Position numbers and translations under genes: made by a program
The notes under the pieces: model-generated
What the model was told of the DNA's origin: nothing
The model's input: only the letters and a program-made list of their open reading frames with translations
Databases searched by the model: none
From: Alphaproteobacteria bacterium
GTDB taxonomy: Bacteria; Pseudomonadota; Alphaproteobacteria; UBA828
Length of the DNA: 64,000 nt
Reading direction: 5' to 3'
Assembly (NCBI GenBank): GCA_965221125.1
Contig: CBDCRW010000006.1
Coordinates: 288,001 to 352,000, forward strand
In this document: piece by piece, positions 1-64,000 of the stretch
Position numbering within the stretch: position 1 is the stretch's first letter
How the letters are laid out: each line of letters opens with the position of its first letter

Positions 1-733
1 AGCGCGCGATATCGGCCCACTGGTCGTCGCCGTGCCGCACCAGCGGCCCGAGCGGCTCCTTCGAGATGATCTCCGGGTAGATCGCGTGCGCGCCCGGCTC
101 GTCGAAGGTCGATTTCGTCGCCGCCAGGCCCGAGACATCGGTGGTGTAGACGTCGCAGCGCTCGGCTTCGTACGCCGCGCGCGCCTCGGCGTTGGTCTCG
201 AGCGGCACCGGCTCGTAGGAGATGCCGTGGACGCGGAAGAAGTCCGCGAGATTGAGCTCGGTGGTGGTGCCGGTCTGGATGCAGATCGAGGCGCCGTCGA
301 GCTCGGTGGCGCTTTCCACGCCGAGGTCGGTGCGGCCCAGAAAACCCTGGCCGTCGTAGTAGTTGATGCCGACGAAGGTGAAGCCGAGGTCGACGTCGCG
401 CGAGAAGGTCCAGGTCGTGTTGCGCGAGAGGATGTCGACCTCGCCGGACGCCAGCGCCGGGAAGCGGGTCTTGCCCGTGAGCGTGACGAAGGAGACCTTC
501 TCCGCGTCGCCCAGGACGGCGGCTGCGAGCGCGCGGCAATAGGCGGCCTCGAAGCCGGACCAGCGGCCCGTGTCGTCGGTGTGGGAAAAGCCGGGCAGGC
601 CCGGATTGATGCCGCATCTGAGCCGGCCGTCGGCCCGCACGTCGTCGAGCGTTGCCGCCTGGGCCGGAAGCCCCGCCGCAATCGTCAGCGTGCCGGCCAC
701 CGCGAAGGCGATGGCGAGTTTCATGAGGCTCAT
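1..733 (-). CDS. aapJ: General L-amino acid ABC transporter substrate-binding protein (AapJ/BztA type), truncated by window edge
   Basis: Not in the ORF track. Manual translation from ATG 733 (RBS GAGGAG) gives MSLMKLAIAFAVAG... signal peptide, then TLDDVRADGRLRCGINPGLPGFS, CRALAAAVLGD, RFPALASGEVDILSRNTTWTFSRD and NYYDGQGF, typical of AapJ. Confidence 0.9.
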   Translation of the reverse strand, partial: MSLMKLAIAFAVAGTLTIAAGLPAQAATLDDVRADGRLRCGINPGLPGFSHTDDTGRWSGFEAAYCRALAAAVLGDAEKVSFVTLTGKTRFPALASGEVDILSRNTTWTFSRDVDLGFTFVGINYYDGQGFLGRTDLGVESATELDGASICIQTGTTTELNLADFFRVHGISYEPVPLETNAEARAAYEAERCDVYTTDVSGLAATKSTFDEPGAHAIYPEIISKEPLGPLVRHGDDQWADIAR

Positions 734-790
734 CCGTCTCCTCTGAGATCCCGTGAATCGGGTCGCGGCTCCATTTCTATAGACCCGGCT

Positions 791-860
791 CATCCAGATA
801 ACCAATGAGTAATGGTTCTGGATGTCCACGTCATATGCTTATGTCGAACGAACATATGCT
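791..860. promoter_or_regulatory. Candidate operator region in the divergent aapJ / monooxygenase-beta promoter
   Basis: Imperfect dyad CATCCAGA(TA)ACCA...TGGTTCTGGATG (791-824), TATGT-N7-ACATA (840-856), and CATATGCT repeated 21 bp apart (832, 853) in an AT-richer patch. Confidence 0.4.
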
Positions 861-978
861 GCTTCGTCATGATCGCCCGCGGGAGCGGCCTTGCGCGCGT
901 CCGGGCGGCCAGAGACAATCGCCGCGCCCGGCGCGAAGCCCTGCGCCATGCGCGCCCACACGGGGATGGGACCGCTCC

Positions 979-1971
979 ATGAGCGATCGATCCGACCTCT
1001 CGAAGCCGCTGAAGACCTGGAGCCACCTCGCCGGCAAGCGGCGGCGGCCGAGCGAATACGAGATCGTCTCGACCAACCTCCTGTGGAGCACCGACGACGA
1101 GATGCCCTGGGCGCTCTCGCCCGACATCGACATGAACAAGTGGTATCTCCGCTACCGCAACAACTCGCCGCTCAGGCACGAGGACTGGGACGCCTTTCGC
1201 GATCCCGACGAGGTGGTCTACCGCTCCTACAACGTCATGCAGGACGGGCACGAGACCTACGTGGACGGCCTGCTCCGCGATCACCCGAGGAACGCCCACG
1301 ACGCAGGCCTCGGCGCCCATTGGGTGGCGGCGCTGGCGCGGCTCTACACGCCCACGCGCTATCCGCTCCACTGCCTGCAGATGGGCTCGGCCTACCTGGT
1401 GCAGATCGTGCCGGCGAGCACCATCGAGAACTGCGCGATGTTCCAGGCGGCCGACCAGCTCCGCTGGGTCTCGCGCGTCGCCTATCGCACGAAGGAGCTC
1501 GCCAACGCCCACGCCGGCGCGGGCTTCGTCACGGGCGAGCGCAAGGCGTGGGAGGAGGACGCCTGCTGGCAGGGCTTTCGCGCGCTGCTGGAGCAGGTCC
1601 TTGTGGCCTACGACTGGGCGGAGCATTTCGTCGCGCTCAACGTCGTCGCTAAGCCTGCGTTCGACGAGGCATGCATTCGCCAGTTGGGCCACGCGGCACG
1701 GGGCGAGGGCGACACCCTGCTCGCGCAGATGCTGGACGCCCAGTGGGACGACAGCGAGCGCGCCCGCCGCTGGACCGCCGCCCTCGTCGACTTCGCGGGC
1801 GAGACGGAGGGCAATGCGGCCGTGATGGCGGACTGGGTCGCCACGTGGGCGCCGCGCGGCGATGCCGCCGTCGATGCCTACTGCGCCGCTCTGCCGGCGG
1901 GCGCGGATGCCGCCGAGGGGGCGAAAGACGCGGCGCGCGACTTCCGCGCCTCGCTCGGCTTCGCGGCCTGA
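979..1971 (+). CDS. Soluble di-iron monooxygenase hydroxylase beta subunit (TmoE/TouE/IsoE-like)
   Basis: From ATG 979: KPLKTWSHLAGKRRRPSEYEIVS...PWALSPD..MNKWYLRYRNNSPLRHEDWDAFRDPDEVVYRSYNVMQDGHETYV, and YDWAEHFVALNVVAKPAFDE. These closely follow the toluene-4-monooxygenase beta subunit. No DExRH iron motifs. Confidence 0.9.
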   Translation: MSDRSDLSKPLKTWSHLAGKRRRPSEYEIVSTNLLWSTDDEMPWALSPDIDMNKWYLRYRNNSPLRHEDWDAFRDPDEVVYRSYNVMQDGHETYVDGLLRDHPRNAHDAGLGAHWVAALARLYTPTRYPLHCLQMGSAYLVQIVPASTIENCAMFQAADQLRWVSRVAYRTKELANAHAGAGFVTGERKAWEEDACWQGFRALLEQVLVAYDWAEHFVALNVVAKPAFDEACIRQLGHAARGEGDTLLAQMLDAQWDDSERARRWTAALVDFAGETEGNAAVMADWVATWAPRGDAAVDAYCAALPAGADAAEGAKDAARDFRASLGFAA

Positions 1972-2009
1972 GGCGCGGCGGGCCCGCACAGCACTCTCGG
2001 AGGATGGAC

Positions 2010-3209
2010 ATGCGCAAGGTGACGATCGGCGGCACGGGAATGACCCGGTTCGGCAAGTTCCTGGATACCAACCTGCGCGCGCTGGCCGCCGAGGCGGCGA
2101 CGGCGGCGCTCGCCGACGCGGACACGGAGGCCGACGAGGTCGGCATGGTCTTCTTCGGCAACGCGGCGGGCGGGCTGCTCGGCGCGCAGGAATGCGTGCG
2201 CGGCCAGGTCGCGCTGCGCCACGCCGGGCTGCTCGGCAAGCCCATCGTCAACGTGGAGAACGCCTGCGCCTCGTCGTCCACCGCGTTTCATCTGGCGGTG
2301 CTCGCGGTGGGCTCCGGCCAGTGCGACGTGGCGCTCGCGGTGGGCACCGAGAAGATGAGCAACGAGGACCGGAGCGTGCCGCTCAAGGCGCTGGAGGCGG
2401 CGGCGGACCGTGACGAGTTCGAGGCGCTGAAGAAGCGGATCGCGCCGGGCGGCGCCGGCACGGGCTCGGTCTTCATGGACCTCTACTCGAGCCTCGCGCG
2501 CGACTATGCGGAGCGCACCGGCACGACGCCCGCCGATTACGCCCGTGTCTCGGTCAAGCAGCGCCGCGCCGGGGCGCTCAACGAGAAGGCGCAGTTCCAG
2601 GAGGAGGTCACCGTCCACGACGTGCTGGAGAGCCGCATGATCGCCGAGCCGCTCACGCTCATGATGTGCTCGCCCATCGGCGACGGCGCCGCGGCGCTGG
2701 TGCTGATGAGCGAGGACTGCGCCCGGCGCAAGGCGGTGCACCCGGTGAGCGTGCTGGCGAGCGAGCTGCGCTCCGGCCAGGGCGACGACCCCGAGGCGCC
2801 GCCGGTGGCTCAGGTCGCGGCGCAGGCGGCCTACGAGGCGGCGGGGCTCGGGCCTGAGGACATCAGCGTCGCCGAGATCCACGACGCCGCGGCGCCGGCG
2901 GAGTTCATGCTCTCGGAGCAACTGGGCTTCTGCCGCCCCGGCGATGCCGTCGGGCTGCTCAGGGACGGCGTGACGGCGTTGGGCGGGCGCATGCCGATCA
3001 ACCCGAGCGGCGGGCTCATCAGCAAGGGCCACCCCGTGGGCGCAACCGGCGCCGCGCAGCTCGTGGAACTGGCGGACCAGATGCGCGGCCGCTCGGGCGC
3101 GCGCCAGCGGGACGGCGCACGCGTCGGCCTCGCCGAGAACGCCGGCGGCTGGATCGGCGCGGACGCCGCCGCCGCCTGCGTGACCATCCTGGGCTCGACC
3201 CAGCACTGA
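2010..3209 (+). CDS. Thiolase family protein (SCP2-thiolase-like)
   Basis: RBS GGAGG at 1999-2003; GMTRFGK, NVENACASSSTA (catalytic Cys), EIHDA, INPSGGLISKGHPVGATG. Confidence 0.9.
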   Translation: MRKVTIGGTGMTRFGKFLDTNLRALAAEAATAALADADTEADEVGMVFFGNAAGGLLGAQECVRGQVALRHAGLLGKPIVNVENACASSSTAFHLAVLAVGSGQCDVALAVGTEKMSNEDRSVPLKALEAAADRDEFEALKKRIAPGGAGTGSVFMDLYSSLARDYAERTGTTPADYARVSVKQRRAGALNEKAQFQEEVTVHDVLESRMIAEPLTLMMCSPIGDGAAALVLMSEDCARRKAVHPVSVLASELRSGQGDDPEAPPVAQVAAQAAYEAAGLGPEDISVAEIHDAAAPAEFMLSEQLGFCRPGDAVGLLRDGVTALGGRMPINPSGGLISKGHPVGATGAAQLVELADQMRGRSGARQRDGARVGLAENAGGWIGADAAAACVTILGSTQH

Positions 3210-3264
3210 CGTACGGGCCGCGCCGGGACTCGCGCGGCGACGCAAGCAATCCAGGGAGAGGGGC

Positions 3265-4047
3265 ATGAGCGAGAGCGCCGTGCTGGTCGAAACCGCGGGC
3301 AGCGCAGGGATCGTCACCGTCAACCGGCCGGAGCGGCTGAACGCGCTCGACCTGCCGACATGCCAGGCCCTCGACGACGCCGTGAACGAGGTGGAGGCGG
3401 ACGCGGCGGTGCGCGTGATCGTCATCACCGGCGCGGGCCGCGCGTTCGTCGCCGGCGGCGACATCGCCGACCTCGACTCGCGCCGGGGCCTCGCCCACTA
3501 CGAGGAGTTCGCGGAGCAGATCCACCGGCTGTTCCGCCGCATCGAGACGCTGGACAAGCCCACCATCGCTGCGGTCAACGGCTTCGCCCTCGGCGGCGGT
3601 GCGGAGCTGATGCTGTCGACCGACATCCGGCTGCTCTCGGCGAAGGCGAAGATCGGCGTGCCGGAAATCAATCTCGGGCTCTTCCCCGGCGCCGGCGGTA
3701 CGCAGCGCCTGATCCGCCAGATTCCCCTCTGCCGGGCCAAGGAGCTGATGTTCACCGGCCTGCCCATCGGGGCGGAGGAAGCGGTGGCGCTCGGCCTGGC
3801 CAACCGGGTCGTCGAGCCGGACGCGCTGATGGAGGAGGCGCTGGCGCTCGCCGAGGCCATCGCGCGCAAGTCGCCGCTCGCGCTCCGCTACCTCAAGCGC
3901 ACCATCGACGCCGGCGCCGACATGCCGCTGCCTGCGGCGCTCGCCCACGAGCAGGCGATGATCTCGCTGGTGCTCGACAGCGAGGATGCGCACGAGGGCT
4001 GCCGCGCGTTCCTGGAGAAGCGCGAGGCCCGGTTCAAGGGCGCCTGA
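3265..4047 (+). CDS. Enoyl-CoA hydratase/isomerase
   Basis: NRPERLNAL, AFVAGGDI, KPTIAAVNGFALGGGAEL, PEINLGLFPGAGGTQRL. Confidence 0.93.
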   Translation: MSESAVLVETAGSAGIVTVNRPERLNALDLPTCQALDDAVNEVEADAAVRVIVITGAGRAFVAGGDIADLDSRRGLAHYEEFAEQIHRLFRRIETLDKPTIAAVNGFALGGGAELMLSTDIRLLSAKAKIGVPEINLGLFPGAGGTQRLIRQIPLCRAKELMFTGLPIGAEEAVALGLANRVVEPDALMEEALALAEAIARKSPLALRYLKRTIDAGADMPLPAALAHEQAMISLVLDSEDAHEGCRAFLEKREARFKGA

Positions 4048-4050
4048 GCC

Positions 4051-5223
4051 ATGCAGGTGCAGCTCACCGAAGAGCAGGCGCTGATGCTGGAGACCGCGCG
4101 GCGCGTCGGCGCGGACTACGGCCTCGACTACTGGCGCGATCTCGACGAGCGCGGCGCCTATCCGAGCGAGATGTGGCAGGCGATCTGCGACGCGGGCTTC
4201 GGCGGCGTCGCGCTGCCCGAGGAGCACGGCGGCGCCGGGCTCGGGATGCTGGATCAGGCGCTGGTGATCGAGGCGCTCTGCGAATCGGGCGCGGGTGCCA
4301 CGCTCGCGCAAATCTTCATGGTGAACCCGATCTTCGGCGGCGTCGCCATCGCGCGCTATGGCACCGAGGCTATGCGCCGCGACCTGCTGCCGCCGCTCAT
4401 CGCAGGCGACATCGCCTGCTGCATGGCGCTCACCGAGCCGGACGCGGGCACGAATTCGCTTGAACTTCGCACTTTCGCCGAGGCCCACGGCAACGGCTGG
4501 CGGCTGAACGGGCGGAAGATCTGGATCTCGGCGGTGCCGACGGCGGACAAGATGCTGGTGATCGCCCGCACCAGGAAGGTCGAGGAGGCCGAGCGGCGCA
4601 CCGACGGCATCTCGCTCTTCCTCATCGACGTCGAGCGCGAGGGGCTCACACATTCCACCATCGAGAAGGCGGGCACCCGCTGCGTGCCGGCGAGCAACGT
4701 CTACTTCGAGGACACGCCGGTGGCCGGCGACGAGCTGATCGGCACGCTGCACGGCGGTTGGAAGGAGCTGCTCGACGTGCTCAACACCGAGCGCATCGTT
4801 ACCACCGCCGGCCTCGTCGGCACGGTGCGGCTCGCGCTGGGCCTCGCGATCGACTACGCCAACGAGCGCCGCGTCTTCGGCGAGCGGCCGATCTCGTCCT
4901 ACCAGGGCCTGCAGTTTCCGCTGGCGCAGGCGAAGGCGGAGATCGAGTGCGCCGCCGTGATGAACCACAAGGCCGCGGCCCTGCACGACGCAGGCCAGCC
5001 TTACGGCGCGGAGGCCAACATGGCGAAGCTCATCGCCGCCCAGGCGGCGGCGGAGGGGCTGGAGCGCGCGATGCAGACCATGGGCGGCATGGGCTACGCC
5101 AAGGAGATGCACCTGGAGCGTCTCTGGCGGGACGCACGGCTCTTCCGCTTCGCGCCGATCTCGGAGGAGATGATCCTCAACTACATCGCCGTCCACGACC
5201 TCGGCATGGCCCGGGGGTACTGA
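4051..5223 (+). CDS. Acyl-CoA dehydrogenase
   Basis: ALTEPDAGTN, LNGRKIWIS, LNTERI, RRVFG, MQTMGGMGY, ERLWRDAR. Confidence 0.93.
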   Translation: MQVQLTEEQALMLETARRVGADYGLDYWRDLDERGAYPSEMWQAICDAGFGGVALPEEHGGAGLGMLDQALVIEALCESGAGATLAQIFMVNPIFGGVAIARYGTEAMRRDLLPPLIAGDIACCMALTEPDAGTNSLELRTFAEAHGNGWRLNGRKIWISAVPTADKMLVIARTRKVEEAERRTDGISLFLIDVEREGLTHSTIEKAGTRCVPASNVYFEDTPVAGDELIGTLHGGWKELLDVLNTERIVTTAGLVGTVRLALGLAIDYANERRVFGERPISSYQGLQFPLAQAKAEIECAAVMNHKAAALHDAGQPYGAEANMAKLIAAQAAAEGLERAMQTMGGMGYAKEMHLERLWRDARLFRFAPISEEMILNYIAVHDLGMARGY

Positions 5224-5249
5224 GGCAGCCGGTCAGGCGCGTCCGCCCC

Positions 5250-6113
5250 TTACCGATACTTCTCCAGGAACGGGCCGACGGCGGCGTGGTAGCCCTCCGG
5301 GTTCTCCCAGAAGGGCATGTGGGCGCAGCCGGGGAAGAACGCGTACTCCGAGTTCGGCAGGTACTGGCAGGAGACGGCGCAGAGCTCCGGCAGGACGTAG
5401 TCGTGCTCGCTGGCGACGATGAGCACAGGCGCCGTCACGCGGTGCAGGTCGCCCACGCGGTCGAACCAGCGGAGCGTGCCGGTGCAGTTGAAGAGGTGCG
5501 GCCCGAACATGCGCCGGAGCGGGCCGTAGCCGATATCGGTGAGGGACGTCTGCACCGGCTCGGGCCAGGTCTCCATCCGGCACATGTGCCGGTAGAGCAT
5601 CATGGTCACCGCCGCCTGGTATTCCGGGTGCTCGGTGGTGCCTTCGGATTCGCGGCGCGACATCATGAGCACCGTCTCGTCGCCCAGGTTCTGCTTGCAG
5701 CGGAGGAAGCCGGCCTGAACCTCGCGGAAGTCGAAGGCGATGCTGCTGGCGACGAAGCACTTCACGTTGTCGGCGTGGGCGAGACAGTACTCGAGGCCGA
5801 GCATGCCGCCCCACGAGTTGCCGACCACGCTGACGCGGCCGAGGCCGAGGGCGCTGCGCACGGTCTCCATCTCTTCCACGTAGCGCTCCACGGTCCAGAG
5901 CGAGTCGTCGTCCGGCCGGTCGGATTCGCCGCAGCCGAGCTGATCCCACGAGACGACGCGGTATCCCTGCGCGGCGTAGCAGAGGTGGGCGTCCCGCACG
6001 TAGTTGCACGGCACGCCGGGCCCGCCGTGGACCACCAGGATCACGTCGTCGCCCGCGCCCTCGCTGTACGCGGTGACGGTATGGCCGTCCACAGCTACCG
6101 GAATGCGCTCCAT
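5250..6113 (-). CDS. Proline iminopeptidase-family alpha/beta hydrolase
   Basis: HGGPG, WDQLGCGESD, GNSWGG nucleophile motif, C-terminal HMPFWE. Confidence 0.88.
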   Translation of the reverse strand: MERIPVAVDGHTVTAYSEGAGDDVILVVHGGPGVPCNYVRDAHLCYAAQGYRVVSWDQLGCGESDRPDDDSLWTVERYVEEMETVRSALGLGRVSVVGNSWGGMLGLEYCLAHADNVKCFVASSIAFDFREVQAGFLRCKQNLGDETVLMMSRRESEGTTEHPEYQAAVTMMLYRHMCRMETWPEPVQTSLTDIGYGPLRRMFGPHLFNCTGTLRWFDRVGDLHRVTAPVLIVASEHDYVLPELCAVSCQYLPNSEYAFFPGCAHMPFWENPEGYHAAVGPFLEKYR

Positions 6114-6180
6114 GTCATCCTCCCGTTCCGCAGCCAGCGGCGCCCCGTGCTACGCTCGGCCGCCACCGGGGGAGCAGGCC

Positions 6181-7008
6181 GTGCGCGCAGCGTTCATCGA
6201 CATCGACGGTACTCGCACACGCTACCTTTATGAAGGGAGCGCGGACGAAACCCTGCTGCTCGTCCACGGCTTCGGGCTGAGCGCCGATATATGGGCGCAC
6301 GTGCTCGACCCGCTGGCGGCGCATTTTTCGGTGTACGCGCCGGACATCCTCGGCCACGGTTTCACCGACTTCAAGGAGCCGGGCGGCGAGCCCGCGCCGC
6401 TGGTCATGACGCGGCACCTCGAAGGCTTCATGGACGCGGTGGGGATCGAACGCTGCGCCGTGCTCGGCAGCTCGCTGGGCGGCCTGCTGGCGCCGCTGCT
6501 CTACGCCGCGCGCCCGGAGAGCGTCACCGCGCTCATCATCGACGGGCTGCACACGCCGGTCTCCGATTCAGGGACGCTGCCGCCGGAGACGATCCGCGCG
6601 ACCATGACGAACGGCACCACGGCGATGACCGACGTGACCTGGCAATCCTGCATCGAGCGCATGGGCCGCATCTGCCACGATCCGGCGCGCTCGCCCGCCG
6701 ACATCGCGCTGATGCAGGTCACGGTCTACGCCCAGCCGGACCGGCTTTCCTCCTACCTCGCCTACGGCCAGAGCATGATCGACCACGTGGACGACGAGGC
6801 CGTGCGCATGCGGCCCGAGACCATCGCGGTGCCGACGCTCTTCCTCAGCGGGCGGCAGGACATCCGCGCGCCCATCGAGGTGATCGAGAAGAATTACCGG
6901 CGCGTCCCCGGCGCCCGGCTCAGCGTGTTCGAGGACTGCGGCCACCTGCCCGAGGTGGAGCATCCCGAGAAATTCGTCGAGACGGTGACGGCCTTCCTGC
7001 GGTCGTGA
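6181..7008 (+). CDS. Alpha/beta-fold hydrolase (meta-cleavage product hydrolase-like)
   Basis: GTG 6181 after GGGGAG; LLVHGFG, APDILGHGFT, GSSLGG, G.QD, CGHLPEVEHP. Confidence 0.85.
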   Translation: MRAAFIDIDGTRTRYLYEGSADETLLLVHGFGLSADIWAHVLDPLAAHFSVYAPDILGHGFTDFKEPGGEPAPLVMTRHLEGFMDAVGIERCAVLGSSLGGLLAPLLYAARPESVTALIIDGLHTPVSDSGTLPPETIRATMTNGTTAMTDVTWQSCIERMGRICHDPARSPADIALMQVTVYAQPDRLSSYLAYGQSMIDHVDDEAVRMRPETIAVPTLFLSGRQDIRAPIEVIEKNYRRVPGARLSVFEDCGHLPEVEHPEKFVETVTAFLRS

Positions 7009-7032
7009 GGCTTTGGGCGGTGTGCGGTGCCC

Positions 7033-8196
7033 CTACTCCGCCGCCGCGCGTGCCGGCGCCGGGATATCGAGGTTGAAGAGGCGGGCGCAGTTGAGCCCCA
7101 CCACGTTCGCCTTGGTCTCCTCGTCGACGTTGGCGAGCACGCGCTCCAGAATTCGGTGGGTGTTTGGGAAGGTGTTGCGCGGGTGCGGGAAGTCCGAACC
7201 CCACATGACCTGCGTGGGGCCCGCGACATCGAAAGCGCGGTCCGCGAACCTGTCGTCCACGAAGGTGTGCCAGACCTGTGTCTGAAGATACTCCTCGACC
7301 GGTTTCTTGATCGGCGCGATCTTGAGCGACTGTCCGAGCGCCCCCTGGATCTGCTGTATCCGGAACAGGAACCACGGCACCCAGGAGACTTCGTATTCCC
7401 CGAGGATGATCTTGAGCTTGGGGAAGCGATCGAAGATGCCGCCGAAGATGAACTCGTTGGCGAGGATCGGGCCCACGTCGGAGAAGACCTCGATCATCAT
7501 CCTCGCGATCTGATCGCGCTCGTGTTCGTGCACGATGGTGAAGGGATCGCGCACCTGCCCGGTGATGATGTGGAGCGTGATCGGCATGTCGAGATCGACC
7601 GAGGCCGCCCACAGCGGGTCGTAGTAGCGATCGCGGTAAGGCGGCATGTGGGGCTTCACATCGGTGTAGATGCAAACCGTGCGGATGCCCTTCCTCGCCA
7701 GGCGCTGCATTTCGGCGACCGCCCAGTCCACGTCGTCGGTCGGTAGCATGGCCGCCGCCAGCAGGCGCTTCGGGTCATGGCTGCAGTGCTCGGCGATCCA
7801 GTCGTTGTAGACCGTGCAGACATCCTGGAGCAGAGGCGGGTGGGCGATCCGCATGCTGAACAGCAGGAAGCTCGAATTGATGACCTCGGCGGAGACGCCG
7901 TCCATGTCCATCAATGCAAGCCTGAGCCCGGGGTCGCCGCTGCAGCGGTTTACCTTGTCGAGCAGGTCGGGTTCCAGAGGCACGGAGTCCTGGGTTGAAT
8001 CCTCGGCCTCCTCGGGCTCGACATTGTCGAGATCGATGTACTCGTGGCCGAGGTAGAAGTAGGTGCCGGGCACGCCCTCGCACTCGTTGACCAGACGCGG
8101 CACCTTGTCGCCCCACTTGGCGCTGAGCGCCTTTTCCCAGAGATCGAAGGGCTCGAAGATGTGGGAATCCGCCGAGACGACGTAGTTCAGCGTCAT
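7033..8196 (-). CDS. Amidohydrolase_2 family protein (paralog 1)
   Basis: VSADSHIFEP, YNDWIAEHCS, ITLH, MWGSDFPH; 387 aa. Confidence 0.88.
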   Translation of the reverse strand: MTLNYVVSADSHIFEPFDLWEKALSAKWGDKVPRLVNECEGVPGTYFYLGHEYIDLDNVEPEEAEDSTQDSVPLEPDLLDKVNRCSGDPGLRLALMDMDGVSAEVINSSFLLFSMRIAHPPLLQDVCTVYNDWIAEHCSHDPKRLLAAAMLPTDDVDWAVAEMQRLARKGIRTVCIYTDVKPHMPPYRDRYYDPLWAASVDLDMPITLHIITGQVRDPFTIVHEHERDQIARMMIEVFSDVGPILANEFIFGGIFDRFPKLKIILGEYEVSWVPWFLFRIQQIQGALGQSLKIAPIKKPVEEYLQTQVWHTFVDDRFADRAFDVAGPTQVMWGSDFPHPRNTFPNTHRILERVLANVDEETKANVVGLNCARLFNLDIPAPARAAAE

Positions 8197-8229
8197 TGTC
8201 AGCCTCCTTCGTGCGCAGGGCCGACCCGA

Positions 8230-9393
8230 TTACTCCGCCGCTGCGCGCGCCGGGGCGGGCATGTCGAGGTTGAAGAGGCGGGCGCAGTTGAGCCCCACCA
8301 CGTTCGCCTTTGTCTCCTCGTCGACGTTGGCGAGCACGCGATTCAGCACCTCGTGGCTGTGGGGGAAGGTGTTGCGCGGGTGCGGGAAGTCCGAGCCCCA
8401 CATGACCTGCGTCGGGCCCGCGACATCGAACGCGCGGTCGGCGAACTTGTCGTCCACGAAGGTGTGCCAGACCTGGGTGTGCAGGTACTCCTGCACCGGC
8501 TTCTTGGCGGGCGTGACCTTGAGCGACTGCGCCACCGCCCCCTGAAGCTGCTGGGTGCGGAAGAGGAACCAGGGCAGCCAGCAGATCTCGTACTCGCCGA
8601 GGATCAGCTTCAGCCTGGGGTGGCGGTCGAAGATGCCGCCGAAGATGAACTCGTTGGCGAGGATGGGGCCTGCGTCGGAGAAAAGCTCGAGCCAGAGCCG
8701 CGCCACGTCGCCGCGCTCGTGCTCGTGGATGATGGTGAAGGGGTCGCGCACCTGGCCGGCCACGATGTGAATCGTGATCGGCATGTCGAGATCGGCCGCC
8801 GCCGCCCACAGCCGGTCGTAGTAGGGGTCGCGGTAGGGCGGCATGTGGGGCTTCACGTCGGTGTAGATGAAGACCGTGCGCACGCCCTTCTTCGCCAGCC
8901 GCTCCAGCTCGGCGACGGCCCAGTCGACATCGTCCGGCGGCAGCATGCCGGACGCGAGCAGGCGCTTCGGGTCGTGGCTGCAGTACTCGACGATCCAGTC
9001 GTTATAGACCTGGCAGGCGTCCTGCACGAGCTGCGGATGCTGGATGCGCATGCAGAGCAGCGCGAAGGTCGAGTTGACGATCTCGGCGTGTACGCCGTCC
9101 ATCTCCATCAGCTCGAGGCGGAGCGCCGGGTCCGAATTGGAGCGGTTCACCTTGTCGGCGAGCTCGGGATCCATGGCCGAGGATTCCTCGGTGGAGTCCG
9201 CCGCGTCCTCCGGCTCGACCACGCCGAGGTCGATGTAGTCGTGGCCGAAGAAGTAGTAGCTGCCGGGCAGACCCTGGTATTCGCTGACCACGCGCGGCAC
9301 CTTGTCGCCCCACTTCTTGCCGAGCGCCTTCTCCCACAGGTCGAGCGGCTCGATGATGTGGGAATCGGCGGAAATCACGTAGTCCAGGCTCAT
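8230..9393 (-). CDS. Amidohydrolase_2 family protein (paralog 2)
   Basis: ATG 9393 (MSLDYVISADSH) after AGAGG; same length (387 aa) and motifs as paralog 1. Confidence 0.88.
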   Translation of the reverse strand: MSLDYVISADSHIIEPLDLWEKALGKKWGDKVPRVVSEYQGLPGSYYFFGHDYIDLGVVEPEDAADSTEESSAMDPELADKVNRSNSDPALRLELMEMDGVHAEIVNSTFALLCMRIQHPQLVQDACQVYNDWIVEYCSHDPKRLLASGMLPPDDVDWAVAELERLAKKGVRTVFIYTDVKPHMPPYRDPYYDRLWAAAADLDMPITIHIVAGQVRDPFTIIHEHERGDVARLWLELFSDAGPILANEFIFGGIFDRHPRLKLILGEYEICWLPWFLFRTQQLQGAVAQSLKVTPAKKPVQEYLHTQVWHTFVDDKFADRAFDVAGPTQVMWGSDFPHPRNTFPHSHEVLNRVLANVDEETKANVVGLNCARLFNLDMPAPARAAAE

Positions 9394-9421
9394 CGTCGCA
9401 CCTCTCTGGTGGGCCGGGGGC

Positions 9422-10399
9422 TCAGGCGTGGAAGGGCCTGCGCTCGGGCGGTACGGTCGCGACCGCCGCGAAGTCGCAGTCGCGGGTTGCGTAGAACTCG
9501 ACCAGGAAGCCGTCCGGGTCGCGCAGGTAGAAGCTCCGCTTCGTGCTGTCGTCGACGCTGGCGGCGGTCGGAATGTTCCGCTCGGCGAGCGCGGCCTCGG
9601 CTTGCGCGACCGCAGCCTCGTCCGCCATCTCACAGGAGAAGTGGTGGCAGCCGTTCTGCAGGTCCCCGGCGCTCGCGAAGAGCGCGCAGTGGTAGTCGGG
9701 CGTGGCCGCCCCGCCCCGCAGGTAGGCGTAAGTGCCGTCCGCTGCCATGTAGGCGACATCGAGGCCCGCGAACGCGGTATAGAAGTCGAGCGAGCGCGCG
9801 ACGTCGTCCACCACCATCACGGCGCGCGTGGTCCGCAGCGGATGGATCGGCGCGCCGTCCACGCGCTGGTATTCCGGCGCGCGCTGCCACCTGGGCTCGG
9901 GACTCGGGGTTTCCGCAGCCGGGTCCCAGCGGGCCGAGATGTTGGGGATCGGGCCGCCACTGAAGACCGTGCGCCAGTCGTCCATCACGTCGGCGTAGAA
10001 CTCGTGGAAGACGCCGTCCGGGTCGGCCACGTAGAAGGAGTGCGAGAAGGTGTGGTCGATGGTGAGGTAGTCCTTGCAACCGGCGGCGACGGCGCGCTCG
10101 ATCGCGGCGACCAGCGCGGCCTCGTTGTCGACCTCCCAGCCGAGATGGTTGAGCCCCGGCTTCTCGAAGCCCTCCTCGATGATGACCTCGCCGTCGCGCC
10201 CCTTGAAGGGGCGGCCGATCTCCACCATGCCGACGTCGTGGTGGCTGTTGCCGTTGGAGACGAAGCCCGCGCCGGTGCCGACCTCGATGCCGACCTCTTC
10301 GAAGCCGCAGGTCTTCTCGAAGAACGCGACGGAGCGGTCCAGGTCCCGCACGCTGACGTTCGCATGGCCGAGCCGGCGCACACCGAAATTCACCGTCAT
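9422..10399 (-). CDS. Two-domain VOC family protein (extradiol dioxygenase/glyoxalase-like)
   Basis: RRLGHANVSVRDLDRS, HHDVG, NHLGWEV, YVADPDGVFHEFY; second domain FYLRDPDGFLVEFY. Confidence 0.82.
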   Translation of the reverse strand: MTVNFGVRRLGHANVSVRDLDRSVAFFEKTCGFEEVGIEVGTGAGFVSNGNSHHDVGMVEIGRPFKGRDGEVIIEEGFEKPGLNHLGWEVDNEAALVAAIERAVAAGCKDYLTIDHTFSHSFYVADPDGVFHEFYADVMDDWRTVFSGGPIPNISARWDPAAETPSPEPRWQRAPEYQRVDGAPIHPLRTTRAVMVVDDVARSLDFYTAFAGLDVAYMAADGTYAYLRGGAATPDYHCALFASAGDLQNGCHHFSCEMADEAAVAQAEAALAERNIPTAASVDDSTKRSFYLRDPDGFLVEFYATRDCDFAAVATVPPERRPFHA

Positions 10400-10501
10400 C
10401 GCCTGGGCCTCCCTGCCCGCTTCACCGCTGCGAAAACGGTATAGCCCGCACGAGGCACCGTCAATTTCGGCCGGTGCCCGTCCGGTGCGGGGCGGCCTCC
10501 G

Positions 10502-12265
10502 TTATTCCGCGCCGGCGGCGGCGTCGGCTCCGCGCAGGGCGGCGGTGGCGGCTTCGTCGAGGGTGCCGCTCTCCGAGACGGCGACCGCGTAGTCGCGCCG
10601 CGCGGCCTCGGGCGAGACCAGATCGTTCCGCACGTCGGCGGCCACGTCTTGCGGCGCGCGCTGGCGCGGGTCGCCGTAGCCGGCGCCGCCGGGCAGCACC
10701 AGCTTGAGGCGCTGGTCCGGCGGGATCGTCTGCTGACCCTTGCCGCACAGCGTCGTGCCGTCGTCGAGCGCGACGGCGCCGGGCGCGCCGTCGAGCCCGC
10801 CGCCCCGGCCCCGCGCGGGGTTCCGCACACGCTCGAACTGCGCGAGCACGCTGAAGGGCGCGCCTTCGGCGCCGCCGATCTCCATGACCTGCCCCAGCCC
10901 GCCGCGCAGCAGGCCCGCGCCGCCGGTATCTTCGGCAAGCTCCTTTCGCCAGATGACGATGGGGGCCACGGTCTCGGTGGCTTCCGCCGGGATGGTGCGC
11001 ACGCCGCTCGGGAAGGCCGTGGCGGAGAGCCCGTCCTTCGTGGGCCGCGCGCCGGCGCCGCCCGAGTTGAAGAGGGCCACCTCGAACTCCGGCGGCTCGA
11101 ACGCCGCGTTGCGCCGGGCCTCGCTGTCGATCGCCGTGGCGCCGCCGCGCAACTGCACGATCCAGAGCGAGGCCGCGCCTTCGGCCGGCACGCGCTCGGG
11201 AATCGCCTGGTGCAGGCAGCCGAACACCAGGTCCGGCAGCATGTGGCCGATGACGTGGCGGGCGGCGACGGGCCAGGGCCGCGGCACGTTGAGGATCGAG
11301 CCCTCGGGCGCGGACACGGTGAGCGGCGCGAGCGAGCCCGCGTTGTTGGGGATGTCCTTCGCCACGATGCACTTGAGGCCGAAGCTCGTGTACGCGGTGG
11401 TGTAGTTGAGCACGACGTTGATGCCGTGGTTGCTGGCGGGCGAGGTGCCGGCGAAATCGACGTGGATGCCGTCGTTCGAGATGGTCATGGCGGCGGCCAA
11501 GGTGATCGGCTCGTCGTAGCCGTCCATGGTGAGCGTGTTGCGGTACGTGCCTTTGGGCAGCTCGGCGATGGCGGCGAGCGTGGCGGCGCGCGAGCGCTCG
11601 ACGATCTCCTCGCCGAGGCCGTCGATGTCGTCGAGCCCGAACTCGTCCATCATGGCGAGCAGGCGGTCGGCGCCGGCGCGGTTGCAGGCGATCAGCGAGT
11701 GCACGTCGCCTTCGAGCTGGAGCGGCTCGCGCACGTTCCAGCGCACCATCTCCAGCAGGTCCTCGTTGATCCGGCCTTCGCGCACGAGCGGCATGATCGG
11801 GATGTAGAGGCCTTCCTCGAACACCGAGCGCGCGTCCGGCCCGAAGCCGCGTCCGCCGATATCCACCACGTGGGCGGTGCAGGCGAAGGAGCCGATGATC
11901 CGGCCCTCGCGGAACACCGGGGTTACGACCGTGAGATCGTGCAGGTGGCCGCAGGTGAGCCACGGGTCGTTGGTGATGTAGACGTCGCCCTCGCGCATGG
12001 CCTCGTTGGGGTAGCGGGCGAGGAAGTGCTGCACCGCGATCGCCATCGAGTTGACGTGGCCGGGCGTGCCGGTGACGGCTTGCGCCAGCATCCGGCCCCT
12101 GGTGTCGAAGACGCCGGCGGAGAGGTCGCCGGCCTCGCGCACGGTGGTGCTGAAGGCGGTGCGCAGCAGCGTCTGCGCCTGCTCCTCCACCACGGAGATC
12201 AGGCGGTTCCACATGATCTGCGTCTGGATCTGAGCGAGCCCGGAGTCGGTCGTGCCGTTCATCAC
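10502..12265 (-). CDS. Hydantoinase B / 5-oxoprolinase beta-type subunit
   Basis: RTAFSTTVREAGDLS, NDPWLTCGHLHD, AHVVDIGG, EEGLYIP, PGGAGYGDP. Confidence 0.92.
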   Translation of the reverse strand: MMNGTTDSGLAQIQTQIMWNRLISVVEEQAQTLLRTAFSTTVREAGDLSAGVFDTRGRMLAQAVTGTPGHVNSMAIAVQHFLARYPNEAMREGDVYITNDPWLTCGHLHDLTVVTPVFREGRIIGSFACTAHVVDIGGRGFGPDARSVFEEGLYIPIMPLVREGRINEDLLEMVRWNVREPLQLEGDVHSLIACNRAGADRLLAMMDEFGLDDIDGLGEEIVERSRAATLAAIAELPKGTYRNTLTMDGYDEPITLAAAMTISNDGIHVDFAGTSPASNHGINVVLNYTTAYTSFGLKCIVAKDIPNNAGSLAPLTVSAPEGSILNVPRPWPVAARHVIGHMLPDLVFGCLHQAIPERVPAEGAASLWIVQLRGGATAIDSEARRNAAFEPPEFEVALFNSGGAGARPTKDGLSATAFPSGVRTIPAEATETVAPIVIWRKELAEDTGGAGLLRGGLGQVMEIGGAEGAPFSVLAQFERVRNPARGRGGGLDGAPGAVALDDGTTLCGKGQQTIPPDQRLKLVLPGGAGYGDPRQRAPQDVAADVRNDLVSPEAARRDYAVAVSESGTLDEAATAALRGADAAAGAE

Positions 12266-14364
12266 GCGTCTCCTCCCTGAGCCGGCCGGCGTTCCATCAC
12301 GATCGTGCCCAAGGCATCGACCGAGGCGGAAAACGCCGCGCTCACCACGGCGGTGGTGTCAGTCTCGACGATAAGCGCGGGCCCGTCCACACGCGCGCCG
12401 GCGGAAAAGTCCGCGCGCCGGTAGAGCGTCGCCTCGACCACGCGGCCGCTGCCGGGATCGAGCACGGGCCGCACGCCTCGTGCCGGCGGCGCGGCCGATT
12501 CGGGCGCCGGCTCGACGGGGGCGACGGCTGCGGGCACGGCGCTCACGCCCACGGACCAGCTCACGATCTCGAGGTCGAGCTTCGGGATGATGCGGCCGTA
12601 TAGCGCTTCGTAGGCAGCCTCGAAGGCGTCCCGGATGATCGCGGTGTCCGCGCGCGCCCAGGTGCGGTTGGGCAGCGACACCACGACCTCGTGCCCCTGG
12701 CCGAGATAGCGCATGTAGGCGGCGCGGGTCTCCTGCATCGCGGCGCCCGGCGCCCCTTGCGCCACGATGGCGGCGGCCTCGTCCCGCATCTCCGCCAGCA
12801 CCCGGTTGGTGAGCTCGGGGTTGAATTCGCTCACCACCTGATAGGCGCTGCGGACCACCTCGTAGGCGACCGGCGCGCGCAAGAAACCCACGGCAGAGCC
12901 CACCGCCGCGGCCGTCGGGATCATGATGCGGTCCATGTCGAGCTTTTCCGCGAGCCGGGCCGCGTGCAGCGGGGCCGCGCCGCCGAAGGCGATCATGGTG
13001 CGCTCGCCGAGGGTGGCGCCGATCTCGATGGCGTGAACGCGCGCCGCGCTCGCCATGTTCTCGCCCACCATCTCGCTCACACCGAGGGCGGCCATCTGCG
13101 GCTCCAGGTCGAGCGGCGCGCCGACCGCGGCGGTGAGCGCACCCGTCGCCGCCTGCTCGTCGAGCGCGATGCGCCCGCCCGAGAATTCGGCCGGGTCGAT
13201 GCGGCCCATGGCGAGGTCGGCGTCGGTGACCGTGGGCTCCGCGCCGCCCTGGCCGTAGCAGGCGGGCCCCGGCTGGGCGCCCGCGCTCTCCGGCCCCACC
13301 GCGATGCGGCCGAGCCGGTCGACGCGGGCGATGGAGCCGCCGCCAGCGCCGATCTCCACCATCTCGATCACGGGGATGCGGAGCGGCAGCCCGCTGCCCT
13401 TGAGGAAGCGATGGGCGCGCGCGACCTCGAAGGCCCGCGTCGTCTGCGGCTGAGCATCGTCGATCAGGCAGATCTTGGCGGTGGTGCCGCCCATGTCGAA
13501 GGAGAGCACGCGGTCCAGCCCGCACTGGCGGGCGACGTGGCTCGCGAAGACGGCGCCACCCACCGGCCCGGATTCGACGAGGCGGATGGGGAAGCGGATC
13601 GCCGTCCCGATGTCGGCGACGCCGCCGCCGGAGAGCATGACGAAGAGCGGGCAGCGGAAGCCGGCGTCGCGCAAGCCCGCCTCCAGGTTGCGCAGGTAGC
13701 GCGCCATGACCGGCTGGACGTAGGCGTTGGCGCAGGCGGTGGAGAAGCGCTCGTACTCGCGCATCTCCGGCGCGACCTCGGAGGAAAGCGTGATGGCAAG
13801 CTCCGGCAGCGCGGCCTGCAGGATCTCGCGCACGCGGCGCTCGTGCGCCGGGTTGACGTAGGAGTGCAGGAGGCCGATGGCGGCGCTCTCGATCCCCTCG
13901 GCGGCGAGGCGGGCGGCCGTGGCCTCGACCGCCGCCTCGTCGAGTGCCAGGATCGGATCGCCCGCGGCGTTGAGCCGCTCAGGCACGGGGAAGCGCCACT
14001 GCCGCGGCACCAGCGGCACCGGCTTCTCCATATCGATGTCGTACTGCTCGAAGCGGCTCTCGGTCCCCATCTCGATGGAATCGCGGAAGCCCTCGGTGGT
14101 CACCAGCGCGGTGCGCGCGCCCTTGCGCTCGATCATCGCGTTGGTGGCGAGCGTGGTGCCGTGGATCACAAGCGCCACTTCGTGCGCGGAGACGCCGCAG
14201 GTCTCCATCGCCTGCGTCAGTCCCTCGCGCACCCCGTCCTCCGGCGCGTCGGGGGTCGTCAGCACCTTCGCGGTGATCCGCTCGGGCCCGCGCTCCAGCA
14301 CGATATCGGTGAAGGTGCCGCCGATATCGACGCCGATCCGGACCTCCGCGCCTGCGTCTGCCAT
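12262..14364 (-). CDS. Hydantoinase A / 5-oxoprolinase alpha-type (ATP-binding) subunit
   Basis: GVDIGGTFTD, HGTTLATNA, ESGP, DMGGTT, GAGGGSIA, GPESAGAQPGPACY; 4-bp overlap with the B subunit. Start set at ATG 14364. Confidence 0.92.
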   Translation of the reverse strand: MADAGAEVRIGVDIGGTFTDIVLERGPERITAKVLTTPDAPEDGVREGLTQAMETCGVSAHEVALVIHGTTLATNAMIERKGARTALVTTEGFRDSIEMGTESRFEQYDIDMEKPVPLVPRQWRFPVPERLNAAGDPILALDEAAVEATAARLAAEGIESAAIGLLHSYVNPAHERRVREILQAALPELAITLSSEVAPEMREYERFSTACANAYVQPVMARYLRNLEAGLRDAGFRCPLFVMLSGGGVADIGTAIRFPIRLVESGPVGGAVFASHVARQCGLDRVLSFDMGGTTAKICLIDDAQPQTTRAFEVARAHRFLKGSGLPLRIPVIEMVEIGAGGGSIARVDRLGRIAVGPESAGAQPGPACYGQGGAEPTVTDADLAMGRIDPAEFSGGRIALDEQAATGALTAAVGAPLDLEPQMAALGVSEMVGENMASAARVHAIEIGATLGERTMIAFGGAAPLHAARLAEKLDMDRIMIPTAAAVGSAVGFLRAPVAYEVVRSAYQVVSEFNPELTNRVLAEMRDEAAAIVAQGAPGAAMQETRAAYMRYLGQGHEVVVSLPNRTWARADTAIIRDAFEAAYEALYGRIIPKLDLEIVSWSVGVSAVPAAVAPVEPAPESAAPPARGVRPVLDPGSGRVVEATLYRRADFSAGARVDGPALIVETDTTAVVSAAFSASVDALGTIVMERRPAQGGDA

Positions 14365-14450
14365 AAGGGTCTCCAGCCTGAATTTGCGCGCGGAGTGTGG
14401 AGGCAAAGGCGCGCCGCGTCGAGGTCAGATCAGATGGCAGGCGGCGCCGC

Positions 14451-14792
14451 TCAGTCGCTTTCGAGTTTTTCTGCGGGCGGGAGGGTGTCGGTCACGAGGT
14501 CGCGGATCACGCGCTTGTTGCGGAGCGGCTCGAGGGTCATGGCGCCAGGCCTCAAGCGGGCGGTGCAGGCGTAGGCGGTCTCGCCGTCGATCCGCATGGT
14601 GCATTCCTTGCACACGTTCGCATTGGTGCAGCTGTAGCGGAAGGCGAGCGAGGGGTCGCGGTTCTCGCGCAGCCAGATCAGGCCGTCGAGCACCGAGGCG
14701 CCGGTCTCGTAGGGCACGTCGAAGGTTTCCGTCTCCGTGGGCCGGCCGGGGCCGCTGCGGGCGATGCGGAGCGTGGCGGTGGCGCGCGCCAT
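14451..14792 (-). CDS. Small 2Fe-2S protein resembling only the N-terminal domain of SdhB/FrdB
   Basis: MARATATLRIAR..SVLDGLIWLRENRDPSLAFRYSCTNANVCKECTMRIDGETAYAC..LEPL...VIRDLV; 113 aa; starts just after the flavoprotein stop. Confidence 0.85.
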   Translation of the reverse strand: MARATATLRIARSGPGRPTETETFDVPYETGASVLDGLIWLRENRDPSLAFRYSCTNANVCKECTMRIDGETAYACTARLRPGAMTLEPLRNKRVIRDLVTDTLPPAEKLESD

Positions 14793-14793
14793 C

Positions 14794-16482
14794 TCAGGCC
14801 GCCGCCCGGAACGCCGGCGCGAGGTCGCCGCCCGCGCGAGTGACCGTCTGGCTCCGGGCGAGCCCGGCATCGCTCTCGGGAAAATCCTCACGCTGGTGGG
14901 CGCCCCGGCTCTCGCGCCGCCGCGCGGCGGTGGCAGCGATGGCCTCGGCCACCTCCAGCCCGGCGCGGAGCGTGTACCAGTCGGCGAGCCCGGTGTCGTA
15001 GGCGCCGCAGGCAGGCACCGCGAGGCCGGGCAGCGCTTCGCTTCGCATGCGGCGGATCGCTTCCACCGTGCGGCCCAGCCCCGCGCCGTCCCGCAAGGGG
15101 CCGACCTGCTCCCACATGAGCCCGCGCAGATCGCGCGAGAGGGCGAGCGCCGATGGCCCCTCGCCCCGCGCCCCCTTCCGCTCAGTGAGCGTATCCAAGG
15201 CCGGTCGCGCGGCGCGGGGAGCCCACGCATCGGGCGTGTGCGCGGCCTCGGCTGCAGCATTGCGCCCTGCCGCGTGACCGAAGACGAGCGCCTCGGTGAT
15301 GGCGTTGCCCGAAAGCCGGTTCGCGCCGTTGGCCCCGCCCACCGCCTCGCCGGCGGCATAGAGGCCGGGCACCCGTGTCGCGAGCGTCGCGTCCACCGCG
15401 ATGCCCCCCATGTGGTAGTGCGCGATGGGCGCGACCTCCACCGGCGCGCGCGTGAGGTCGATGCCGTTCGCTTCCAGGCGGTCGATTACGGGCCCGAAGG
15501 CATCGCGTAGCGCGGCCTCGCCCACATGGGTGAACGAGAGCCAGGCGCCGCCGTGGGGCGAGCCCCGCCCGGCGCGAACCTCGTGCCAGATCGCGTGGGT
15601 GGCGAGGTCGCGCGTCGCCGTGTAGCGCCCGGCATCGGTGCCGCCGTAGCGCGGCAGAAACTCCTCCATCGCCCCGTTGAGCAGCCGCCCGCCCAGCTTG
15701 TAGCGGAAGGGGTCCCACATGATCGGGTCCATGCCGACGAGGCGCGGGAAGAGGTGGCCGATGGGGAAGAACTGCACGAACTCCATGTCGATCAGCGCGG
15801 CGCCGGCGGCGAGCGCGAAGGCGTGCCCCTCCCCCGCCATGTTGGCGGACGCGCTGGAGCGCGCGTAGAGCCCGGTCAGCCCGCCGGTCGCGATCACTGT
15901 CGCCCGCGCCGCCACGGTGACGGCACGGCCGCTCTCGATATCGAAGCCCGCGGCGCCCGTGAGCCGCCCGTCCACAAGAACCGGGTCGGTCACCACGAGG
16001 CCGGAGACGCGCCTGATCGCGTCCACCCGCGCGATGCGGCGGCGCAGCGTCGCGGCGACGGCCGGGCCGGTATTGAGGATGTCCACGTAGCAGCAGCGGC
16101 GGCGCTTGTGCCCCGGCGCGGTGACCTGGGCGATATGCCCGCCCTCCCGCGCCCAACCGACCCTCCACGAGTCCATCTCGCGGATCCGGGTCGGCCCTTC
16201 CTCGCAGAGCAGCGCGGCGAGCGCCGGATCGCAGAGCTCCCGGCCCGCCTCCAGCGTGTCCTCCAGGTGGTCGTCCACGCTGTCGGGCTCGGCCTCGCCG
16301 AGGGCGGCGGCGACGGTCATCTGCGCCATCACCGTGGCGCCGCCGCGGCCCACCATGTTGCGATCGGCCAGCACGATCCGCTCCGCGCCCGCTTCCGCCG
16401 CGGCAAGCGCCGCATACATGCCGGCCCCGCCCGCGCCGATCACGAGCACGTCGGTCTCGATATGGACGGGCGCTTCGCTCAT
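14794..16482 (-). CDS. SdhA/FrdA/NadB-family FAD-binding oxidoreductase
   Basis: DVLVIGAGGAG, IATGG, DMEFVQF, HYHMGG, GLYAAGE, GANRLSGN, RRESRGAHQREDFP; ATG 16482 after GGGAGAG. Confidence 0.9.
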   Translation of the reverse strand: MSEAPVHIETDVLVIGAGGAGMYAALAAAEAGAERIVLADRNMVGRGGATVMAQMTVAAALGEAEPDSVDDHLEDTLEAGRELCDPALAALLCEEGPTRIREMDSWRVGWAREGGHIAQVTAPGHKRRRCCYVDILNTGPAVAATLRRRIARVDAIRRVSGLVVTDPVLVDGRLTGAAGFDIESGRAVTVAARATVIATGGLTGLYARSSASANMAGEGHAFALAAGAALIDMEFVQFFPIGHLFPRLVGMDPIMWDPFRYKLGGRLLNGAMEEFLPRYGGTDAGRYTATRDLATHAIWHEVRAGRGSPHGGAWLSFTHVGEAALRDAFGPVIDRLEANGIDLTRAPVEVAPIAHYHMGGIAVDATLATRVPGLYAAGEAVGGANGANRLSGNAITEALVFGHAAGRNAAAEAAHTPDAWAPRAARPALDTLTERKGARGEGPSALALSRDLRGLMWEQVGPLRDGAGLGRTVEAIRRMRSEALPGLAVPACGAYDTGLADWYTLRAGLEVAEAIAATAARRRESRGAHQREDFPESDAGLARSQTVTRAGGDLAPAFRAAA

Positions 16483-16522
16483 CTCTCCCTGCCGCGCCCC
16501 TCGCCCGGCCGCTCCGAGCCGA

Positions 16523-17959
16523 TCAGAGCGGCGGGCGGCGCTCGTCCCAGGGCCTGGCGCGCTCGTAGTCGGCGGCGGCGCGGAAGACGCGCACGTCGTC
16601 GTAGGTGCGGCCCACGATCTGGATGCCCGTCGGCACGCCCGAGGACGCATAGCCGCTCGGCACCGCGGCGATGGGGCACTCCGGCACCAGGTTGAACGGG
16701 TAGCAGAGCTGCCACTGCACGTAGATGTCGCCCGGCCAGTTGGCGACGCTCAGCGTCTTGCCGTTGATGCGGAAATTCGTGTTCTCGATGTCGTGGTCGG
16801 CGGGCAGCGCCGGGATCGCGTTGGTCGGGCAGACGAGGATGTCGTAGGCGTCGAGGATCGGCGCCAGCGTCTCGTACATCCGGCCGCGCACCTCGTTGCA
16901 CTGGTAGAAGCGGCTCAGGCTGTGCTGGGAGCCGCGCTCCAGCAGCCGGCGCACGAAGCCCTCCATCTCGTACTTCCAGCGGGGGTAGTGGTGGCCGGCG
17001 GCGGCCCAGAAGAGGCCCTCCCAGTGCGTGGTCCAGGCGTCGAGCACGGACATGTCCCAGCCGATGTCCACCTCGTCCACCGTGCAGCCGAGGCTGCGGA
17101 AGGCGTCCAGCGCCTCGCGGGTGTTCGCCTGCACCTCCTCGTCGATTTCGTAGTAGCCGAGGTCCATGGAGAAGGCGACCTTCCAGCCCTTGATGGGCTC
17201 GAGCTCGTCCGGGATCTCGAGCTTCGGGCGCAGCGAGCAGATGTCGTCCGGGTGCGGCCCCGCCATCACGTTCTGCATCAGCGCGCCGTCGGCGACGCTC
17301 CGCGTCATGGGCCCGTAGTGGAGCAGCGATTCGCGGGGATACGCGCGGTCGATGGGGTTGCGGCCGAAGGGCGGCTTGTAGCCGAAGTGCCCACAGCAGG
17401 ACGCCGGCATGCGGATGGAGCCGCCGCCGTCGGTGCCGTCGGCGATGGTCGTCATGCCGGCCGCCACCGCCGCCGCCGCCCCGCCCGACGAGCCGCCGGG
17501 GCCGTAATCCAGGTTCCACGGGTTGCGCGTGTTGCCCCAGAGGTCGCTGCGGCAGTGCGGCGCGTGGGCCATCTCCGGCGTGGTCGTCCGCGCGTGCATG
17601 ATGGCGCCGGCCTCCAGCAGCCGCGCCACGGTCGGCGCCGAGTGCTCAGGCACGTGGTTCTCGAACATGCGCGAGCCGAAGGTCGTGATCTCGCCCTTCA
17701 CTGGATGGAAATCCTTGATGACGATGGGGATGCCTTCCAGCGGGCGTGTCTCGGTGCCCGATGCATAGCGCGCCTCGGCCTCCTTCGCCTGCTCCAGCGC
17801 GCGCTCGTAGAAGGTGTAGGTGTAGGCGTTGACCGCGGGGTTGACCGCCTCGGACCGCGCGATCACGGCGGACATGAGGTCCACCGGCGAGAGGTCGCCC
17901 GACCTGAACTTCGCCAGGGCCTCGGTTGCGGTGGTGTAGCAAAGATCGTCCGACGCCAT
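16523..17959 (-). CDS. Amidase signature family enzyme
   Basis: [32 protein letters not shown] (Ser-cisSer-Lys triad); ATG 17959 after GGAGG. Confidence 0.92.
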
Positions 17960-18015
17960 GATATCCTCCCCCTCAGCCTTTCGCGCTAGACCAACAGGAA
18001 TCCCGGCGAAGGACA

Positions 18016-19089
18016 ATGGCCGAAACGCCCATCCTGGAGTTGGACCACGTCTCCAAGCGCTTCGACCGCACGGTCGTGGCCGACGACCTGTGCCTTGGCA
18101 TCGAGAAGGGCGAATTCTTCACCTTCCTTGGCCCCAGCGGCTCGGGCAAGTCGTCCACGCTCCGCATCATCGCCGGGCTGGCCAAGCCCGACTCCGGCCG
18201 CGTGCTCATCGAAGGGAAGGACGTGAGCGCGGTCCCGCCCTGGCGGCGCAACCTCGGCATGGTGTTCCAGCAGTACGCGATCTTCCCGCACATGACGGTG
18301 GCGGAGAACGTGGCCTACGGGCTCAAGGTCAGAGGCATGGCGCGGGGCGAGCGGCAGCGCCGGGTCGAGGAGCTGGTGGACCTGGTCGGGCTCACCGGCA
18401 TGGAGAAGAAGAACGTGACGCTCTTGAGCGGCGGCGAGCAGCAGCGCGTCGCGGTGGCGCGCGCACTGGCGCCCCGGCCCGCGATCCTCCTGCTCGACGA
18501 GCCGCTGGCGGCGCTCGACGAGAAGATCCGCCGCGAGATGCAGACCGAGCTCAAGCACCTCCAGCGCGGCACGGGCACCACCTTCCTCTATGTCACCCAC
18601 GACCAAGAGGAAGCGCTCACCATGAGCGACCGCATTGCCGTGCTGAACCGGGGCGTCTGCGTGCAGTGCGACCGGCCGGAGGCGCTGTTCCGCCGGCCGC
18701 GGGCGCGCTTCGTCGCGGGCTTCTTCCGCGGCTGCAACGTGCTCGACGCCCGGCTCCTGGCGCTACGCGGGGCGGAGGCGGACATCGAGATCGCAGGGCA
18801 CACGGTGACCATCGAGCGGGGCGAGCAGCCGGAGCGTGCGCCCGGCGGCTGCGAGATCGCGGTGCGGGCCGAGAACATCCTGGTCGGCACGGCCGCCTTG
18901 AACGCACCGGTTCGCCTCGACGCGACCCTGCAGGAGATGATCTACCGCGGCACCAACGTGGACCACCACCTCGCCTTCCGCGACGGCCAGAGGGCGATCG
19001 CGACGTCCACCCGGCGCGAGCTGGAGACGGCGCCCGCCGACATCACCGTCGGCTTCCGCCGCGAGGACGTGATCCTCTTGGCTGACTGA
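18016..19089 (+). CDS. Polyamine-type ABC transporter ATP-binding protein (PotA-like)
   Basis: GPSGSGKS, LSGGEQQR, LLLDEP, YVTHDQEEALTMSDR, C-terminal TOBE-like region. Confidence 0.92.
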   Translation: MAETPILELDHVSKRFDRTVVADDLCLGIEKGEFFTFLGPSGSGKSSTLRIIAGLAKPDSGRVLIEGKDVSAVPPWRRNLGMVFQQYAIFPHMTVAENVAYGLKVRGMARGERQRRVEELVDLVGLTGMEKKNVTLLSGGEQQRVAVARALAPRPAILLLDEPLAALDEKIRREMQTELKHLQRGTGTTFLYVTHDQEEALTMSDRIAVLNRGVCVQCDRPEALFRRPRARFVAGFFRGCNVLDARLLALRGAEADIEIAGHTVTIERGEQPERAPGGCEIAVRAENILVGTAALNAPVRLDATLQEMIYRGTNVDHHLAFRDGQRAIATSTRRELETAPADITVGFRREDVILLAD

Positions 19090-19541
19090 GCTGCGTCGAT
19101 GCGTCGTCGAAGTAATATCTGGTGATGGCGTCAGGAGGTGCCGCGAGGTGTCTAAACGGAGCAATCGAAACTCCAAGCGGAGTCGACATCTGCGCTTAAG
19201 ACTATTTGACGCCGGAAATACCAAGTGCCCGATTTGCCTTTCAGAGTTCCATAGAGAGGATGTTGAGAGCGGCAAGGTTACATTGGAACACGCGCCACCT
19301 GAATCATTGAATGGCGGGATAGTTTGCCTGACATGTGAGCGGTGTAACAATAACGCCAGCCGAATAGATCACCACGCGTTCCTGTCAAAGAAAGCAACAG
19401 ACGAATGGTCGTCGGGTCAAGGGGTTAACGTGGAGGTAGATTTTTTTGGGCGTATAATCTCGTCTCGCTTTATTCCTGATGACCCAAAGTCCCCACTTCC
19501 AGTTCGGGGACGTGATCTACGGCAGGGCTCAATTAAGCTAG

Positions 19542-21154
19542 CCCGAATTATTCATGGCAGGTCTGGTTTTGGGGTGGCGGACGTAGCGTAAGTCGTTGCC
19601 ATCGGGTAGGAATTCGTTGCCGAGGCGTCTTCCTCTCCGAACAACGAAAATGCCACGCCCGCCATGACCGACGATAGTCTTCTTCCCTTCGATCTGCCAA
19701 GCGTCCAACGCAAGAAGGTGAGCGCCGCCTTCGACGGCGGCCTGATCTCGTCTGACGGCGGCCTCGTCCTGCTTCGTGAGGCGGAACGCAGCTTGCGCCT
19801 GGCCGAGACCCTGGCCGGCTGCATCCGCGACCGGCGCAAGCAGGCGCAGGTGATCCACTCGCTCTCGGCCATGCTGCGCTTCCGCATGTTCGCCATTGCG
19901 TGTGGCTACGAAGATGCCGACGACTGCGACGCGCTGCGCGCGGACCCTCTGTTCAAGCTGGCCTCAGGCAAGGCGCCGGAGAGCGGCCGCGCACTCTGCT
20001 CCCAGCCGACCATGAGCCGCCTGGAGAACGCGCCGTCTCGTATCGAGGTGGCGCGCATGACGGCGGCGCTGGTCGATCTCTTCTGCCGCAGCTTCCAAGC
20101 CCCTCCCGCCGCCATAACCCTTGACATCGACGACACCTGCGATGCGGTGCACGGCCACCAGCAGCTCTCGCTCTTCAACGCTCATTACGACACGCGCTGC
20201 TTCCTGCCCGTCCACGTCTACCATGTGGAAAGCGGCAAGCCGGTGGCGGTCCTCCTGCGCCCGGGCAAGACGCCGTCGGGCCCTGAGGTCCGCACCCTCA
20301 TCAAGCATCTGGTCCGCCGCATCCGCCGCCACTGGCCGCACACCCGGATCGTCTTCCGCGGAGACAGCCACTACGGCCGCCCGGAAGCCATGGCCTGGTG
20401 CGAGGAGAACGGGGTCGACTACATCTTCGGCCTCGCGGGCAACCGCGCGCTGCACGCGCTCGCATACGAGATGGCCGACGATCTCAAGGTGCGCCGCGCC
20501 AAGGCCGGCGCAGACAGGATGCGCAGCTTCACCGCCTTCGACTACGCCGCCCGCTCCTGGAGCTGCGAACGCCGGGTCGTCGCCCGGCTCGAGGCGAGCA
20601 CCCGCGGCTTCGATGCCCGCTATGTCGTCACCTCACTCAAGGGCGAGCCCCGCCATCTCTACGAAGACATCTACTGCGCCCGCGGCCAGGCCGAGAACCT
20701 GATCAAGATGCACAAGGGCCAGCTCGCCTCGGACCGCACCTCCTGCCAGAGCCCGCTCGCCAATCAGCTCAGGCTGGTCCTCCACACCGCAGCCTACTGG
20801 CTCATGCTCGCGCTGCGCGACGCCATTCCCCGCGCCGCGCCGCTCGCCCGTGCAGAGTTTGCAACCCTCAGGCTGCGCCTCCTCAAGATCGGTGCCCGCG
20901 TCATCGAGAAGGCCACCCGCATCCGCATCCACTTCGCCTCGGCCTGCCCCGACGCCGCCCTCTTCCGCCTGCTCGCAGGCCGCCTCGCCGCAGCAGGCCC
21001 ATGAGCGACGGGGCGGCGTGCCCCAATCACCCAGGCTCCATAAACCATCAACCCGATAACGACCATCCTCAGTTCCCGACGCCAAACCGCGTCAGGCCCC
21101 GACGCGCCCAATCAACCGAGCATCAAGTGCAAGGCAGTCCATGAATAGGTCGGG
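19542..21154 (+). mobile_element. IS1380-family insertion sequence (1613 bp)
   Basis: Terminal inverted repeats CCCGAATTATTCATGG (19542-19557) and CCATGAATAGGTCGGG (21139-21154), 14/16 match. Flanking CTAG at 19538-19541 and 21155-21158. Confidence 0.93.
19664..21004 (+). CDS. IS1380-family DDE transposase
   Basis: FDGGLISSDGG, GYEDADD, SQPTMSRLEN, LDIDDT, RGDSHY, YCARGQAENLIK; intact 446 aa. Confidence 0.95.
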   Translation: MTDDSLLPFDLPSVQRKKVSAAFDGGLISSDGGLVLLREAERSLRLAETLAGCIRDRRKQAQVIHSLSAMLRFRMFAIACGYEDADDCDALRADPLFKLASGKAPESGRALCSQPTMSRLENAPSRIEVARMTAALVDLFCRSFQAPPAAITLDIDDTCDAVHGHQQLSLFNAHYDTRCFLPVHVYHVESGKPVAVLLRPGKTPSGPEVRTLIKHLVRRIRRHWPHTRIVFRGDSHYGRPEAMAWCEENGVDYIFGLAGNRALHALAYEMADDLKVRRAKAGADRMRSFTAFDYAARSWSCERRVVARLEASTRGFDARYVVTSLKGEPRHLYEDIYCARGQAENLIKMHKGQLASDRTSCQSPLANQLRLVLHTAAYWLMLALRDAIPRAAPLARAEFATLRLRLLKIGARVIEKATRIRIHFASACPDAALFRLLAGRLAAAGP

Positions 21155-21927
21155 CTAGATACGCTGCCGTCAAAGGAACATTTGGACCCAACCAAACAAA
21201 TACGCTTTAGAATTCCCATCCTTCGTCATTATGAGAAGATCAGCCTCATAAAATCCGCATACCTGATGGTATTTTCGCTAATGGGTGCTGGCGGATATCA
21301 TTTCGCTGAGAATATAGCACTTGAACCAGTCAGAGAACAGATTATGAACCCTGACAAGCCTATTCTCAAGGGTACGTTCGTCGCCAATGGTGTTATGGAT
21401 GGAGTTTCTGAAACAAAGAAGAACCTAATCGCTCTGTACAAGGTACATCCATCTTGTTGGATGGTTCCGCTGTGGAACAACAACATAGTAATTTTGCCAT
21501 GCGGAGGTTCGGAACCAATAGACAAATTTAATGTTCCTAATGGATCATTTTCAATACCGACCGAAATGTTTTCCTTTTGGGTGTCATGCAGATTTAATTC
21601 TTCAGCGCCGATGGTCGGGCCAGTAATGGAAGAGTCTGACCATGAGGATTATTCACTTGTTGGCACTATCGACCTTTCTCCCTCTTCAAAGACGACAGGG
21701 GAGGAATGGCATTGGGTAATAGTTTATCACCACAATCACCGATACGTGGCGCTTCCTTGCCGTGCCGACGGAGTGGGACAGCGATCAGAATTTCTAGTAG
21801 CGGTAGAAATGCTGAACAAAAGCATAGTGGCAGGAAGTGGAATAGATAGGTCTACCCTTTCAAGTATAAATTACGAAGAGTTATCGAAAGAGATACCCAT
21901 CCATGTCATAGGGAAACAAGAGCCCGG

Positions 21928-22737
21928 CTAGGCCCGCGCCCGCATCTCGCGCCGTGCCTGGCGCGCGCCCATAACGCTCAGCACCAGGACGAGGGCGAAG
22001 GTCACGATGATGAGCAGCCCCATCAGCGCGAACAGCGTGGGCGTGAGGCCGATCTGCTTGAAGGTCGACCAGATGTAGGTCTGCACCGTGTTGTAGGGCC
22101 CTTGGACCATGGTGGTCCTGATGGTCTCGTTGAACGAGATGATCATCGAGAAGATCGCCGCGCCCACTACGCCGGGATAGATCAGCGGCAGCTCGACATC
22201 GAAGAAGGCGCGCCAGCGGTTGGCGCCGGTCATGTGCGCCGCCTCCAGCAGGACCGGGTCGAAGGTCGTCATCACCGTCAGCACGATGAGGAAGGCGAAG
22301 GGCAGCGCCCAGACCACGTGGATGACGACGATCGAGAACAGCGACGACGGGATGCCGAGCTCGCGGAAGAAGAAGGCGGTCGCGATGCCCATGCTGATGC
22401 CGGGCACGAAGAGCGGCAGCAGCATGAGGATGATGATGAGCCGGCGCACCTTCAGCTCGCGCACCGCCATCGCCGCCAGCAGCGCCAGCACCGGCGTCAC
22501 GAGGCCGACGATGACCGCGACGATCACCGAGGTCTCGAAGGAATTGACGAGGATGGGGTTGTCCCACATCTCGACGTACCAGCGCAGCGTGAACGCGGGC
22601 TCGTCGGTCACCTGGCCGAACTGGTAGCGCGCGGTGGCGGAGAGGATCAGCGGCGGCACCAGCGGCGCATAGAGGAAGACCAGCGCCACCATGGTGACGA
22701 CCCAGAAGACGGCGCGACTGACGCGGGATTCGCCCAT
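21928..22737 (-). CDS. Polyamine-type ABC permease (PotC-like)
   Basis: LVFLYAPL, TLRWY, LLEAAHMTGA (EAA motif), SFNE; hydrophobic. Confidence 0.9.
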   Translation of the reverse strand: MGESRVSRAVFWVVTMVALVFLYAPLVPPLILSATARYQFGQVTDEPAFTLRWYVEMWDNPILVNSFETSVIVAVIVGLVTPVLALLAAMAVRELKVRRLIIILMLLPLFVPGISMGIATAFFFRELGIPSSLFSIVVIHVVWALPFAFLIVLTVMTTFDPVLLEAAHMTGANRWRAFFDVELPLIYPGVVGAAIFSMIISFNETIRTTMVQGPYNTVQTYIWSTFKQIGLTPTLFALMGLLIIVTFALVLVLSVMGARQARREMRARA

Positions 22738-22738
22738 C

Positions 22739-23608
22739 TCAGGCGCCCCGCGTCAGGATCTTGCCGAGGAAGGAGCGCACGTCGAAGCCGAGATACCAGG
22801 CGAGGAGCAGCGCCGTCATCACCGCCACCACCACGCTCGACATCGCCGCCGCCAGCGGATAGTGCAGCACCTCCATCGCGCTCGCGATGGTGTTGCCCAT
22901 CAGCTCGTAGCCGGCGCCGCCGAGGATGAGCGAGACCGCGCTTTCGCCGAAGACGCCGACGAAGCCGAAGATCGCCGCCGCGAAGACGCCGGGGAGCGAG
23001 AGCGGCAGCGTCACGCGGATGAAGGTGAGGACCGGGTTCGCGCCCAGCATCCAGCTCGCCTCGATCTGGCGCCTGTCGATGCCCGCGAGCGAGAGCCAGA
23101 GCGGGAAGACCATGAACGGCATGTAGGCGGCGACGAGGCCGACGTAGACCGAGAAGTCGCTGAACAGCAGCCAGTCGACCGGGCCGTCGCTCAGGCCCAC
23201 GCCGATGATCGCGTCGTTGATCGGACCGTTGCGGCCGAGCAGGTAGGACCAGGCGAAGTTGCGGATGACGTAGTTGACGAGGAAGGGGATGGTGATGAGC
23301 AGGAGGACCACGCGCACCACGTGGCGGGACGCGCGAAAGGCGAGGAAGTAGGCGATCGGATACGCGATCACGAGGCCGATCGCGGTCGCCACCGGGGCCA
23401 CGACCAGGCTCCGCTCCAGCACGATGATGCGCACGCCCTCGAAGAAATCGAGGTAGTTGACGGGCGTGAGCGCGGGCTGCACCGTGAAGCCGACGCGCTG
23501 CCAGAAGCTGACGACGACGGTGATCGCCAGCGGGCCGATCACGAACACCAGGACGAACGCGATCGGCAGCGCCAGCAGCGCAAGCCGCGGAAGGGCCCTG
23601 AGAGGCAC
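22739..23608 (-). CDS. Polyamine-type ABC permease (PotB-like)
   Basis: AYPIAYF, IPFLVNYVIRNFAW, PFMVFPL, IEASWMLGA, TLPLSLPG. Confidence 0.9.
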   Translation of the reverse strand: MPLRALPRLALLALPIAFVLVFVIGPLAITVVVSFWQRVGFTVQPALTPVNYLDFFEGVRIIVLERSLVVAPVATAIGLVIAYPIAYFLAFRASRHVVRVVLLLITIPFLVNYVIRNFAWSYLLGRNGPINDAIIGVGLSDGPVDWLLFSDFSVYVGLVAAYMPFMVFPLWLSLAGIDRRQIEASWMLGANPVLTFIRVTLPLSLPGVFAAAIFGFVGVFGESAVSLILGGAGYELMGNTIASAMEVLHYPLAAAMSSVVVAVMTALLLAWYLGFDVRSFLGKILTRGA

Positions 23609-23663
23609 GGGTCTAGCGGCCTCTACGCCGGTCGCCGTGCGGCGGGACTAAGTCGGGGCGGAC

Positions 23664-23693
23664 CCCCCGGGCGCCGCGACGGGCGCCCGGGGG
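23664..23693. other. Intercistronic stem-loop between binding-protein and permease genes
   Basis: CCCCCGGGCGCC / GGCGCCCGGGGG 12-bp perfect stem, no U-tract. Confidence 0.6.
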
Positions 23694-23715
23694 AGCCGGA
23701 ACCTGCCGGCCCGGA

Positions 23716-24906
23716 CTAGGCCGCCTTGAAGCGGGCCCAGGCCGCCTCGTGCTCGATGTAGGAGGCCGGCCAGCGGTTGTGCCAGATGCCGCCGAACTCG
23801 AGCTTGCGCTTCACGTTGGCGTCGTTGGCGACGGCCGCCTCCGCCTCGCCTTCCGCAAAGGCGTCCGGATTGGCAGCGGCGAAGCCCGGCGCCTGCGAGT
23901 TCGTCATGTAGCCCCGCATGGCGCTGATTTTCGCCCCGTACCAGGGCCCCAGCATGAAGTCGAAAAGGTCGTAGACGGCCTGCGTGTGCTCCTCGGAGCG
24001 CGCCGGGTTGTTGGTGATGTAGCCCGACATCGCCCACAGCAGGTAGCCCTCCTTGGGCGTGGCGTAGATGCTGTTCGCGCCCTGCTTGTTGGCGACGATC
24101 ACCATCGGCTCCCAGCCGTCGAGCACGACGACCTCCTTGTTGAGCAGCAGGTTGACCGCCTGCTCGAAGCTCGTCCACAGCACCCGGAACTGGCCGGCCT
24201 TCTTCTTCTCGATGAGGTAGTCGACGACCGTGTTGATCTCGTCCTTGGTCATGTCCACGGGGTTGCCGATGTCCGCGATCCCCGCGTGCTTCATGTGGAT
24301 CGCCGTCTTGTAGCCGGCGGTGGTGTAGTTGTCCTCGAGCGCCACGTAGCCCGCGTACTGCGGATCGAACAGGGCGCCGAAGGAGTCGACCGAGCCCACG
24401 CCGCCGGTCTCGTCCGGCAGGTAGCAGATCGATTCGCCCTGCAGGATGGTCGGGATGCCGTAGACCTGCCCCTCGTGGGCGATGTGCGGCCAGCCGGGCG
24501 CATCCTCCACGAAGTACTGCGAGATGTACTCGTTCGCGCCCCAGTTCGGCATCCGGCTGGGATCGACCGGCAGGACCAGGCCGAGCTGGGCCAGTGGCTC
24601 CTGCACGCCGCCGACGATGTGCAGCGCGTCGTAGGTCGACGTGCCGCCGCCGCCGAGCAGGACGTTGATGATCGTCGCCGGCGCGTTGCCCACCGCGACC
24701 AGGTTCACGTCCCAGCCCGACTTGTCGCTGTAACGCGACCAGTCGCCGGCCGGATCGCCCACGCCGATATCCGCGAGTGTCACCGAGCCCGAGGCCGCGA
24801 GCGCTTTGGACCACGGCGTGCCGGCCAGCGAAAGGCCGATTGCGCCGAGACCGCCCAGGCCACCGGCCTTCAGAAGAGACCGCCGTGTGAGATCGAGCTT
24901 GCCCAT
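23716..24906 (-). CDS. Tat-exported polyamine-type ABC substrate-binding protein
   Basis: TRRSLLK twin-arginine signal; ALFDPQYAG, PKEGY; upstream of PotB/PotC-like permeases. Confidence 0.85.
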   Translation of the reverse strand: MGKLDLTRRSLLKAGGLGGLGAIGLSLAGTPWSKALAASGSVTLADIGVGDPAGDWSRYSDKSGWDVNLVAVGNAPATIINVLLGGGGTSTYDALHIVGGVQEPLAQLGLVLPVDPSRMPNWGANEYISQYFVEDAPGWPHIAHEGQVYGIPTILQGESICYLPDETGGVGSVDSFGALFDPQYAGYVALEDNYTTAGYKTAIHMKHAGIADIGNPVDMTKDEINTVVDYLIEKKKAGQFRVLWTSFEQAVNLLLNKEVVVLDGWEPMVIVANKQGANSIYATPKEGYLLWAMSGYITNNPARSEEHTQAVYDLFDFMLGPWYGAKISAMRGYMTNSQAPGFAAANPDAFAEGEAEAAVANDANVKRKLEFGGIWHNRWPASYIEHEAAWARFKAA

Positions 24907-25054
24907 GAATTACCTCCCATGTCCGACCGACGCGTGGAGGCGCCACCGGGCGCCCCGGCATCGTTGGCGGCCATGATAGGCCCCCGGACGAAGGGTGTCG
25001 ATTGCCCCGGGTAAGGACGCTGCCCGGTCTGGTCTGACGGGCCGGGTGTTGCCC

Positions 25055-25202
25055 CAGAGCGCGTCCGTCTTCGACGGACGCGCGACAGGCCGCGACCGCG
25101 GCCCGCCGCGAATGCGGCGCCCTCGCGGAGGCGCTGGCCGCAGGCCAGCTGCCGTGAGCGATAAAGAGTCAGAGCGTTTCAGTGCAGGACGGAAGCGCCC
25201 TA
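25055..25202 (-). repeat. Dispersed ~148-bp multi-hairpin repeat, copy 1 (RIME/MITE-like)
   Basis: Reverse complement aligns end to end with 38027-38174 and 43995-44141; begins at the TAG stop of the ThDP enzyme. Confidence 0.88.
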
Positions 25203-26864
25203 GATTTTACCCTCGACGGCAGCCTCGATCAGGTGCGGGGCGCCGGAGGCGAGCGCGTCCTGCACCGCCTGGGCGAGCGCGTCGGGCTCGGTGACGCGGG
25301 TGCCGGCGACGCCCATGCCGGCCGCCATCTCCACGAAACCGAGCGGCGGATCGACCAGGTCCATCTGCACGTAGGGGTGGTTGGTCTGCACGCCGAAACG
25401 CTTCCGGTAGATGTCGAGGTTGTGCTTGAGGATGCGGTACTCGGCGTTGGCGAGGATGACGAAGACGATGGGCAGCCGATGGCGCGCCGCGGTCCAGAGC
25501 GCCTGGATGCTGTACATGGCGGACCCGTCGCCCGAGAGGCAGACGACCGGGCGGTCCGGGTTCGCGAGCTTCACGCCGAGCGCGCCCGCGATGCCCTGGC
25601 CGATGCCGCCGCCGCGCCCGCAGAAATAGTCGCCGAAGCCGCCGAAGCCGAAGGCCTTGGGGATTTCCGGGCTGCCGGTGATGGCCTCTTCGACGATCAC
25701 CACGTCGTCCGGCACGGCTTTCGCCAGCGCCTCCAACATCACGGGCACCGGCATGGGCCGGCGGGCGGCGATGGCCTCGACGCGGGCCTGCCTGTCCGCC
25801 CGCTCCTTCTCGGCGAAGGCGGCGAAGACCCGGTTCCGCTCTTGCGCCCCGGCGGCGTAGGCGGCCGAGCGCTCCTCCTGCACCAGCGTCGTGACCGCCT
25901 CCAGCGCGGGCTTGAGGCCGGCGATCAGGCCCGCATCGAGCCCGTGGTTGCGCCCGAGCCGCTCCGCCGACTCCTCGATCTGCAGCACCGCAGCGCCGGG
26001 CGGGAACGGGCCCTCCGGCGCGTACCAGACCTCCTCGAAGAAGGGGCCGCCCACCATGAGCACGAGGTCGGCGCCGCCGAAGGCCTTCGCGATGTTGGCG
26101 GGATCGGACGGGATGCGCCCCCGGTAGTTGGGGTGCCGGTTGGGCACCGGCTGATGCTGGTGAATCAGCTCGGTCCAGATGCCGGCGCCCACGGTCTCCG
26201 CCAGCGCGACGAGAGCCTCGCCCGCACCCGCGCGCGCCACGTCGTCACCGATCATGATGGCGGGCTCCTGCGCGGCGAGCAGGTGCCCGGCGACGGCGGC
26301 CACGCCCTCGTCGTCCGGCGGCGGCGCGCGGTAGAGCGGGCCGGCGGTCAGTGCCCCAAACTCCGTCTGCTGCTCCATCACGTTGATGGGGAGCGCCACG
26401 AAGACCGGGCCGGACGGCGGATCGTGGGCGATCTTGAAGGCGCGGCGCATAACAGTGGCAATCTCGTCGGCGCTCTCGGCCTGCACGCTCCACTTCACCA
26501 CCGGCGCCGCCATGGCCACAAGGTCGTGGCCGAGGATGGGATCGCGCAGGCGCAGCCGCGTATCCTGCTGGCCGGCGGTGACCACCATGGGCGAGTTGGT
26601 CCTGAGCGCGCCGAAGATCATGCCGATGGCGTTGCCCAGGCCGGGTGCGACGTGCAGGTTGACCACGCCCGCGCGCCCGCAGGCCTGCGCGTAGTAGCTC
26701 GCGGCGCCGATGGCGACGCCCTCGTGCAGCGCGAGCACGTAGTCGATCGACGGGTAGCGGGCGAGGCTGTCGATCAGCGGGCTCTCGGTGGTGCCGGGGT
26801 TGCCGAACAGGTGCTGGACCCCGTGCGCCAGCAGGCTCTCCATGAAGACGTCGCGCCCGTACAT
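25200..26864 (-). CDS. ThDP-dependent enzyme (benzoylformate decarboxylase-like)
   Basis: FGNPGTTE, LHEG, NLHVAPGLGN, GDGSAMYSIQALWTA...NAEY. Confidence 0.9.
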   Translation of the reverse strand: MYGRDVFMESLLAHGVQHLFGNPGTTESPLIDSLARYPSIDYVLALHEGVAIGAASYYAQACGRAGVVNLHVAPGLGNAIGMIFGALRTNSPMVVTAGQQDTRLRLRDPILGHDLVAMAAPVVKWSVQAESADEIATVMRRAFKIAHDPPSGPVFVALPINVMEQQTEFGALTAGPLYRAPPPDDEGVAAVAGHLLAAQEPAIMIGDDVARAGAGEALVALAETVGAGIWTELIHQHQPVPNRHPNYRGRIPSDPANIAKAFGGADLVLMVGGPFFEEVWYAPEGPFPPGAAVLQIEESAERLGRNHGLDAGLIAGLKPALEAVTTLVQEERSAAYAAGAQERNRVFAAFAEKERADRQARVEAIAARRPMPVPVMLEALAKAVPDDVVIVEEAITGSPEIPKAFGFGGFGDYFCGRGGGIGQGIAGALGVKLANPDRPVVCLSGDGSAMYSIQALWTAARHRLPIVFVILANAEYRILKHNLDIYRKRFGVQTNHPYVQMDLVDPPLGFVEMAAGMGVAGTRVTEPDALAQAVQDALASGAPHLIEAAVEGKI

Positions 26865-26912
26865 GTCTCGTCCCTGTCGCTGAATCGCTGCCGGTGGCGG
26901 CCCGGAGCCGGC

Positions 26913-28076
26913 CTAGCGGATCGGCTCCAGGATGGAGCAGTAGTTGGCGACCGAGACGCCGCCCATGTTGAAGATGCCGGCGAGGGTGGCATCCGGCAGC
27001 TGCATCCCGCCGGCGTTGCCGGTCACCTGCATGGCGCTCATCACGTGCATGGAGACGCCGGTGGCACCGATGGGGTGGCCCTTGGACTTGAGGCCGCCGG
27101 AGGGGTTGACCGGCAGCTTGCCGCCCACCTCGGTCCAGCCGTCGAGGATCGCCTCGGCGCCTTCGCCGCGCGGTGCCAGGCCCATGGCCTCGTACTCCAG
27201 CAGCTCGGCCATGGTGAAGCAGTCGTGGGTCTCGACGAAGTCGAGGTCGTCGAGCGTCACCCCCGCCTGGTCGAGCGCGCGGGCCCACGCCTCGCCGCAA
27301 CCCTCCATCAGCACCACGTCGCGCTTGCTCATGGGCAGGAAGTCGTTGACGTGGGTGGCGGCGCGGAAGATCACCGCCTTCGGCATGGCGAGCGCCGTCT
27401 CCACGTCGGTGAGCACGAGCGCCGCCGCGCCGTCGGAGACCGGCGAGCAGTCCGTGCGCTTGAGCGGCCCGGCGACCTGCGGGTTCTTCTCGGACGCGTT
27501 GCGGCAGAAGTCGTAGCCGAGATCCTTCTGGAAGTGCGCGAGCGGGTTCTTCGCGCCGTTCCGGTGGTTCTTGGCGGCGATGGCGGCGAGCGCGTCGGAC
27601 TTGTCGCCGTGGCGCTGGAAGTAGCTCTCCGCGATCAGGCCGAAGACCCCGGCGAAGCCGCCCTGGATGTGCGCTTCCTCCTTGACGTAGGAGGCCTTGA
27701 GCAGGTTCTCGGCCACCTGCTCGCGGCTCGCGCCGGTCATCTTCTCGACGCCGACGACGAGCACGAAGCGCGGGCGGCCGGAGCGGATCGCCGCCATGCC
27801 CTGGTGGATCGCCGCCGTGCCCGTGGCGCAGGCGTTCTCTACGTTGGTGGACGGCGTAAAGCGCATCGCCTCGTCCATCTGCAGCGGCAGCGACGAGGGG
27901 AAGGCCTGATCGCCGAGGCGCCCGGTGGAGCCCACGACGATCTCGTCCACGTCCGTCGGCGCGATGCCCGCATCGGCAAGCGCCGCCTGCGCCGCCTCCA
28001 GCGTCAACGCCTCCGTATCCGCGTCCGTGCGCTTGCCAAACGCCGTGTGGCCCCAACCGACGATGCAGACACTCAT
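26913..28076 (-). CDS. Thiolase family protein (SCP2-thiolase-like)
   Basis: ATG 28076 after GGGAGG; GWGHTAFGK, NVENACATG, DCSPVSDGAAA, ETHDCF, KGHPIGATG, FNMGG. Confidence 0.9.
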   Translation of the reverse strand: MSVCIVGWGHTAFGKRTDADTEALTLEAAQAALADAGIAPTDVDEIVVGSTGRLGDQAFPSSLPLQMDEAMRFTPSTNVENACATGTAAIHQGMAAIRSGRPRFVLVVGVEKMTGASREQVAENLLKASYVKEEAHIQGGFAGVFGLIAESYFQRHGDKSDALAAIAAKNHRNGAKNPLAHFQKDLGYDFCRNASEKNPQVAGPLKRTDCSPVSDGAAALVLTDVETALAMPKAVIFRAATHVNDFLPMSKRDVVLMEGCGEAWARALDQAGVTLDDLDFVETHDCFTMAELLEYEAMGLAPRGEGAEAILDGWTEVGGKLPVNPSGGLKSKGHPIGATGVSMHVMSAMQVTGNAGGMQLPDATLAGIFNMGGVSVANYCSILEPIR

Positions 28077-28316
28077 GCGACTTCCTCCCGCGCCGAAACC
28101 CATCGGCGGCGCATAGTGGCAGAAAGCGCGCCCGCCGGCACCCCGCGCATCTCCGCCTCTCGCGCGGAGTGGAGCGGAGGCGGCAAAGGCCCGGCCGCCG
28201 CGCCCGCCGCCATATAGCCATTGCCCGCGCACGGGGCACCCCTTACGCTTTCCCGGTGGACCTGCGCCATCGAGACGCAGTCGGACAACAAGCCACACAC
28301 CGGGAGGGACAAGAGC

Positions 28317-29279
28317 ATGAAGTTTTCGCGAATCGTTGCCGCGCTGGGTGCTGCGGCGTTGGTTGTCGGTGTCGCAGTCGGGCCGGACGAGGCACGAAGC
28401 GAGGACCAGTTCACCGTCGGGGTCACGGTCTGGGATGTCTCGACGACGCCGTTCGCGGTGCCGCTCGTGAAGGGCATGCGGGACGCCGCCGAGGCCGCCA
28501 ACGTCAACCTGATCGTGAGTGACCCCAAGTGGGATGCGTCGGTTCAGGTCGAGAACGTGCGCGAGTTCATCGTCCAGGGCGTCGATGCCATCGCCATCGC
28601 GCCGATCGACATTGCGGGCGTCCTCCCCGCCGTGCAGGAAGCGCTGGATGCCGGCATCCCGGTGGTGGGCGCGCTGGGCGAGATCGAGGGCGTTCCCTAC
28701 ATCGGCGTGGACGACGTGGAGTACGGCCGGCTCTCGGCCCGCCTGATGCTGGAGGCGCTGGCGACCGTCGAGGGCGAGAAGCGCATCGTCATGTTCCGCG
28801 GCACCGCAGGCGGCAGCCCGGACCGGCGCCGCATGCAGGGCATGACCGAGGTTCTGGAGGCCTCGGGCGTCGAGCACGACTGGGTCGACGTCACCGCCGA
28901 CTGGCTGCCCGACAAGGCGCTCACCGGCTTCCAGGACGTGCTCCAGCGCTTCCCGGTGGAAGGCAGCGTCACCCTGGTCAACAGCATGGGGAACTGCATG
29001 GTTCCGCCGTCGCTGGACTGGGCGCAGAGGCTGGGGCGGACCGAGATCATGTTCGTCGCCATCGACCTCTGCCAGGCCGAGGAGCAGGCCATCGGCGCCG
29101 GCAAGATGTACGGCGCCGTCTACCAGGATCCGCTGATCATGGGCGCGCTTGTGGTCGACAGCCTGGTCGCCATGCGCGCGGCCGGCGACTACAGCATGCT
29201 GCCGGACTTCGCCCAGGTTCCGCCGATCTTCAACTGCACGCAGGCCAACTACGCCGAGTGCGAGGGGCGTGGCTTCTAG
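28317..29279 (+). CDS. Sugar-type (RbsB-like) ABC substrate-binding protein
   Basis: Signal peptide MKFSRIVAALGAAAL; PF...KG, IVQGVDAIAIAP, AGIPVV, YQDP. Confidence 0.87.
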   Translation: MKFSRIVAALGAAALVVGVAVGPDEARSEDQFTVGVTVWDVSTTPFAVPLVKGMRDAAEAANVNLIVSDPKWDASVQVENVREFIVQGVDAIAIAPIDIAGVLPAVQEALDAGIPVVGALGEIEGVPYIGVDDVEYGRLSARLMLEALATVEGEKRIVMFRGTAGGSPDRRRMQGMTEVLEASGVEHDWVDVTADWLPDKALTGFQDVLQRFPVEGSVTLVNSMGNCMVPPSLDWAQRLGRTEIMFVAIDLCQAEEQAIGAGKMYGAVYQDPLIMGALVVDSLVAMRAAGDYSMLPDFAQVPPIFNCTQANYAECEGRGF

Positions 29280-29423
29280 CGCCTCGTCCGAGCAACGAGT
29301 GACACGTTTGGGGGTGGTTGCGGGCCGGGTCGCTGCCCGGACCCCGCAGCCACTCCGCCCGGCCCGCCGTTTCGGCGGGCGACTCGCTGACAGCGGTCTT
29401 CACGCGATGTCCCGGAGCCGGCG

Positions 29424-30452
29424 GTGACGGATCCGCAGGAGAGCGGGGCGCCGGAGGCAGGCGCACGGGGCGTCGTGAACTGGAAGCCCGTGCTCGCCTT
29501 TCTCGGGCGCTACGGCTTCATGATGGCCCTGCTGCTGCCAGCGGTCATCTTGCTCGCCACCAACGAGACCTTCCGCAACCCGCTCAACCTCTCGAACATC
29601 CTGGCCCAGTCCTCGATGGTGGGCGTGGCCGCCGTCGGCATGACGGTGGTCATGATCCTGGGCGGCTTCGACCTCTCCATCGGCGCGATCGCCGCCGTGA
29701 CCGGGCTGGTCGCGGTGCTCGTGTTCGGCACCGGCGATCCCCTGTTCCTGACGCTGGGCTGCTTCGCCTGCGTCGGCGCCGGCGCGCTGCTCGGCGCCTT
29801 CAACGGCACGCTCATCAGCCGCATCGGCATCAACCCGCTGATCGCGACGCTCGCCATGGCGAGCCTCGTGCGCGGGCTCGTGCTGATATCGAGCGAAGGC
29901 ACGATCCATCGCGCCGAGGGCGATGCGATGTGGATCACCACGCTGGCGCTCGGCCGCGTCGGCGGCTTCCCCATCGCGGGGTTCTTCTTCATCGGCGCGG
30001 TCGTGATGGGCTCGATCCTCCTGCGCTACGCGAAGTTCGGGCGCTGGGTCTACGCCATCGGCGGCAACGAGGAGGCAGCCCGGCTCTCGGGCGTGCCGGT
30101 GAGCCGCGTCGTCATCATGTGCTATGCGCTGATGGGCGGCCTCGCCGGGGTCTCCGGGCTGCTGTTCACCGCGCGCACCGGCACCGCGCTCACCACCACG
30201 GGGATCGGGCTCGAGATCGACGCGATCACGGCCACCGTCATCGGCGGCACGCGGCTCGGCGGCGGCCACGGCGCCATTCTCGGCACGGTCGTGGGTGTCA
30301 TCCTGCTGGGAGTCATTCGCAACGGGCTCAACCTGAACGGAGTCTCGCCCTTCTGGCAGCCCTTCATCATCGGCTGCATCCTGCTGATCACGGTCTCGAT
30401 CAGCGTGTGGATGAACCGCACCGAGAACCGCTCCCGCGCCGGCGGGTTCTAG
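29424..30452 (+). CDS. Sugar-type (RbsC-like) ABC permease
   Basis: GMTVVMILGGFDLSIG, IATLAM, YAIGGNEEAARLSG, VIGGTRLGGG. Confidence 0.92.
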   Translation: MTDPQESGAPEAGARGVVNWKPVLAFLGRYGFMMALLLPAVILLATNETFRNPLNLSNILAQSSMVGVAAVGMTVVMILGGFDLSIGAIAAVTGLVAVLVFGTGDPLFLTLGCFACVGAGALLGAFNGTLISRIGINPLIATLAMASLVRGLVLISSEGTIHRAEGDAMWITTLALGRVGGFPIAGFFFIGAVVMGSILLRYAKFGRWVYAIGGNEEAARLSGVPVSRVVIMCYALMGGLAGVSGLLFTARTGTALTTTGIGLEIDAITATVIGGTRLGGGHGAILGTVVGVILLGVIRNGLNLNGVSPFWQPFIIGCILLITVSISVWMNRTENRSRAGGF

Positions 30453-30487
30453 GAGACGCACACGATGCACTTTTTCCGGGGCGCGCC

Positions 30488-32566
30488 ATGACCTACAGGG
30501 TCGGCATCGACATCGGCGGCACCTTCACCGACATCACGGTCGCCGACGAAGAGGACGGCGCCATCGAGGTCTTCAAGGCGCTGAGCGACCGGGAGGACCC
30601 GCTGCAGGGCATCCTGGGCGGGATCGCGCTGGCGTGCGAGGAGCTGGGCTGCTCCGAAGCAGCCTTCATCTCCCAGTGCAGCCGCATCGTCCACGGCACG
30701 ACCATCGGCACCAACGCCATCATCCAGCGCAACGGCCCTGTGGCCGGCCTGCTCGCGACCAGGGGATTTCGCGACGTGCTGGAGTTCATGGACGGGACCA
30801 AGCCGGAGCCCTTCAACATCCGCATGGCGCGGCCGAAGCCACTGATCCCCCGGCACCGGCGCCTCGGCATCGGCGGGCGCATCGACTATCGCGGCGAGGA
30901 GGTCGATCCGCTCGACGAGAGCGACGTGCGGGCGGCGGCGGCGCGCTTCCGCGAACAGGGCGTGAACGCGGTGGCGGTCGCCTTCCTCTGGTCGCAGGTC
31001 AATCCCGCGCACGAGCAGCGGACCCGCGCGATCCTGGCGGACGAGATGCCGGGCATTCCCGTCGTGATCAGCTCCGACATCCTGCCGCAGCTCCGCGAAT
31101 GGGACCGCACCTCGGCGACCGTGCTGAGCGCCTACACGCTGCCCCCCATCGCGGGCTACCTGGAGCGCCTGCGCGCCTGGCTGGCCGACCACGGCTTCGC
31201 CGCCGAGCCTCTCATAATCCAGTGCAACGGGGGCTGCGCGCCGATCGCCCGGATCCTGCACTACCCGGCGCGGAGCATCGGCTCCGGCCCGGCGGCGGCA
31301 CCGGCGGCGGCGGTGCAGGTGGCGAGCGAGTTTTTCGCCCGCAGCGAGATCAACGTCGTCAGCGCCGACATGGGGGGCACGAGCTTCGATGTGGGGCTCA
31401 TCCGGGGCGGGCTGCCGACGCTCACGCGCAACCTCAGGATCGCCGGAATGCCCTTGGGCTCGCTCGCGACGGACATCATCTCGATCGGCGCGGGCGGCGG
31501 CAGCATCGCCTCCATCGACGCCGGCGGCGCGCTCGCCGTGGGCCCGCAGAGCGCAGGCGCCGATCCGGGGCCGGCCTGCTACGGCCTGGGCGGAACGAGG
31601 CCGACCGTGACCGACGCCTTCGTGGCCCTCGGCTACGTCAATCCCGACGCCTTCCTCGGCGGCCGCCTCAAGCTCGACCGGGCGAAGGCGCTGGCCGCGA
31701 TCGACGAAGAGGTCGCGCAGCCGCTTGGCCTGGGGATCGTGGATGCGGCGGCCGGCATCTTCCGCCTCGCCAACTTCAAGATGGTGAAGGCCATGGCGGC
31801 GGTCTCCATCGAGCGTGGCGTCGACCCCCGCAGCACCATCCTCATCGCGGGCGGCGGCGCCGGCGGCGTGGTGGTGGGCAGCCTCGCGGACGAGTTCGGG
31901 ATCGACCGCGCCATCATCCCCCGCGTCGCCGGCGGCTACAGCGCCTTCGGCATGACCGTGGTCGACGTGACCTTCGACTACACCAGGACGTTCACGACCG
32001 ATTCCGACACGGTGGACGTGGACGCGGTCAACCGGCTCTTCGCCGAGATGGAGGAGAGCGCGCTGCGCGATCTTGCGGCAAGCGCGATCCCGACGGAGGA
32101 CGTCCACTTCCAGTGGTTCTACGACGCCGCCTACTGGGGGCAGGCGCACGAGCTGATCGTGCCGCTCGCCAAGGGCCGCTTCGATGACGTGGCCGACCTG
32201 CGGCGCGCCTTCGACGACGAGCACGAGCGCATCTACACCTTCAAGATGGAGGGCGACCGGGTCAACTTCCTGCACTGGCGCGTGAACGCCGTGGTGGGCA
32301 GCAGCATGCCGACGCCGCGGCGGGACGTGAGCGAGCCGGACGACCCTTCCGCCGCGCTCCGGGGCCGCCGCACGGCCTATTTCGGCGGCGAGGACGGTGC
32401 GGCGGAGGTGCCGGTCTACGACGGCATGCGGCTCGAGCCGGGCCACGCGGTGCGCGGGCCGGCGGTGATCGAGGAGCCGACGACGAGCGTGACCGTCTTC
32501 CCCGGCCACGCCGTGCGGGTCAGCCTCTCGGGCTACGACTATCGGGTGAACGGCGATGCCCTATAA
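30488..32566 (+). CDS. Hydantoinase A / oxoprolinase alpha-type subunit
   Basis: ATG 30488; GIDIGGTFTD, HGTTIGTNA, SGPA, DMGGTSFD, GAGGGSIA, GPQSAGADPGPACY. Confidence 0.92.
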   Translation: MTYRVGIDIGGTFTDITVADEEDGAIEVFKALSDREDPLQGILGGIALACEELGCSEAAFISQCSRIVHGTTIGTNAIIQRNGPVAGLLATRGFRDVLEFMDGTKPEPFNIRMARPKPLIPRHRRLGIGGRIDYRGEEVDPLDESDVRAAAARFREQGVNAVAVAFLWSQVNPAHEQRTRAILADEMPGIPVVISSDILPQLREWDRTSATVLSAYTLPPIAGYLERLRAWLADHGFAAEPLIIQCNGGCAPIARILHYPARSIGSGPAAAPAAAVQVASEFFARSEINVVSADMGGTSFDVGLIRGGLPTLTRNLRIAGMPLGSLATDIISIGAGGGSIASIDAGGALAVGPQSAGADPGPACYGLGGTRPTVTDAFVALGYVNPDAFLGGRLKLDRAKALAAIDEEVAQPLGLGIVDAAAGIFRLANFKMVKAMAAVSIERGVDPRSTILIAGGGAGGVVVGSLADEFGIDRAIIPRVAGGYSAFGMTVVDVTFDYTRTFTTDSDTVDVDAVNRLFAEMEESALRDLAASAIPTEDVHFQWFYDAAYWGQAHELIVPLAKGRFDDVADLRRAFDDEHERIYTFKMEGDRVNFLHWRVNAVVGSSMPTPRRDVSEPDDPSAALRGRRTAYFGGEDGAAEVPVYDGMRLEPGHAVRGPAVIEEPTTSVTVFPGHAVRVSLSGYDYRVNGDAL

Positions 32567-34511
32567 CGACGTGACGGACGGCGAGGCGATGCAGGCGGCG
32601 GGCGCGGGCCGGCCGCGCACGCGGAGCGAGGGTCTTTCCGAAGGGATCGACCCGACCATGTTCTCCGTGCTGCTGCACGCGATTGGCCAGGCCTCCGACG
32701 AGATGACGCGGGTCCTGCAGCGGGGCGCGCGCAGCACGATCATCTCGATCGCGCGCGACCACTCGGCCTCGATCTACACGGCGCAGGCCCAGATGCTCTA
32801 CCAGAACGACGCGCTGCCGATCCACACCATCGGCGGCGCGCTCAACATCGACGCGACCATCGAGGAGTTCGGCGACGACATCAACGACGGCGATGTCTTC
32901 ATGATCAACGACCCCTACATGGGGACGACGCACAACTCCGACCTCACGGTGATCATGCCGGTGTTCCACGAGGGCCGGCACCTGTTCTGGACCTCGATCC
33001 GCGCGCACCAGAACAACACGGGCGAGGCCTCCTTCGGCCACGCCTCCACCAGCGTCTGGCAGGACGGCATCCAGATCCCGCCCGTGCGCATCTTCGAGCG
33101 CGGCAAGGAGGTGCGCAGCATCATCCGCTTCTACCTGCGGAACGTCCGGCTGCCGGAGTGGCTGGAGGCGGACCTGCGCGCCATGGTGGGCTCGGTACGC
33201 ACGGGCGCAGCGCGGCTGAGCGAGATGACCGCCACGCATGGCGAGGATACGGTGCTCGCCACGGTCGCCGAGATGATCGAGTACTCGGACCGGCGCACGG
33301 CGGCCGAGATCCGCGCGCTGCCGGACGGCGTCTACAAGGGCGAATCCTGGATCGACAGCGACGGGCAAGGCACGCACGACATTCGCATCGCGTGCACCGT
33401 GACCATCGACGACGACATGGTGCATGTCGATTATTCGGAGAGCGACCCGCAGGTGGGCGGGCATTGCAACTCCTCGCTCGCCTCGCTGCAGGCCAACGGC
33501 AGCATTCCCGTGCTCACCACCATCGACCCCACCATCCCGCGCAACGAGGGCTGCATGCGCCACATCCGCGTCAGCGCGCGAGAGGGCACGGTCGCGCTCG
33601 GCAAGTGGCCGTCGAGCACCTGGTGGTCAACCACCAATCCCGGCGACGAGCTGATCGAAGCCGCGTGGAAGGCGCTGGCGCAGGCCGCACCCGATCGCGT
33701 TCCGGCGGGCTGGGGGCGGATCCAGCAGCGGCTCTCCATGGGCGACGACTACCGCACCGACCCGCCGACGCCCTTCGCGGCCTCGATCTTCGTCGCGGGC
33801 TCGGGCGGGGGCGGCTGCAAGGGCCACGACGGCTGGCCGCTGACGCAATGCGTCTGCGCGCTGGGCGGGCTTCAAAACGAATCAGTGGAGATGGTCGAGC
33901 TGCTCCAGCCCCTCTTCATCGAGAGCAACGAGTTCCTCGTCGATTCCGCCGGCGCCGGCGAGTGGATCGGCGGCCACGGCTGCGAGACGGTGGTGATGCC
34001 CTACCACGGGCTGCTCTACATGAAGTTCGAGTACGAGGGGACGCTGAACCCGCCCTTCGGCCTGTTCGGCGGGCTGCCGGGCAACGGTGGCTGCAAGTAC
34101 AAGGAGACGCCGGACGGCAAGCGCTACTTCTACCAGGCGCACCCCGACCCCGACGCCTTCCGCGAGGGCGAGCGCTACGTCTGCATAAGCTCCGGCGGGG
34201 GTGGCTACGGCAGCGCGCTGGACCGGCCGGCGGAGGCGGTGCGCGAGCTGGTGCGGGACGAGCTGGTCTCGTCGGAAATGGCGCGCGAGCACTTCGGCGT
34301 GGTGCTCGATGCGGAGACGCTGGCGGTCGACGAGGCGGAGACCGAGGCGCTGCGCGGGCGCATGCGGGAGACGGCGGATCGCTCCATGTCGCTACCGACC
34401 GGCCCCGGCCAGGGGCTGTTCTGGAAGACCCGCTTCCGCGAGGGCGACGAGCTGGTGGTCGAGGAGACGCCCGTCGCGCTCAAGCTCGGCCTCTCGCCCG
34501 AGGCCCGCTGA
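32556..34511 (+). CDS. Hydantoinase B-type subunit (atypical), paralog 1
   Basis: IDPTMFSVL, ARSTII, NDPYMGTTHNSD, DGIQIPP, DSAGAG, GGGGYG. Confidence 0.88.
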   Translation: MPYNDVTDGEAMQAAGAGRPRTRSEGLSEGIDPTMFSVLLHAIGQASDEMTRVLQRGARSTIISIARDHSASIYTAQAQMLYQNDALPIHTIGGALNIDATIEEFGDDINDGDVFMINDPYMGTTHNSDLTVIMPVFHEGRHLFWTSIRAHQNNTGEASFGHASTSVWQDGIQIPPVRIFERGKEVRSIIRFYLRNVRLPEWLEADLRAMVGSVRTGAARLSEMTATHGEDTVLATVAEMIEYSDRRTAAEIRALPDGVYKGESWIDSDGQGTHDIRIACTVTIDDDMVHVDYSESDPQVGGHCNSSLASLQANGSIPVLTTIDPTIPRNEGCMRHIRVSAREGTVALGKWPSSTWWSTTNPGDELIEAAWKALAQAAPDRVPAGWGRIQQRLSMGDDYRTDPPTPFAASIFVAGSGGGGCKGHDGWPLTQCVCALGGLQNESVEMVELLQPLFIESNEFLVDSAGAGEWIGGHGCETVVMPYHGLLYMKFEYEGTLNPPFGLFGGLPGNGGCKYKETPDGKRYFYQAHPDPDAFREGERYVCISSGGGGYGSALDRPAEAVRELVRDELVSSEMAREHFGVVLDAETLAVDEAETEALRGRMRETADRSMSLPTGPGQGLFWKTRFREGDELVVEETPVALKLGLSPEAR

Positions 34512-34555
34512 GCGGCAGTGTGAGAGCCGACGACGAGAGACGGAAAGGTGAGTGA

Positions 34556-35263
34556 ATGAGCGAGACCCCCACCGCAGCGGAGATCGAGGCGCTGCGCGAC
34601 ATCGATACGCCGACCATCTGCAACCTGCTGGAGATGGTCGTGCCGGAGCGCCGCGGCTACGGCTACACGGTGCAGCATCTGCACTGCCTCTACCCGGACA
34701 TGAAGCCCATCGTCGGCATCGCCAAGACGGCGACGATGCGCGCCAAGAACCCCGCGCGCTGGAGCCCGGCGGAGTACATGGACATCCGCGCGGGCTACTT
34801 CGACTATCTGGCCGAGGGCGAGGCGCCGAAGATCAGCGTGGTGCAGGACGTCGACGAGCGGCCGGGCTACGGCGCCTTCTGGGGCGAGGTCTTCAGCGCC
34901 GTGCACAAGGCGCTCGGCTGCCGCGGCGTGGTGACCAACGGCAGCGTCCGCGACATCGACATGCTGGCGCCCGAGTTCCAGGTGCTGGCTGGGCTGATCG
35001 CGCCGTCGCACGCCTTCGTCCACGTCGCCCATTGGGGCTGCGAGGTCAACGTACACGGCATGGTGGTGCAGGACGGCGACCTGATACACGCCGACCGGCA
35101 CGGCGCGGTCGTGGTCCCGCTCGGGGCGGTGCGCGGCGTGCTCGGCAAGCTCGACCTCATGGTGCGCAAGGAGGCGGTCATCCTGGAAGCGGCGCGGCGC
35201 CCCGATGCCACGGTGGACATGATCAAGGACGCCTGGCAGCGCTCCACGGAGATCCGGGAGTAG
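34556..35263 (+). CDS. RraA / HMG-aldolase family protein
   Basis: DTPTICN, WGEV, GVVTNGSVRD, GDLIHADRHGAVVVP. Confidence 0.87.
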   Translation: MSETPTAAEIEALRDIDTPTICNLLEMVVPERRGYGYTVQHLHCLYPDMKPIVGIAKTATMRAKNPARWSPAEYMDIRAGYFDYLAEGEAPKISVVQDVDERPGYGAFWGEVFSAVHKALGCRGVVTNGSVRDIDMLAPEFQVLAGLIAPSHAFVHVAHWGCEVNVHGMVVQDGDLIHADRHGAVVVPLGAVRGVLGKLDLMVRKEAVILEAARRPDATVDMIKDAWQRSTEIRE

Positions 35264-35314
35264 TATCGGCAGGCCGGTCCGAGACGGCGATAGAGGAGGC
35301 CGAGAGTGGCGGAC

Positions 35315-36091
35315 ATGGCGGACACACCGCTCGTCGAGATGAGGAACGTCTTCAAGGCGTTCGGCGGCGTGCATGCGGTGGAGGACGTGACGGTCCAAGT
35401 GGGCGCGGGCGAGGTGCTCGGTATCGTCGGCCACAACGGCGCCGGCAAGTCGACCCTCATCAAGATCCTCTCCGGCGCGCACACCATGGACAGCGGCCAG
35501 ATCCTGATGCGGGGCGAGCCCGTCTCCATCGACAATCCGCGTGTCGCGCGCTCGCTCGGGATCGAGACGCTCTACCAGAACCTCGCGCTGGCCGACAATC
35601 TCGATGCCGCCGCCAACCTGTTCCTCGGGCGCGAGATCACGACGCCCTACGGCAAGCTCGACAACAGGACGATGGCCGAGGCGACGCGCGAGGTGATCGC
35701 CCGCATCAACCCGGAGTTCGCGAACCTCGGCACGCCGGTGCTCAATCTCTCGGGCGGGCAGCGCCAGACCATCGCCATCGCCCGCGCGGTCTACTTCAAC
35801 GCCAGGGTGCTCATCATGGACGAGCCGACGGCGGCGCTCGGCTTGCGCGAATCCGCGGCGTTCAAGGAGCTGGTACTCAGGCTCAAGCAGGAGGGCATCG
35901 GCATGTTCATGATCAGCCACGACCTGCACGACGTCTTCGACATCTCGGACCGCATCTTCGTCATGTCCGGCGGCCGCGAGGTGGGCACGCGGCGCACCGA
36001 CGAGGTGACCAAGGACCAGGTGCTCTCCATGATCATCCTCGGCAAGCAGCCGGGGGAGGAATCGGCCGAGGACCTGGCCAGGCTGCACTAA
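35315..36091 (+). CDS. Sugar-type ABC transporter ATP-binding protein (single domain)
   Basis: [33 protein letters not shown]. Start could be GTG 35306. Confidence 0.92.
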
Positions 36092-36109
36092 ACGGAGACC
36101 CGCACGGCC

Positions 36110-38029
36110 ATGTCGGCACGCGACCGCACGCTCGCGCTCGAATCCCAGGCCATGAGCCCGGGCGTGGACCCGGTCACGTTCTCCGTACTGCTCCACGCCA
36201 TCGGCGAGGCGTCGAGCGAGATGACGACGGTGCTGCAGCACGGCGCGCGCAGCACCATCATCTCGATCGCCCGCGACCACTCGGCCTCGATCTACACGGC
36301 AGGCGCCGAGATGCTCTACCAGAACGACGCGCTGCCGATACACACCATCGGCGGCGGGCTCAACATCGAGGCGATCAGGGAGGAGTTCGAGGACGACATC
36401 AACGACGGCGATATCTTCATGATCAACGACCCCTACATGGGGACCACCCACAACTCCGATCTCACCGTCGTCATGCCCGTGTTCGTGGACGGCGCGCACC
36501 TGTTCTGGACGTCGATCCGCGCGCACCAAAACAACACCGGCGAGGCCTCCTTCGGGCATGCCTCCACCAACGTCTGGCAGGACGGCATCCAAATCCCGCC
36601 CGTGCGCATCTTCGAGCGCGACAAGGAAATCCGCAGCACGATCCGCTTCTACCTGCGCAACGTCCGCCTTCCCGACTGGCTGGAGGCCGATCTCAGGGCC
36701 ATGGTGGGCGCGGTTCGCGCCGGCGCGGCGCGCCTGCAGGAGATGACGGAGACTCACGGCGTCGATGTCGTCGTGCCGACGCTGGCCGAGATGATCGCCT
36801 ACGCCGAGCGCCGCACGGCCGCCGAGATCCGGGCGCTGCCCGACGGCGTCTATGAGGGCGAAGGGTGGATCGACAGCGACGGTCAGGGCACGCACAACAT
36901 CCGCATCGCGTGCACCGTCACCATCGACGACGACACCATCCACGTGGATTTCTCGGGCAGCGACCCGCAGGCCGGCGGCCACTGCAACGCGACCGTGGCC
37001 ACGATGGAGGCCTGCGGCAGCATCCCGGTGCTTACCATCATCGATCCCACCATCCCGCGCAACGAGGGGTGCACGCGGCGCATCCGGGTGACGGCGCCCG
37101 AGGGCTCGGTGGCGAACGCGCGCTGGCCCGCGAGCACGTGGTGGGGCACCGTCAACCCCGGCGACATCCTGATCGAGGCGGCCTGGAAGGCGCTGGCGCA
37201 GGCCGCGCCGGAACGTGTGCCGGCGGGCTGGGGGCGCTGCCAGCAGCGGCTCTCCATGGGCGACGACAACCGGGTGAGCCCGTCCGTGCCGTTCGCCGCA
37301 TCCATCTTCGTCGCGGCCTCCGGCGGCGGCGCCTGCAACGGCGCCGACGGCTGGCCGCTCACGCAATGCGTCTGCTGCCTGGGCGGGATGCAGACGGAAT
37401 CGGTGGAGATGGTGGAGCTGCTGCAGCCGCTCTTCGTCGAGTACAACGAGTTCCTGGCCGACAGCGCCGGCGCCGGCACCTGGATCGGCGGCCACGGCAT
37501 CGAGACCAGCGTCCGGCCGGTCGACGGCGTCCTCTACATGAAGTTCGAGTACGAGGGCACGTTCAACCCGCCATTCGGCCTGTTCGGCGGCCTGCCCGGC
37601 AACGGGGGCTGCAAGTACAAGGAGCGCGAAGACGGCACGCGGCGCTTCTACATGGCGCACCCGGACCCGGACGTGATCTACGAGGGCGAGCGCTACGTCA
37701 CCGTCACCACCGGCGGCGGGGGTTACGGCGATCCGCTTGAGCGGCCTGCGGACTCGGTGCGGGTGCTGGTGCGGGACGAGCTGCTGACGGTAGAAGCAGC
37801 GCGCGCGAGGTTCGGCGTCGCGATCGATCCGGCGACGCTGGAGGTGGACGAGGGCGAGACCGCGGCGCTGCGTCGCCAGCGCGGGGACGGGGCGGCGCCG
37901 CCGCTCTGGCTGCCGCAGGAGGCCGGCGAGGCCGAATACTGGAGGGAGCGCTACCGCGATGGCGACGAGCTGGTGTGGGAGACCATGCCGGCCGCGCTCA
38001 GGCTCGGCCTCTCAGCCGAGGCGAGGTAG
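36110..38029 (+). CDS. Hydantoinase B-type subunit (atypical), paralog 2
   Basis: Collinear with 32556-34511, with long identical stretches (e.g. FMINDPYMGTTHNSDLTV, WTSIRAHQNNTGEASFGHAST). Confidence 0.88.
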   Translation: MSARDRTLALESQAMSPGVDPVTFSVLLHAIGEASSEMTTVLQHGARSTIISIARDHSASIYTAGAEMLYQNDALPIHTIGGGLNIEAIREEFEDDINDGDIFMINDPYMGTTHNSDLTVVMPVFVDGAHLFWTSIRAHQNNTGEASFGHASTNVWQDGIQIPPVRIFERDKEIRSTIRFYLRNVRLPDWLEADLRAMVGAVRAGAARLQEMTETHGVDVVVPTLAEMIAYAERRTAAEIRALPDGVYEGEGWIDSDGQGTHNIRIACTVTIDDDTIHVDFSGSDPQAGGHCNATVATMEACGSIPVLTIIDPTIPRNEGCTRRIRVTAPEGSVANARWPASTWWGTVNPGDILIEAAWKALAQAAPERVPAGWGRCQQRLSMGDDNRVSPSVPFAASIFVAASGGGACNGADGWPLTQCVCCLGGMQTESVEMVELLQPLFVEYNEFLADSAGAGTWIGGHGIETSVRPVDGVLYMKFEYEGTFNPPFGLFGGLPGNGGCKYKEREDGTRRFYMAHPDPDVIYEGERYVTVTTGGGGYGDPLERPADSVRVLVRDELLTVEAARARFGVAIDPATLEVDEGETAALRRQRGDGAAPPLWLPQEAGEAEYWRERYRDGDELVWETMPAALRLGLSAEAR

Positions 38030-38174
38030 AGCGTTTCCGTTTGAAACGGAAACGCTCTACGAATTTTTCGCTCACGGCAGCCGGCCGTTGGCCGGCGCCT
38101 CCGCGAGGGCGCCGCATACGCGGCGGGCCGCTGTCGCGGCCTATCGCGCGTCCGTCAAAGTCGGACGCGCGATA
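38027..38174 (+). repeat. Dispersed ~148-bp multi-hairpin repeat, copy 2
   Basis: TAGAGCGTTTCCGT..ACGGAAACGCTCTA, core TCGCTCACGGCAG, terminal TATCGCGCGTCCG..CGGACGCGCGATA; lies between convergent genes. Confidence 0.9.
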
Positions 38175-39420
38175 AGAGCCCGAAGCGGTCGGCGGCGAAG
38201 GGCGCGAGGTTGAGGGCGGGCTCCCGTCCGGCCACGAGATCGGCAATCACCTCGGCGGTCTTCGATGCGCCGATGACACCCTGGTGCCCGTGGCCGAAGG
38301 CGAAGAGCACCGCCGGGTGGCGTGGCGCCCGGCCGAGGATGGGCAGGCTGTCCGGCGTGCACGGCCGCTCGCCCATCCACGTCGTGCGCTCCTCGACATT
38401 GAGAGCGGGCAGCGTGGCCTTGGCGTGGCGGCAGAGCGCGTCGGCGCGCTTGCCGTTGGGCGGCGCGCCATCGCCTGCGAACTCGACGGTGCCGCCGATC
38501 CTGATCCCCATGGCCATGGGGACGATGGTCGCGGAAACGGCCGTGGGCAGGACGACCCTGCCCAGCGAGACGCCGGGGTTGGTGAAGGTCGCGTGGTAGC
38601 CCCGCTGGGAGACGAGAGGGACGCGGTAGCCCAGCCCGGCAACCAGCGGCCGCGACCAGACGCCGGCGGCCACGACGACGGTGTCGTAGTCATGAGTCTC
38701 GCCGCCGAAGTGGATGGCGGCGCTGTCCCTCCCCTGCGCCGAGATGCGCTCGACACGCGCGCGCTGAAAAGTTCCTCCCTGGCGTCCGAAATGCTCGGCA
38801 AGCCCGGTGACGAGGCGGTGGGGGTCGAGGGTGTGGGCCGCCGCCGGCACGAGGAAGCCGCTGGAAAATCCGGGCGCCAACGCGGGCTCCAGGTCGCGAA
38901 GGCCGGCCGCATCGAGCGTCTCCACCGCGTAGCCCGCCGCCCGCTGGAGCGAGACGGCGAGGCTTTCGCCGGCACTCTCCCGCCCCGCGGGGTCGACGTA
39001 GAGCATGCCCTTCTTCTCGACCATTGCGTCGAGCCCGGCTTCCCGCAGGAGCGGCATGAGCAGGTCGAGGGTAGAGCCGTTGAGCGCGGCGAGCGACGCC
39101 GAGATCGCCCGCACCCGGTCTTCCCGGCCCGCGCGCACGAAGGCGACGAGCCAGGGCAGGAGGCGCGTCAGCTCGCGCCAGTCGAGATAGAGCGGGCCGG
39201 TCTCGTCGAGCAGCCAGCGCGGGACCTTCCTCGCAAGGCCCGGCATCGCCACGGGCATCACGGCAGCGGGCGATATCACGCCCGAGTTGCCGTAGGAGGC
39301 GCCCGCGCCCGGCGCATCGCGGTCCAGGAGCGTGACCGCGTGGCCCTCGCGTCTCAGGAAACAGGCAGTAACGGTTCCGACGATGCCGGCACCGATGACC
39401 GCGACGGATCGTGCTGCCAT
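38155..39420 (-). CDS. D-amino acid dehydrogenase (DadA/DAO family FAD oxidoreductase)
   Basis: VIGAGIVG, ASYGNSG, VVAAGVWS, RGYH, WMGERPCTPDSLPILG, FGHGHQG. Confidence 0.9.
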   Translation of the reverse strand: MAARSVAVIGAGIVGTVTACFLRREGHAVTLLDRDAPGAGASYGNSGVISPAAVMPVAMPGLARKVPRWLLDETGPLYLDWRELTRLLPWLVAFVRAGREDRVRAISASLAALNGSTLDLLMPLLREAGLDAMVEKKGMLYVDPAGRESAGESLAVSLQRAAGYAVETLDAAGLRDLEPALAPGFSSGFLVPAAAHTLDPHRLVTGLAEHFGRQGGTFQRARVERISAQGRDSAAIHFGGETHDYDTVVVAAGVWSRPLVAGLGYRVPLVSQRGYHATFTNPGVSLGRVVLPTAVSATIVPMAMGIRIGGTVEFAGDGAPPNGKRADALCRHAKATLPALNVEERTTWMGERPCTPDSLPILGRAPRHPAVLFAFGHGHQGVIGASKTAEVIADLVAGREPALNLAPFAADRFGLLSRVRL

Positions 39421-39537
39421 GAATCACCTTGTCGGGAATGACCTTGACGGCGGGGGACACACGTTACACTAGCCAGCACGCACGGTCCGGCACGGCGTGA
39501 CGTCGGACGGTTGATGATCGCTTCCGGAGGCTTGCGC

Positions 39538-41232
39538 GTGGGAGAGGCATTCGATTACGTGATCGTGGGCGGCGGCTCGGCGGGCGCCGTGCTGGCCCAT
39601 CGCCTCTCGGCCGATCCCGCGACGCGCGTGGCCCTGCTGGAAGCGGGCCCGGACACGCCGCCGGAGACGGTGCCGGACATCATCCTCGACAGCTATCCGG
39701 GGCGCGCCTACTTCGATCCGCGCTTTCACTGGCAGGACCTGCGCGTCTACAACCGCTCGCCCGAGATCGACCCCTCGCAGAAGCCGAGCCGCTTCGAGCA
39801 GGCCCGCGTCATGGGCGGCGGCTCCTCCATCAACGGCCAGTTCGCCGTGCGCGGGATGCAGGGCGACTACGACGAGTGGGAGGAGATGGGGCTCCCCGGC
39901 TGGTCCCACGCGGGCCTTCTGCCCTACTTCAACAGGCTGGAGCGGGACGTCGATTTCGCCGGCGACGGCCACGGCAGCGCCGGGCGCATCCCGGTGCGCC
40001 GGCTCTTCCCGGAGGAATGGGGCGGGTTCAGCCGCGCGGCGCTCGCCGCGATGGAGGACAACGGCCTGCCCCTCTGCGGCGACGTGAATGGCGACGACGC
40101 CGACGGCTGCTATCCCGTGCCGCTCTCGAACCAGTACGGGCGGCGCGTCTCCACGGCGATCGGCTACCTCGACGCCGCGACCCGGCGGCGGCGCAATCTC
40201 GCCATTCACGCGGAGACCACGGTGACGCGCATCGTCGTCGACGGCGGTCGGGCGCGCGGGGTCGAGGCGGTGAGCCGGGGGAAGACCCTCCGCTTCGACG
40301 CGCGGGAGACCATCGTCTCCGCCGGCGCGCTTCACTCCCCTGCCCTGCTGCTCCGCGCCGGGGTCGGCCCGGCGGAGCACCTGCGCGCGCTCGGGATCGA
40401 GGTGGCGGCCGACCTGCCGGGCGTCGGCGGCAACCTGCTGGAGCACGCGAGCGTCAGCGTCGCGGCGCACCTGAAGCCCCGCGCCCGCGTGCCGGCCGGG
40501 CAGCGCCGCCACATCTATTTCGGCGCGCGCTACTCCTCCGGGCTGCAGGGCTGCCCGCCGGGGGACATGCTCTTCATGCCGACCAATTCCGCCGGCTGGC
40601 ATCCGCTGGGCCAAGCGATGGGCACCATGCTCCTGGCGGTCAACAAATCGTACTCGCAGGGCACCGTGCGCCTCGCCACGCCCTCGCCCTTCGACGAGCC
40701 CCGCGTCGACCTCAACATGCTCTCCGACGAGCGCGATCTCGTGCGCCTTGTCGACGGCTTCCGGCGCCTCTACAGGGTCATGGAGTCGCCGGCCGTGAAG
40801 GATCAGATAACGCTGTGGTTCCTCGCCGGCTATTCGGACGCCGTCCGCCGCCTGATGGTGCCCTCGGCCGGGACCTGGCTGAAGACGGCGACGGCACGCG
40901 CGCTGCTCGACCTGGGCGGCCCCGGTCGCGTGCTGCTGCGCCGCAAGCTCACCGGCGGGCGCGACGTGCACCGCATGGTCAAGGACGAGAGCGCGCTCGC
41001 GGACTGGATCAAGGCATCGGTCTGGCCGGGCTGGCACGTGTGCGGGACCTGCCGCATGGGCCCGGACGGCGACCCGCTCGCCGTGCTCGACGGCGAGTGC
41101 CGCGTGCGCGGCGTGGCGGGGCTCCGCGTGGTCGATGCCTCGGTGATGCCGACGATCCCGCGCGCCAACACCAACCTCACGACCATCGCGATCGCCGAGA
41201 AGATCGCCGACGGGATGCGAACGCGGGCGTGA
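39538..41232 (+). CDS. GMC oxidoreductase, HmfH (HMF/furfural oxidoreductase)-like
   Basis: GTG 39538 after GGAGG; FDYVIVGGGSAG, DTPP..VP..ILDSYP, EQARVMGGGSSIN, RVSTAIGYLDA.TRRR.NL, AGWHPLG, WHVCGTCRMG, ANTNLTTI. Resemblance to Cupriavidus HmfH is from recall, not alignment. Confidence 0.85.
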   Translation: MGEAFDYVIVGGGSAGAVLAHRLSADPATRVALLEAGPDTPPETVPDIILDSYPGRAYFDPRFHWQDLRVYNRSPEIDPSQKPSRFEQARVMGGGSSINGQFAVRGMQGDYDEWEEMGLPGWSHAGLLPYFNRLERDVDFAGDGHGSAGRIPVRRLFPEEWGGFSRAALAAMEDNGLPLCGDVNGDDADGCYPVPLSNQYGRRVSTAIGYLDAATRRRRNLAIHAETTVTRIVVDGGRARGVEAVSRGKTLRFDARETIVSAGALHSPALLLRAGVGPAEHLRALGIEVAADLPGVGGNLLEHASVSVAAHLKPRARVPAGQRRHIYFGARYSSGLQGCPPGDMLFMPTNSAGWHPLGQAMGTMLLAVNKSYSQGTVRLATPSPFDEPRVDLNMLSDERDLVRLVDGFRRLYRVMESPAVKDQITLWFLAGYSDAVRRLMVPSAGTWLKTATARALLDLGGPGRVLLRRKLTGGRDVHRMVKDESALADWIKASVWPGWHVCGTCRMGPDGDPLAVLDGECRVRGVAGLRVVDASVMPTIPRANTNLTTIAIAEKIADGMRTRA

Positions 41233-41281
41233 TGCGGCACACTGTCGCCCGATCTGGAATTGCGAACCGGGGAGAGTGCTG

Positions 41282-42226
41282 ATGGCACGGGTCACGGAAG
41301 CGGCGCCTGACGGCGTCGTCAGGCTGGAGAACCGCTTTGCGGACGGCGCCGCCTTCATCGACGGGGCCTTCGTGCCGATCGCCGAGGCGCGGATACCGAT
41401 CCTCGACTGGGGCTTCACGCGCTCGGACGTCACCTACGACGTGGTGCACGTCTGGGGCGGCAAGTTCTTCCGGCTCGACCATCATCTCGACCGCTTCGAG
41501 AAGAGTCTCGCCAGCGTCCGCATGAGCATTCCCCACGAGCGCGACGAGGTCGTCGCGATCCTGATGCGGCTGATGCGCCTCAGCCAGCTGCGCGAGGCCT
41601 ACGTCGAAGTGCTGTGCACCCGCGGCATGCCGCCCAAGGGCACCCGCGACCCCCGTGCCTGCGAGAACCGCTTCATCGCCTTTGTCATCCCCTTCGTCTG
41701 GATCGCGGACGAGGAGATGCGCGCCCGCGGCATCAACCTGCACCTCAGCTCCTACCTGCGGATTCCGCCGGGCTCGGTCGACCCCACCGCCAAGAACTTC
41801 CACTGGGGCGACATGATCCGCGCGCTGTTCCAGAGCTACGAGCGGGGCTGCGACATGCCGGTGGTCGTCGACCTCGACGGCAACATCGCCGAGGGGCCGG
41901 GCTTCAACGTCTTCGCCGTCAAGGGCGGCACCGCGACGACGCCGGGCGGCACCTGCCTCGAAGGCATCACGCGGCGGACCGCGCTCGACCTCTTGGGCGA
42001 ACTCAACGTGAAAGGGGAGGTCGGCATCGTCTCGCCGGACGACCTGCGCGGCGCCGACGAGGTCTTCGTCACCAGCACGGCGGGCGGCATCCTGCCGGTG
42101 ACGAAGATCGACCACGAGCCGGTGGGGGACGGCGCCGTCGGCCCGGTGACCGAGAGGCTGCGCGCCCTCTACTGGGAGCGGCACGAGGACGACAGCGAGG
42201 CGACGCCGATCGACTACGAGGGCTGA
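41282..42226 (+). CDS. PLP fold-type IV aminotransferase, (R)-selective amine transaminase-like
   Basis: EARIPILDWGFTRSDVTYDVVHVW, FFRLDHHLDRF, AYVEV, DPTAKNFHWGD, EGPGFN, LEGITR, STAGG. Confidence 0.85.
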   Translation: MARVTEAAPDGVVRLENRFADGAAFIDGAFVPIAEARIPILDWGFTRSDVTYDVVHVWGGKFFRLDHHLDRFEKSLASVRMSIPHERDEVVAILMRLMRLSQLREAYVEVLCTRGMPPKGTRDPRACENRFIAFVIPFVWIADEEMRARGINLHLSSYLRIPPGSVDPTAKNFHWGDMIRALFQSYERGCDMPVVVDLDGNIAEGPGFNVFAVKGGTATTPGGTCLEGITRRTALDLLGELNVKGEVGIVSPDDLRGADEVFVTSTAGGILPVTKIDHEPVGDGAVGPVTERLRALYWERHEDDSEATPIDYEG

Positions 42227-42285
42227 GCCGCGGCGCACGGCATCAAGGTCTTCATTCGCCACTGGCCGCGGGCGCGGCGCGCGCC

Positions 42286-43953
42286 ATGATGATCGGCGGC
42301 ATACCGGGGCCCAAGCGCATCGGAGTCGGGCTCGAGGCCAGGGCCGGGCTGCTCCGGGGTGCCGCAACGGTGGGCCGCATCGTCGGCACCACCCTCGGCC
42401 CCGGCGGGCGCGCGGTGCTGATCGAGCGCCGCCATGCCCAGCCCTGGGTCTCCACCGACGGCTACACCATCGCGCGGCACATCGACCTCGAGGACCGCTT
42501 CGAGGACATGGGCGGCCGCCTGATCCGCCACGTCGGCTCGAAGGTGAGCGACGAGGTGGGCGACGGCTCCACCACCGCGATGGTGCTGGCGGCTGCGCTC
42601 ATGGAGGAAGGCCACCGCGCGACCGCCGCCGGCGCCGACCCCATGAGCGTCATGCGGGGGATGGAGCGCGGGCTCGCCGCAGCCACGGAAGCGCTGGACG
42701 CGCAGTCCCGCCCCCTGCCGGCGGAGGGCGGCCTGGAGCGCGTGGCCCGGCTCGCGGCGGGCGGCGACGAGGAGATCGGGCGCCACCTCGCCCATGCCAT
42801 CCGCCGGGTCGGCCCCGACGGGGTGGTGACCATCGAGGAGGCGCAGGGCGTCGAGACCGAGCTCTCGGTGCACGAGGGCATGAGCTTCGACACGGGCTAC
42901 GTCTCGCCCGCCTTCGTCACCGATACGGACGACATGACGGCCACCCTGGAAGACGCCTACGTGCTGATGCACGAGAAGACGATCTCCAGCGTGGACGCGA
43001 TCGAGCCCGCGCTCCGCGCCTTCGCCAAGTCGTCGCACACGCTGCTGATCGTGGCGGAGGACGTAGTGGGCGATGCGCTGGCGACGCTGATCGTCAACAA
43101 GCAGCAGGGTGGGCTCCGCGTCGCCGCGGTCAAGGCGCCGGGCTTCGGGCGCTGGCGCAAGCTCATGCTGGAGGACATCGCGGTCATGACCGGCGGGGAG
43201 ATCGTCACCGACGAGCTCGGCAACAAGCTGGAGAACCTGAAGCCCGCGATGATGGGCGCGGCGAAGCGGGTGCACGTGGCCCGCGACCGCACCGCCATCG
43301 TGGACGGCGCGGGCGATGCCGAGGAGATCGCGCAGCGCTGCAACATGCTGCGGCGCGAGGCGGAGGCCGAGAAATACCTGAGCTTCGACCGCGAGAAGCT
43401 GCAGGAGCGCCTCGCCCGCCTCGCCGCCGCCATCGCGCACTTGCGGCTTGGCGGCGCGACCGAGACGGAGCTCCGCGCGCGGAAGGAACGCGCGACGGAC
43501 GCCTTGAACGCTGCCCGCGCAGCGGCGGCGGAGGGCGTGGTGCCCGGCGGCGGCGTGGCGCTCGTGCAGGCCTCCCGCGCGCTTCGCGACGTCGATGCCC
43601 GCAGCGACGACGAGGCCATGGGCGTCTCTGCGCTGGCGGCGGCACTCAAGGCGCCGATGCGGCGGATCGTGGAGAACGCCGGCGGCGAGGGCACCTACGC
43701 CGTCGCCCGCGCGCTCGCCCAGGACAATCCGCGCTGGGGCTTCGACGCGGCCGCACGGCACTTCCGCGACCTGCCGCGCGCCGGCATCGCCGATCCGACG
43801 CGGGTGGTGCGCACCGCGCTGCGGACGGCCGTCCCGGCCGCAGCCCGCGCCATCGCTGCCGAAGCCGTGATCGCCGGCAGGCCGCAGCCCGCCGAGCCCG
43901 AGACCCAGGCGCTCCCCGAATCGGACCTGCCGGGCGGGCAGAAAGAGGGATAG
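42286..43953 (+). CDS. Divergent GroEL (Cpn60) paralog
   Basis: TLGPGGR, GDGSTTA, GMSFDTGY, KAPGFG, DREKLQERLARL, EGVVPGGG, GIADP; no GGM tail and no groES nearby. Confidence 0.9.
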   Translation: MMIGGIPGPKRIGVGLEARAGLLRGAATVGRIVGTTLGPGGRAVLIERRHAQPWVSTDGYTIARHIDLEDRFEDMGGRLIRHVGSKVSDEVGDGSTTAMVLAAALMEEGHRATAAGADPMSVMRGMERGLAAATEALDAQSRPLPAEGGLERVARLAAGGDEEIGRHLAHAIRRVGPDGVVTIEEAQGVETELSVHEGMSFDTGYVSPAFVTDTDDMTATLEDAYVLMHEKTISSVDAIEPALRAFAKSSHTLLIVAEDVVGDALATLIVNKQQGGLRVAAVKAPGFGRWRKLMLEDIAVMTGGEIVTDELGNKLENLKPAMMGAAKRVHVARDRTAIVDGAGDAEEIAQRCNMLRREAEAEKYLSFDREKLQERLARLAAAIAHLRLGGATETELRARKERATDALNAARAAAAEGVVPGGGVALVQASRALRDVDARSDDEAMGVSALAAALKAPMRRIVENAGGEGTYAVARALAQDNPRWGFDAAARHFRDLPRAGIADPTRVVRTALRTAVPAAARAIAAEAVIAGRPQPAEPETQALPESDLPGGQKEG

Positions 43954-43989
43954 AGCGCCGCTGACTTTGACGGACGCGCGATAGGCCGC
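43951..43989 (-). repeat. Inverted fragment of the dispersed repeat
   Basis: GACTTTGACGGACGCGCGATAGGCCGC is the exact reverse complement of part of copy 2; preceded by TAGAGCG at the GroEL stop. Confidence 0.75.
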
Positions 43990-43994
43990 CCTGC

Positions 43995-44141
43995 CAGAAC
44001 GTTTCCGTATTGCACGGAAACGCTCTGGCCGTTTGTCGCTCACGGCAGCTGGCCTGCGGCCAGCGCCTCCGCGAGGGCGCCGCATTCGCGGCGGGCCGCT
44101 ATCGCGGCCTAGAACGCGTCCGCAAAAGCGGACGCGTTCTA
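43995..44141 (+). repeat. Dispersed ~148-bp multi-hairpin repeat, copy 3
   Basis: Same core as copies 1 and 2; the last hairpin ends in CTA, the TAG stop of the convergent mlaC-like gene. Confidence 0.9.
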
Positions 44142-44807
44142 TTCCGCCGTGGCGCCGATGGGCGCCTCGATGCGCGCGCGGATGTCGCCGAGCAGGCCGT
44201 TGAAGCCCTTGCGGTTGATGACCGAGGCGAACTCGGCCCGGTGGGTGAGCAACATGCTGATGCCCTCGACGTAGAGGTCGACGACCCGGTGGCCGCCGTC
44301 CCTCGGGCGGACGCGGAAATCGAGCTCGACGGGGTCGGCGCCGGATGGCCGGGACACCTGCGCGCGCACGATGGTGTCGCCGCTCTCGTCGGCGATGGCG
44401 GCGTGCACCGTGAACACCTCGCCGCCGTAGGAGTATGAATCGAACCGGCTCGCGTAAACGCGCGCGAGAAAGTCGAGCAGGACGGCCGTGAATTCCGCGC
44501 GCTGGTCGTCGCTCGCCGTCCGCCAGTGCTTGCCCAGCACGAAGCGGGCAACGATCGGGATGTCGAAGCCCCGGCCCAACACGTCACGGAACGCGACCTC
44601 GCGCTCGGCCAGAGTGCTGTTCGCCTTATCGCCCAGGATGGCCATGACCTCGTCCCCGACACCCTGGACGAAGGCGACCGCCGCGTCGTCCGACGCCGCC
44701 GTCCGCTGCCCTGCGGCCGCGATCATGAGGGCGGCAATCAGGGCGCCGGCCAGCAGGGCGCGCCGGGACAGGCGGCTGAAGCGCTTCGGATTCGATCTTC
44801 GTGACAC
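44139..44807 (-). CDS. mlaC: MlaC/Ttg2D-family phospholipid-binding protein
   Basis: FDIPIVARFVLGKHWRTAS..QR.EF, VVDLYVEGISML.T.R.EF.SVI; start approximate. Confidence 0.82.
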   Translation of the reverse strand: MSRRSNPKRFSRLSRRALLAGALIAALMIAAAGQRTAASDDAAVAFVQGVGDEVMAILGDKANSTLAEREVAFRDVLGRGFDIPIVARFVLGKHWRTASDDQRAEFTAVLLDFLARVYASRFDSYSYGGEVFTVHAAIADESGDTIVRAQVSRPSGADPVELDFRVRPRDGGHRVVDLYVEGISMLLTHRAEFASVINRKGFNGLLGDIRARIEAPIGATAE

Positions 44808-45013
44808 TGCGACCGCCCGATTCTCGTCGACCGATAAAATGTATTGCCTTTTGACGTATTCACAACAGCGAGCGGCAAGGGACGCGCAATTAGACTGCAC
44901 CGGCGCATGGCCGCCGTGGCGGAGTCGCTTTCCCTTGCCCGACTGGAGAATCGGGATAATGTTGCGGCGCCGTGACACCCGACTCGATCTTCCCGCCGCG
45001 TAGGCGCGCCTGC

Positions 45014-45727
45014 GTGCGGGTCCTCCTCTTCTCTGTCGCAACCCTGCTTGCGGCAGCGCTCGCCTCGCCGGCGGCGGCCGACCTGCTCGCGGATGGCGCC
45101 GCCTCCTACGAGGCCGGCGACTACGAAGGAGCCGCGAAGGCCTGGCGTCCGCTCGCCGAGGGGGGCGACGCGATGGCCCAGTTCAACCTGGGCCTCCTGC
45201 ACGAGACCGGGCGCGGCGTGGCCGAGGATGCGGCCGCGGCGGCGGCCTGGTACGAGCGTGCGGCCCTGCAGGGCGTGACCCAGGCGCAGTTCAATCTGGC
45301 GTTGCTGCACCAGACCGGGCGCGGCGTGGAGCAGGACGGAGAAGAGGCGCTCTACTGGCTCGAGGTCGCGGCCCGGCATGGCGAGGGCGCCGAGGGCGAG
45401 CAGGCAGCCGACGCGGCGGCCCGGCTGGCCGAGATTCTGCCGCCAGAACAGGTGGACGAGGCCCGCACCCGCGCCGCCGATTTCGCGCCGCGCGCGCAGG
45501 AAGCGCCGACCCTGGCCGGGGCGACGACGTTGATCCTCTCGGACAGCCAGGTCGCGGAGCTGCAGCGCCGGCTCGCGGCCCACGGCTACGATCCGGGGCC
45601 TGCGGACGGCGTGCCCGGAGAGCAGACGCGGCGCGCCGTGCGCCGCTACCTCGCCGACCGGGGCGTCGAATGGTCGGCGGGCGAGAATTTGTCGCAGCGC
45701 CTGCTGGACCTCGTCCCCGCGCCCTAA
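45014..45727 (+). CDS. Secreted Sel1-repeat protein with C-terminal peptidoglycan-binding domain
   Basis: Two AQFNL..L...GRGV repeats; LQRRLAAHGYDPGPADGVPGEQTRRAV; start approximate. Confidence 0.85.
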   Translation: MRVLLFSVATLLAAALASPAAADLLADGAASYEAGDYEGAAKAWRPLAEGGDAMAQFNLGLLHETGRGVAEDAAAAAAWYERAALQGVTQAQFNLALLHQTGRGVEQDGEEALYWLEVAARHGEGAEGEQAADAAARLAEILPPEQVDEARTRAADFAPRAQEAPTLAGATTLILSDSQVAELQRRLAAHGYDPGPADGVPGEQTRRAVRRYLADRGVEWSAGENLSQRLLDLVPAP

Positions 45728-45778
45728 CCCCCAGCACTCTCCATTATGGGCCCGTGGCGGGCCGTGCGGGAGGGAGAC

Positions 45779-46615
45779 GTGAGCGACGCAAGCGCGATCA
45801 CCGGCCACTACACGAGCGGCGACCTGCTGGCGCGGCTGGAGGCGAGGCTGCGGGAGGACGGCGCCGATCCCGCGCGGCCGACCGCCGAGGCGCTCGCGCC
45901 CTACGATCATTTCCACGGCCGCGGGCTGGAGGCGACCGAGGACATGGCGGGGCTGCTCCGGGTCGCGGAGACGGACCACATCCTCGATGTCGGCAGCGGC
46001 CTCGGCGGGCCCGCGCGCTACATGGCGAGGCGCTTCGGCTGCCGGGTCAGCGGGGTCGACCTGACGGCGGAGTTCTGCGACGTGGCCCGCCACCTGAACG
46101 CGCTGCTCGGGCTGGAGGATCGGGTCTCGATCGCGCACGGCGATGCGCTCGCGATGCCCTTCGGCGACGGGGCGTTCGACGGCGCCTATTCCATGAACGT
46201 CTCCATGAACATCGCCGACAAGCGCGCGCTCTACCGCGAGATCCACCGCGTGCTCAGGCCGGGCGCCTGGCTGATGCTGTCGGAGGTGGCGCAAGGGCCG
46301 GGCGGCGCGCCGGACTTCCCGACGCCCTGGGCGCACACAGCGTCGTCGAGTTTCCTCTCGACCGAGGCGGAGACCCGCGCGAACCTCGCGGCCTGCGGCT
46401 TCGCGATCGAGAGCCTGCGCGATACGACGGACGTGGCGCTGGCCTACGGCGCCCGCTCCCGCGCGCTGGTCGAAGCGGGCGGAAAGCCGTCGCACCGCGC
46501 GGTCTCGCTGATCCACGGCGCGCTCGCCGAGGATGCCGCCGCAAATTCCGCCCGCGCGCTCAAGGAACGCCGGGCGGTGCCGATCGAGCTGGTCTGCCGC
46601 AAGGCGGCACGCTGA
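45779..46615 (+). CDS. Class I SAM-dependent methyltransferase
   Basis: DHFHGRG, ILDVGSGLGGPAR, GVDLT, GDALAMPF, RVLRPGA. Confidence 0.88.
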   Translation: MSDASAITGHYTSGDLLARLEARLREDGADPARPTAEALAPYDHFHGRGLEATEDMAGLLRVAETDHILDVGSGLGGPARYMARRFGCRVSGVDLTAEFCDVARHLNALLGLEDRVSIAHGDALAMPFGDGAFDGAYSMNVSMNIADKRALYREIHRVLRPGAWLMLSEVAQGPGGAPDFPTPWAHTASSSFLSTEAETRANLAACGFAIESLRDTTDVALAYGARSRALVEAGGKPSHRAVSLIHGALAEDAAANSARALKERRAVPIELVCRKAAR

Positions 46616-47117
46616 GCCACGTCCGCCGGCCGACGCCGGCCAGGATCGTCAACAGATCGCCGAGGGCGACGGCGACGCAGCCCGCCGTCGGCGCATAGTC
46701 GGGCTGGGCCACGTGGAGGAACACGGCGCTCCCCTGCCCCGGCACCGGCGGCGCGTCGTTGTGGCCGAGAATGACGATCAGGTCGTAGACGCGGTCCGCG
46801 CGCCAGAGCTCCTCGTGGCTCGCCGCGTGCGGCAGGCGGACCGGCCGGTTGTAGAGGGGGTGGCCGGGATCGTCGCACCAGCCATCGCGCGGGCCGAGCG
46901 GGGCGATGGGAAGCGCCGTCCGGGGCGGGGCCAGCCGGTCCGGCCGGTAGAGCACCCGGCGGAGCGGAAAGCGGCCGGCGGGCGTGCCCCCGTCGCCCTC
47001 GCGCTTGTTGGGGCGGACCCCGCCCCAGCCGATCGCGCAGGCGAAGCGCCGCGCGCCCCAGCAGAGAGTTCCGGGCGGGCGGACGACGAGGTCGGCGTCT
47101 GCGGTCGGCAGGCTCAC
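46560..47117 (-). CDS. L,D-transpeptidase (YkuD-like) family protein
   Basis: [33 protein letters not shown]; GTG start overlaps the rnhB stop. Confidence 0.82.
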
Positions 47118-47752
47118 GCACCGCCCTCCAGAAGCGCGCAGATGGGGCGAAACGACCGCCGGTGGTGCGCCGTGACCCCGAGCCGCGCAAGCCCGGCCTG
47201 GTGCTCCGCCGTGCCGTAGCCTGCGTTGCGCTCCCACCCATAGCCGGGATGCTCCAGCGCGAGGCGCGTCATCAGGCGGTCACGCGCGACCTTGGCGACG
47301 ATCGAGGCCGCAGCGATGGAGAGGCTCGCGCGATCGCCGCCCACCACCGTCCGCACCGCGCACGGCAGCCGGGGCGCGCGGTTGCCGTCCACCAGCGCAA
47401 GGTCGGGCGGATGGGCGAGACGGACGACGGCGCGGCGCATGGCGAGCAGGGTTGCTTGCAGGATGTTCATGGCGTCGATCTCGGCGACGCTCGCGATGCC
47501 GAGGGCGGCATCGGCGCAGGCCAGGATCGCCGGCTGGAGCGCGGCGCGGCGTTCCGCTCTCAGCATCTTGGAATCGGTGATCGCGGCGCGCAGCGCCTCC
47601 GGCGGGCCGCCCGCGGCGAAGACCACCGCCGCAGCGACCACGGGCCCGGCCCAGGGGCCACGGCCGGCCTCGTCGACCCCGGCCACGCGCCCGCCCGCCG
47701 CGTCTTCGAGCGACAGGTCGGGGCGGTCCCGCTGGCGGCGCTTCCCTGCCAT
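47114..47752 (-). CDS. rnhB: Ribonuclease HII
   Basis: [56 protein letters not shown]. Confidence 0.96.
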
Positions 47753-47790
47753 GAAACCGTTCTAACACGACCGGCGCGCGGGTCGGCGGA

Positions 47791-48855
47791 TCAGAAGAGG
47801 GTGAGTTGCGCGGGGTCGCGGGCGGGCGGGCGGAAGCGGCCGGTGTCGAGCGTGGGGCCCTTGCGCTTCAGCCCGAGGCGCCGGGTGGCGGCGGCGAAGC
47901 GGGCGGCGATCAGCTCCGCGTAGGGGCCGCTGCCGGACATGCGGGTGCCGAAGTTGGGGTCGTTGAGCCGGCCCGCGCGCATGCCCTGCAGTAGGGAGAC
48001 GACGCGCTTTGCCTTGTTCGGCGCATGGACCGAGAGCCATTCCAGGAAAAGCTCGCGCACCTCACGCGGCAGGCGCAGGACGACATAGCCGGCACGGTCC
48101 GCGCCCGCATCGCTCGCGGCCTCGAGGATCGATTCGATCTCGTGGTCGGTGAGGCCCGGCACGATGGGCGCCACGATCACGCCCACCGGCACGCCGGCCT
48201 CGCGGAGGGCTCGGATGGCCTCCAGCCGCTTCGCTGGCGTCGACGCGCGCGGCTCCATGGTGCGGGCGAGGTCGCGGTCCCGCGTCGTGACCGAGAGCGA
48301 GACAGTGGCCAGCCTGCGCCGGGCCATGCGGGAGAGGATGTCCGCGTCCCGCGTCACCAGCGCCGACTTGGTGACGATGCCGACCGGGTGGTCGTAGCGC
48401 TCCAGCACCTCGAGGACGCCCCGTGTGAGCGCGAGGCGGCGCTCGGTCGGCTGATAGGGGTCGGTGTTGGTGCCCATGGCGATCATCCGGCACTGGTAGC
48501 CGGGCCGCGCCAGCTCGCGCTCGAGCTGCGCCGGCGCATCGTGCTTCGCGAAGATGCGGCTCTCGAAGTCCTGGCCGGGCGAAAGGCCGAGATAGGCGTG
48601 CGTCGGGCGCGCGTAGCAATAGACGCAGCCGTGCTCGCAGCCGCGATAGACGTTGATGGAGCGGTCGAAGCCGATGTCGGGGGACTCGTTCCGCGTGATC
48701 ACCGTGCGGCTGGTGTCGGGGCGCACCTCGGTGCGAAGCGGCGCCTCTGCTTCGTCGATGGTGCCCCAGCCGTCGTCGAACGCCTCGCGCCGGTGGCGCT
48801 CGTAGCGCCCGCTCCGGTTGCTCGCGGCCCCCCGCCCCTTGCGCGCGTCCCTCAT
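47791..48855 (-). CDS. PA0069/Rv2578c-family radical SAM protein (DNA repair-associated)
   Basis: KGRGA.SN, N.SPDIGFDRSINVYRGCEHGCVYCYARPTHAY, GTNTDPYQP.E. Confidence 0.92.
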   Translation of the reverse strand: MRDARKGRGAASNRSGRYERHRREAFDDGWGTIDEAEAPLRTEVRPDTSRTVITRNESPDIGFDRSINVYRGCEHGCVYCYARPTHAYLGLSPGQDFESRIFAKHDAPAQLERELARPGYQCRMIAMGTNTDPYQPTERRLALTRGVLEVLERYDHPVGIVTKSALVTRDADILSRMARRRLATVSLSVTTRDRDLARTMEPRASTPAKRLEAIRALREAGVPVGVIVAPIVPGLTDHEIESILEAASDAGADRAGYVVLRLPREVRELFLEWLSVHAPNKAKRVVSLLQGMRAGRLNDPNFGTRMSGSGPYAELIAARFAAATRRLGLKRKGPTLDTGRFRPPARDPAQLTLF

Positions 48856-48879
48856 CGCCACAGCATACGTGGCACGAGA

Positions 48880-48894
48880 GAACATTACAAGAAC
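48880..48894 (-). promoter_or_regulatory. Alphaproteobacterial LexA (SOS) box
   Basis: GAAC-ATTACAA-GAAC (GTTC-N7-GTTC on the minus strand), about 25 bp upstream of the radical SAM start. Confidence 0.8.
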
Positions 48895-48934
48895 ATTCGC
48901 GCGGAGGCCTCGTGCCGGGCCATGCTCGTGTCGG

Positions 48935-49783
48935 CTACGAGCGAATGCCGCGCAGCCGCTCGCTCCGCCGGCGCAGGAGCTCCACCATCGTGAGTAGCAC
49001 GATGGATATGAAGACGAGGAGCGTGGCGACCGCCAGGATGGTCGGGCGGATTTCTTCTCGGATGCCGGAGAACATCTTCCACGGGATCGTTCGCTGCTCC
49101 ACGGAGCCGACGAAGAGCACGACCACGACCTCGTCGAACGAGGTGATGAAGGCGAGCAGCGCGCCGGATATGACGCCGGGCAGGATCAGCGGCACGATGA
49201 CGACGAAGAAGGTCCGCGTCGGGCTCGAGCCGAGGCTCGCGGCGGCCCGGGTGAGCGAGTGGTCGAAGCCCACGAGCGTCGCCGTCACGGTGATGATGAC
49301 GAACGGGATGCCCAGAGCCGCGTGGGCCATGATGACGCCGAAGTGGGTCGAGGCGAGGCCGATCCGCGCGTAGAAGAAATACATCCCGGCGGCGGAGATG
49401 ATGAGCGGGACGATCATCGGCGAGATCAGCAACGCCATGATCGTCTTTCTGAACGGCATCTCGGGCCGGCTCAGTCCCAGTGCTGCCAGGGTGCCGAGGA
49501 AGGTCGAGATGAGGGTGGCGAAGACCGCGATGAGGAAGCTGTTCTGCACCGCTCTCTGCCAGGAATCCTCGGCAAAGAACTCGCGGTACCACTTGGTGCT
49601 GTAGCCTTCTGGATCGAAGGCGAGCATTTCCGGCGTGAAGGTGAAGTAGGGCAGCTCGTTGAAGCTGAGCGGGATGATGACGAAGATGGGGCCGACCAGA
49701 AAGATGAAGATCAGCACGCAGATCGTCCGGAACGAGTAGTACCAGGTTCGTTCGGACGGCGTGGCGTGCAGCGGCGGCGGCAT
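48935..49783 (-). CDS. Polyamine-type ABC permease (PotC-like)
   Basis: IIPLSFN, STKWY, PMIVPLII, RAAASLG, SFDEVVV. Confidence 0.92.
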   Translation of the reverse strand: MPPPLHATPSERTWYYSFRTICVLIFIFLVGPIFVIIPLSFNELPYFTFTPEMLAFDPEGYSTKWYREFFAEDSWQRAVQNSFLIAVFATLISTFLGTLAALGLSRPEMPFRKTIMALLISPMIVPLIISAAGMYFFYARIGLASTHFGVIMAHAALGIPFVIITVTATLVGFDHSLTRAAASLGSSPTRTFFVVIVPLILPGVISGALLAFITSFDEVVVVLFVGSVEQRTIPWKMFSGIREEIRPTILAVATLLVFISIVLLTMVELLRRRSERLRGIRS

Positions 49784-49788
49784 GAGCG

Positions 49789-51051
49789 CTATCCGAGCTT
49801 CATGTTGTTGACGCCGACGATCCGGTCGTAGAGGAAATAAAGCAGCAGAACGAGGGCGAGCAGGATGACGCCCAACGCCGCGGCCAAGCCCCAGTTCAAC
49901 GTCTCGCTGACGTGAAGGGCGATGATGTTCGAGATGAACGTGCCGGTTCGCCCGCCGACGAGCGCGGGCGTGATGTAGTAGCCGATCGACAGAATAAAGA
50001 CGAGAATGCAGCCGGCGCCGATGCCCGGCACGGTATTGGGCATGTAGACCCGCATGAAGCTGGTAAAGGGCGATGCGCCGAGCGAGCGCGCCGCGCGCAT
50101 GTACGAAGGCGAAATCGTCTTCATCACCGAATAAAGCGGCAGAATCATGAACGGCAAGAGAATGTGCGTCATCGCGACGAACGTGCCGATCTTGTTGTGA
50201 ATCAATTGTAATCGGCCGTCTTCGGAAACGATGCCGGTAAACACCATGAGGTCGTTCAGCACCCCTTCGGACTGGAGCAGGGCGATCCACGCGGTCGTTC
50301 GCACCAGCAGGGAGGTCCAGAACGGCAGCAGCACGAGAATCAGCAGCAGATTGCTGTGACGTGGCGGCAGCGTCGCCAGAAGGAAGGCGATGGGATAACC
50401 CAACAGCAGGCAGAGCACCGTGATGAGCGCGCTCATCCATAACGTGCGGTAGAAGAGGAACAGGTATATTCGTCGTTCCTCCGACTTCCAGGAAATGTCG
50501 CCCTTGTAGTCGACCTGAAGGTCGACCGCCGAGAGGAAATAGCTCTCCGTTACCGCGCTCGATTCCTGGTGTATGAGCCGCCAGGTATCAAGCTCGGCCC
50601 AGCGCTTGTCGATCGCGATGACCTGGTCCTTGAACGGCGCTTCGGTAATGCGCTTGGCCCGCCGCCCCGACTTGCGGAACAGGCTCGTCATGCCGGTCAT
50701 TTCGTAGTTCAGGCGCCGCCCGGCGCGGCCCAGCGTCTTGTCTTTGAACGACTCCTGAATATCCAGGACCAGGGCTTCGTAGACGAACTCGGGCGGCAGT
50801 TCCTCGCTCGCCGGGTCCCAGCTTTGAACGGCCAGCGTCGTGCGGGGAAGGACGGAGGAGACGATCTGGTTGTCGACGCTCCTGAACAGCATGTCGATAA
50901 CGGGAAAGACGAACGCGACCAGCAGGAACGCCAGGATGGGGACGACCAGCAGGAATGCGCGAACGCGCCTGCGCGACGTCGCCCGCCGCAGGCTGCGCTT
51001 CAGCGGCACGCCGTCGGCGGTCCGCAGCGTGCCGTCGGCGGCCGTGGTCAT
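49789..51051 (-). CDS. Polyamine-type ABC permease (PotB-like)
   Basis: GYPIA, LPFWTSLLVRT.AW, LPFMILPLY, RAARSLGA, YYITPALVGG. Confidence 0.92.
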   Translation of the reverse strand: MTTAADGTLRTADGVPLKRSLRRATSRRRVRAFLLVVPILAFLLVAFVFPVIDMLFRSVDNQIVSSVLPRTTLAVQSWDPASEELPPEFVYEALVLDIQESFKDKTLGRAGRRLNYEMTGMTSLFRKSGRRAKRITEAPFKDQVIAIDKRWAELDTWRLIHQESSAVTESYFLSAVDLQVDYKGDISWKSEERRIYLFLFYRTLWMSALITVLCLLLGYPIAFLLATLPPRHSNLLLILVLLPFWTSLLVRTTAWIALLQSEGVLNDLMVFTGIVSEDGRLQLIHNKIGTFVAMTHILLPFMILPLYSVMKTISPSYMRAARSLGASPFTSFMRVYMPNTVPGIGAGCILVFILSIGYYITPALVGGRTGTFISNIIALHVSETLNWGLAAALGVILLALVLLLYFLYDRIVGVNNMKLG

Positions 51052-51134
51052 GTCAGGCGGGCCGGGGGCCGCTCACGGGCCTCGAAGAAGCGGGGACGGG
51101 ACGCGATTGCGCGCCCCGTCCCGCTCCGGTTCCG

Positions 51135-52238
51135 CTACTTGGCGAGCCAGGTGTTGAACACCTCGTCGAGCTCTGCCCGGTGGTCGGCCCACCAGACATA
51201 GTCGAAGTCGAAGATGGTCTTGGCGTTGTTGGGATCGGTCGGCATGTGGGGCTTCATGTCGATGCCGAGATCGGCATGGTTGCCCACCAGCGGCGCCGAC
51301 GAGTAGCGGGCCGGACCGTAGGAGATGAACTTGGCCTGGTCGGCCAGCCGCTGCGTGTCGGTGGCGTAGTAGAGATACGCCTTCACCGCCTCGAGATCCT
51401 TGACGCCCACGGGCACCACCCAGCCGTCGAGATCGAACACCTGCCGATCCCACATCATGGCGACGGGCTGGCCCTTTTCCGCAATGAGCGAAAAGAGTCG
51501 GCCGTTGTAGGTCGACCCCATGACAACTTCGCCGTCCGCCAGACGCTGCGGAGTCTCGGCCCCCTTGGACCACCAGATCACCTGATCCTTGATAGTATCC
51601 AGCTTTGCAAGGGCTCGCTCCACGCCCTCAGGTGTGCTGAGCATCGGGTAAACGTCCCCAGGCGCGACGCCATCAGCAAGCAGTGCCCACTCGAGATTGT
51701 TGATGGGCCGGCGCTCCAGCGAGCGCTTGCCGGGGAACTTCTCGAGGTCGAACACGTCGGCGATCGTGGACGGCTGCTCACCCTCGAAGGCATCGGTGCG
51801 GTAGCCGAAGGTCGTGGAATAGACGATCTGCGGGATGAAGCAGTTGGTCCCGCCCGGCGAGAGCGTGCCGGCGAAGAAATCCTCCGACGCGGGCGTACCG
51901 TCGGGTGCCGGCGCCAGCCACGTGTCGGGGTCGATTTCCATGATGAGGCCTTCGTCGCACGCGGTGATCGCGTCGGAGGCGATCATGTCGACGACGTCCC
52001 AGGTGACGTTGCCCGATTCCACTTGGGCCCTTATTTTGGCGAGACCCTCGTTGGCGGAATCGTCGTTGATGATGTTGACGTCCGGATTGGCCGCCATGTA
52101 GGGGTCGTGATAGGCCTTCTGCTGGCTCGCCGTGTAGGCGCCGCCCCACGACACGATCGTGAGGTCGACCGCCTGGGCGCTGCCGGCCGCCATCGCGACG
52201 CCGGCGGCAACCACTGTCGCACTCAACAACACTCTCAT
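51135..52238 (-). CDS. Polyamine-type ABC substrate-binding protein
   Basis: Signal peptide; SWGGAY, SGNVTWDVV, FDLEKFPGKR, LEWALLADGV, YNGR. Confidence 0.92.
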   Translation of the reverse strand: MRVLLSATVVAAGVAMAAGSAQAVDLTIVSWGGAYTASQQKAYHDPYMAANPDVNIINDDSANEGLAKIRAQVESGNVTWDVVDMIASDAITACDEGLIMEIDPDTWLAPAPDGTPASEDFFAGTLSPGGTNCFIPQIVYSTTFGYRTDAFEGEQPSTIADVFDLEKFPGKRSLERRPINNLEWALLADGVAPGDVYPMLSTPEGVERALAKLDTIKDQVIWWSKGAETPQRLADGEVVMGSTYNGRLFSLIAEKGQPVAMMWDRQVFDLDGWVVPVGVKDLEAVKAYLYYATDTQRLADQAKFISYGPARYSSAPLVGNHADLGIDMKPHMPTDPNNAKTIFDFDYVWWADHRAELDEVFNTWLAK

Positions 52239-52321
52239 CTTGCTCACTCCCTCTCGTTTGCCGGACATGCCGGCGGGTTCTCAAGCCTCGCATCGGCGGC
52301 GCCGACGCGTCTTGATCCAAA

Positions 52322-53437
52322 TTAGCCGGGCTCGGCTTCCTCGCTTGGCGCGTCCAATGCCCGGCAATCTTCCGCGGCCCAGCCGAGGTTGACGTCCATC
52401 CCTTCGCGCAACGCGGCGTGGCGTTCCGTATTCGGAATCTTCACGACGAACTCGTCGGTTCCCGCGACGGCCAGGCGCGCGCGGATATGGTCTCCGAGAT
52501 AGATCAACTCCTCGACGCGGCCGACGATCGAGTTGTCCACCTCACCGTCCTGGCACGCGACAATCACGCGCTCGGGCCGGAGCGAAAGGGTCGTGCGCGC
52601 GCCCGCCCCTTCGACCCTCACGTTGAGAGCGCGAACGGTGCCGCCGCCGTCCAGATTTACGTCGCAATGCTGGCCCTCGAGGGAATTAACCTTGCCGCAC
52701 AGACGATTGTTCTCGCCGATGAACTGCGCGACGAACGCGTTTTCCGGCTGTTCGTAAAGCGCGCTGGGGCTTGCCAACTGTTGAATGACGCCATCGTTGA
52801 ACACCGCAATACGATTGGACATGGTCAACGCTTCGGACTGGTCGTGCGTGACGTAGACGATGGTAACGCCCAGCTCCTCATGCAGGTGCTTGATCTCGTA
52901 CTGCATCTCCTCCCGCAGGTTCTTGTCCAGGGCGCCGAGCGGCTCGTCCATGAGCACCAGGTCGGGCTCGAACACCAGCGCCCGCGCCACCGCCACCCGC
53001 TGTTGCTGGCCGCCGGACAATTGACCCGGCCTGCGGCCGCCGAAATCCGGCAGGCGAACCATGTCGAGCGCCCGCTTTACTTTCGCCTCGATCTCGGACT
53101 TCCGAAACCTGCGGACCTTCAGAGGAAACGCGAGGTTTTCCGTCACGGTCATGTGCGGAAACAATGCGTAATCCTGAAACACCATGCCGATATTTCGGCG
53201 ATGCGGGGCGACCTTGTTTATGGGGTTTCCGTTCAGGTAAATCTCGCCGTGGGTCGCCGGCTCGAAGCCCGCCAGCATCATCAGGCACGTGGTCTTTCCA
53301 GAGCCGGAGGGACCCAGCATCGTCAGAAACTCGCCGGACTTTATGCTCAAATTGAGGTCTTTTACGACCAGGATTTCGCCGTCGTAGCTCTTTTGAACGC
53401 GGTCGAAGACCACGATATCGGGCGTGTCGACGCTCAT
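52322..53437 (-). CDS. Polyamine-type ABC ATP-binding protein (PotA-like)
   Basis: GPSGSGKT, LSGGQQQR, LMDEP, YVTHDQSEAL. Confidence 0.93.
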   Translation of the reverse strand: MSVDTPDIVVFDRVQKSYDGEILVVKDLNLSIKSGEFLTMLGPSGSGKTTCLMMLAGFEPATHGEIYLNGNPINKVAPHRRNIGMVFQDYALFPHMTVTENLAFPLKVRRFRKSEIEAKVKRALDMVRLPDFGGRRPGQLSGGQQQRVAVARALVFEPDLVLMDEPLGALDKNLREEMQYEIKHLHEELGVTIVYVTHDQSEALTMSNRIAVFNDGVIQQLASPSALYEQPENAFVAQFIGENNRLCGKVNSLEGQHCDVNLDGGGTVRALNVRVEGAGARTTLSLRPERVIVACQDGEVDNSIVGRVEELIYLGDHIRARLAVAGTDEFVVKIPNTERHAALREGMDVNLGWAAEDCRALDAPSEEAEPG

Positions 53438-54211
53438 TCGAATACCCGATATCGGGAGCGCGGTCCGCAATTCACCGGTGATCTTCGCCACGTGCCGGCA
53501 ATCTGCGGCGCAAGCCAATACTCTGCCGATGAGAACTCGTTCCGCCCTTGATATTCCCGCGAATTCAGCGGAATTCCGGAGGCGCGATATGTGCCCGGAC
53601 TAGCGCGCACCGGCAACACCCCGGAGCATGTTGACCGAACTCGGGACGCCGGCGCAGGGTCTCGCCGATGCGGCGCGTCGATCCGTTCGGCCAAAAAGAG
53701 CAAGGATTTCGCCGGAAATCAGGCAGACAGTATCGAACTTTTTCCCGACATTAGGATGAAAAAGACATTCGTAATCGGCAAACACATTCCAGGCAAATAA
53801 CCGAGCTTTCCCCCCAATTAATTCGCGCCACAATGGCCTCATGAACCGTACCATTCGTTCTTCCCAAGCCACGGCGGCGTGCTCGACCCTTGATGGATCG
53901 GACAAGCAGCGATCAATCCTGTTCTCTGGCAATTGGGCTGTCAACAGCATTTTCGGAGAGAGTCCCTCTTCAAGCGGTCTTCCGGGGACGGATCGATCGC
54001 GCATCGGCCGCTCGGTCCTTGCGGCGCCCTTCTCCGCCCACCATGTCACCAATTGAGAGCAAGGAGGGCGCACGGCCGATGACGCCCCGGCGGATGCCCC
54101 GCCGCTGCTGCCGGATCACATCGAATAGACGGAGCTGAACGACAGGGAGATCACACCGAGCAGGCCGCCCCGCCCCTGGGCACGCGCGGTGCGGCGACGG
54201 AGACCAGGACC

Positions 54212-55033
54212 ATGGAGTACAAGGACATCGTCGTGCATCTCGGCAAGGATCACCGCTCCGGAGCGCGGCTCGACGCCGCAATCCAGCTGGCCCAGGAGCA
54301 TGACGGCAGGGTGACGGGCGTCTACGTGCTGTCCCGCCGCAACGTCCCCGGATTCATCCTCGCCGAATTTCCGCCGGAAGTCGTGAAGCGGCTGGATACG
54401 GAAGAACGCGCGCACGCCGAAGCGGCCGAGGACGCGTTCCGCGAGCTGACGGCGAGGACCGGCGTGCCCGGCGAATGGCGCCTCGCGAGCGGCGAGTTCG
54501 CCGATGCCATCGTGACCAGCGCCTACTACGCCGACGTCGTCATCGTCGGCCAGACCGACCCGGACGATGACGAGAATCACGCCGGGCTGGCCGAGGACGT
54601 GATGATGGGCGGCGGCGGCCCCGTGCTGATCTGGCCCTATGCCGGCGCCTTCGCCTCCAACCCGGAGACAATCATGCTGGCCTGGAACGGCACGCGCGAG
54701 GCGAAGCACGCGCTCGACGGTGCGCTGCCGCTCATGCAGCACGCGCGCAAGGTGGTGGTCTTCGGCGTCGACCGCTGCGACGGCAAGCACATCCCCGGCG
54801 CCGACGTCAGCGCCCACCTGGCGCGCCACGGGGTGCGAGCGGAGGCCCGGCACACGCTGACCACGCCGGGCATCGGCGTCAGCGACGCCCTGCTCTCGGA
54901 GATCGGCGACCACGGCATCGGCCTCCTCGTCATGGGCGGCTACGGCCACAGCCGCCTGCGGGAGACGCTGCTGGGCGGCGTGACCCGCGACGTGCTGCGC
55001 GAGATGACGGTGCCGGTCCTGATGGCGCATTAG
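54212..55033 (+). CDS. Universal stress protein (tandem Usp)
   Basis: YKDIVVHL, ADVVIVGQ, AWNGTREA, LLVMGGYGHSRLRE.LLGGVTR, PVLMAH. Confidence 0.92.
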   Translation: MEYKDIVVHLGKDHRSGARLDAAIQLAQEHDGRVTGVYVLSRRNVPGFILAEFPPEVVKRLDTEERAHAEAAEDAFRELTARTGVPGEWRLASGEFADAIVTSAYYADVVIVGQTDPDDDENHAGLAEDVMMGGGGPVLIWPYAGAFASNPETIMLAWNGTREAKHALDGALPLMQHARKVVVFGVDRCDGKHIPGADVSAHLARHGVRAEARHTLTTPGIGVSDALLSEIGDHGIGLLVMGGYGHSRLRETLLGGVTRDVLREMTVPVLMAH

Positions 55034-55241
55034 CCCGCAATTCTCGCCAAGGTCTTGGCGGGGCGAAGGGTGGGTCAGGACCACACCGCGGGTCAGTCGA
55101 TTTTTGATGGGCCTCTCCCTTAATTTCGGCATTGGGAGTCCTCCGCGCGAACGGCTACATTGCCGCTCTTCCGCGCGCGATCAGGCGCGACACCACGATC
55201 GCGGAGGACGGAACGGACATCCGACAGGACTGGGGCCAGCG

Positions 55242-56087
55242 ATGAGCGAACGCAGCTACTTCACCCCGGTGGCCGGCCTTCCGCCGCAGCAGGCGCTGCT
55301 GACCGACCGCGCGGTGATCACCGAGGCGTACACGATCATTCCGCGCGGCGTGCTGCGCGACATCGTCACCAGCAGCTTCCCGCACTGGCAGGGCACCCGC
55401 GCATGGGTGCTGTCGCGCCCCATCGCAGGGTTCGCGACGACGTTCTCCCAGGCGATCGTCGAGATCGAGCCCGGCGGCGGCAGCGCGCGGCCCGAGCCGG
55501 CCACCTACGTCGAATGCGTGCTGTTCGTCATGGCCGGCCAGGTGCGGCTCACGCTCGACAACGTCGAACACACGCTTGAGCCCGGCGGCTATGCCTACGT
55601 GGCGCCGGCCACGCGCTGGGCGGTCGCGAACACAGGCGACGAGCCCGCCTCCTTCCACTGGATCCGAAAGGCGTATCAGCCCGCTGACGGCATCAACGTG
55701 CCGGAGTGCTTCGTGACCTCCGACCACGACGTGGACCCGGAGCCGATGCCGGACACGGACGGCGCCTGGGCGACGACGCGCTTCGTGGACTCGGACGACC
55801 TGCGCCACGACATGCACGTGAACATCGTGACCTTCCAGCCGGGTGGGGCGATCCCCTTCGCCGAGACCCATGTCATGGAACACGGGCTCTACGTGCTCGA
55901 GGGCAAGGCGGTGTACAGGCTCAACCAGGATTGGGTGGAGGTCGAGGCCGGCGACTACATGTGGCTGCGCGCCTTCTGCCCGCAGGCCTGCTACGCCGGC
56001 GGGCCGGGGCCGTTCCGCTACCTGCTGTACAAGGACGTGAACCGCGTGCCCACGATGCCCGTCCCCGGCGCGCCCGCGCCCGCTTAG
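55242..56087 (+). CDS. allE: (S)-ureidoglycine aminohydrolase (bicupin, AllE/YlbA)
   Basis: DRAV.TEAY, DIVTS, DLRHDMHVNIVTFQPG, ETHVMEHGLYVLEG, LRAFCPQ, YLLYKDVNR. Confidence 0.9.
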   Translation: MSERSYFTPVAGLPPQQALLTDRAVITEAYTIIPRGVLRDIVTSSFPHWQGTRAWVLSRPIAGFATTFSQAIVEIEPGGGSARPEPATYVECVLFVMAGQVRLTLDNVEHTLEPGGYAYVAPATRWAVANTGDEPASFHWIRKAYQPADGINVPECFVTSDHDVDPEPMPDTDGAWATTRFVDSDDLRHDMHVNIVTFQPGGAIPFAETHVMEHGLYVLEGKAVYRLNQDWVEVEAGDYMWLRAFCPQACYAGGPGPFRYLLYKDVNRVPTMPVPGAPAPA

Positions 56088-56097
56088 AGCGTTTCCG
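56085..56097 (+). repeat. Terminal fragment of the dispersed repeat
   Basis: TAGAGCGTTTCCG is identical to the first 13 nt of copy 2 and again starts on a TAG stop (allE). Confidence 0.5.
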
Positions 56098-56328
56098 CTC
56101 GCCGGACGCACGAGTCAGGAAATTCGGGGGCGTCTTTTACAAGCGAACGCGGACTCTCTATGAGTCTGACGAGCATGACGCATCGGCCAGACGAGCCATG
56201 ACCGATCCCCGCGCGAGCCTTGGACATGTCATCCATCAGCGAACGGCCGAACTGACCCGCGAGCGCCTGAGCGAGGGGTACACGTGGGACGACCGGGAAA
56301 CCCTGCAGGGCTCCGGGGAGCGAACGCC

Positions 56329-57642
56329 GTGACCCCTGGCGAGATCGTCTACCTGGTCTGGAACGATCTCGTGGGCCTGTCGCGGACGCGGGGGCTGCCG
56401 GTCGCGGAGTACGAGCGGCGCAAGGCCCACGGGCTGGGTTGGGCGCTGGCGGGCCAGGCGATGACGCCCTTCGAGGACATCGCGGAGAACCCGTGGGGGC
56501 CGATGGACGAGGTCCGCCAGATTCCCGACGACGGGACGCGGCGGCGGGTCGTGCTGCGGCCCGAGCACCCGGCGCTTCACCTGGTCTTCTGCGACAGCCT
56601 CAACCCCGACGGGAGCCCCTGGGAGTGCTGCACGCGGAGCTTCCTCGCGGCGGCGCTCAAGGACATGAAGGCGGAGACCGGCCTCGAGCTGCACATCGCC
56701 TACGAGAACGAGTTCGCGCTGCACGGCGAGGATCTGCGCTGGGCGGCGCCGTTCTCGCTGGATGCCGCGCGGCGGATCGCGCCGTTCGCCGACCTCTGCG
56801 TCGCCGCCCTGATCGACGCCGAAGCCGGGATCGAGACCTTCGAGCCCGAGTACGGCGTGGGGCAGTTCGAGATCACCTGCGGGCCTGCCGCCGGGCTGGC
56901 GGGCGCCGACCGCGTGGTTCTCACGCGCGAAGTCGTGCACGAGGCGGCGCGGCAGAGCGGCCTGCGCGCCACGTTCTCCCCCAAGCCCGCGCCCGATGCG
57001 GTCGGCAACGGCTGCCACCTTCACGTGAGTTTTCGGGACGCCGACGGGAACGCCGCTGCCCACGACGCGGACGCGCCGGGAGAGCTGAGCGCGGTCGCCG
57101 CCAGCTTCGTCGCGGGCGTGCAAAGCCATGTCGACGCCCTCTGCGCCGTGACCGCGCCGAGCCCCGTTTCCTACCTGCGCTTGGGCCCCCATCACTGGAG
57201 CTGCGGCTACGACATCGTGGGCCTCCAGAACCGCGAGGCGGCCATTCGCATCTGCCCCTCGCCCGCCGCCGATCCGGCGGAGCGCGGCGAGGCCTTCAAC
57301 ATCGAGTTCCGCTTCACCGATTCCACAGCAAGCCCCTACCTCGCCATCGGCGCGATCGTGCGCGCAGGCCTGCAAGGCATCCGCGACGGGCTGCCGCCGC
57401 CCACCCTGGTGGACGGCGAGCCGGACGACCTGAGCGCGGACGAGAGAGAGGCGCGCGGCATCAAGCGGCTCCCCACCTCGCTCGAACAGGCGCTCGAGGC
57501 GTTCGAGGCCGACGAGACGGTGAAGGGCTGGTTCACGCCCACGATGGTGCAGGCCTACACCGCGCTCAAGCGGCACGAGATGCGGCTCTATTCGGAATCG
57601 CGGCCCGAGCGCATGTGCGAGAGATACGTGCAGGTCTACTGA
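56329..57642 (+). CDS. Glutamine synthetase-like (gamma-glutamyl ligase) protein
   Basis: GTG 56329 after GGGGAG; YENEF, EYGVGQFE, GNGCHLHVS, NREAAIR, IEFRFTD..ASPYL. Confidence 0.88.
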   Translation: MTPGEIVYLVWNDLVGLSRTRGLPVAEYERRKAHGLGWALAGQAMTPFEDIAENPWGPMDEVRQIPDDGTRRRVVLRPEHPALHLVFCDSLNPDGSPWECCTRSFLAAALKDMKAETGLELHIAYENEFALHGEDLRWAAPFSLDAARRIAPFADLCVAALIDAEAGIETFEPEYGVGQFEITCGPAAGLAGADRVVLTREVVHEAARQSGLRATFSPKPAPDAVGNGCHLHVSFRDADGNAAAHDADAPGELSAVAASFVAGVQSHVDALCAVTAPSPVSYLRLGPHHWSCGYDIVGLQNREAAIRICPSPAADPAERGEAFNIEFRFTDSTASPYLAIGAIVRAGLQGIRDGLPPPTLVDGEPDDLSADEREARGIKRLPTSLEQALEAFEADETVKGWFTPTMVQAYTALKRHEMRLYSESRPERMCERYVQVY

Positions 57643-57710
57643 CGCAATCGAACACGCCGCCGCGGCGGCGACCGCCGGCGAGCGGGCCGCAAGCAAGGGA
57701 GACGACAGCC

Positions 57711-58397
57711 ATGGAGCGCAGCGAAATCGATGCCATTCCCCTGGACGGCGACGTGTCGTTCCGCCAGCGGGCGGTGGAGCCGGCGCGGGCCGCGCTGCTC
57801 GTCATCGACCTGCAGAAGGGCGAGTACGACGCGGAGCGGCGCCCGGAAAACCCGAGGGGCCAGTACATGCACGACCGCGTCCGCGACGTCGTCATCCCCA
57901 ACGGGCAGCGCCTGATCGCCGCCTGCCGGGAGGCCGGCATCGAGGTCATGTACACGGTGATCGAGTGCCTGACGAAGGACGGCCGGGACCGCAGCCTGGA
58001 CTACAAGATTTCCGGCATCTTCGCCGCCAAGGGGTCGCGGGAGGCCGAGGTCCTCGACGAGCTGCGGCCCGGCGACGACGACATCGTCATCCCCAAGACC
58101 TCCTCGAGCCTGTTCAACTCCACCAACTGCGAGTACGTGCTGCGCAACCTCGGCGTCGAGTACGTGATCGTCATGGGGATGTTGACCGACCAGTGCGTCG
58201 AGACCGCCGTCCGCGACGGCTGCGACCGCGGCTTCCTGATGACGCTGGTGGACGACGCCTGCGCCACCTATTCGGAGCAGCGCCACCGCGAGGCCCTGGT
58301 GGGCTTCAGGGGCTACTGCCGGGTCCGCACCACGGACGAGCTGCTGGAAGAGCTGGGGCAGGCGCAGAGCGCACGCGCCGTCGCCGCATCGGCCTGA
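57711..58397 (+). CDS. Isochorismatase-family cysteine hydrolase
   Basis: ALLVIDLQ, IPKTSSSLF, TDQCVETAVRD. Confidence 0.9.
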   Translation: MERSEIDAIPLDGDVSFRQRAVEPARAALLVIDLQKGEYDAERRPENPRGQYMHDRVRDVVIPNGQRLIAACREAGIEVMYTVIECLTKDGRDRSLDYKISGIFAAKGSREAEVLDELRPGDDDIVIPKTSSSLFNSTNCEYVLRNLGVEYVIVMGMLTDQCVETAVRDGCDRGFLMTLVDDACATYSEQRHREALVGFRGYCRVRTTDELLEELGQAQSARAVAASA

Positions 58398-58508
58398 GGC
58401 GGGGGCGCTTCGGCGCTTGGGGTGTCTGGAACGGCGGCGATCTTGGTGTTATATAGAGCCCGCGTGGGCGTTCCACCGGGAGGTGAGCGGCCAGGACATA
58501 GCGAATGA

Positions 58509-58584
58509 TCCCCGGTAGCTCAGTTGGTAGAGCAAGCGGCTGTTAACCGCTGGGTCGCTGGTTCGAGTCCGGCCCGGGGAGCCA
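58509..58584 (+). tRNA. tRNA-Asn (GTT)
   Basis: Acceptor stem TCCCCGG/CCGGGGA, D arm GCTC..GAGC, anticodon loop CT-GTT-AA, GGTTCGAGTCC, encoded CCA. Confidence 0.97.
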
Positions 58585-58644
58585 CCTTTAGAGGGTAGGT
58601 GTTTGAAAACAAACAGTTTTTAGACCCTGAAGCCTTCTCAGTTC

Positions 58645-58681
58645 CCCCAGATGTTCCGCCAGCCCGGCGGAACATCTGGGG
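58645..58681. other. Perfect 16-bp inverted repeat downstream of the tRNA
   Basis: CCCCAGATGTTCCGCC-agccc-GGCGGAACATCTGGGG. Confidence 0.7.
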
Positions 58682-58765
58682 AGCCGCAGCCTCAACATTC
58701 CGGAGTCGCGTTGGTCGGCAACTTGGCACCACTGTCCGGGGCCGAGGGGAGTCGAACAATCTCAA

Positions 58766-58778
58766 TAACCTATTGATT
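58766..58778 (-). promoter_or_regulatory. IHF consensus site
   Basis: Minus strand AATCAA-TAGG-TTA matches WATCAA-N4-TTR in an AT-rich context. Confidence 0.6.
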
Positions 58779-58916
58779 TTATTGAATGGACTTAACCATT
58801 TCTCAAGACTTCCACCATTCTTCCCACCACTCTCATACGGGAATGTAGGGGCTTTTGCGGAGCATGTCACCACTGTGTCAGTATAGTGCGCTACTTGGAA
58901 CTGCTGGGAGGCAGAG

Positions 58917-59423
58917 GTGTCATTGGAGCGGCGACGGCGGCCAAAGCTGAGTTCATTAGCAATCTTGGGAATGTTGGCGCTGGTCCTCTTGGCGTCAAGG
59001 GCGGCCGGACAGTCTGCCGACGAGAGTACCGCGCGCTTCGAACTCTTCGCGAACTGCTCGCCGATGGACCTATTCATCTCGGTATCGCCTGAGGCCGCCG
59101 AGTTTGGCCTAACGAAGCGGTCCGTCAGGGCAGCCGTCGAGAGCCGGTTGCGTTCCGCTCGTCTCTTTGAACCCGAATTTCCATTCTATCTTGCAGTGAC
59201 GATAAATGTGCTTGAAAATGCATTTTCTATTAACGTAACTTATAATAAATACCTTAGCGACCTTATTTCTGATACTTTTGGGTATGCCGCTACATGGGAA
59301 GATGGATTCATTGGAACACACACAGACGATGCGAGCTTTATTCTGGGTGGTGTATCCCAAGGTATAGATGAATTCTTATTAGAATATCCACGCGCGAACG
59401 AAGAGGCTTGTGCGTCTCGCTAA
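58917..59423 (+). CDS. Hypothetical exported protein (low GC)
   Basis: Open frame through AT-rich DNA with a hydrophobic signal-like N-terminus (ILGMLALVLLASRAAG); no recognisable motif. Confidence 0.6.
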   Translation: MSLERRRRPKLSSLAILGMLALVLLASRAAGQSADESTARFELFANCSPMDLFISVSPEAAEFGLTKRSVRAAVESRLRSARLFEPEFPFYLAVTINVLENAFSINVTYNKYLSDLISDTFGYAATWEDGFIGTHTDDASFILGGVSQGIDEFLLEYPRANEEACASR

Positions 59424-59580
59424 TCGCGCGCTGCTACCACTCCGCTCGGCTATCCCCGTAGGTGAACGACTGCACGCATAGCTGCTAACCGTGCCGGTTG
59501 TAACGCTGACCGCTACTCGTCCGCGACCATCAGGCCCGCCAGGGCGTCCGCCCACGGCGGACGTTCTCCGGGGCTGCCGC

Positions 59581-61551
<1,971 letters not shown>

Positions 61552-61754
61552 GCGGCTCTCCCTTTCCGGCCCTCGGGATCTGGCCGGCACCGGCTGGCCA
61601 CGCGGGAGGCGCAATCCGCCCCTCGGACGGCTTGGGCGCGCGCATGCGTCGCCTGCGCCCGATTCGCGTGATGTGGGGTCGGAGGCTTGCCGGATCAAGC
61701 CCCTCGGTCGCGCCGGAGTCTCTTAGAGACGGGCTATCCTGTCAAGCGCCGCGC

Positions 61755-63560
61755 TCAGTCTGGAATCTCGGCTTCGGCCCTGGCGAGGTCGTGATTGCGC
61801 CGGACGGCCTCGGTCAACTGCTCCAGCGTTTCCTCGCTCTCTTCATCGGCGAAGGCCCGCTCGGCCGCCGCCAGCTCCGCCGGCAGCTCCACCGCACGGC
61901 GCTGCATCCCCAGAAGGTGAGCCAGCTGGCTGCGGGCATCGTCGAGGCCGGCCGCCCGGTTGAGGTAGGCGGTGTTGCTGTCCAGGAGCTCGCCCACCAC
62001 GCCTTCGAGTCCTCGGTCGGCCAGGTGCGCGCGCAGGTTCGCCGCGTCCGGCTCCGGTCCCGCCTCTGCCCAGTCCACCATCGCGTCCTTTACCGTGCGG
62101 AAGCGCTGCGTCTCAAGGGGGAGGACGGCCAGGGTCTCGCGCTGCTCGATCAGCAGGTCGGGGAAGTCGAGCAGGGTCTGGAGCAGGGTGCGTTCGCGCG
62201 GCTGCGGATCGCCTTGCGGGCCGGGGCCGAGGGCTGCGCCGCGGCGTACCGGCGGCTCGGGCGCAAAGGCGGGTGGCGGGCCCCCCTGCTTCCGCCCCTG
62301 CCACGGCAGCCGCAGGCGGCGCCGAAAATCCTCCAGGTAGCGGTAGCGGAGGTCCTGGTCGGGGATCCGCTCGATCTGCTCCTGGAGCTGCCTGTTGATG
62401 CGCGCGCGGACCTCGGGCGTATCCAGCGCGCGGCCGCCCGCCGCCATCGCCCAGAGCTGGTCGGAGAGCGGGATGGCGGCAGCGACGATCTCGGCCATCG
62501 CTTTGGCGCCGCGATCCCGCACCATGGTGTCGGGGTCCTGGCCCGCCGGCAGCGTCGCGAAGCGGAGCGAGCGCTTGGCGCTCAGCTTGGGCAAGGCGCG
62601 CTCGACGGCGCGGCCTGCGGCGCGGGCGCCGGCCTCGTCGCCGTCGAAGCAGAGGACGGGGTCGTCGGCGAGCCGCCAGAGCCCGTCGAGCTGCTGCTCC
62701 GTGAGCGCGGTGCCGAGGGGCGCCACCGCCTGGGCGATTCCCGCCTGGTGCAGCGCGATCGCGTCCATGTAGCCCTCGACCGCGATCACCTGGCCGGCCT
62801 TGCGGGCGGCGGGCGCGGCGAGATGCTGGCCGTAGAGCAGGCTGCCCTTGGCGAAGAGCGGGGTCTCCGGCGAGTTCAGGTATTTGGGCTGGCCGTCGCC
62901 GAGCGCCCGGCCGCCGAAGGCGACGACGCGGCCGCGCCGGTCGCAGATGGGGAAGATCAGGCGCCCGCGGAAGCGATCGTAGGGCGGGCGCCCGTCATCC
63001 GGCGCGATGACGAGCCCGGCCTCCAGCAGCATTGCCTTCGTGACGCCGTCCTTCTCCAGCTTGGTGCGGAGCGCGGTGCGGCTGTCGGGCGCGAAACCCA
63101 GGCGGAAGGTGGCGCGGGTCGCCTCGTCCACGCCGCGGCCCTCGAGATAGCGCCGGGCCTGAGCGCCGCGCGGCCCCGCAAGCTCCGCCTCGAACCACGC
63201 GGCGGCGGCCTCCACCACCTCGAAGAGCGAGAGCCGCTGCTTCTCCCGCGCCTCCGCGCGGGGGTCGCGCGCCGGCAGCGCGAGGCCGGCATCGCCGGCC
63301 AGCCGCTCCACCGCTTCGGGGAACGAGAGGCCCTCGTCCCGCATGACGAAGCCGATCACGTCGCCGTGGGCGCCGCAGCCGAAGCAGTGGAAGAACCCCT
63401 TGTCCTCGTTCACCGTGAACGACGGGGTCTTCTCCTGGTGGAAGGGGCAGAGGCCGAGCAGCTCGCGCCCGCGGCGGGCGAGCCGCACGCGCTTGCCGAT
63501 CACGCCTTCCAGCGGCACGCGGGTGCGAATCTCGTCCAGAAATTGCGGTGGGAACGCCAT
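61755..63560 (-). CDS. dnaG: DNA primase
   Basis: CPFH.EKTPSF, HCFGC, DRFRGRLIFPI, KYLNSPET, EGYMD, FDGDEAG, DPD. Confidence 0.98.
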   Translation of the reverse strand: MAFPPQFLDEIRTRVPLEGVIGKRVRLARRGRELLGLCPFHQEKTPSFTVNEDKGFFHCFGCGAHGDVIGFVMRDEGLSFPEAVERLAGDAGLALPARDPRAEAREKQRLSLFEVVEAAAAWFEAELAGPRGAQARRYLEGRGVDEATRATFRLGFAPDSRTALRTKLEKDGVTKAMLLEAGLVIAPDDGRPPYDRFRGRLIFPICDRRGRVVAFGGRALGDGQPKYLNSPETPLFAKGSLLYGQHLAAPAARKAGQVIAVEGYMDAIALHQAGIAQAVAPLGTALTEQQLDGLWRLADDPVLCFDGDEAGARAAGRAVERALPKLSAKRSLRFATLPAGQDPDTMVRDRGAKAMAEIVAAAIPLSDQLWAMAAGGRALDTPEVRARINRQLQEQIERIPDQDLRYRYLEDFRRRLRLPWQGRKQGGPPPAFAPEPPVRRGAALGPGPQGDPQPRERTLLQTLLDFPDLLIEQRETLAVLPLETQRFRTVKDAMVDWAEAGPEPDAANLRAHLADRGLEGVVGELLDSNTAYLNRAAGLDDARSQLAHLLGMQRRAVELPAELAAAERAFADEESEETLEQLTEAVRRNHDLARAEAEIPD

Positions 63561-63682
63561 CCCCTCACGCCTGGCTGCGCGGCCATCATGGCCCGGCCCT
63601 TGGCCGTTGCCTAGCCCTTGTGCCGCCGGCCGGGCGGCTCACCCCGCGGGGCGGCGGGTCTCTCCCAGCGGGCCGCGGTGGA

Positions 63683-64000
63683 TCAGCTCGGCGCGAGCAT
63701 CTCCTTGACCACGCCGCTCGCCTTGGCGAAGTCCATGCGGCCCGGATACTGCTGTTTCAGGCGCGCCATCGTGCGGCCCATGTCCTTGATCGTGCACGCA
63801 TCGAGGTCGTCCATGACGCCGCGCACGGCGGAGATCAGATCGTCGCCCTCGATCGCCGGCGGCAGAAAGCTCTCGATGACCGCGATCTCCTCGGCCTCGC
63901 GCTCCGCAAGGTCGATGCGGCCGCCGCGCTCGTACTGCTCGATGCTCTCCCGCCGCTGGCGGATCATCGTCTGCAGCAGGGCCAGGATCTGGCCGTCGGC
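63683..64000 (-). CDS. yqeY: GatB/YqeY domain protein, truncated by window edge
   Basis: MIRQRRESIEQY..GGR.DLA..E..EI..I..FLP, KDMG; usual position upstream of dnaG. Confidence 0.9.
   Translation of the reverse strand, partial: ADGQILALLQTMIRQRRESIEQYERGGRIDLAEREAEEIAVIESFLPPAIEGDDLISAVRGVMDDLDACTIKDMGRTMARLKQQYPGRMDFAKASGVVKEMLAPS

Follow-up and report, generated by a model that had tools for sequence, protein, structure and literature searches.

Four neighbouring genes in the 64,000-nucleotide stretch of alphaproteobacterial DNA analysed here (the window), encoding a DadA-like protein, a GMC flavoenzyme, a fold-type-IV transaminase and a GroEL paralog, raise the question of whether they form one pathway. 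The preliminary description had read them as a closed cycle, in which the transaminase converts a (hetero)arylmethylamine and pyruvate to an aldehyde and D-Ala, the oxidase makes the acid from the aldehyde, the DadA-like enzyme recycles D-Ala to pyruvate and GroEL folds the transaminase. From that interpretation we retain the transaminase type, the kinship of the GMC enzyme with HMF oxidase (HMFO) and a seemingly dedicated GroEL, and we give up the native four-gene module with D-Ala recycling. Taken as a whole, the locus is probably the seam of two independently inherited units, the second of which carries a client-linked chaperonin.

Gene content of the locus

The positions of the four genes agree with the ORF list, the translations and the Pfam matches, and the described spacings of 117, 49 and 59 bp result from starts at GTG 39538 for GMC (alternatives being TTG 39511 and ATG 39514), ATG 41282 for the transaminase and ATG 42286 for GroEL. 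The features of the region are as follows.

25200–26864, minus strand, thiamine-diphosphate enzyme, acetolactate-synthase-like (Pfam TPP_enzyme_N/M/C), within the flank colinear with metagenome contig L120
26913–28070 (start approximate), minus strand, thiolase-like gene (GC3 frame analysis; Pfam Thiolase_N/Thiolase_C_1)
28149–41203, 13,055-bp block (blastn breakpoints against L120)
28221–29279, plus strand, periplasmic solute-binding protein, sugar-type Peripla_BP_4 (Pfam 2.4e-43)
29424–30452, plus strand, ABC permease BPD_transp_2 (Pfam 9.3e-39)
30452–32566 (start approximate), plus strand, HyuA-type subunit, caprolactamase-alpha-like (Pfam Hydant_A_N/Hydantoinase_A/Hydant_A_C)
32556–34511, plus strand, HyuB-type subunit copy 1 (Pfam Hydantoinase_B 8e-129)
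34556–35263, plus strand, RraA-like/aldolase-family protein (Pfam RraA-like 2.5e-18)
35306–36091, plus strand, ABC transporter ATPase (Pfam ABC_tran 1.3e-28)
36110–38029, plus strand, HyuB-type subunit copy 2 (Pfam 9.1e-134)
38026–38060, terminator-like palindrome with a perfect 16-bp stem, between the convergent HyuB2 and DadA-like genes (terminator scan)
38155–39420, minus strand, DadA-like FAD-dependent DAO-family oxidoreductase (Pfam DAO 8.6e-61), divergent from GMC
39511/39538–41232, plus strand, HMF-oxidase-like GMC flavoenzyme (Pfam GMC_oxred_N 2.4e-40, GMC_oxred_C 8.2e-37)
41204–41221, recombination junction with microhomology, common to the 3′ end of GMC and the ancestral intergenic region preceding the transaminase
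41282–42226 (Pfam frame 41276–42226), plus strand, fold-type-IV transaminase, (R)-selective amine transaminase type (Aminotran_4 1.6e-45)
42286–43953, plus strand, GroEL paralog (Pfam Cpn60_TCP1 1.1e-63; conserved start ATG 42286)
43991–44141, REP-like palindromic repeats, just beyond the right end of the transaminase–GroEL cassette

Third-position GC of 0.88–0.92 indicates that the DadA-like, GMC and transaminase frames are coding in this DNA of ~70% GC, and the coding status of the GroEL frame rests on its Pfam and NCBIfam matches and on a translation with a conserved start, not on third-position GC. Because contigs from two other public runs, of two studies, span the GMC/transaminase junction (X5 record 11, covering 39740–41400, and X6 record 20, covering 41132–41652), the junction is no assembly artefact.

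GMC and the DadA-like protein are encoded within a Hyu block

The 28149–41203 block runs in the order ABC importer, HyuA/HyuB, RraA-like protein, second HyuB, DadA-like protein and GMC, and its homology with genomes G004, G005 and G014 begins at 28216–28218 and stops at 41217–41221. Of 20 other genomes in the genus, 7 have a GMC ortholog, at 88–91% identity. In all six that were fetched (G004, G005, G009, G013, G014 and G007; stretches L111–L116), GMC is divergent from a DadA-like ortholog, a pairing also kept in L001, and both are attached to (HyuA–HyuB–)extra gene–RraA–ABC ATPase–HyuB2. HyuA and HyuB copy 1 were seen in five of the six, and are not visible in G007 because its contig (L116) begins upstream of RraA. 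The fetched stretches of these six genomes contain neither a transaminase nor a GroEL match; the transaminase–GroEL pair is 2 Mb from the GMC block in G004 and on a different contig in G005, G009, G013 and G007. The conserved partner of the DadA-like gene is GMC and not the transaminase.

In NCBIfam, the top models for the window HyuA and both HyuB proteins are those of the caprolactamase CapA/CapB, of the hydantoinase/oxoprolinase/acetophenone-carboxylase family, but unlike CapA/CapB equivalogs they score far under the 1000-bit cut-offs (624 bits for HyuA against CapA; 311–318 bits for the HyuB copies against CapB, copy 1 having 311). The set comprises one alpha-type and two beta-type genes, with HyuB copy 2 75–76% identical to copy 1 (tblastn), and is one of ~31 paralogous sets in the genome. 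NCBIfam matches of the solute-binding protein to RbsB and related models are weak. The name DadA given in the preliminary description did not survive: the DadA subfamily model tops the NCBIfam matches of this DAO-family flavoprotein, but its 202 bits fall short of the 383-bit cut-off (146 versus 494 for a second model), and we rejected the gene as an ortholog of the curated DadA models. Its closest solved relatives are glycine oxidases (5e-18). By sequence, the proposed affinity of the GMC enzyme with HMF oxidase appears sound, since HMFO (PDB 6f97/4udp, 1.9e-115) stands far ahead of all other solved relatives (390 bits versus 249 for the next match, at 6.5e-73). Unlike HMFO and HmfH-type GMC oxidases, the window gene has no link to furan-degradation genes and is paired with the DadA-like gene in a HyuAB block. 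From these family-level matches, all of which are under curated cut-offs, we infer that the 13-kb block may be catabolic, and would import a lactam- or hydantoin-like compound, ring-open it by an ATP-dependent caprolactamase-like HyuA/HyuB enzyme and oxidise the products. The palindrome at 38026–38060 belongs to a repeated REP-like family; genome-wide counts of the 12-nt core are 40 in one typed orientation and 34 in the other, and contig depth at 38100–38300 is 201–1476.

A recombination seam lies upstream of the transaminase

Contig L120 carries a transaminase and a GroEL, both 96% identical to those of the window, without the 13-kb block. It is colinear with window positions 25313–28148 (L120 1–2836, 95.5%) and 41204–43981, and has 82 bp in place of the 13,055 bp, the divergent neighbour of its transaminase being the thiolase-like gene. 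Homology of the transaminase side begins at 41204 with L120 or at 41210–41231 with other genomes, and the last GMC codons and stop codon sit in DNA that is homologous to the region preceding the transaminase gene. At the right end, homology of the cassette stops at 43941–43963, at the GroEL stop codon, with short repeat matches to unrelated loci beyond and a contig depth of 264–3027 at 43929–44100. Recombination at the short microhomology would have set the Hyu block directly upstream of the cassette in the window strain and its closest relatives, and thus GMC, transaminase and GroEL may be read through together here; the terminator scan found no terminator-like site between them.

The GMC-to-transaminase arrangement is recent and strain-level, and is no conserved amine pathway. 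Family assignments fit the four-gene cycle, the last three genes are co-directional and closely spaced with no terminator-like site between, and the same arrangement occurs in the nearest relative (L001/L082) and in the contigs of the two other studies, so that the juxtaposition persists in the strain cluster and could have been co-opted. A native amine-to-acid module nevertheless fails because its linkage, on which the preliminary description had staked it beforehand, is not conserved: of the 80 homologous loci retained out of 268 matches, a single one has GMC and DadA-like orthologs beside the transaminase, as does one of the 18 genomes with the transaminase–GroEL pair. Moreover, a TauD-like gene, yajC or a thiolase lies upstream of transaminases that are 90–97% identical, in 6/6 fetched genomes the GMC and DadA-like genes accompany the HyuAB block and the transaminase does not, the junction is a recombination scar within the last GMC codons, and the DadA-like protein is under the DadA cut-offs. 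Hence we regard the cycle as most unlikely.

The transaminase is linked to a divergent GroEL paralog

The transaminase appears to be of the (R)-amine-transaminase type, as first proposed, judging from its motifs and best solved relatives. Its top PDB match is 8zm7 (2.1e-82), then 9k35, 6xwb, 6fte and 4ce5, and it matches the solved (R)-selective fold-type-IV enzymes (those five, including 6xwb of Shinella and 4ce5 of Aspergillus terreus, and 3wwh of Arthrobacter) colinearly over the full length, with E values of 2e-82 to 1e-72. Peptides quoted in the preliminary description (FTRSDVTYDVVH, YVE and DPTAKNFHWGD) are all found in the translation; RSDVTYDVVH and YVE are present and RxH is absent. 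Both (R)-ATA diagnostic motifs, [HR]-x4-Y-x-[VT]-x-[HSAPT] and [YF]-V-[EAQN], are there together with the catalytic Lys, and all 34 sequences compared have Lys171 (numbering from ATG 41282). The window gene has a chaperonin gene directly 3′, and none of the papers listed in our literature search describes such a natural arrangement for an (R)-ATA.

Three GroEL genes are present in the genome, two of them 3′ of a groES gene and a CIRCE-like site and the third 3′ of the transaminase. The third is 45–46% identical to the two housekeeping copies, and scores 585.4 against the NCBIfam TIGR02348 cut-off of 582.1. It has the fold and length of the GroEL of HrcA/CIRCE-controlled housekeeping groESL, is colinear with Paracoccus Cpn60 (1iok, 1.2e-150) and keeps the ATP-site motifs LGPGGR, GDGSTT (in 20/20 paralog sequences), GGG and DP. 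Unlike housekeeping GroEL, it has no Cpn10 (groES) gene or CIRCE-like site nearby, the Gly-Met tail occurs in 0/20 paralog sequences, and it shows a conserved 6-residue N-terminal extension, faster evolution and the motif PGFG[RQ]WRK (20/20, versus PGFGDRRK or PAFGDRRK in the two housekeeping copies). The paralog is under purifying selection, with a median pairwise dN/dS of 0.215; that of the transaminase is 0.155.

Orthologs of the paralog (64–93% identity) occur in 19 of 60 related genomes, all remaining GroEL matches being at most 48% identical to it. In 18 of these 19 genomes the transaminase immediately precedes the paralog in the same orientation. Transaminase orthologs (at least 79%) occur in 20 of the 60, covering all 19, and neither gene was found in G014 and G015 (95% complete). 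Neighbours of the pair vary on the left (a TauD-like gene in 9/18, yajC, GMC, thiolase) and on the right (PhyH, FAD-linked oxidase, MlaC). Pair-holding genomes form one small clade of one genus and two sister genera, so that the linkage stems from few independent events and inertia could account for part of it. G019, which lacks the paralog, still has an intact transaminase (92% identical, median dN/dS 0.18), and the paralog is thus not obligatory; in G025 the two genes are on separate contigs, and in G013 the transaminase reads frameshifted with GroEL intact, which may be an assembly error. Among the 80 transaminase loci the paralog adjoins the transaminase in 9, all among the 10 loci with at least 80% identity, L007 being the only such locus without it, and in L025 the sole GroEL is just 44% identical and lies ~9 kb upstream in the opposite orientation. 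Presence in just 9/80 loci indicates that such transaminases generally fold without a private chaperonin.

Possible clients of the paralog

GroEL had been called dedicated, and it looks so at sequence level because of its tight linkage to the transaminase. By analogy with MimG and BmoG, we give about even chances to the paralog being a client-linked chaperonin, whose main job would be folding or assembling the neighbouring transaminase; it would work with housekeeping GroES or without any GroES, and would be expressed together with its client and not with the heat-shock regulon. As described in PMC11825192, chaperonin genes adjoin di-iron monooxygenase clusters, and mimG with mimABCD and bmoG with bmoXYBZDC place a GroEL homolog inside or beside a single enzyme's operon rather than with groES, as in the window, which suggests a client-specific folding helper. 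Unlike the di-iron monooxygenases, the presumed client here is a small homodimeric PLP enzyme and no multi-subunit metalloenzyme, and unlike MimG/BmoG the paralog family, within the 60 genomes searched, does not extend beyond a single genus and two sister genera. In PMC8048526, four members of a set of eight newly selected (R)-ATAs, including two from Gram-negative bacteria, are reported to have given no soluble expression in E. coli.

The paralog might instead be a general or condition-specific chaperonin of the lineage, its adjacency being the historical result of a single ancestral duplication that landed there. Every occurrence falls within one clade, the transaminase stands alone in G019 and the genes are unlinked in G025; duplicated groEL is common (nearly 30% of bacterial genomes, according to PMC3578752), and the apical client-binding domain is the part best conserved relative to the housekeeping copies (51–55%, versus 41–44% for the equatorial domain). 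However, rearrangement has affected both flanks but left the pair whole, the breakpoints falling exactly at its ends, the paralog always occurs with a transaminase ortholog (19/19) and both are absent from G014 and G015, and CIRCE, groES and the Gly-Met tail are missing, so we consider a general role unlikely. It is very improbable that the paralog serves other large catabolic enzymes expanded in the lineage, such as the lactamase-like HyuA/HyuB, with the transaminase a mere neighbour. The genome does have 31 HyuA-like and more than 35 HyuB-like matches, and 15 of the 28 closest loci have a HyuA gene no more than 10 kb from the transaminase; but with one HyuA per ~150 kb such proximity is expected by chance in ~1/8 of loci, the copies near the transaminase belong to five different orthogroups among the 31 paralogs, and no HyuA is conservedly adjacent to GroEL.

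Gene content of the locus and identity of the enzymes

The four genes that the preliminary description had joined into one pathway were all found, the gaps of 117, 49 and 59 bp were recovered with starts at 39538, 41282 and 42286, and the peptides quoted from the transaminase are present in its translation. Because gene positions, gaps and peptides were all reproduced, the observation itself is confirmed. The window has a GC content of ∼70%, and the coding frames of the DadA-like, GMC and transaminase genes were picked by a third-position GC filter; the GroEL frame was absent from the output of this filter, and its coding status comes from profile matches and a conserved start. A scan of 37900–44300 for sigma-70 promoters gave no match, and such a scan is uninformative at 70% GC. 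The features of the region are as follows.

5′ of the 13-kb block, minus strand: thiolase-like gene and TPP enzyme
5′ of the palindrome, plus strand, in this order: sugar-type binding protein, permease, HyuA, HyuB, RraA-like protein, ABC ATPase, second HyuB (HyuB2)
38026–38060: perfect palindrome between HyuB2 and the convergent DadA-like gene
38155–39420, minus strand: DAO-family flavoprotein (DadA-like)
39511 or 39538 to 41232, plus strand: GMC oxidoreductase
41282–42226, plus strand: class-IV aminotransferase (the transaminase)
42286–43953, plus strand: Cpn60 gene (the GroEL paralog), conserved start ATG at 42286
3′ of GroEL, minus strand: MlaC gene

Judged by its sequence, the transaminase gene taken alone is unremarkable within a known family, that of the (R)-selective amine transaminase [(R)-ATA] type. 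The portion of PMC8048526 used here gives two motifs for these enzymes, [HR]-x(4)-Y-x-[VT]-x-[HSAPT] at positions 31–40 and [YF]-V-[EAQN] at positions 95–97. Both occur in the window's enzyme, as RSDVTYDVVH at residues 47–56 (counted from ATG 41282) and as YVE at residues 107–109, the latter being neither the YxR of BCAT nor the YxQ of DAAT. The RxH carboxylate trap was found nowhere in the whole protein, and the catalytic lysine K171 is invariant among 34 aligned sequences. The best solved relatives (8zm7 at 2.1e-82, then 9k35, 6xwb, 6fte, 4ce5 and 3wwh) have been entered in the PDB as amine or (R)-selective transaminases, matches to E. coli BCAT (1i1k, 1.6e-26) and Bacillus DAAT (3daa, 1.1e-24) are far weaker, and the NCBIfam models for BCAT, DAAT and ADCL all stayed under cut-off. 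The earlier assignment to the (R)-ATA type thus holds, on both motifs, the missing RxH and the nearest solved relatives. The same genome has four more fold-IV transaminase genes, 36–44% identical to the window's enzyme (C6:436531–438373, C6:688071–688949 and C3:199766–200632, two of them being convergent neighbours), which may be additional (R)-ATA-like paralogs; none of the four has a GroEL gene beside it.

For the GMC enzyme, the description as an oxidase like HMF oxidase is upheld as far as the nearest solved relative goes (6f97/4udp at 1.9e-115, against 6.5e-73 for the next match), and the choline dehydrogenase and MftG models stayed under cut-off. The name DadA held only in part: the flavoprotein is of the DAO family and DadA-like, but it missed the curated DadA cut-offs (202.4 against 383 bits for NF001933, 146.5 against 494 for NF009074), and among solved structures it is closest to glycine oxidases (5e-18). 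The genome has just one more DadA-like gene (30% identical), which adjoins, at C3:15040–18456, a fold-IV aminotransferase gene that is 30% identical to the window's; the two may be a separate D-amino-acid pair.

The locus joins two units

The four adjacent genes had been read as a closed cycle from amine to aldehyde to acid with recycling of D-Ala. A one-genome-per-species scan with the transaminase gave 268 stretches encoding relatives, of which the best 80 loci were kept, and orthologs of both the GMC and DadA-like genes stood beside the transaminase in one of these 80, the nearest relative (L001). In two more loci, distant homologs lie at several kb from the transaminase (a 33% GMC match in L030 and a 38% DadA-like match in L071). 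Orthologs of the GMC gene with 88–91% identity are present in 7 of the 20 other genomes of the genus, and in all six GMC-bearing genomes examined the gene is divergent from a DadA-like gene and stands at the end of a HyuAB-RraA-ABC-HyuB2 array (the G007 contig begins upstream of RraA, which leaves HyuA and the first HyuB outside view); the divergent pair is kept in 8/8 genomes with the block. Neither the transaminase nor GroEL was found near the GMC block within the stretch retrieved from these six genomes, where the cassette of transaminase and GroEL paralog lies 2 Mb off (G004), on another contig (G005, G009, G013 and G007) or was not found (G014). Linkage of the four genes is therefore not conserved, and the cycle as a conserved module is not borne out by this survey. 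It is very probable that the locus consists of two independently placed units, recently juxtaposed. Both the oxidase gene and the DadA-like gene are part of another, mobile 13-kb block. The analysis hence removes an attractive but unsupported native pathway for the transaminase.

The seam between the units can be located closely. Homology of the block in the window to other genomes runs from 28216–28218 to 41217–41221, and a metagenome contig that has the cassette but not the block (L120; transaminase and GroEL at 96% identity) is colinear with window positions 25313–28148 and 41204–43981, with 82 bp between the colinear parts against 13,055 bp in the window. The transaminase opens its unit in L120, where ∼230 bp of intergenic DNA separate it from the divergent thiolase gene. 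The window keeps 78 bp of this DNA (41204–41281), and GMC has its last codons and its stop codon in DNA common to L120. The parental sequences overlap at 41204–41221, a short microhomology. At the right edge, homology to all other cassette loci ends at 43941–43963, at the GroEL stop, and REP-like palindromes follow. The GMC/transaminase junction is spanned by contigs of two further runs in two studies, so the juxtaposition is real, yet limited to a strain cluster. The mapping of contigs from four runs was informative for these two contigs and for the very high depth at the REP-like ends, its many short joints being noise that comes from relatives of 85% likeness.

REP-like palindromes (38026–38060 and 43991–44141 in the window) occur genome-wide where gene blocks end and where rearrangements have taken place. 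Counted by typed orientation, their 12-nt core has 40 and 34 copies across the genome of 4.58 Mb, and the depth of metagenome contigs at such spots is 10–100 times that of neighbouring genes. The MlaC/Sel1 segment 3′ of GroEL (window 44139–45726) is inverted relative to L120 6756–8352, which is another rearrangement beside the cassette.

A GroEL paralog held to one transaminase

When 60 related genomes were searched with the paralog, the result was bimodal: 19 genomes, namely 17 of the 20 in the genus together with G025 and G028, have a match of 64–93% identity, and all other matches are at or below 48%. Orthologs of the transaminase (at least 79% identity) are present in 20 of the 60, including every paralog holder, and the gene lies directly 5′ of the paralog on the same strand in all holders but G025. 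The earlier term 'dedicated chaperonin' is supported by this linkage (adjoining in 18/19, co-present in 19/19). One genome (G019) has the transaminase without the paralog, and neither gene was found in G014 and G015, each 95% complete. The surroundings of the pair vary: to the left there is a TauD-like dioxygenase in 9 of 18 flanks, yajC in L085, GMC in L082 and a thiolase in L120, with neither TauD nor yajC detected in seven flanks, and to the right PhyH, an FAD-linked oxidase or MlaC. In place of the pathway there is thus a narrower lead, a chaperonin gene held to one transaminase through repeated rearrangement on both flanks.

A TauD/TfdA-family dioxygenase gene (148 bits, against the taurine dioxygenase cut-off of 313) is the commonest gene upstream of the transaminase in the genus. 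The window's own genome showed no ortholog of it above 45% identity; in other loci it stands directly 5′ of the transaminase in L002, L003, L006, L007, L084, L088–L095, L121 and L122.

Compared with the housekeeping groESL operons, the paralog lacks an upstream groES, a CIRCE site and a Gly-Met C-terminal tail. The genome holds three GroEL genes. The other two share 45–46% identity with the paralog, and each is preceded by a groES gene and a CIRCE-like site; the only two Cpn10 genes of the genome adjoin these two copies, and no groES was found 5′ of the paralog. With the CIRCE consensus as query, we found a perfect site at C6:40317–40343 and a site with two mismatches at C7:826246–826272, each before a groES gene, and none near the cassette with up to four mismatches allowed. 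Both housekeeping copies end in GGM repeats, a tail carried by 0/20 sequences of the paralog clade (one of them cut by a contig end).

The paralog is barely over the family score of TIGR02348 (585.4 against 582.1; PRK12849, 606.2 against 352). Its LGPGGR, GDGSTT, PGGGVAL and ADP, the motifs of the GroEL ATP site, align with the housekeeping motifs, and GDGSTT and PGFG[RQ]WRK recur in all 20 paralog sequences. The paralog is most like the housekeeping copies in the apical domain (51–55% identity) and least like them in the equatorial and intermediate domains (35–50%), with domain limits taken from E. coli GroEL and applied to the numbering of the housekeeping copy. Median pairwise NG86 dN/dS is 0.215 for the paralog (19 sequences, 171 pairs) and 0.155 for the transaminase (18 sequences, 153 pairs, without the split copy of L086), which indicates that selection maintains both genes.

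Is the transaminase a client of the paralog?

The simplest account of the paralog, to which we give an even chance, is a client-linked chaperonin for the transaminase. Chaperonin genes adjoin di-iron monooxygenase clusters, the examples in the part of PMC11825192 drawn on here being mimG and bmoG, and like MimG and BmoG the paralog is encoded beside its presumed client and conserved with it. The account also fits the insolubility in E. coli of four of eight chosen (R)-ATAs, two from Gram-negative bacteria, as given in the portion of PMC8048526 used here. A more specific form, a co-evolved private chaperonin of the fold-IV (R)-ATA that is co-expressed with it, independent of the heat-shock regulon and perhaps without a dedicated GroES, is tentative, and we lean slightly against it. 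Strict dependence is opposed by G025, which has the two genes unlinked, and by the transaminase homologs of other lineages that have no GroEL-paralog neighbour (among the best 80 of 268 loci). Moreover, the transaminase of G019 is intact and constrained (median dN/dS 0.18) and is kept without the paralog, so that the need for the paralog is conditional at most. A further point against strict dependence is G013 (L086, ∼885–895), where the transaminase lies in two frames, with two bases fewer than L084 and an intact GroEL behind it; this copy is either a pseudogene or an assembly error. It also counts against it that all cassette holders fall in one small clade, so that few independent events stand behind the pairing. 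If the client relation fails, the cassette is an ordinary (R)-ATA-type gene beside a lineage-specific GroEL duplicate.

Further comparisons bear on the pair itself. The transaminase-GroEL spacer, aligned over 12 loci, has no conserved element and varies in sequence and length. Only three conservative changes (V/L, L/I and V/L) separate GroEL-linked (19) from unlinked (14) transaminases, the N-terminal columns of this comparison being an artefact of tblastn match starts. A metagenome scan with the paralog gave five close relatives (85–96%) and eight housekeeping-type matches, with no distant members that could independently test the linkage. Complex prediction from alignments of the apical region (residues 190–385) and the transaminase scored 0.06 against a mark of 0.32 and gave no answer.

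Our literature search found no description of a natural GroEL-transaminase operon, of a cassette with a GroES-less, CIRCE-less GroEL paralog or of a native pathway for bacterial (R)-ATAs. Chiral-amine synthesis relies heavily on (R)-ATAs; their roles in nature are obscure, and soluble expression fails for several of the bacterial enzymes. If the client relation holds, client-linked GroEL paralogs, so far a short list from di-iron monooxygenases, would come to include one for a small PLP enzyme, and the paralog would be a practical co-expression partner. Were it a private chaperonin, the pair would be the first transaminase-chaperonin cassette from nature, and co-expression might rescue bacterial (R)-ATAs that are insoluble in E. 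coli.

The 13-kb HyuAB block

The closest NCBIfam models to HyuA and the two HyuB proteins are those of caprolactamase, CapA/CapB, but the window's proteins are far under the equivalog score (624, 311 and 318 bits, where the cut-offs are 1000). The block of the six other genomes has an extra homolog of the D-hydroxy-amino-acid aldolase BhcC in the HyuB/RraA interval (252 bits against 690). As judged by family-level matches, its content, a binding-protein importer, the caprolactamase-like HyuA and two HyuB, the RraA-like, DadA-like and HMF oxidase-like proteins and, in those six, the BhcC-like protein, points to uptake and oxidative breakdown of some lactam- or hydantoin-like compound. The BhcC-like gene (D-3-hydroxyaspartate-aldolase family) lies between HyuB and the RraA-like gene at L111:4199–5341 and at the same position in L112–L115; it is missing in the window (34511–34556) and in L001, where HyuB and the RraA-like gene are 44 bp apart.

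The 4.58-Mb genome is very rich in hydantoinase/oxoprolinase-type genes, with 31 HyuA-like, more than 35 HyuB-like and 11 GMC matches. In 15 of the 28 closest loci, HyuA homologs are found no more than 10 kb from the transaminase; a conserved HyuAB-transaminase linkage was rejected, because the genome has so many HyuA-like matches and the nearby copies come from five different orthogroups. The underlying HyuA tree has 41 sequences (31 of the genome and 10 of the loci) and no support values, and matches under 550 residues (L006, L023, L024 and others) were excluded from it. An intact DDE transposase gene (DDE_Tnp_1_4, 5e-166) occupies 19610–21004, in a low-GC patch (59%) that lies ∼7 kb upstream of the flank of the block.
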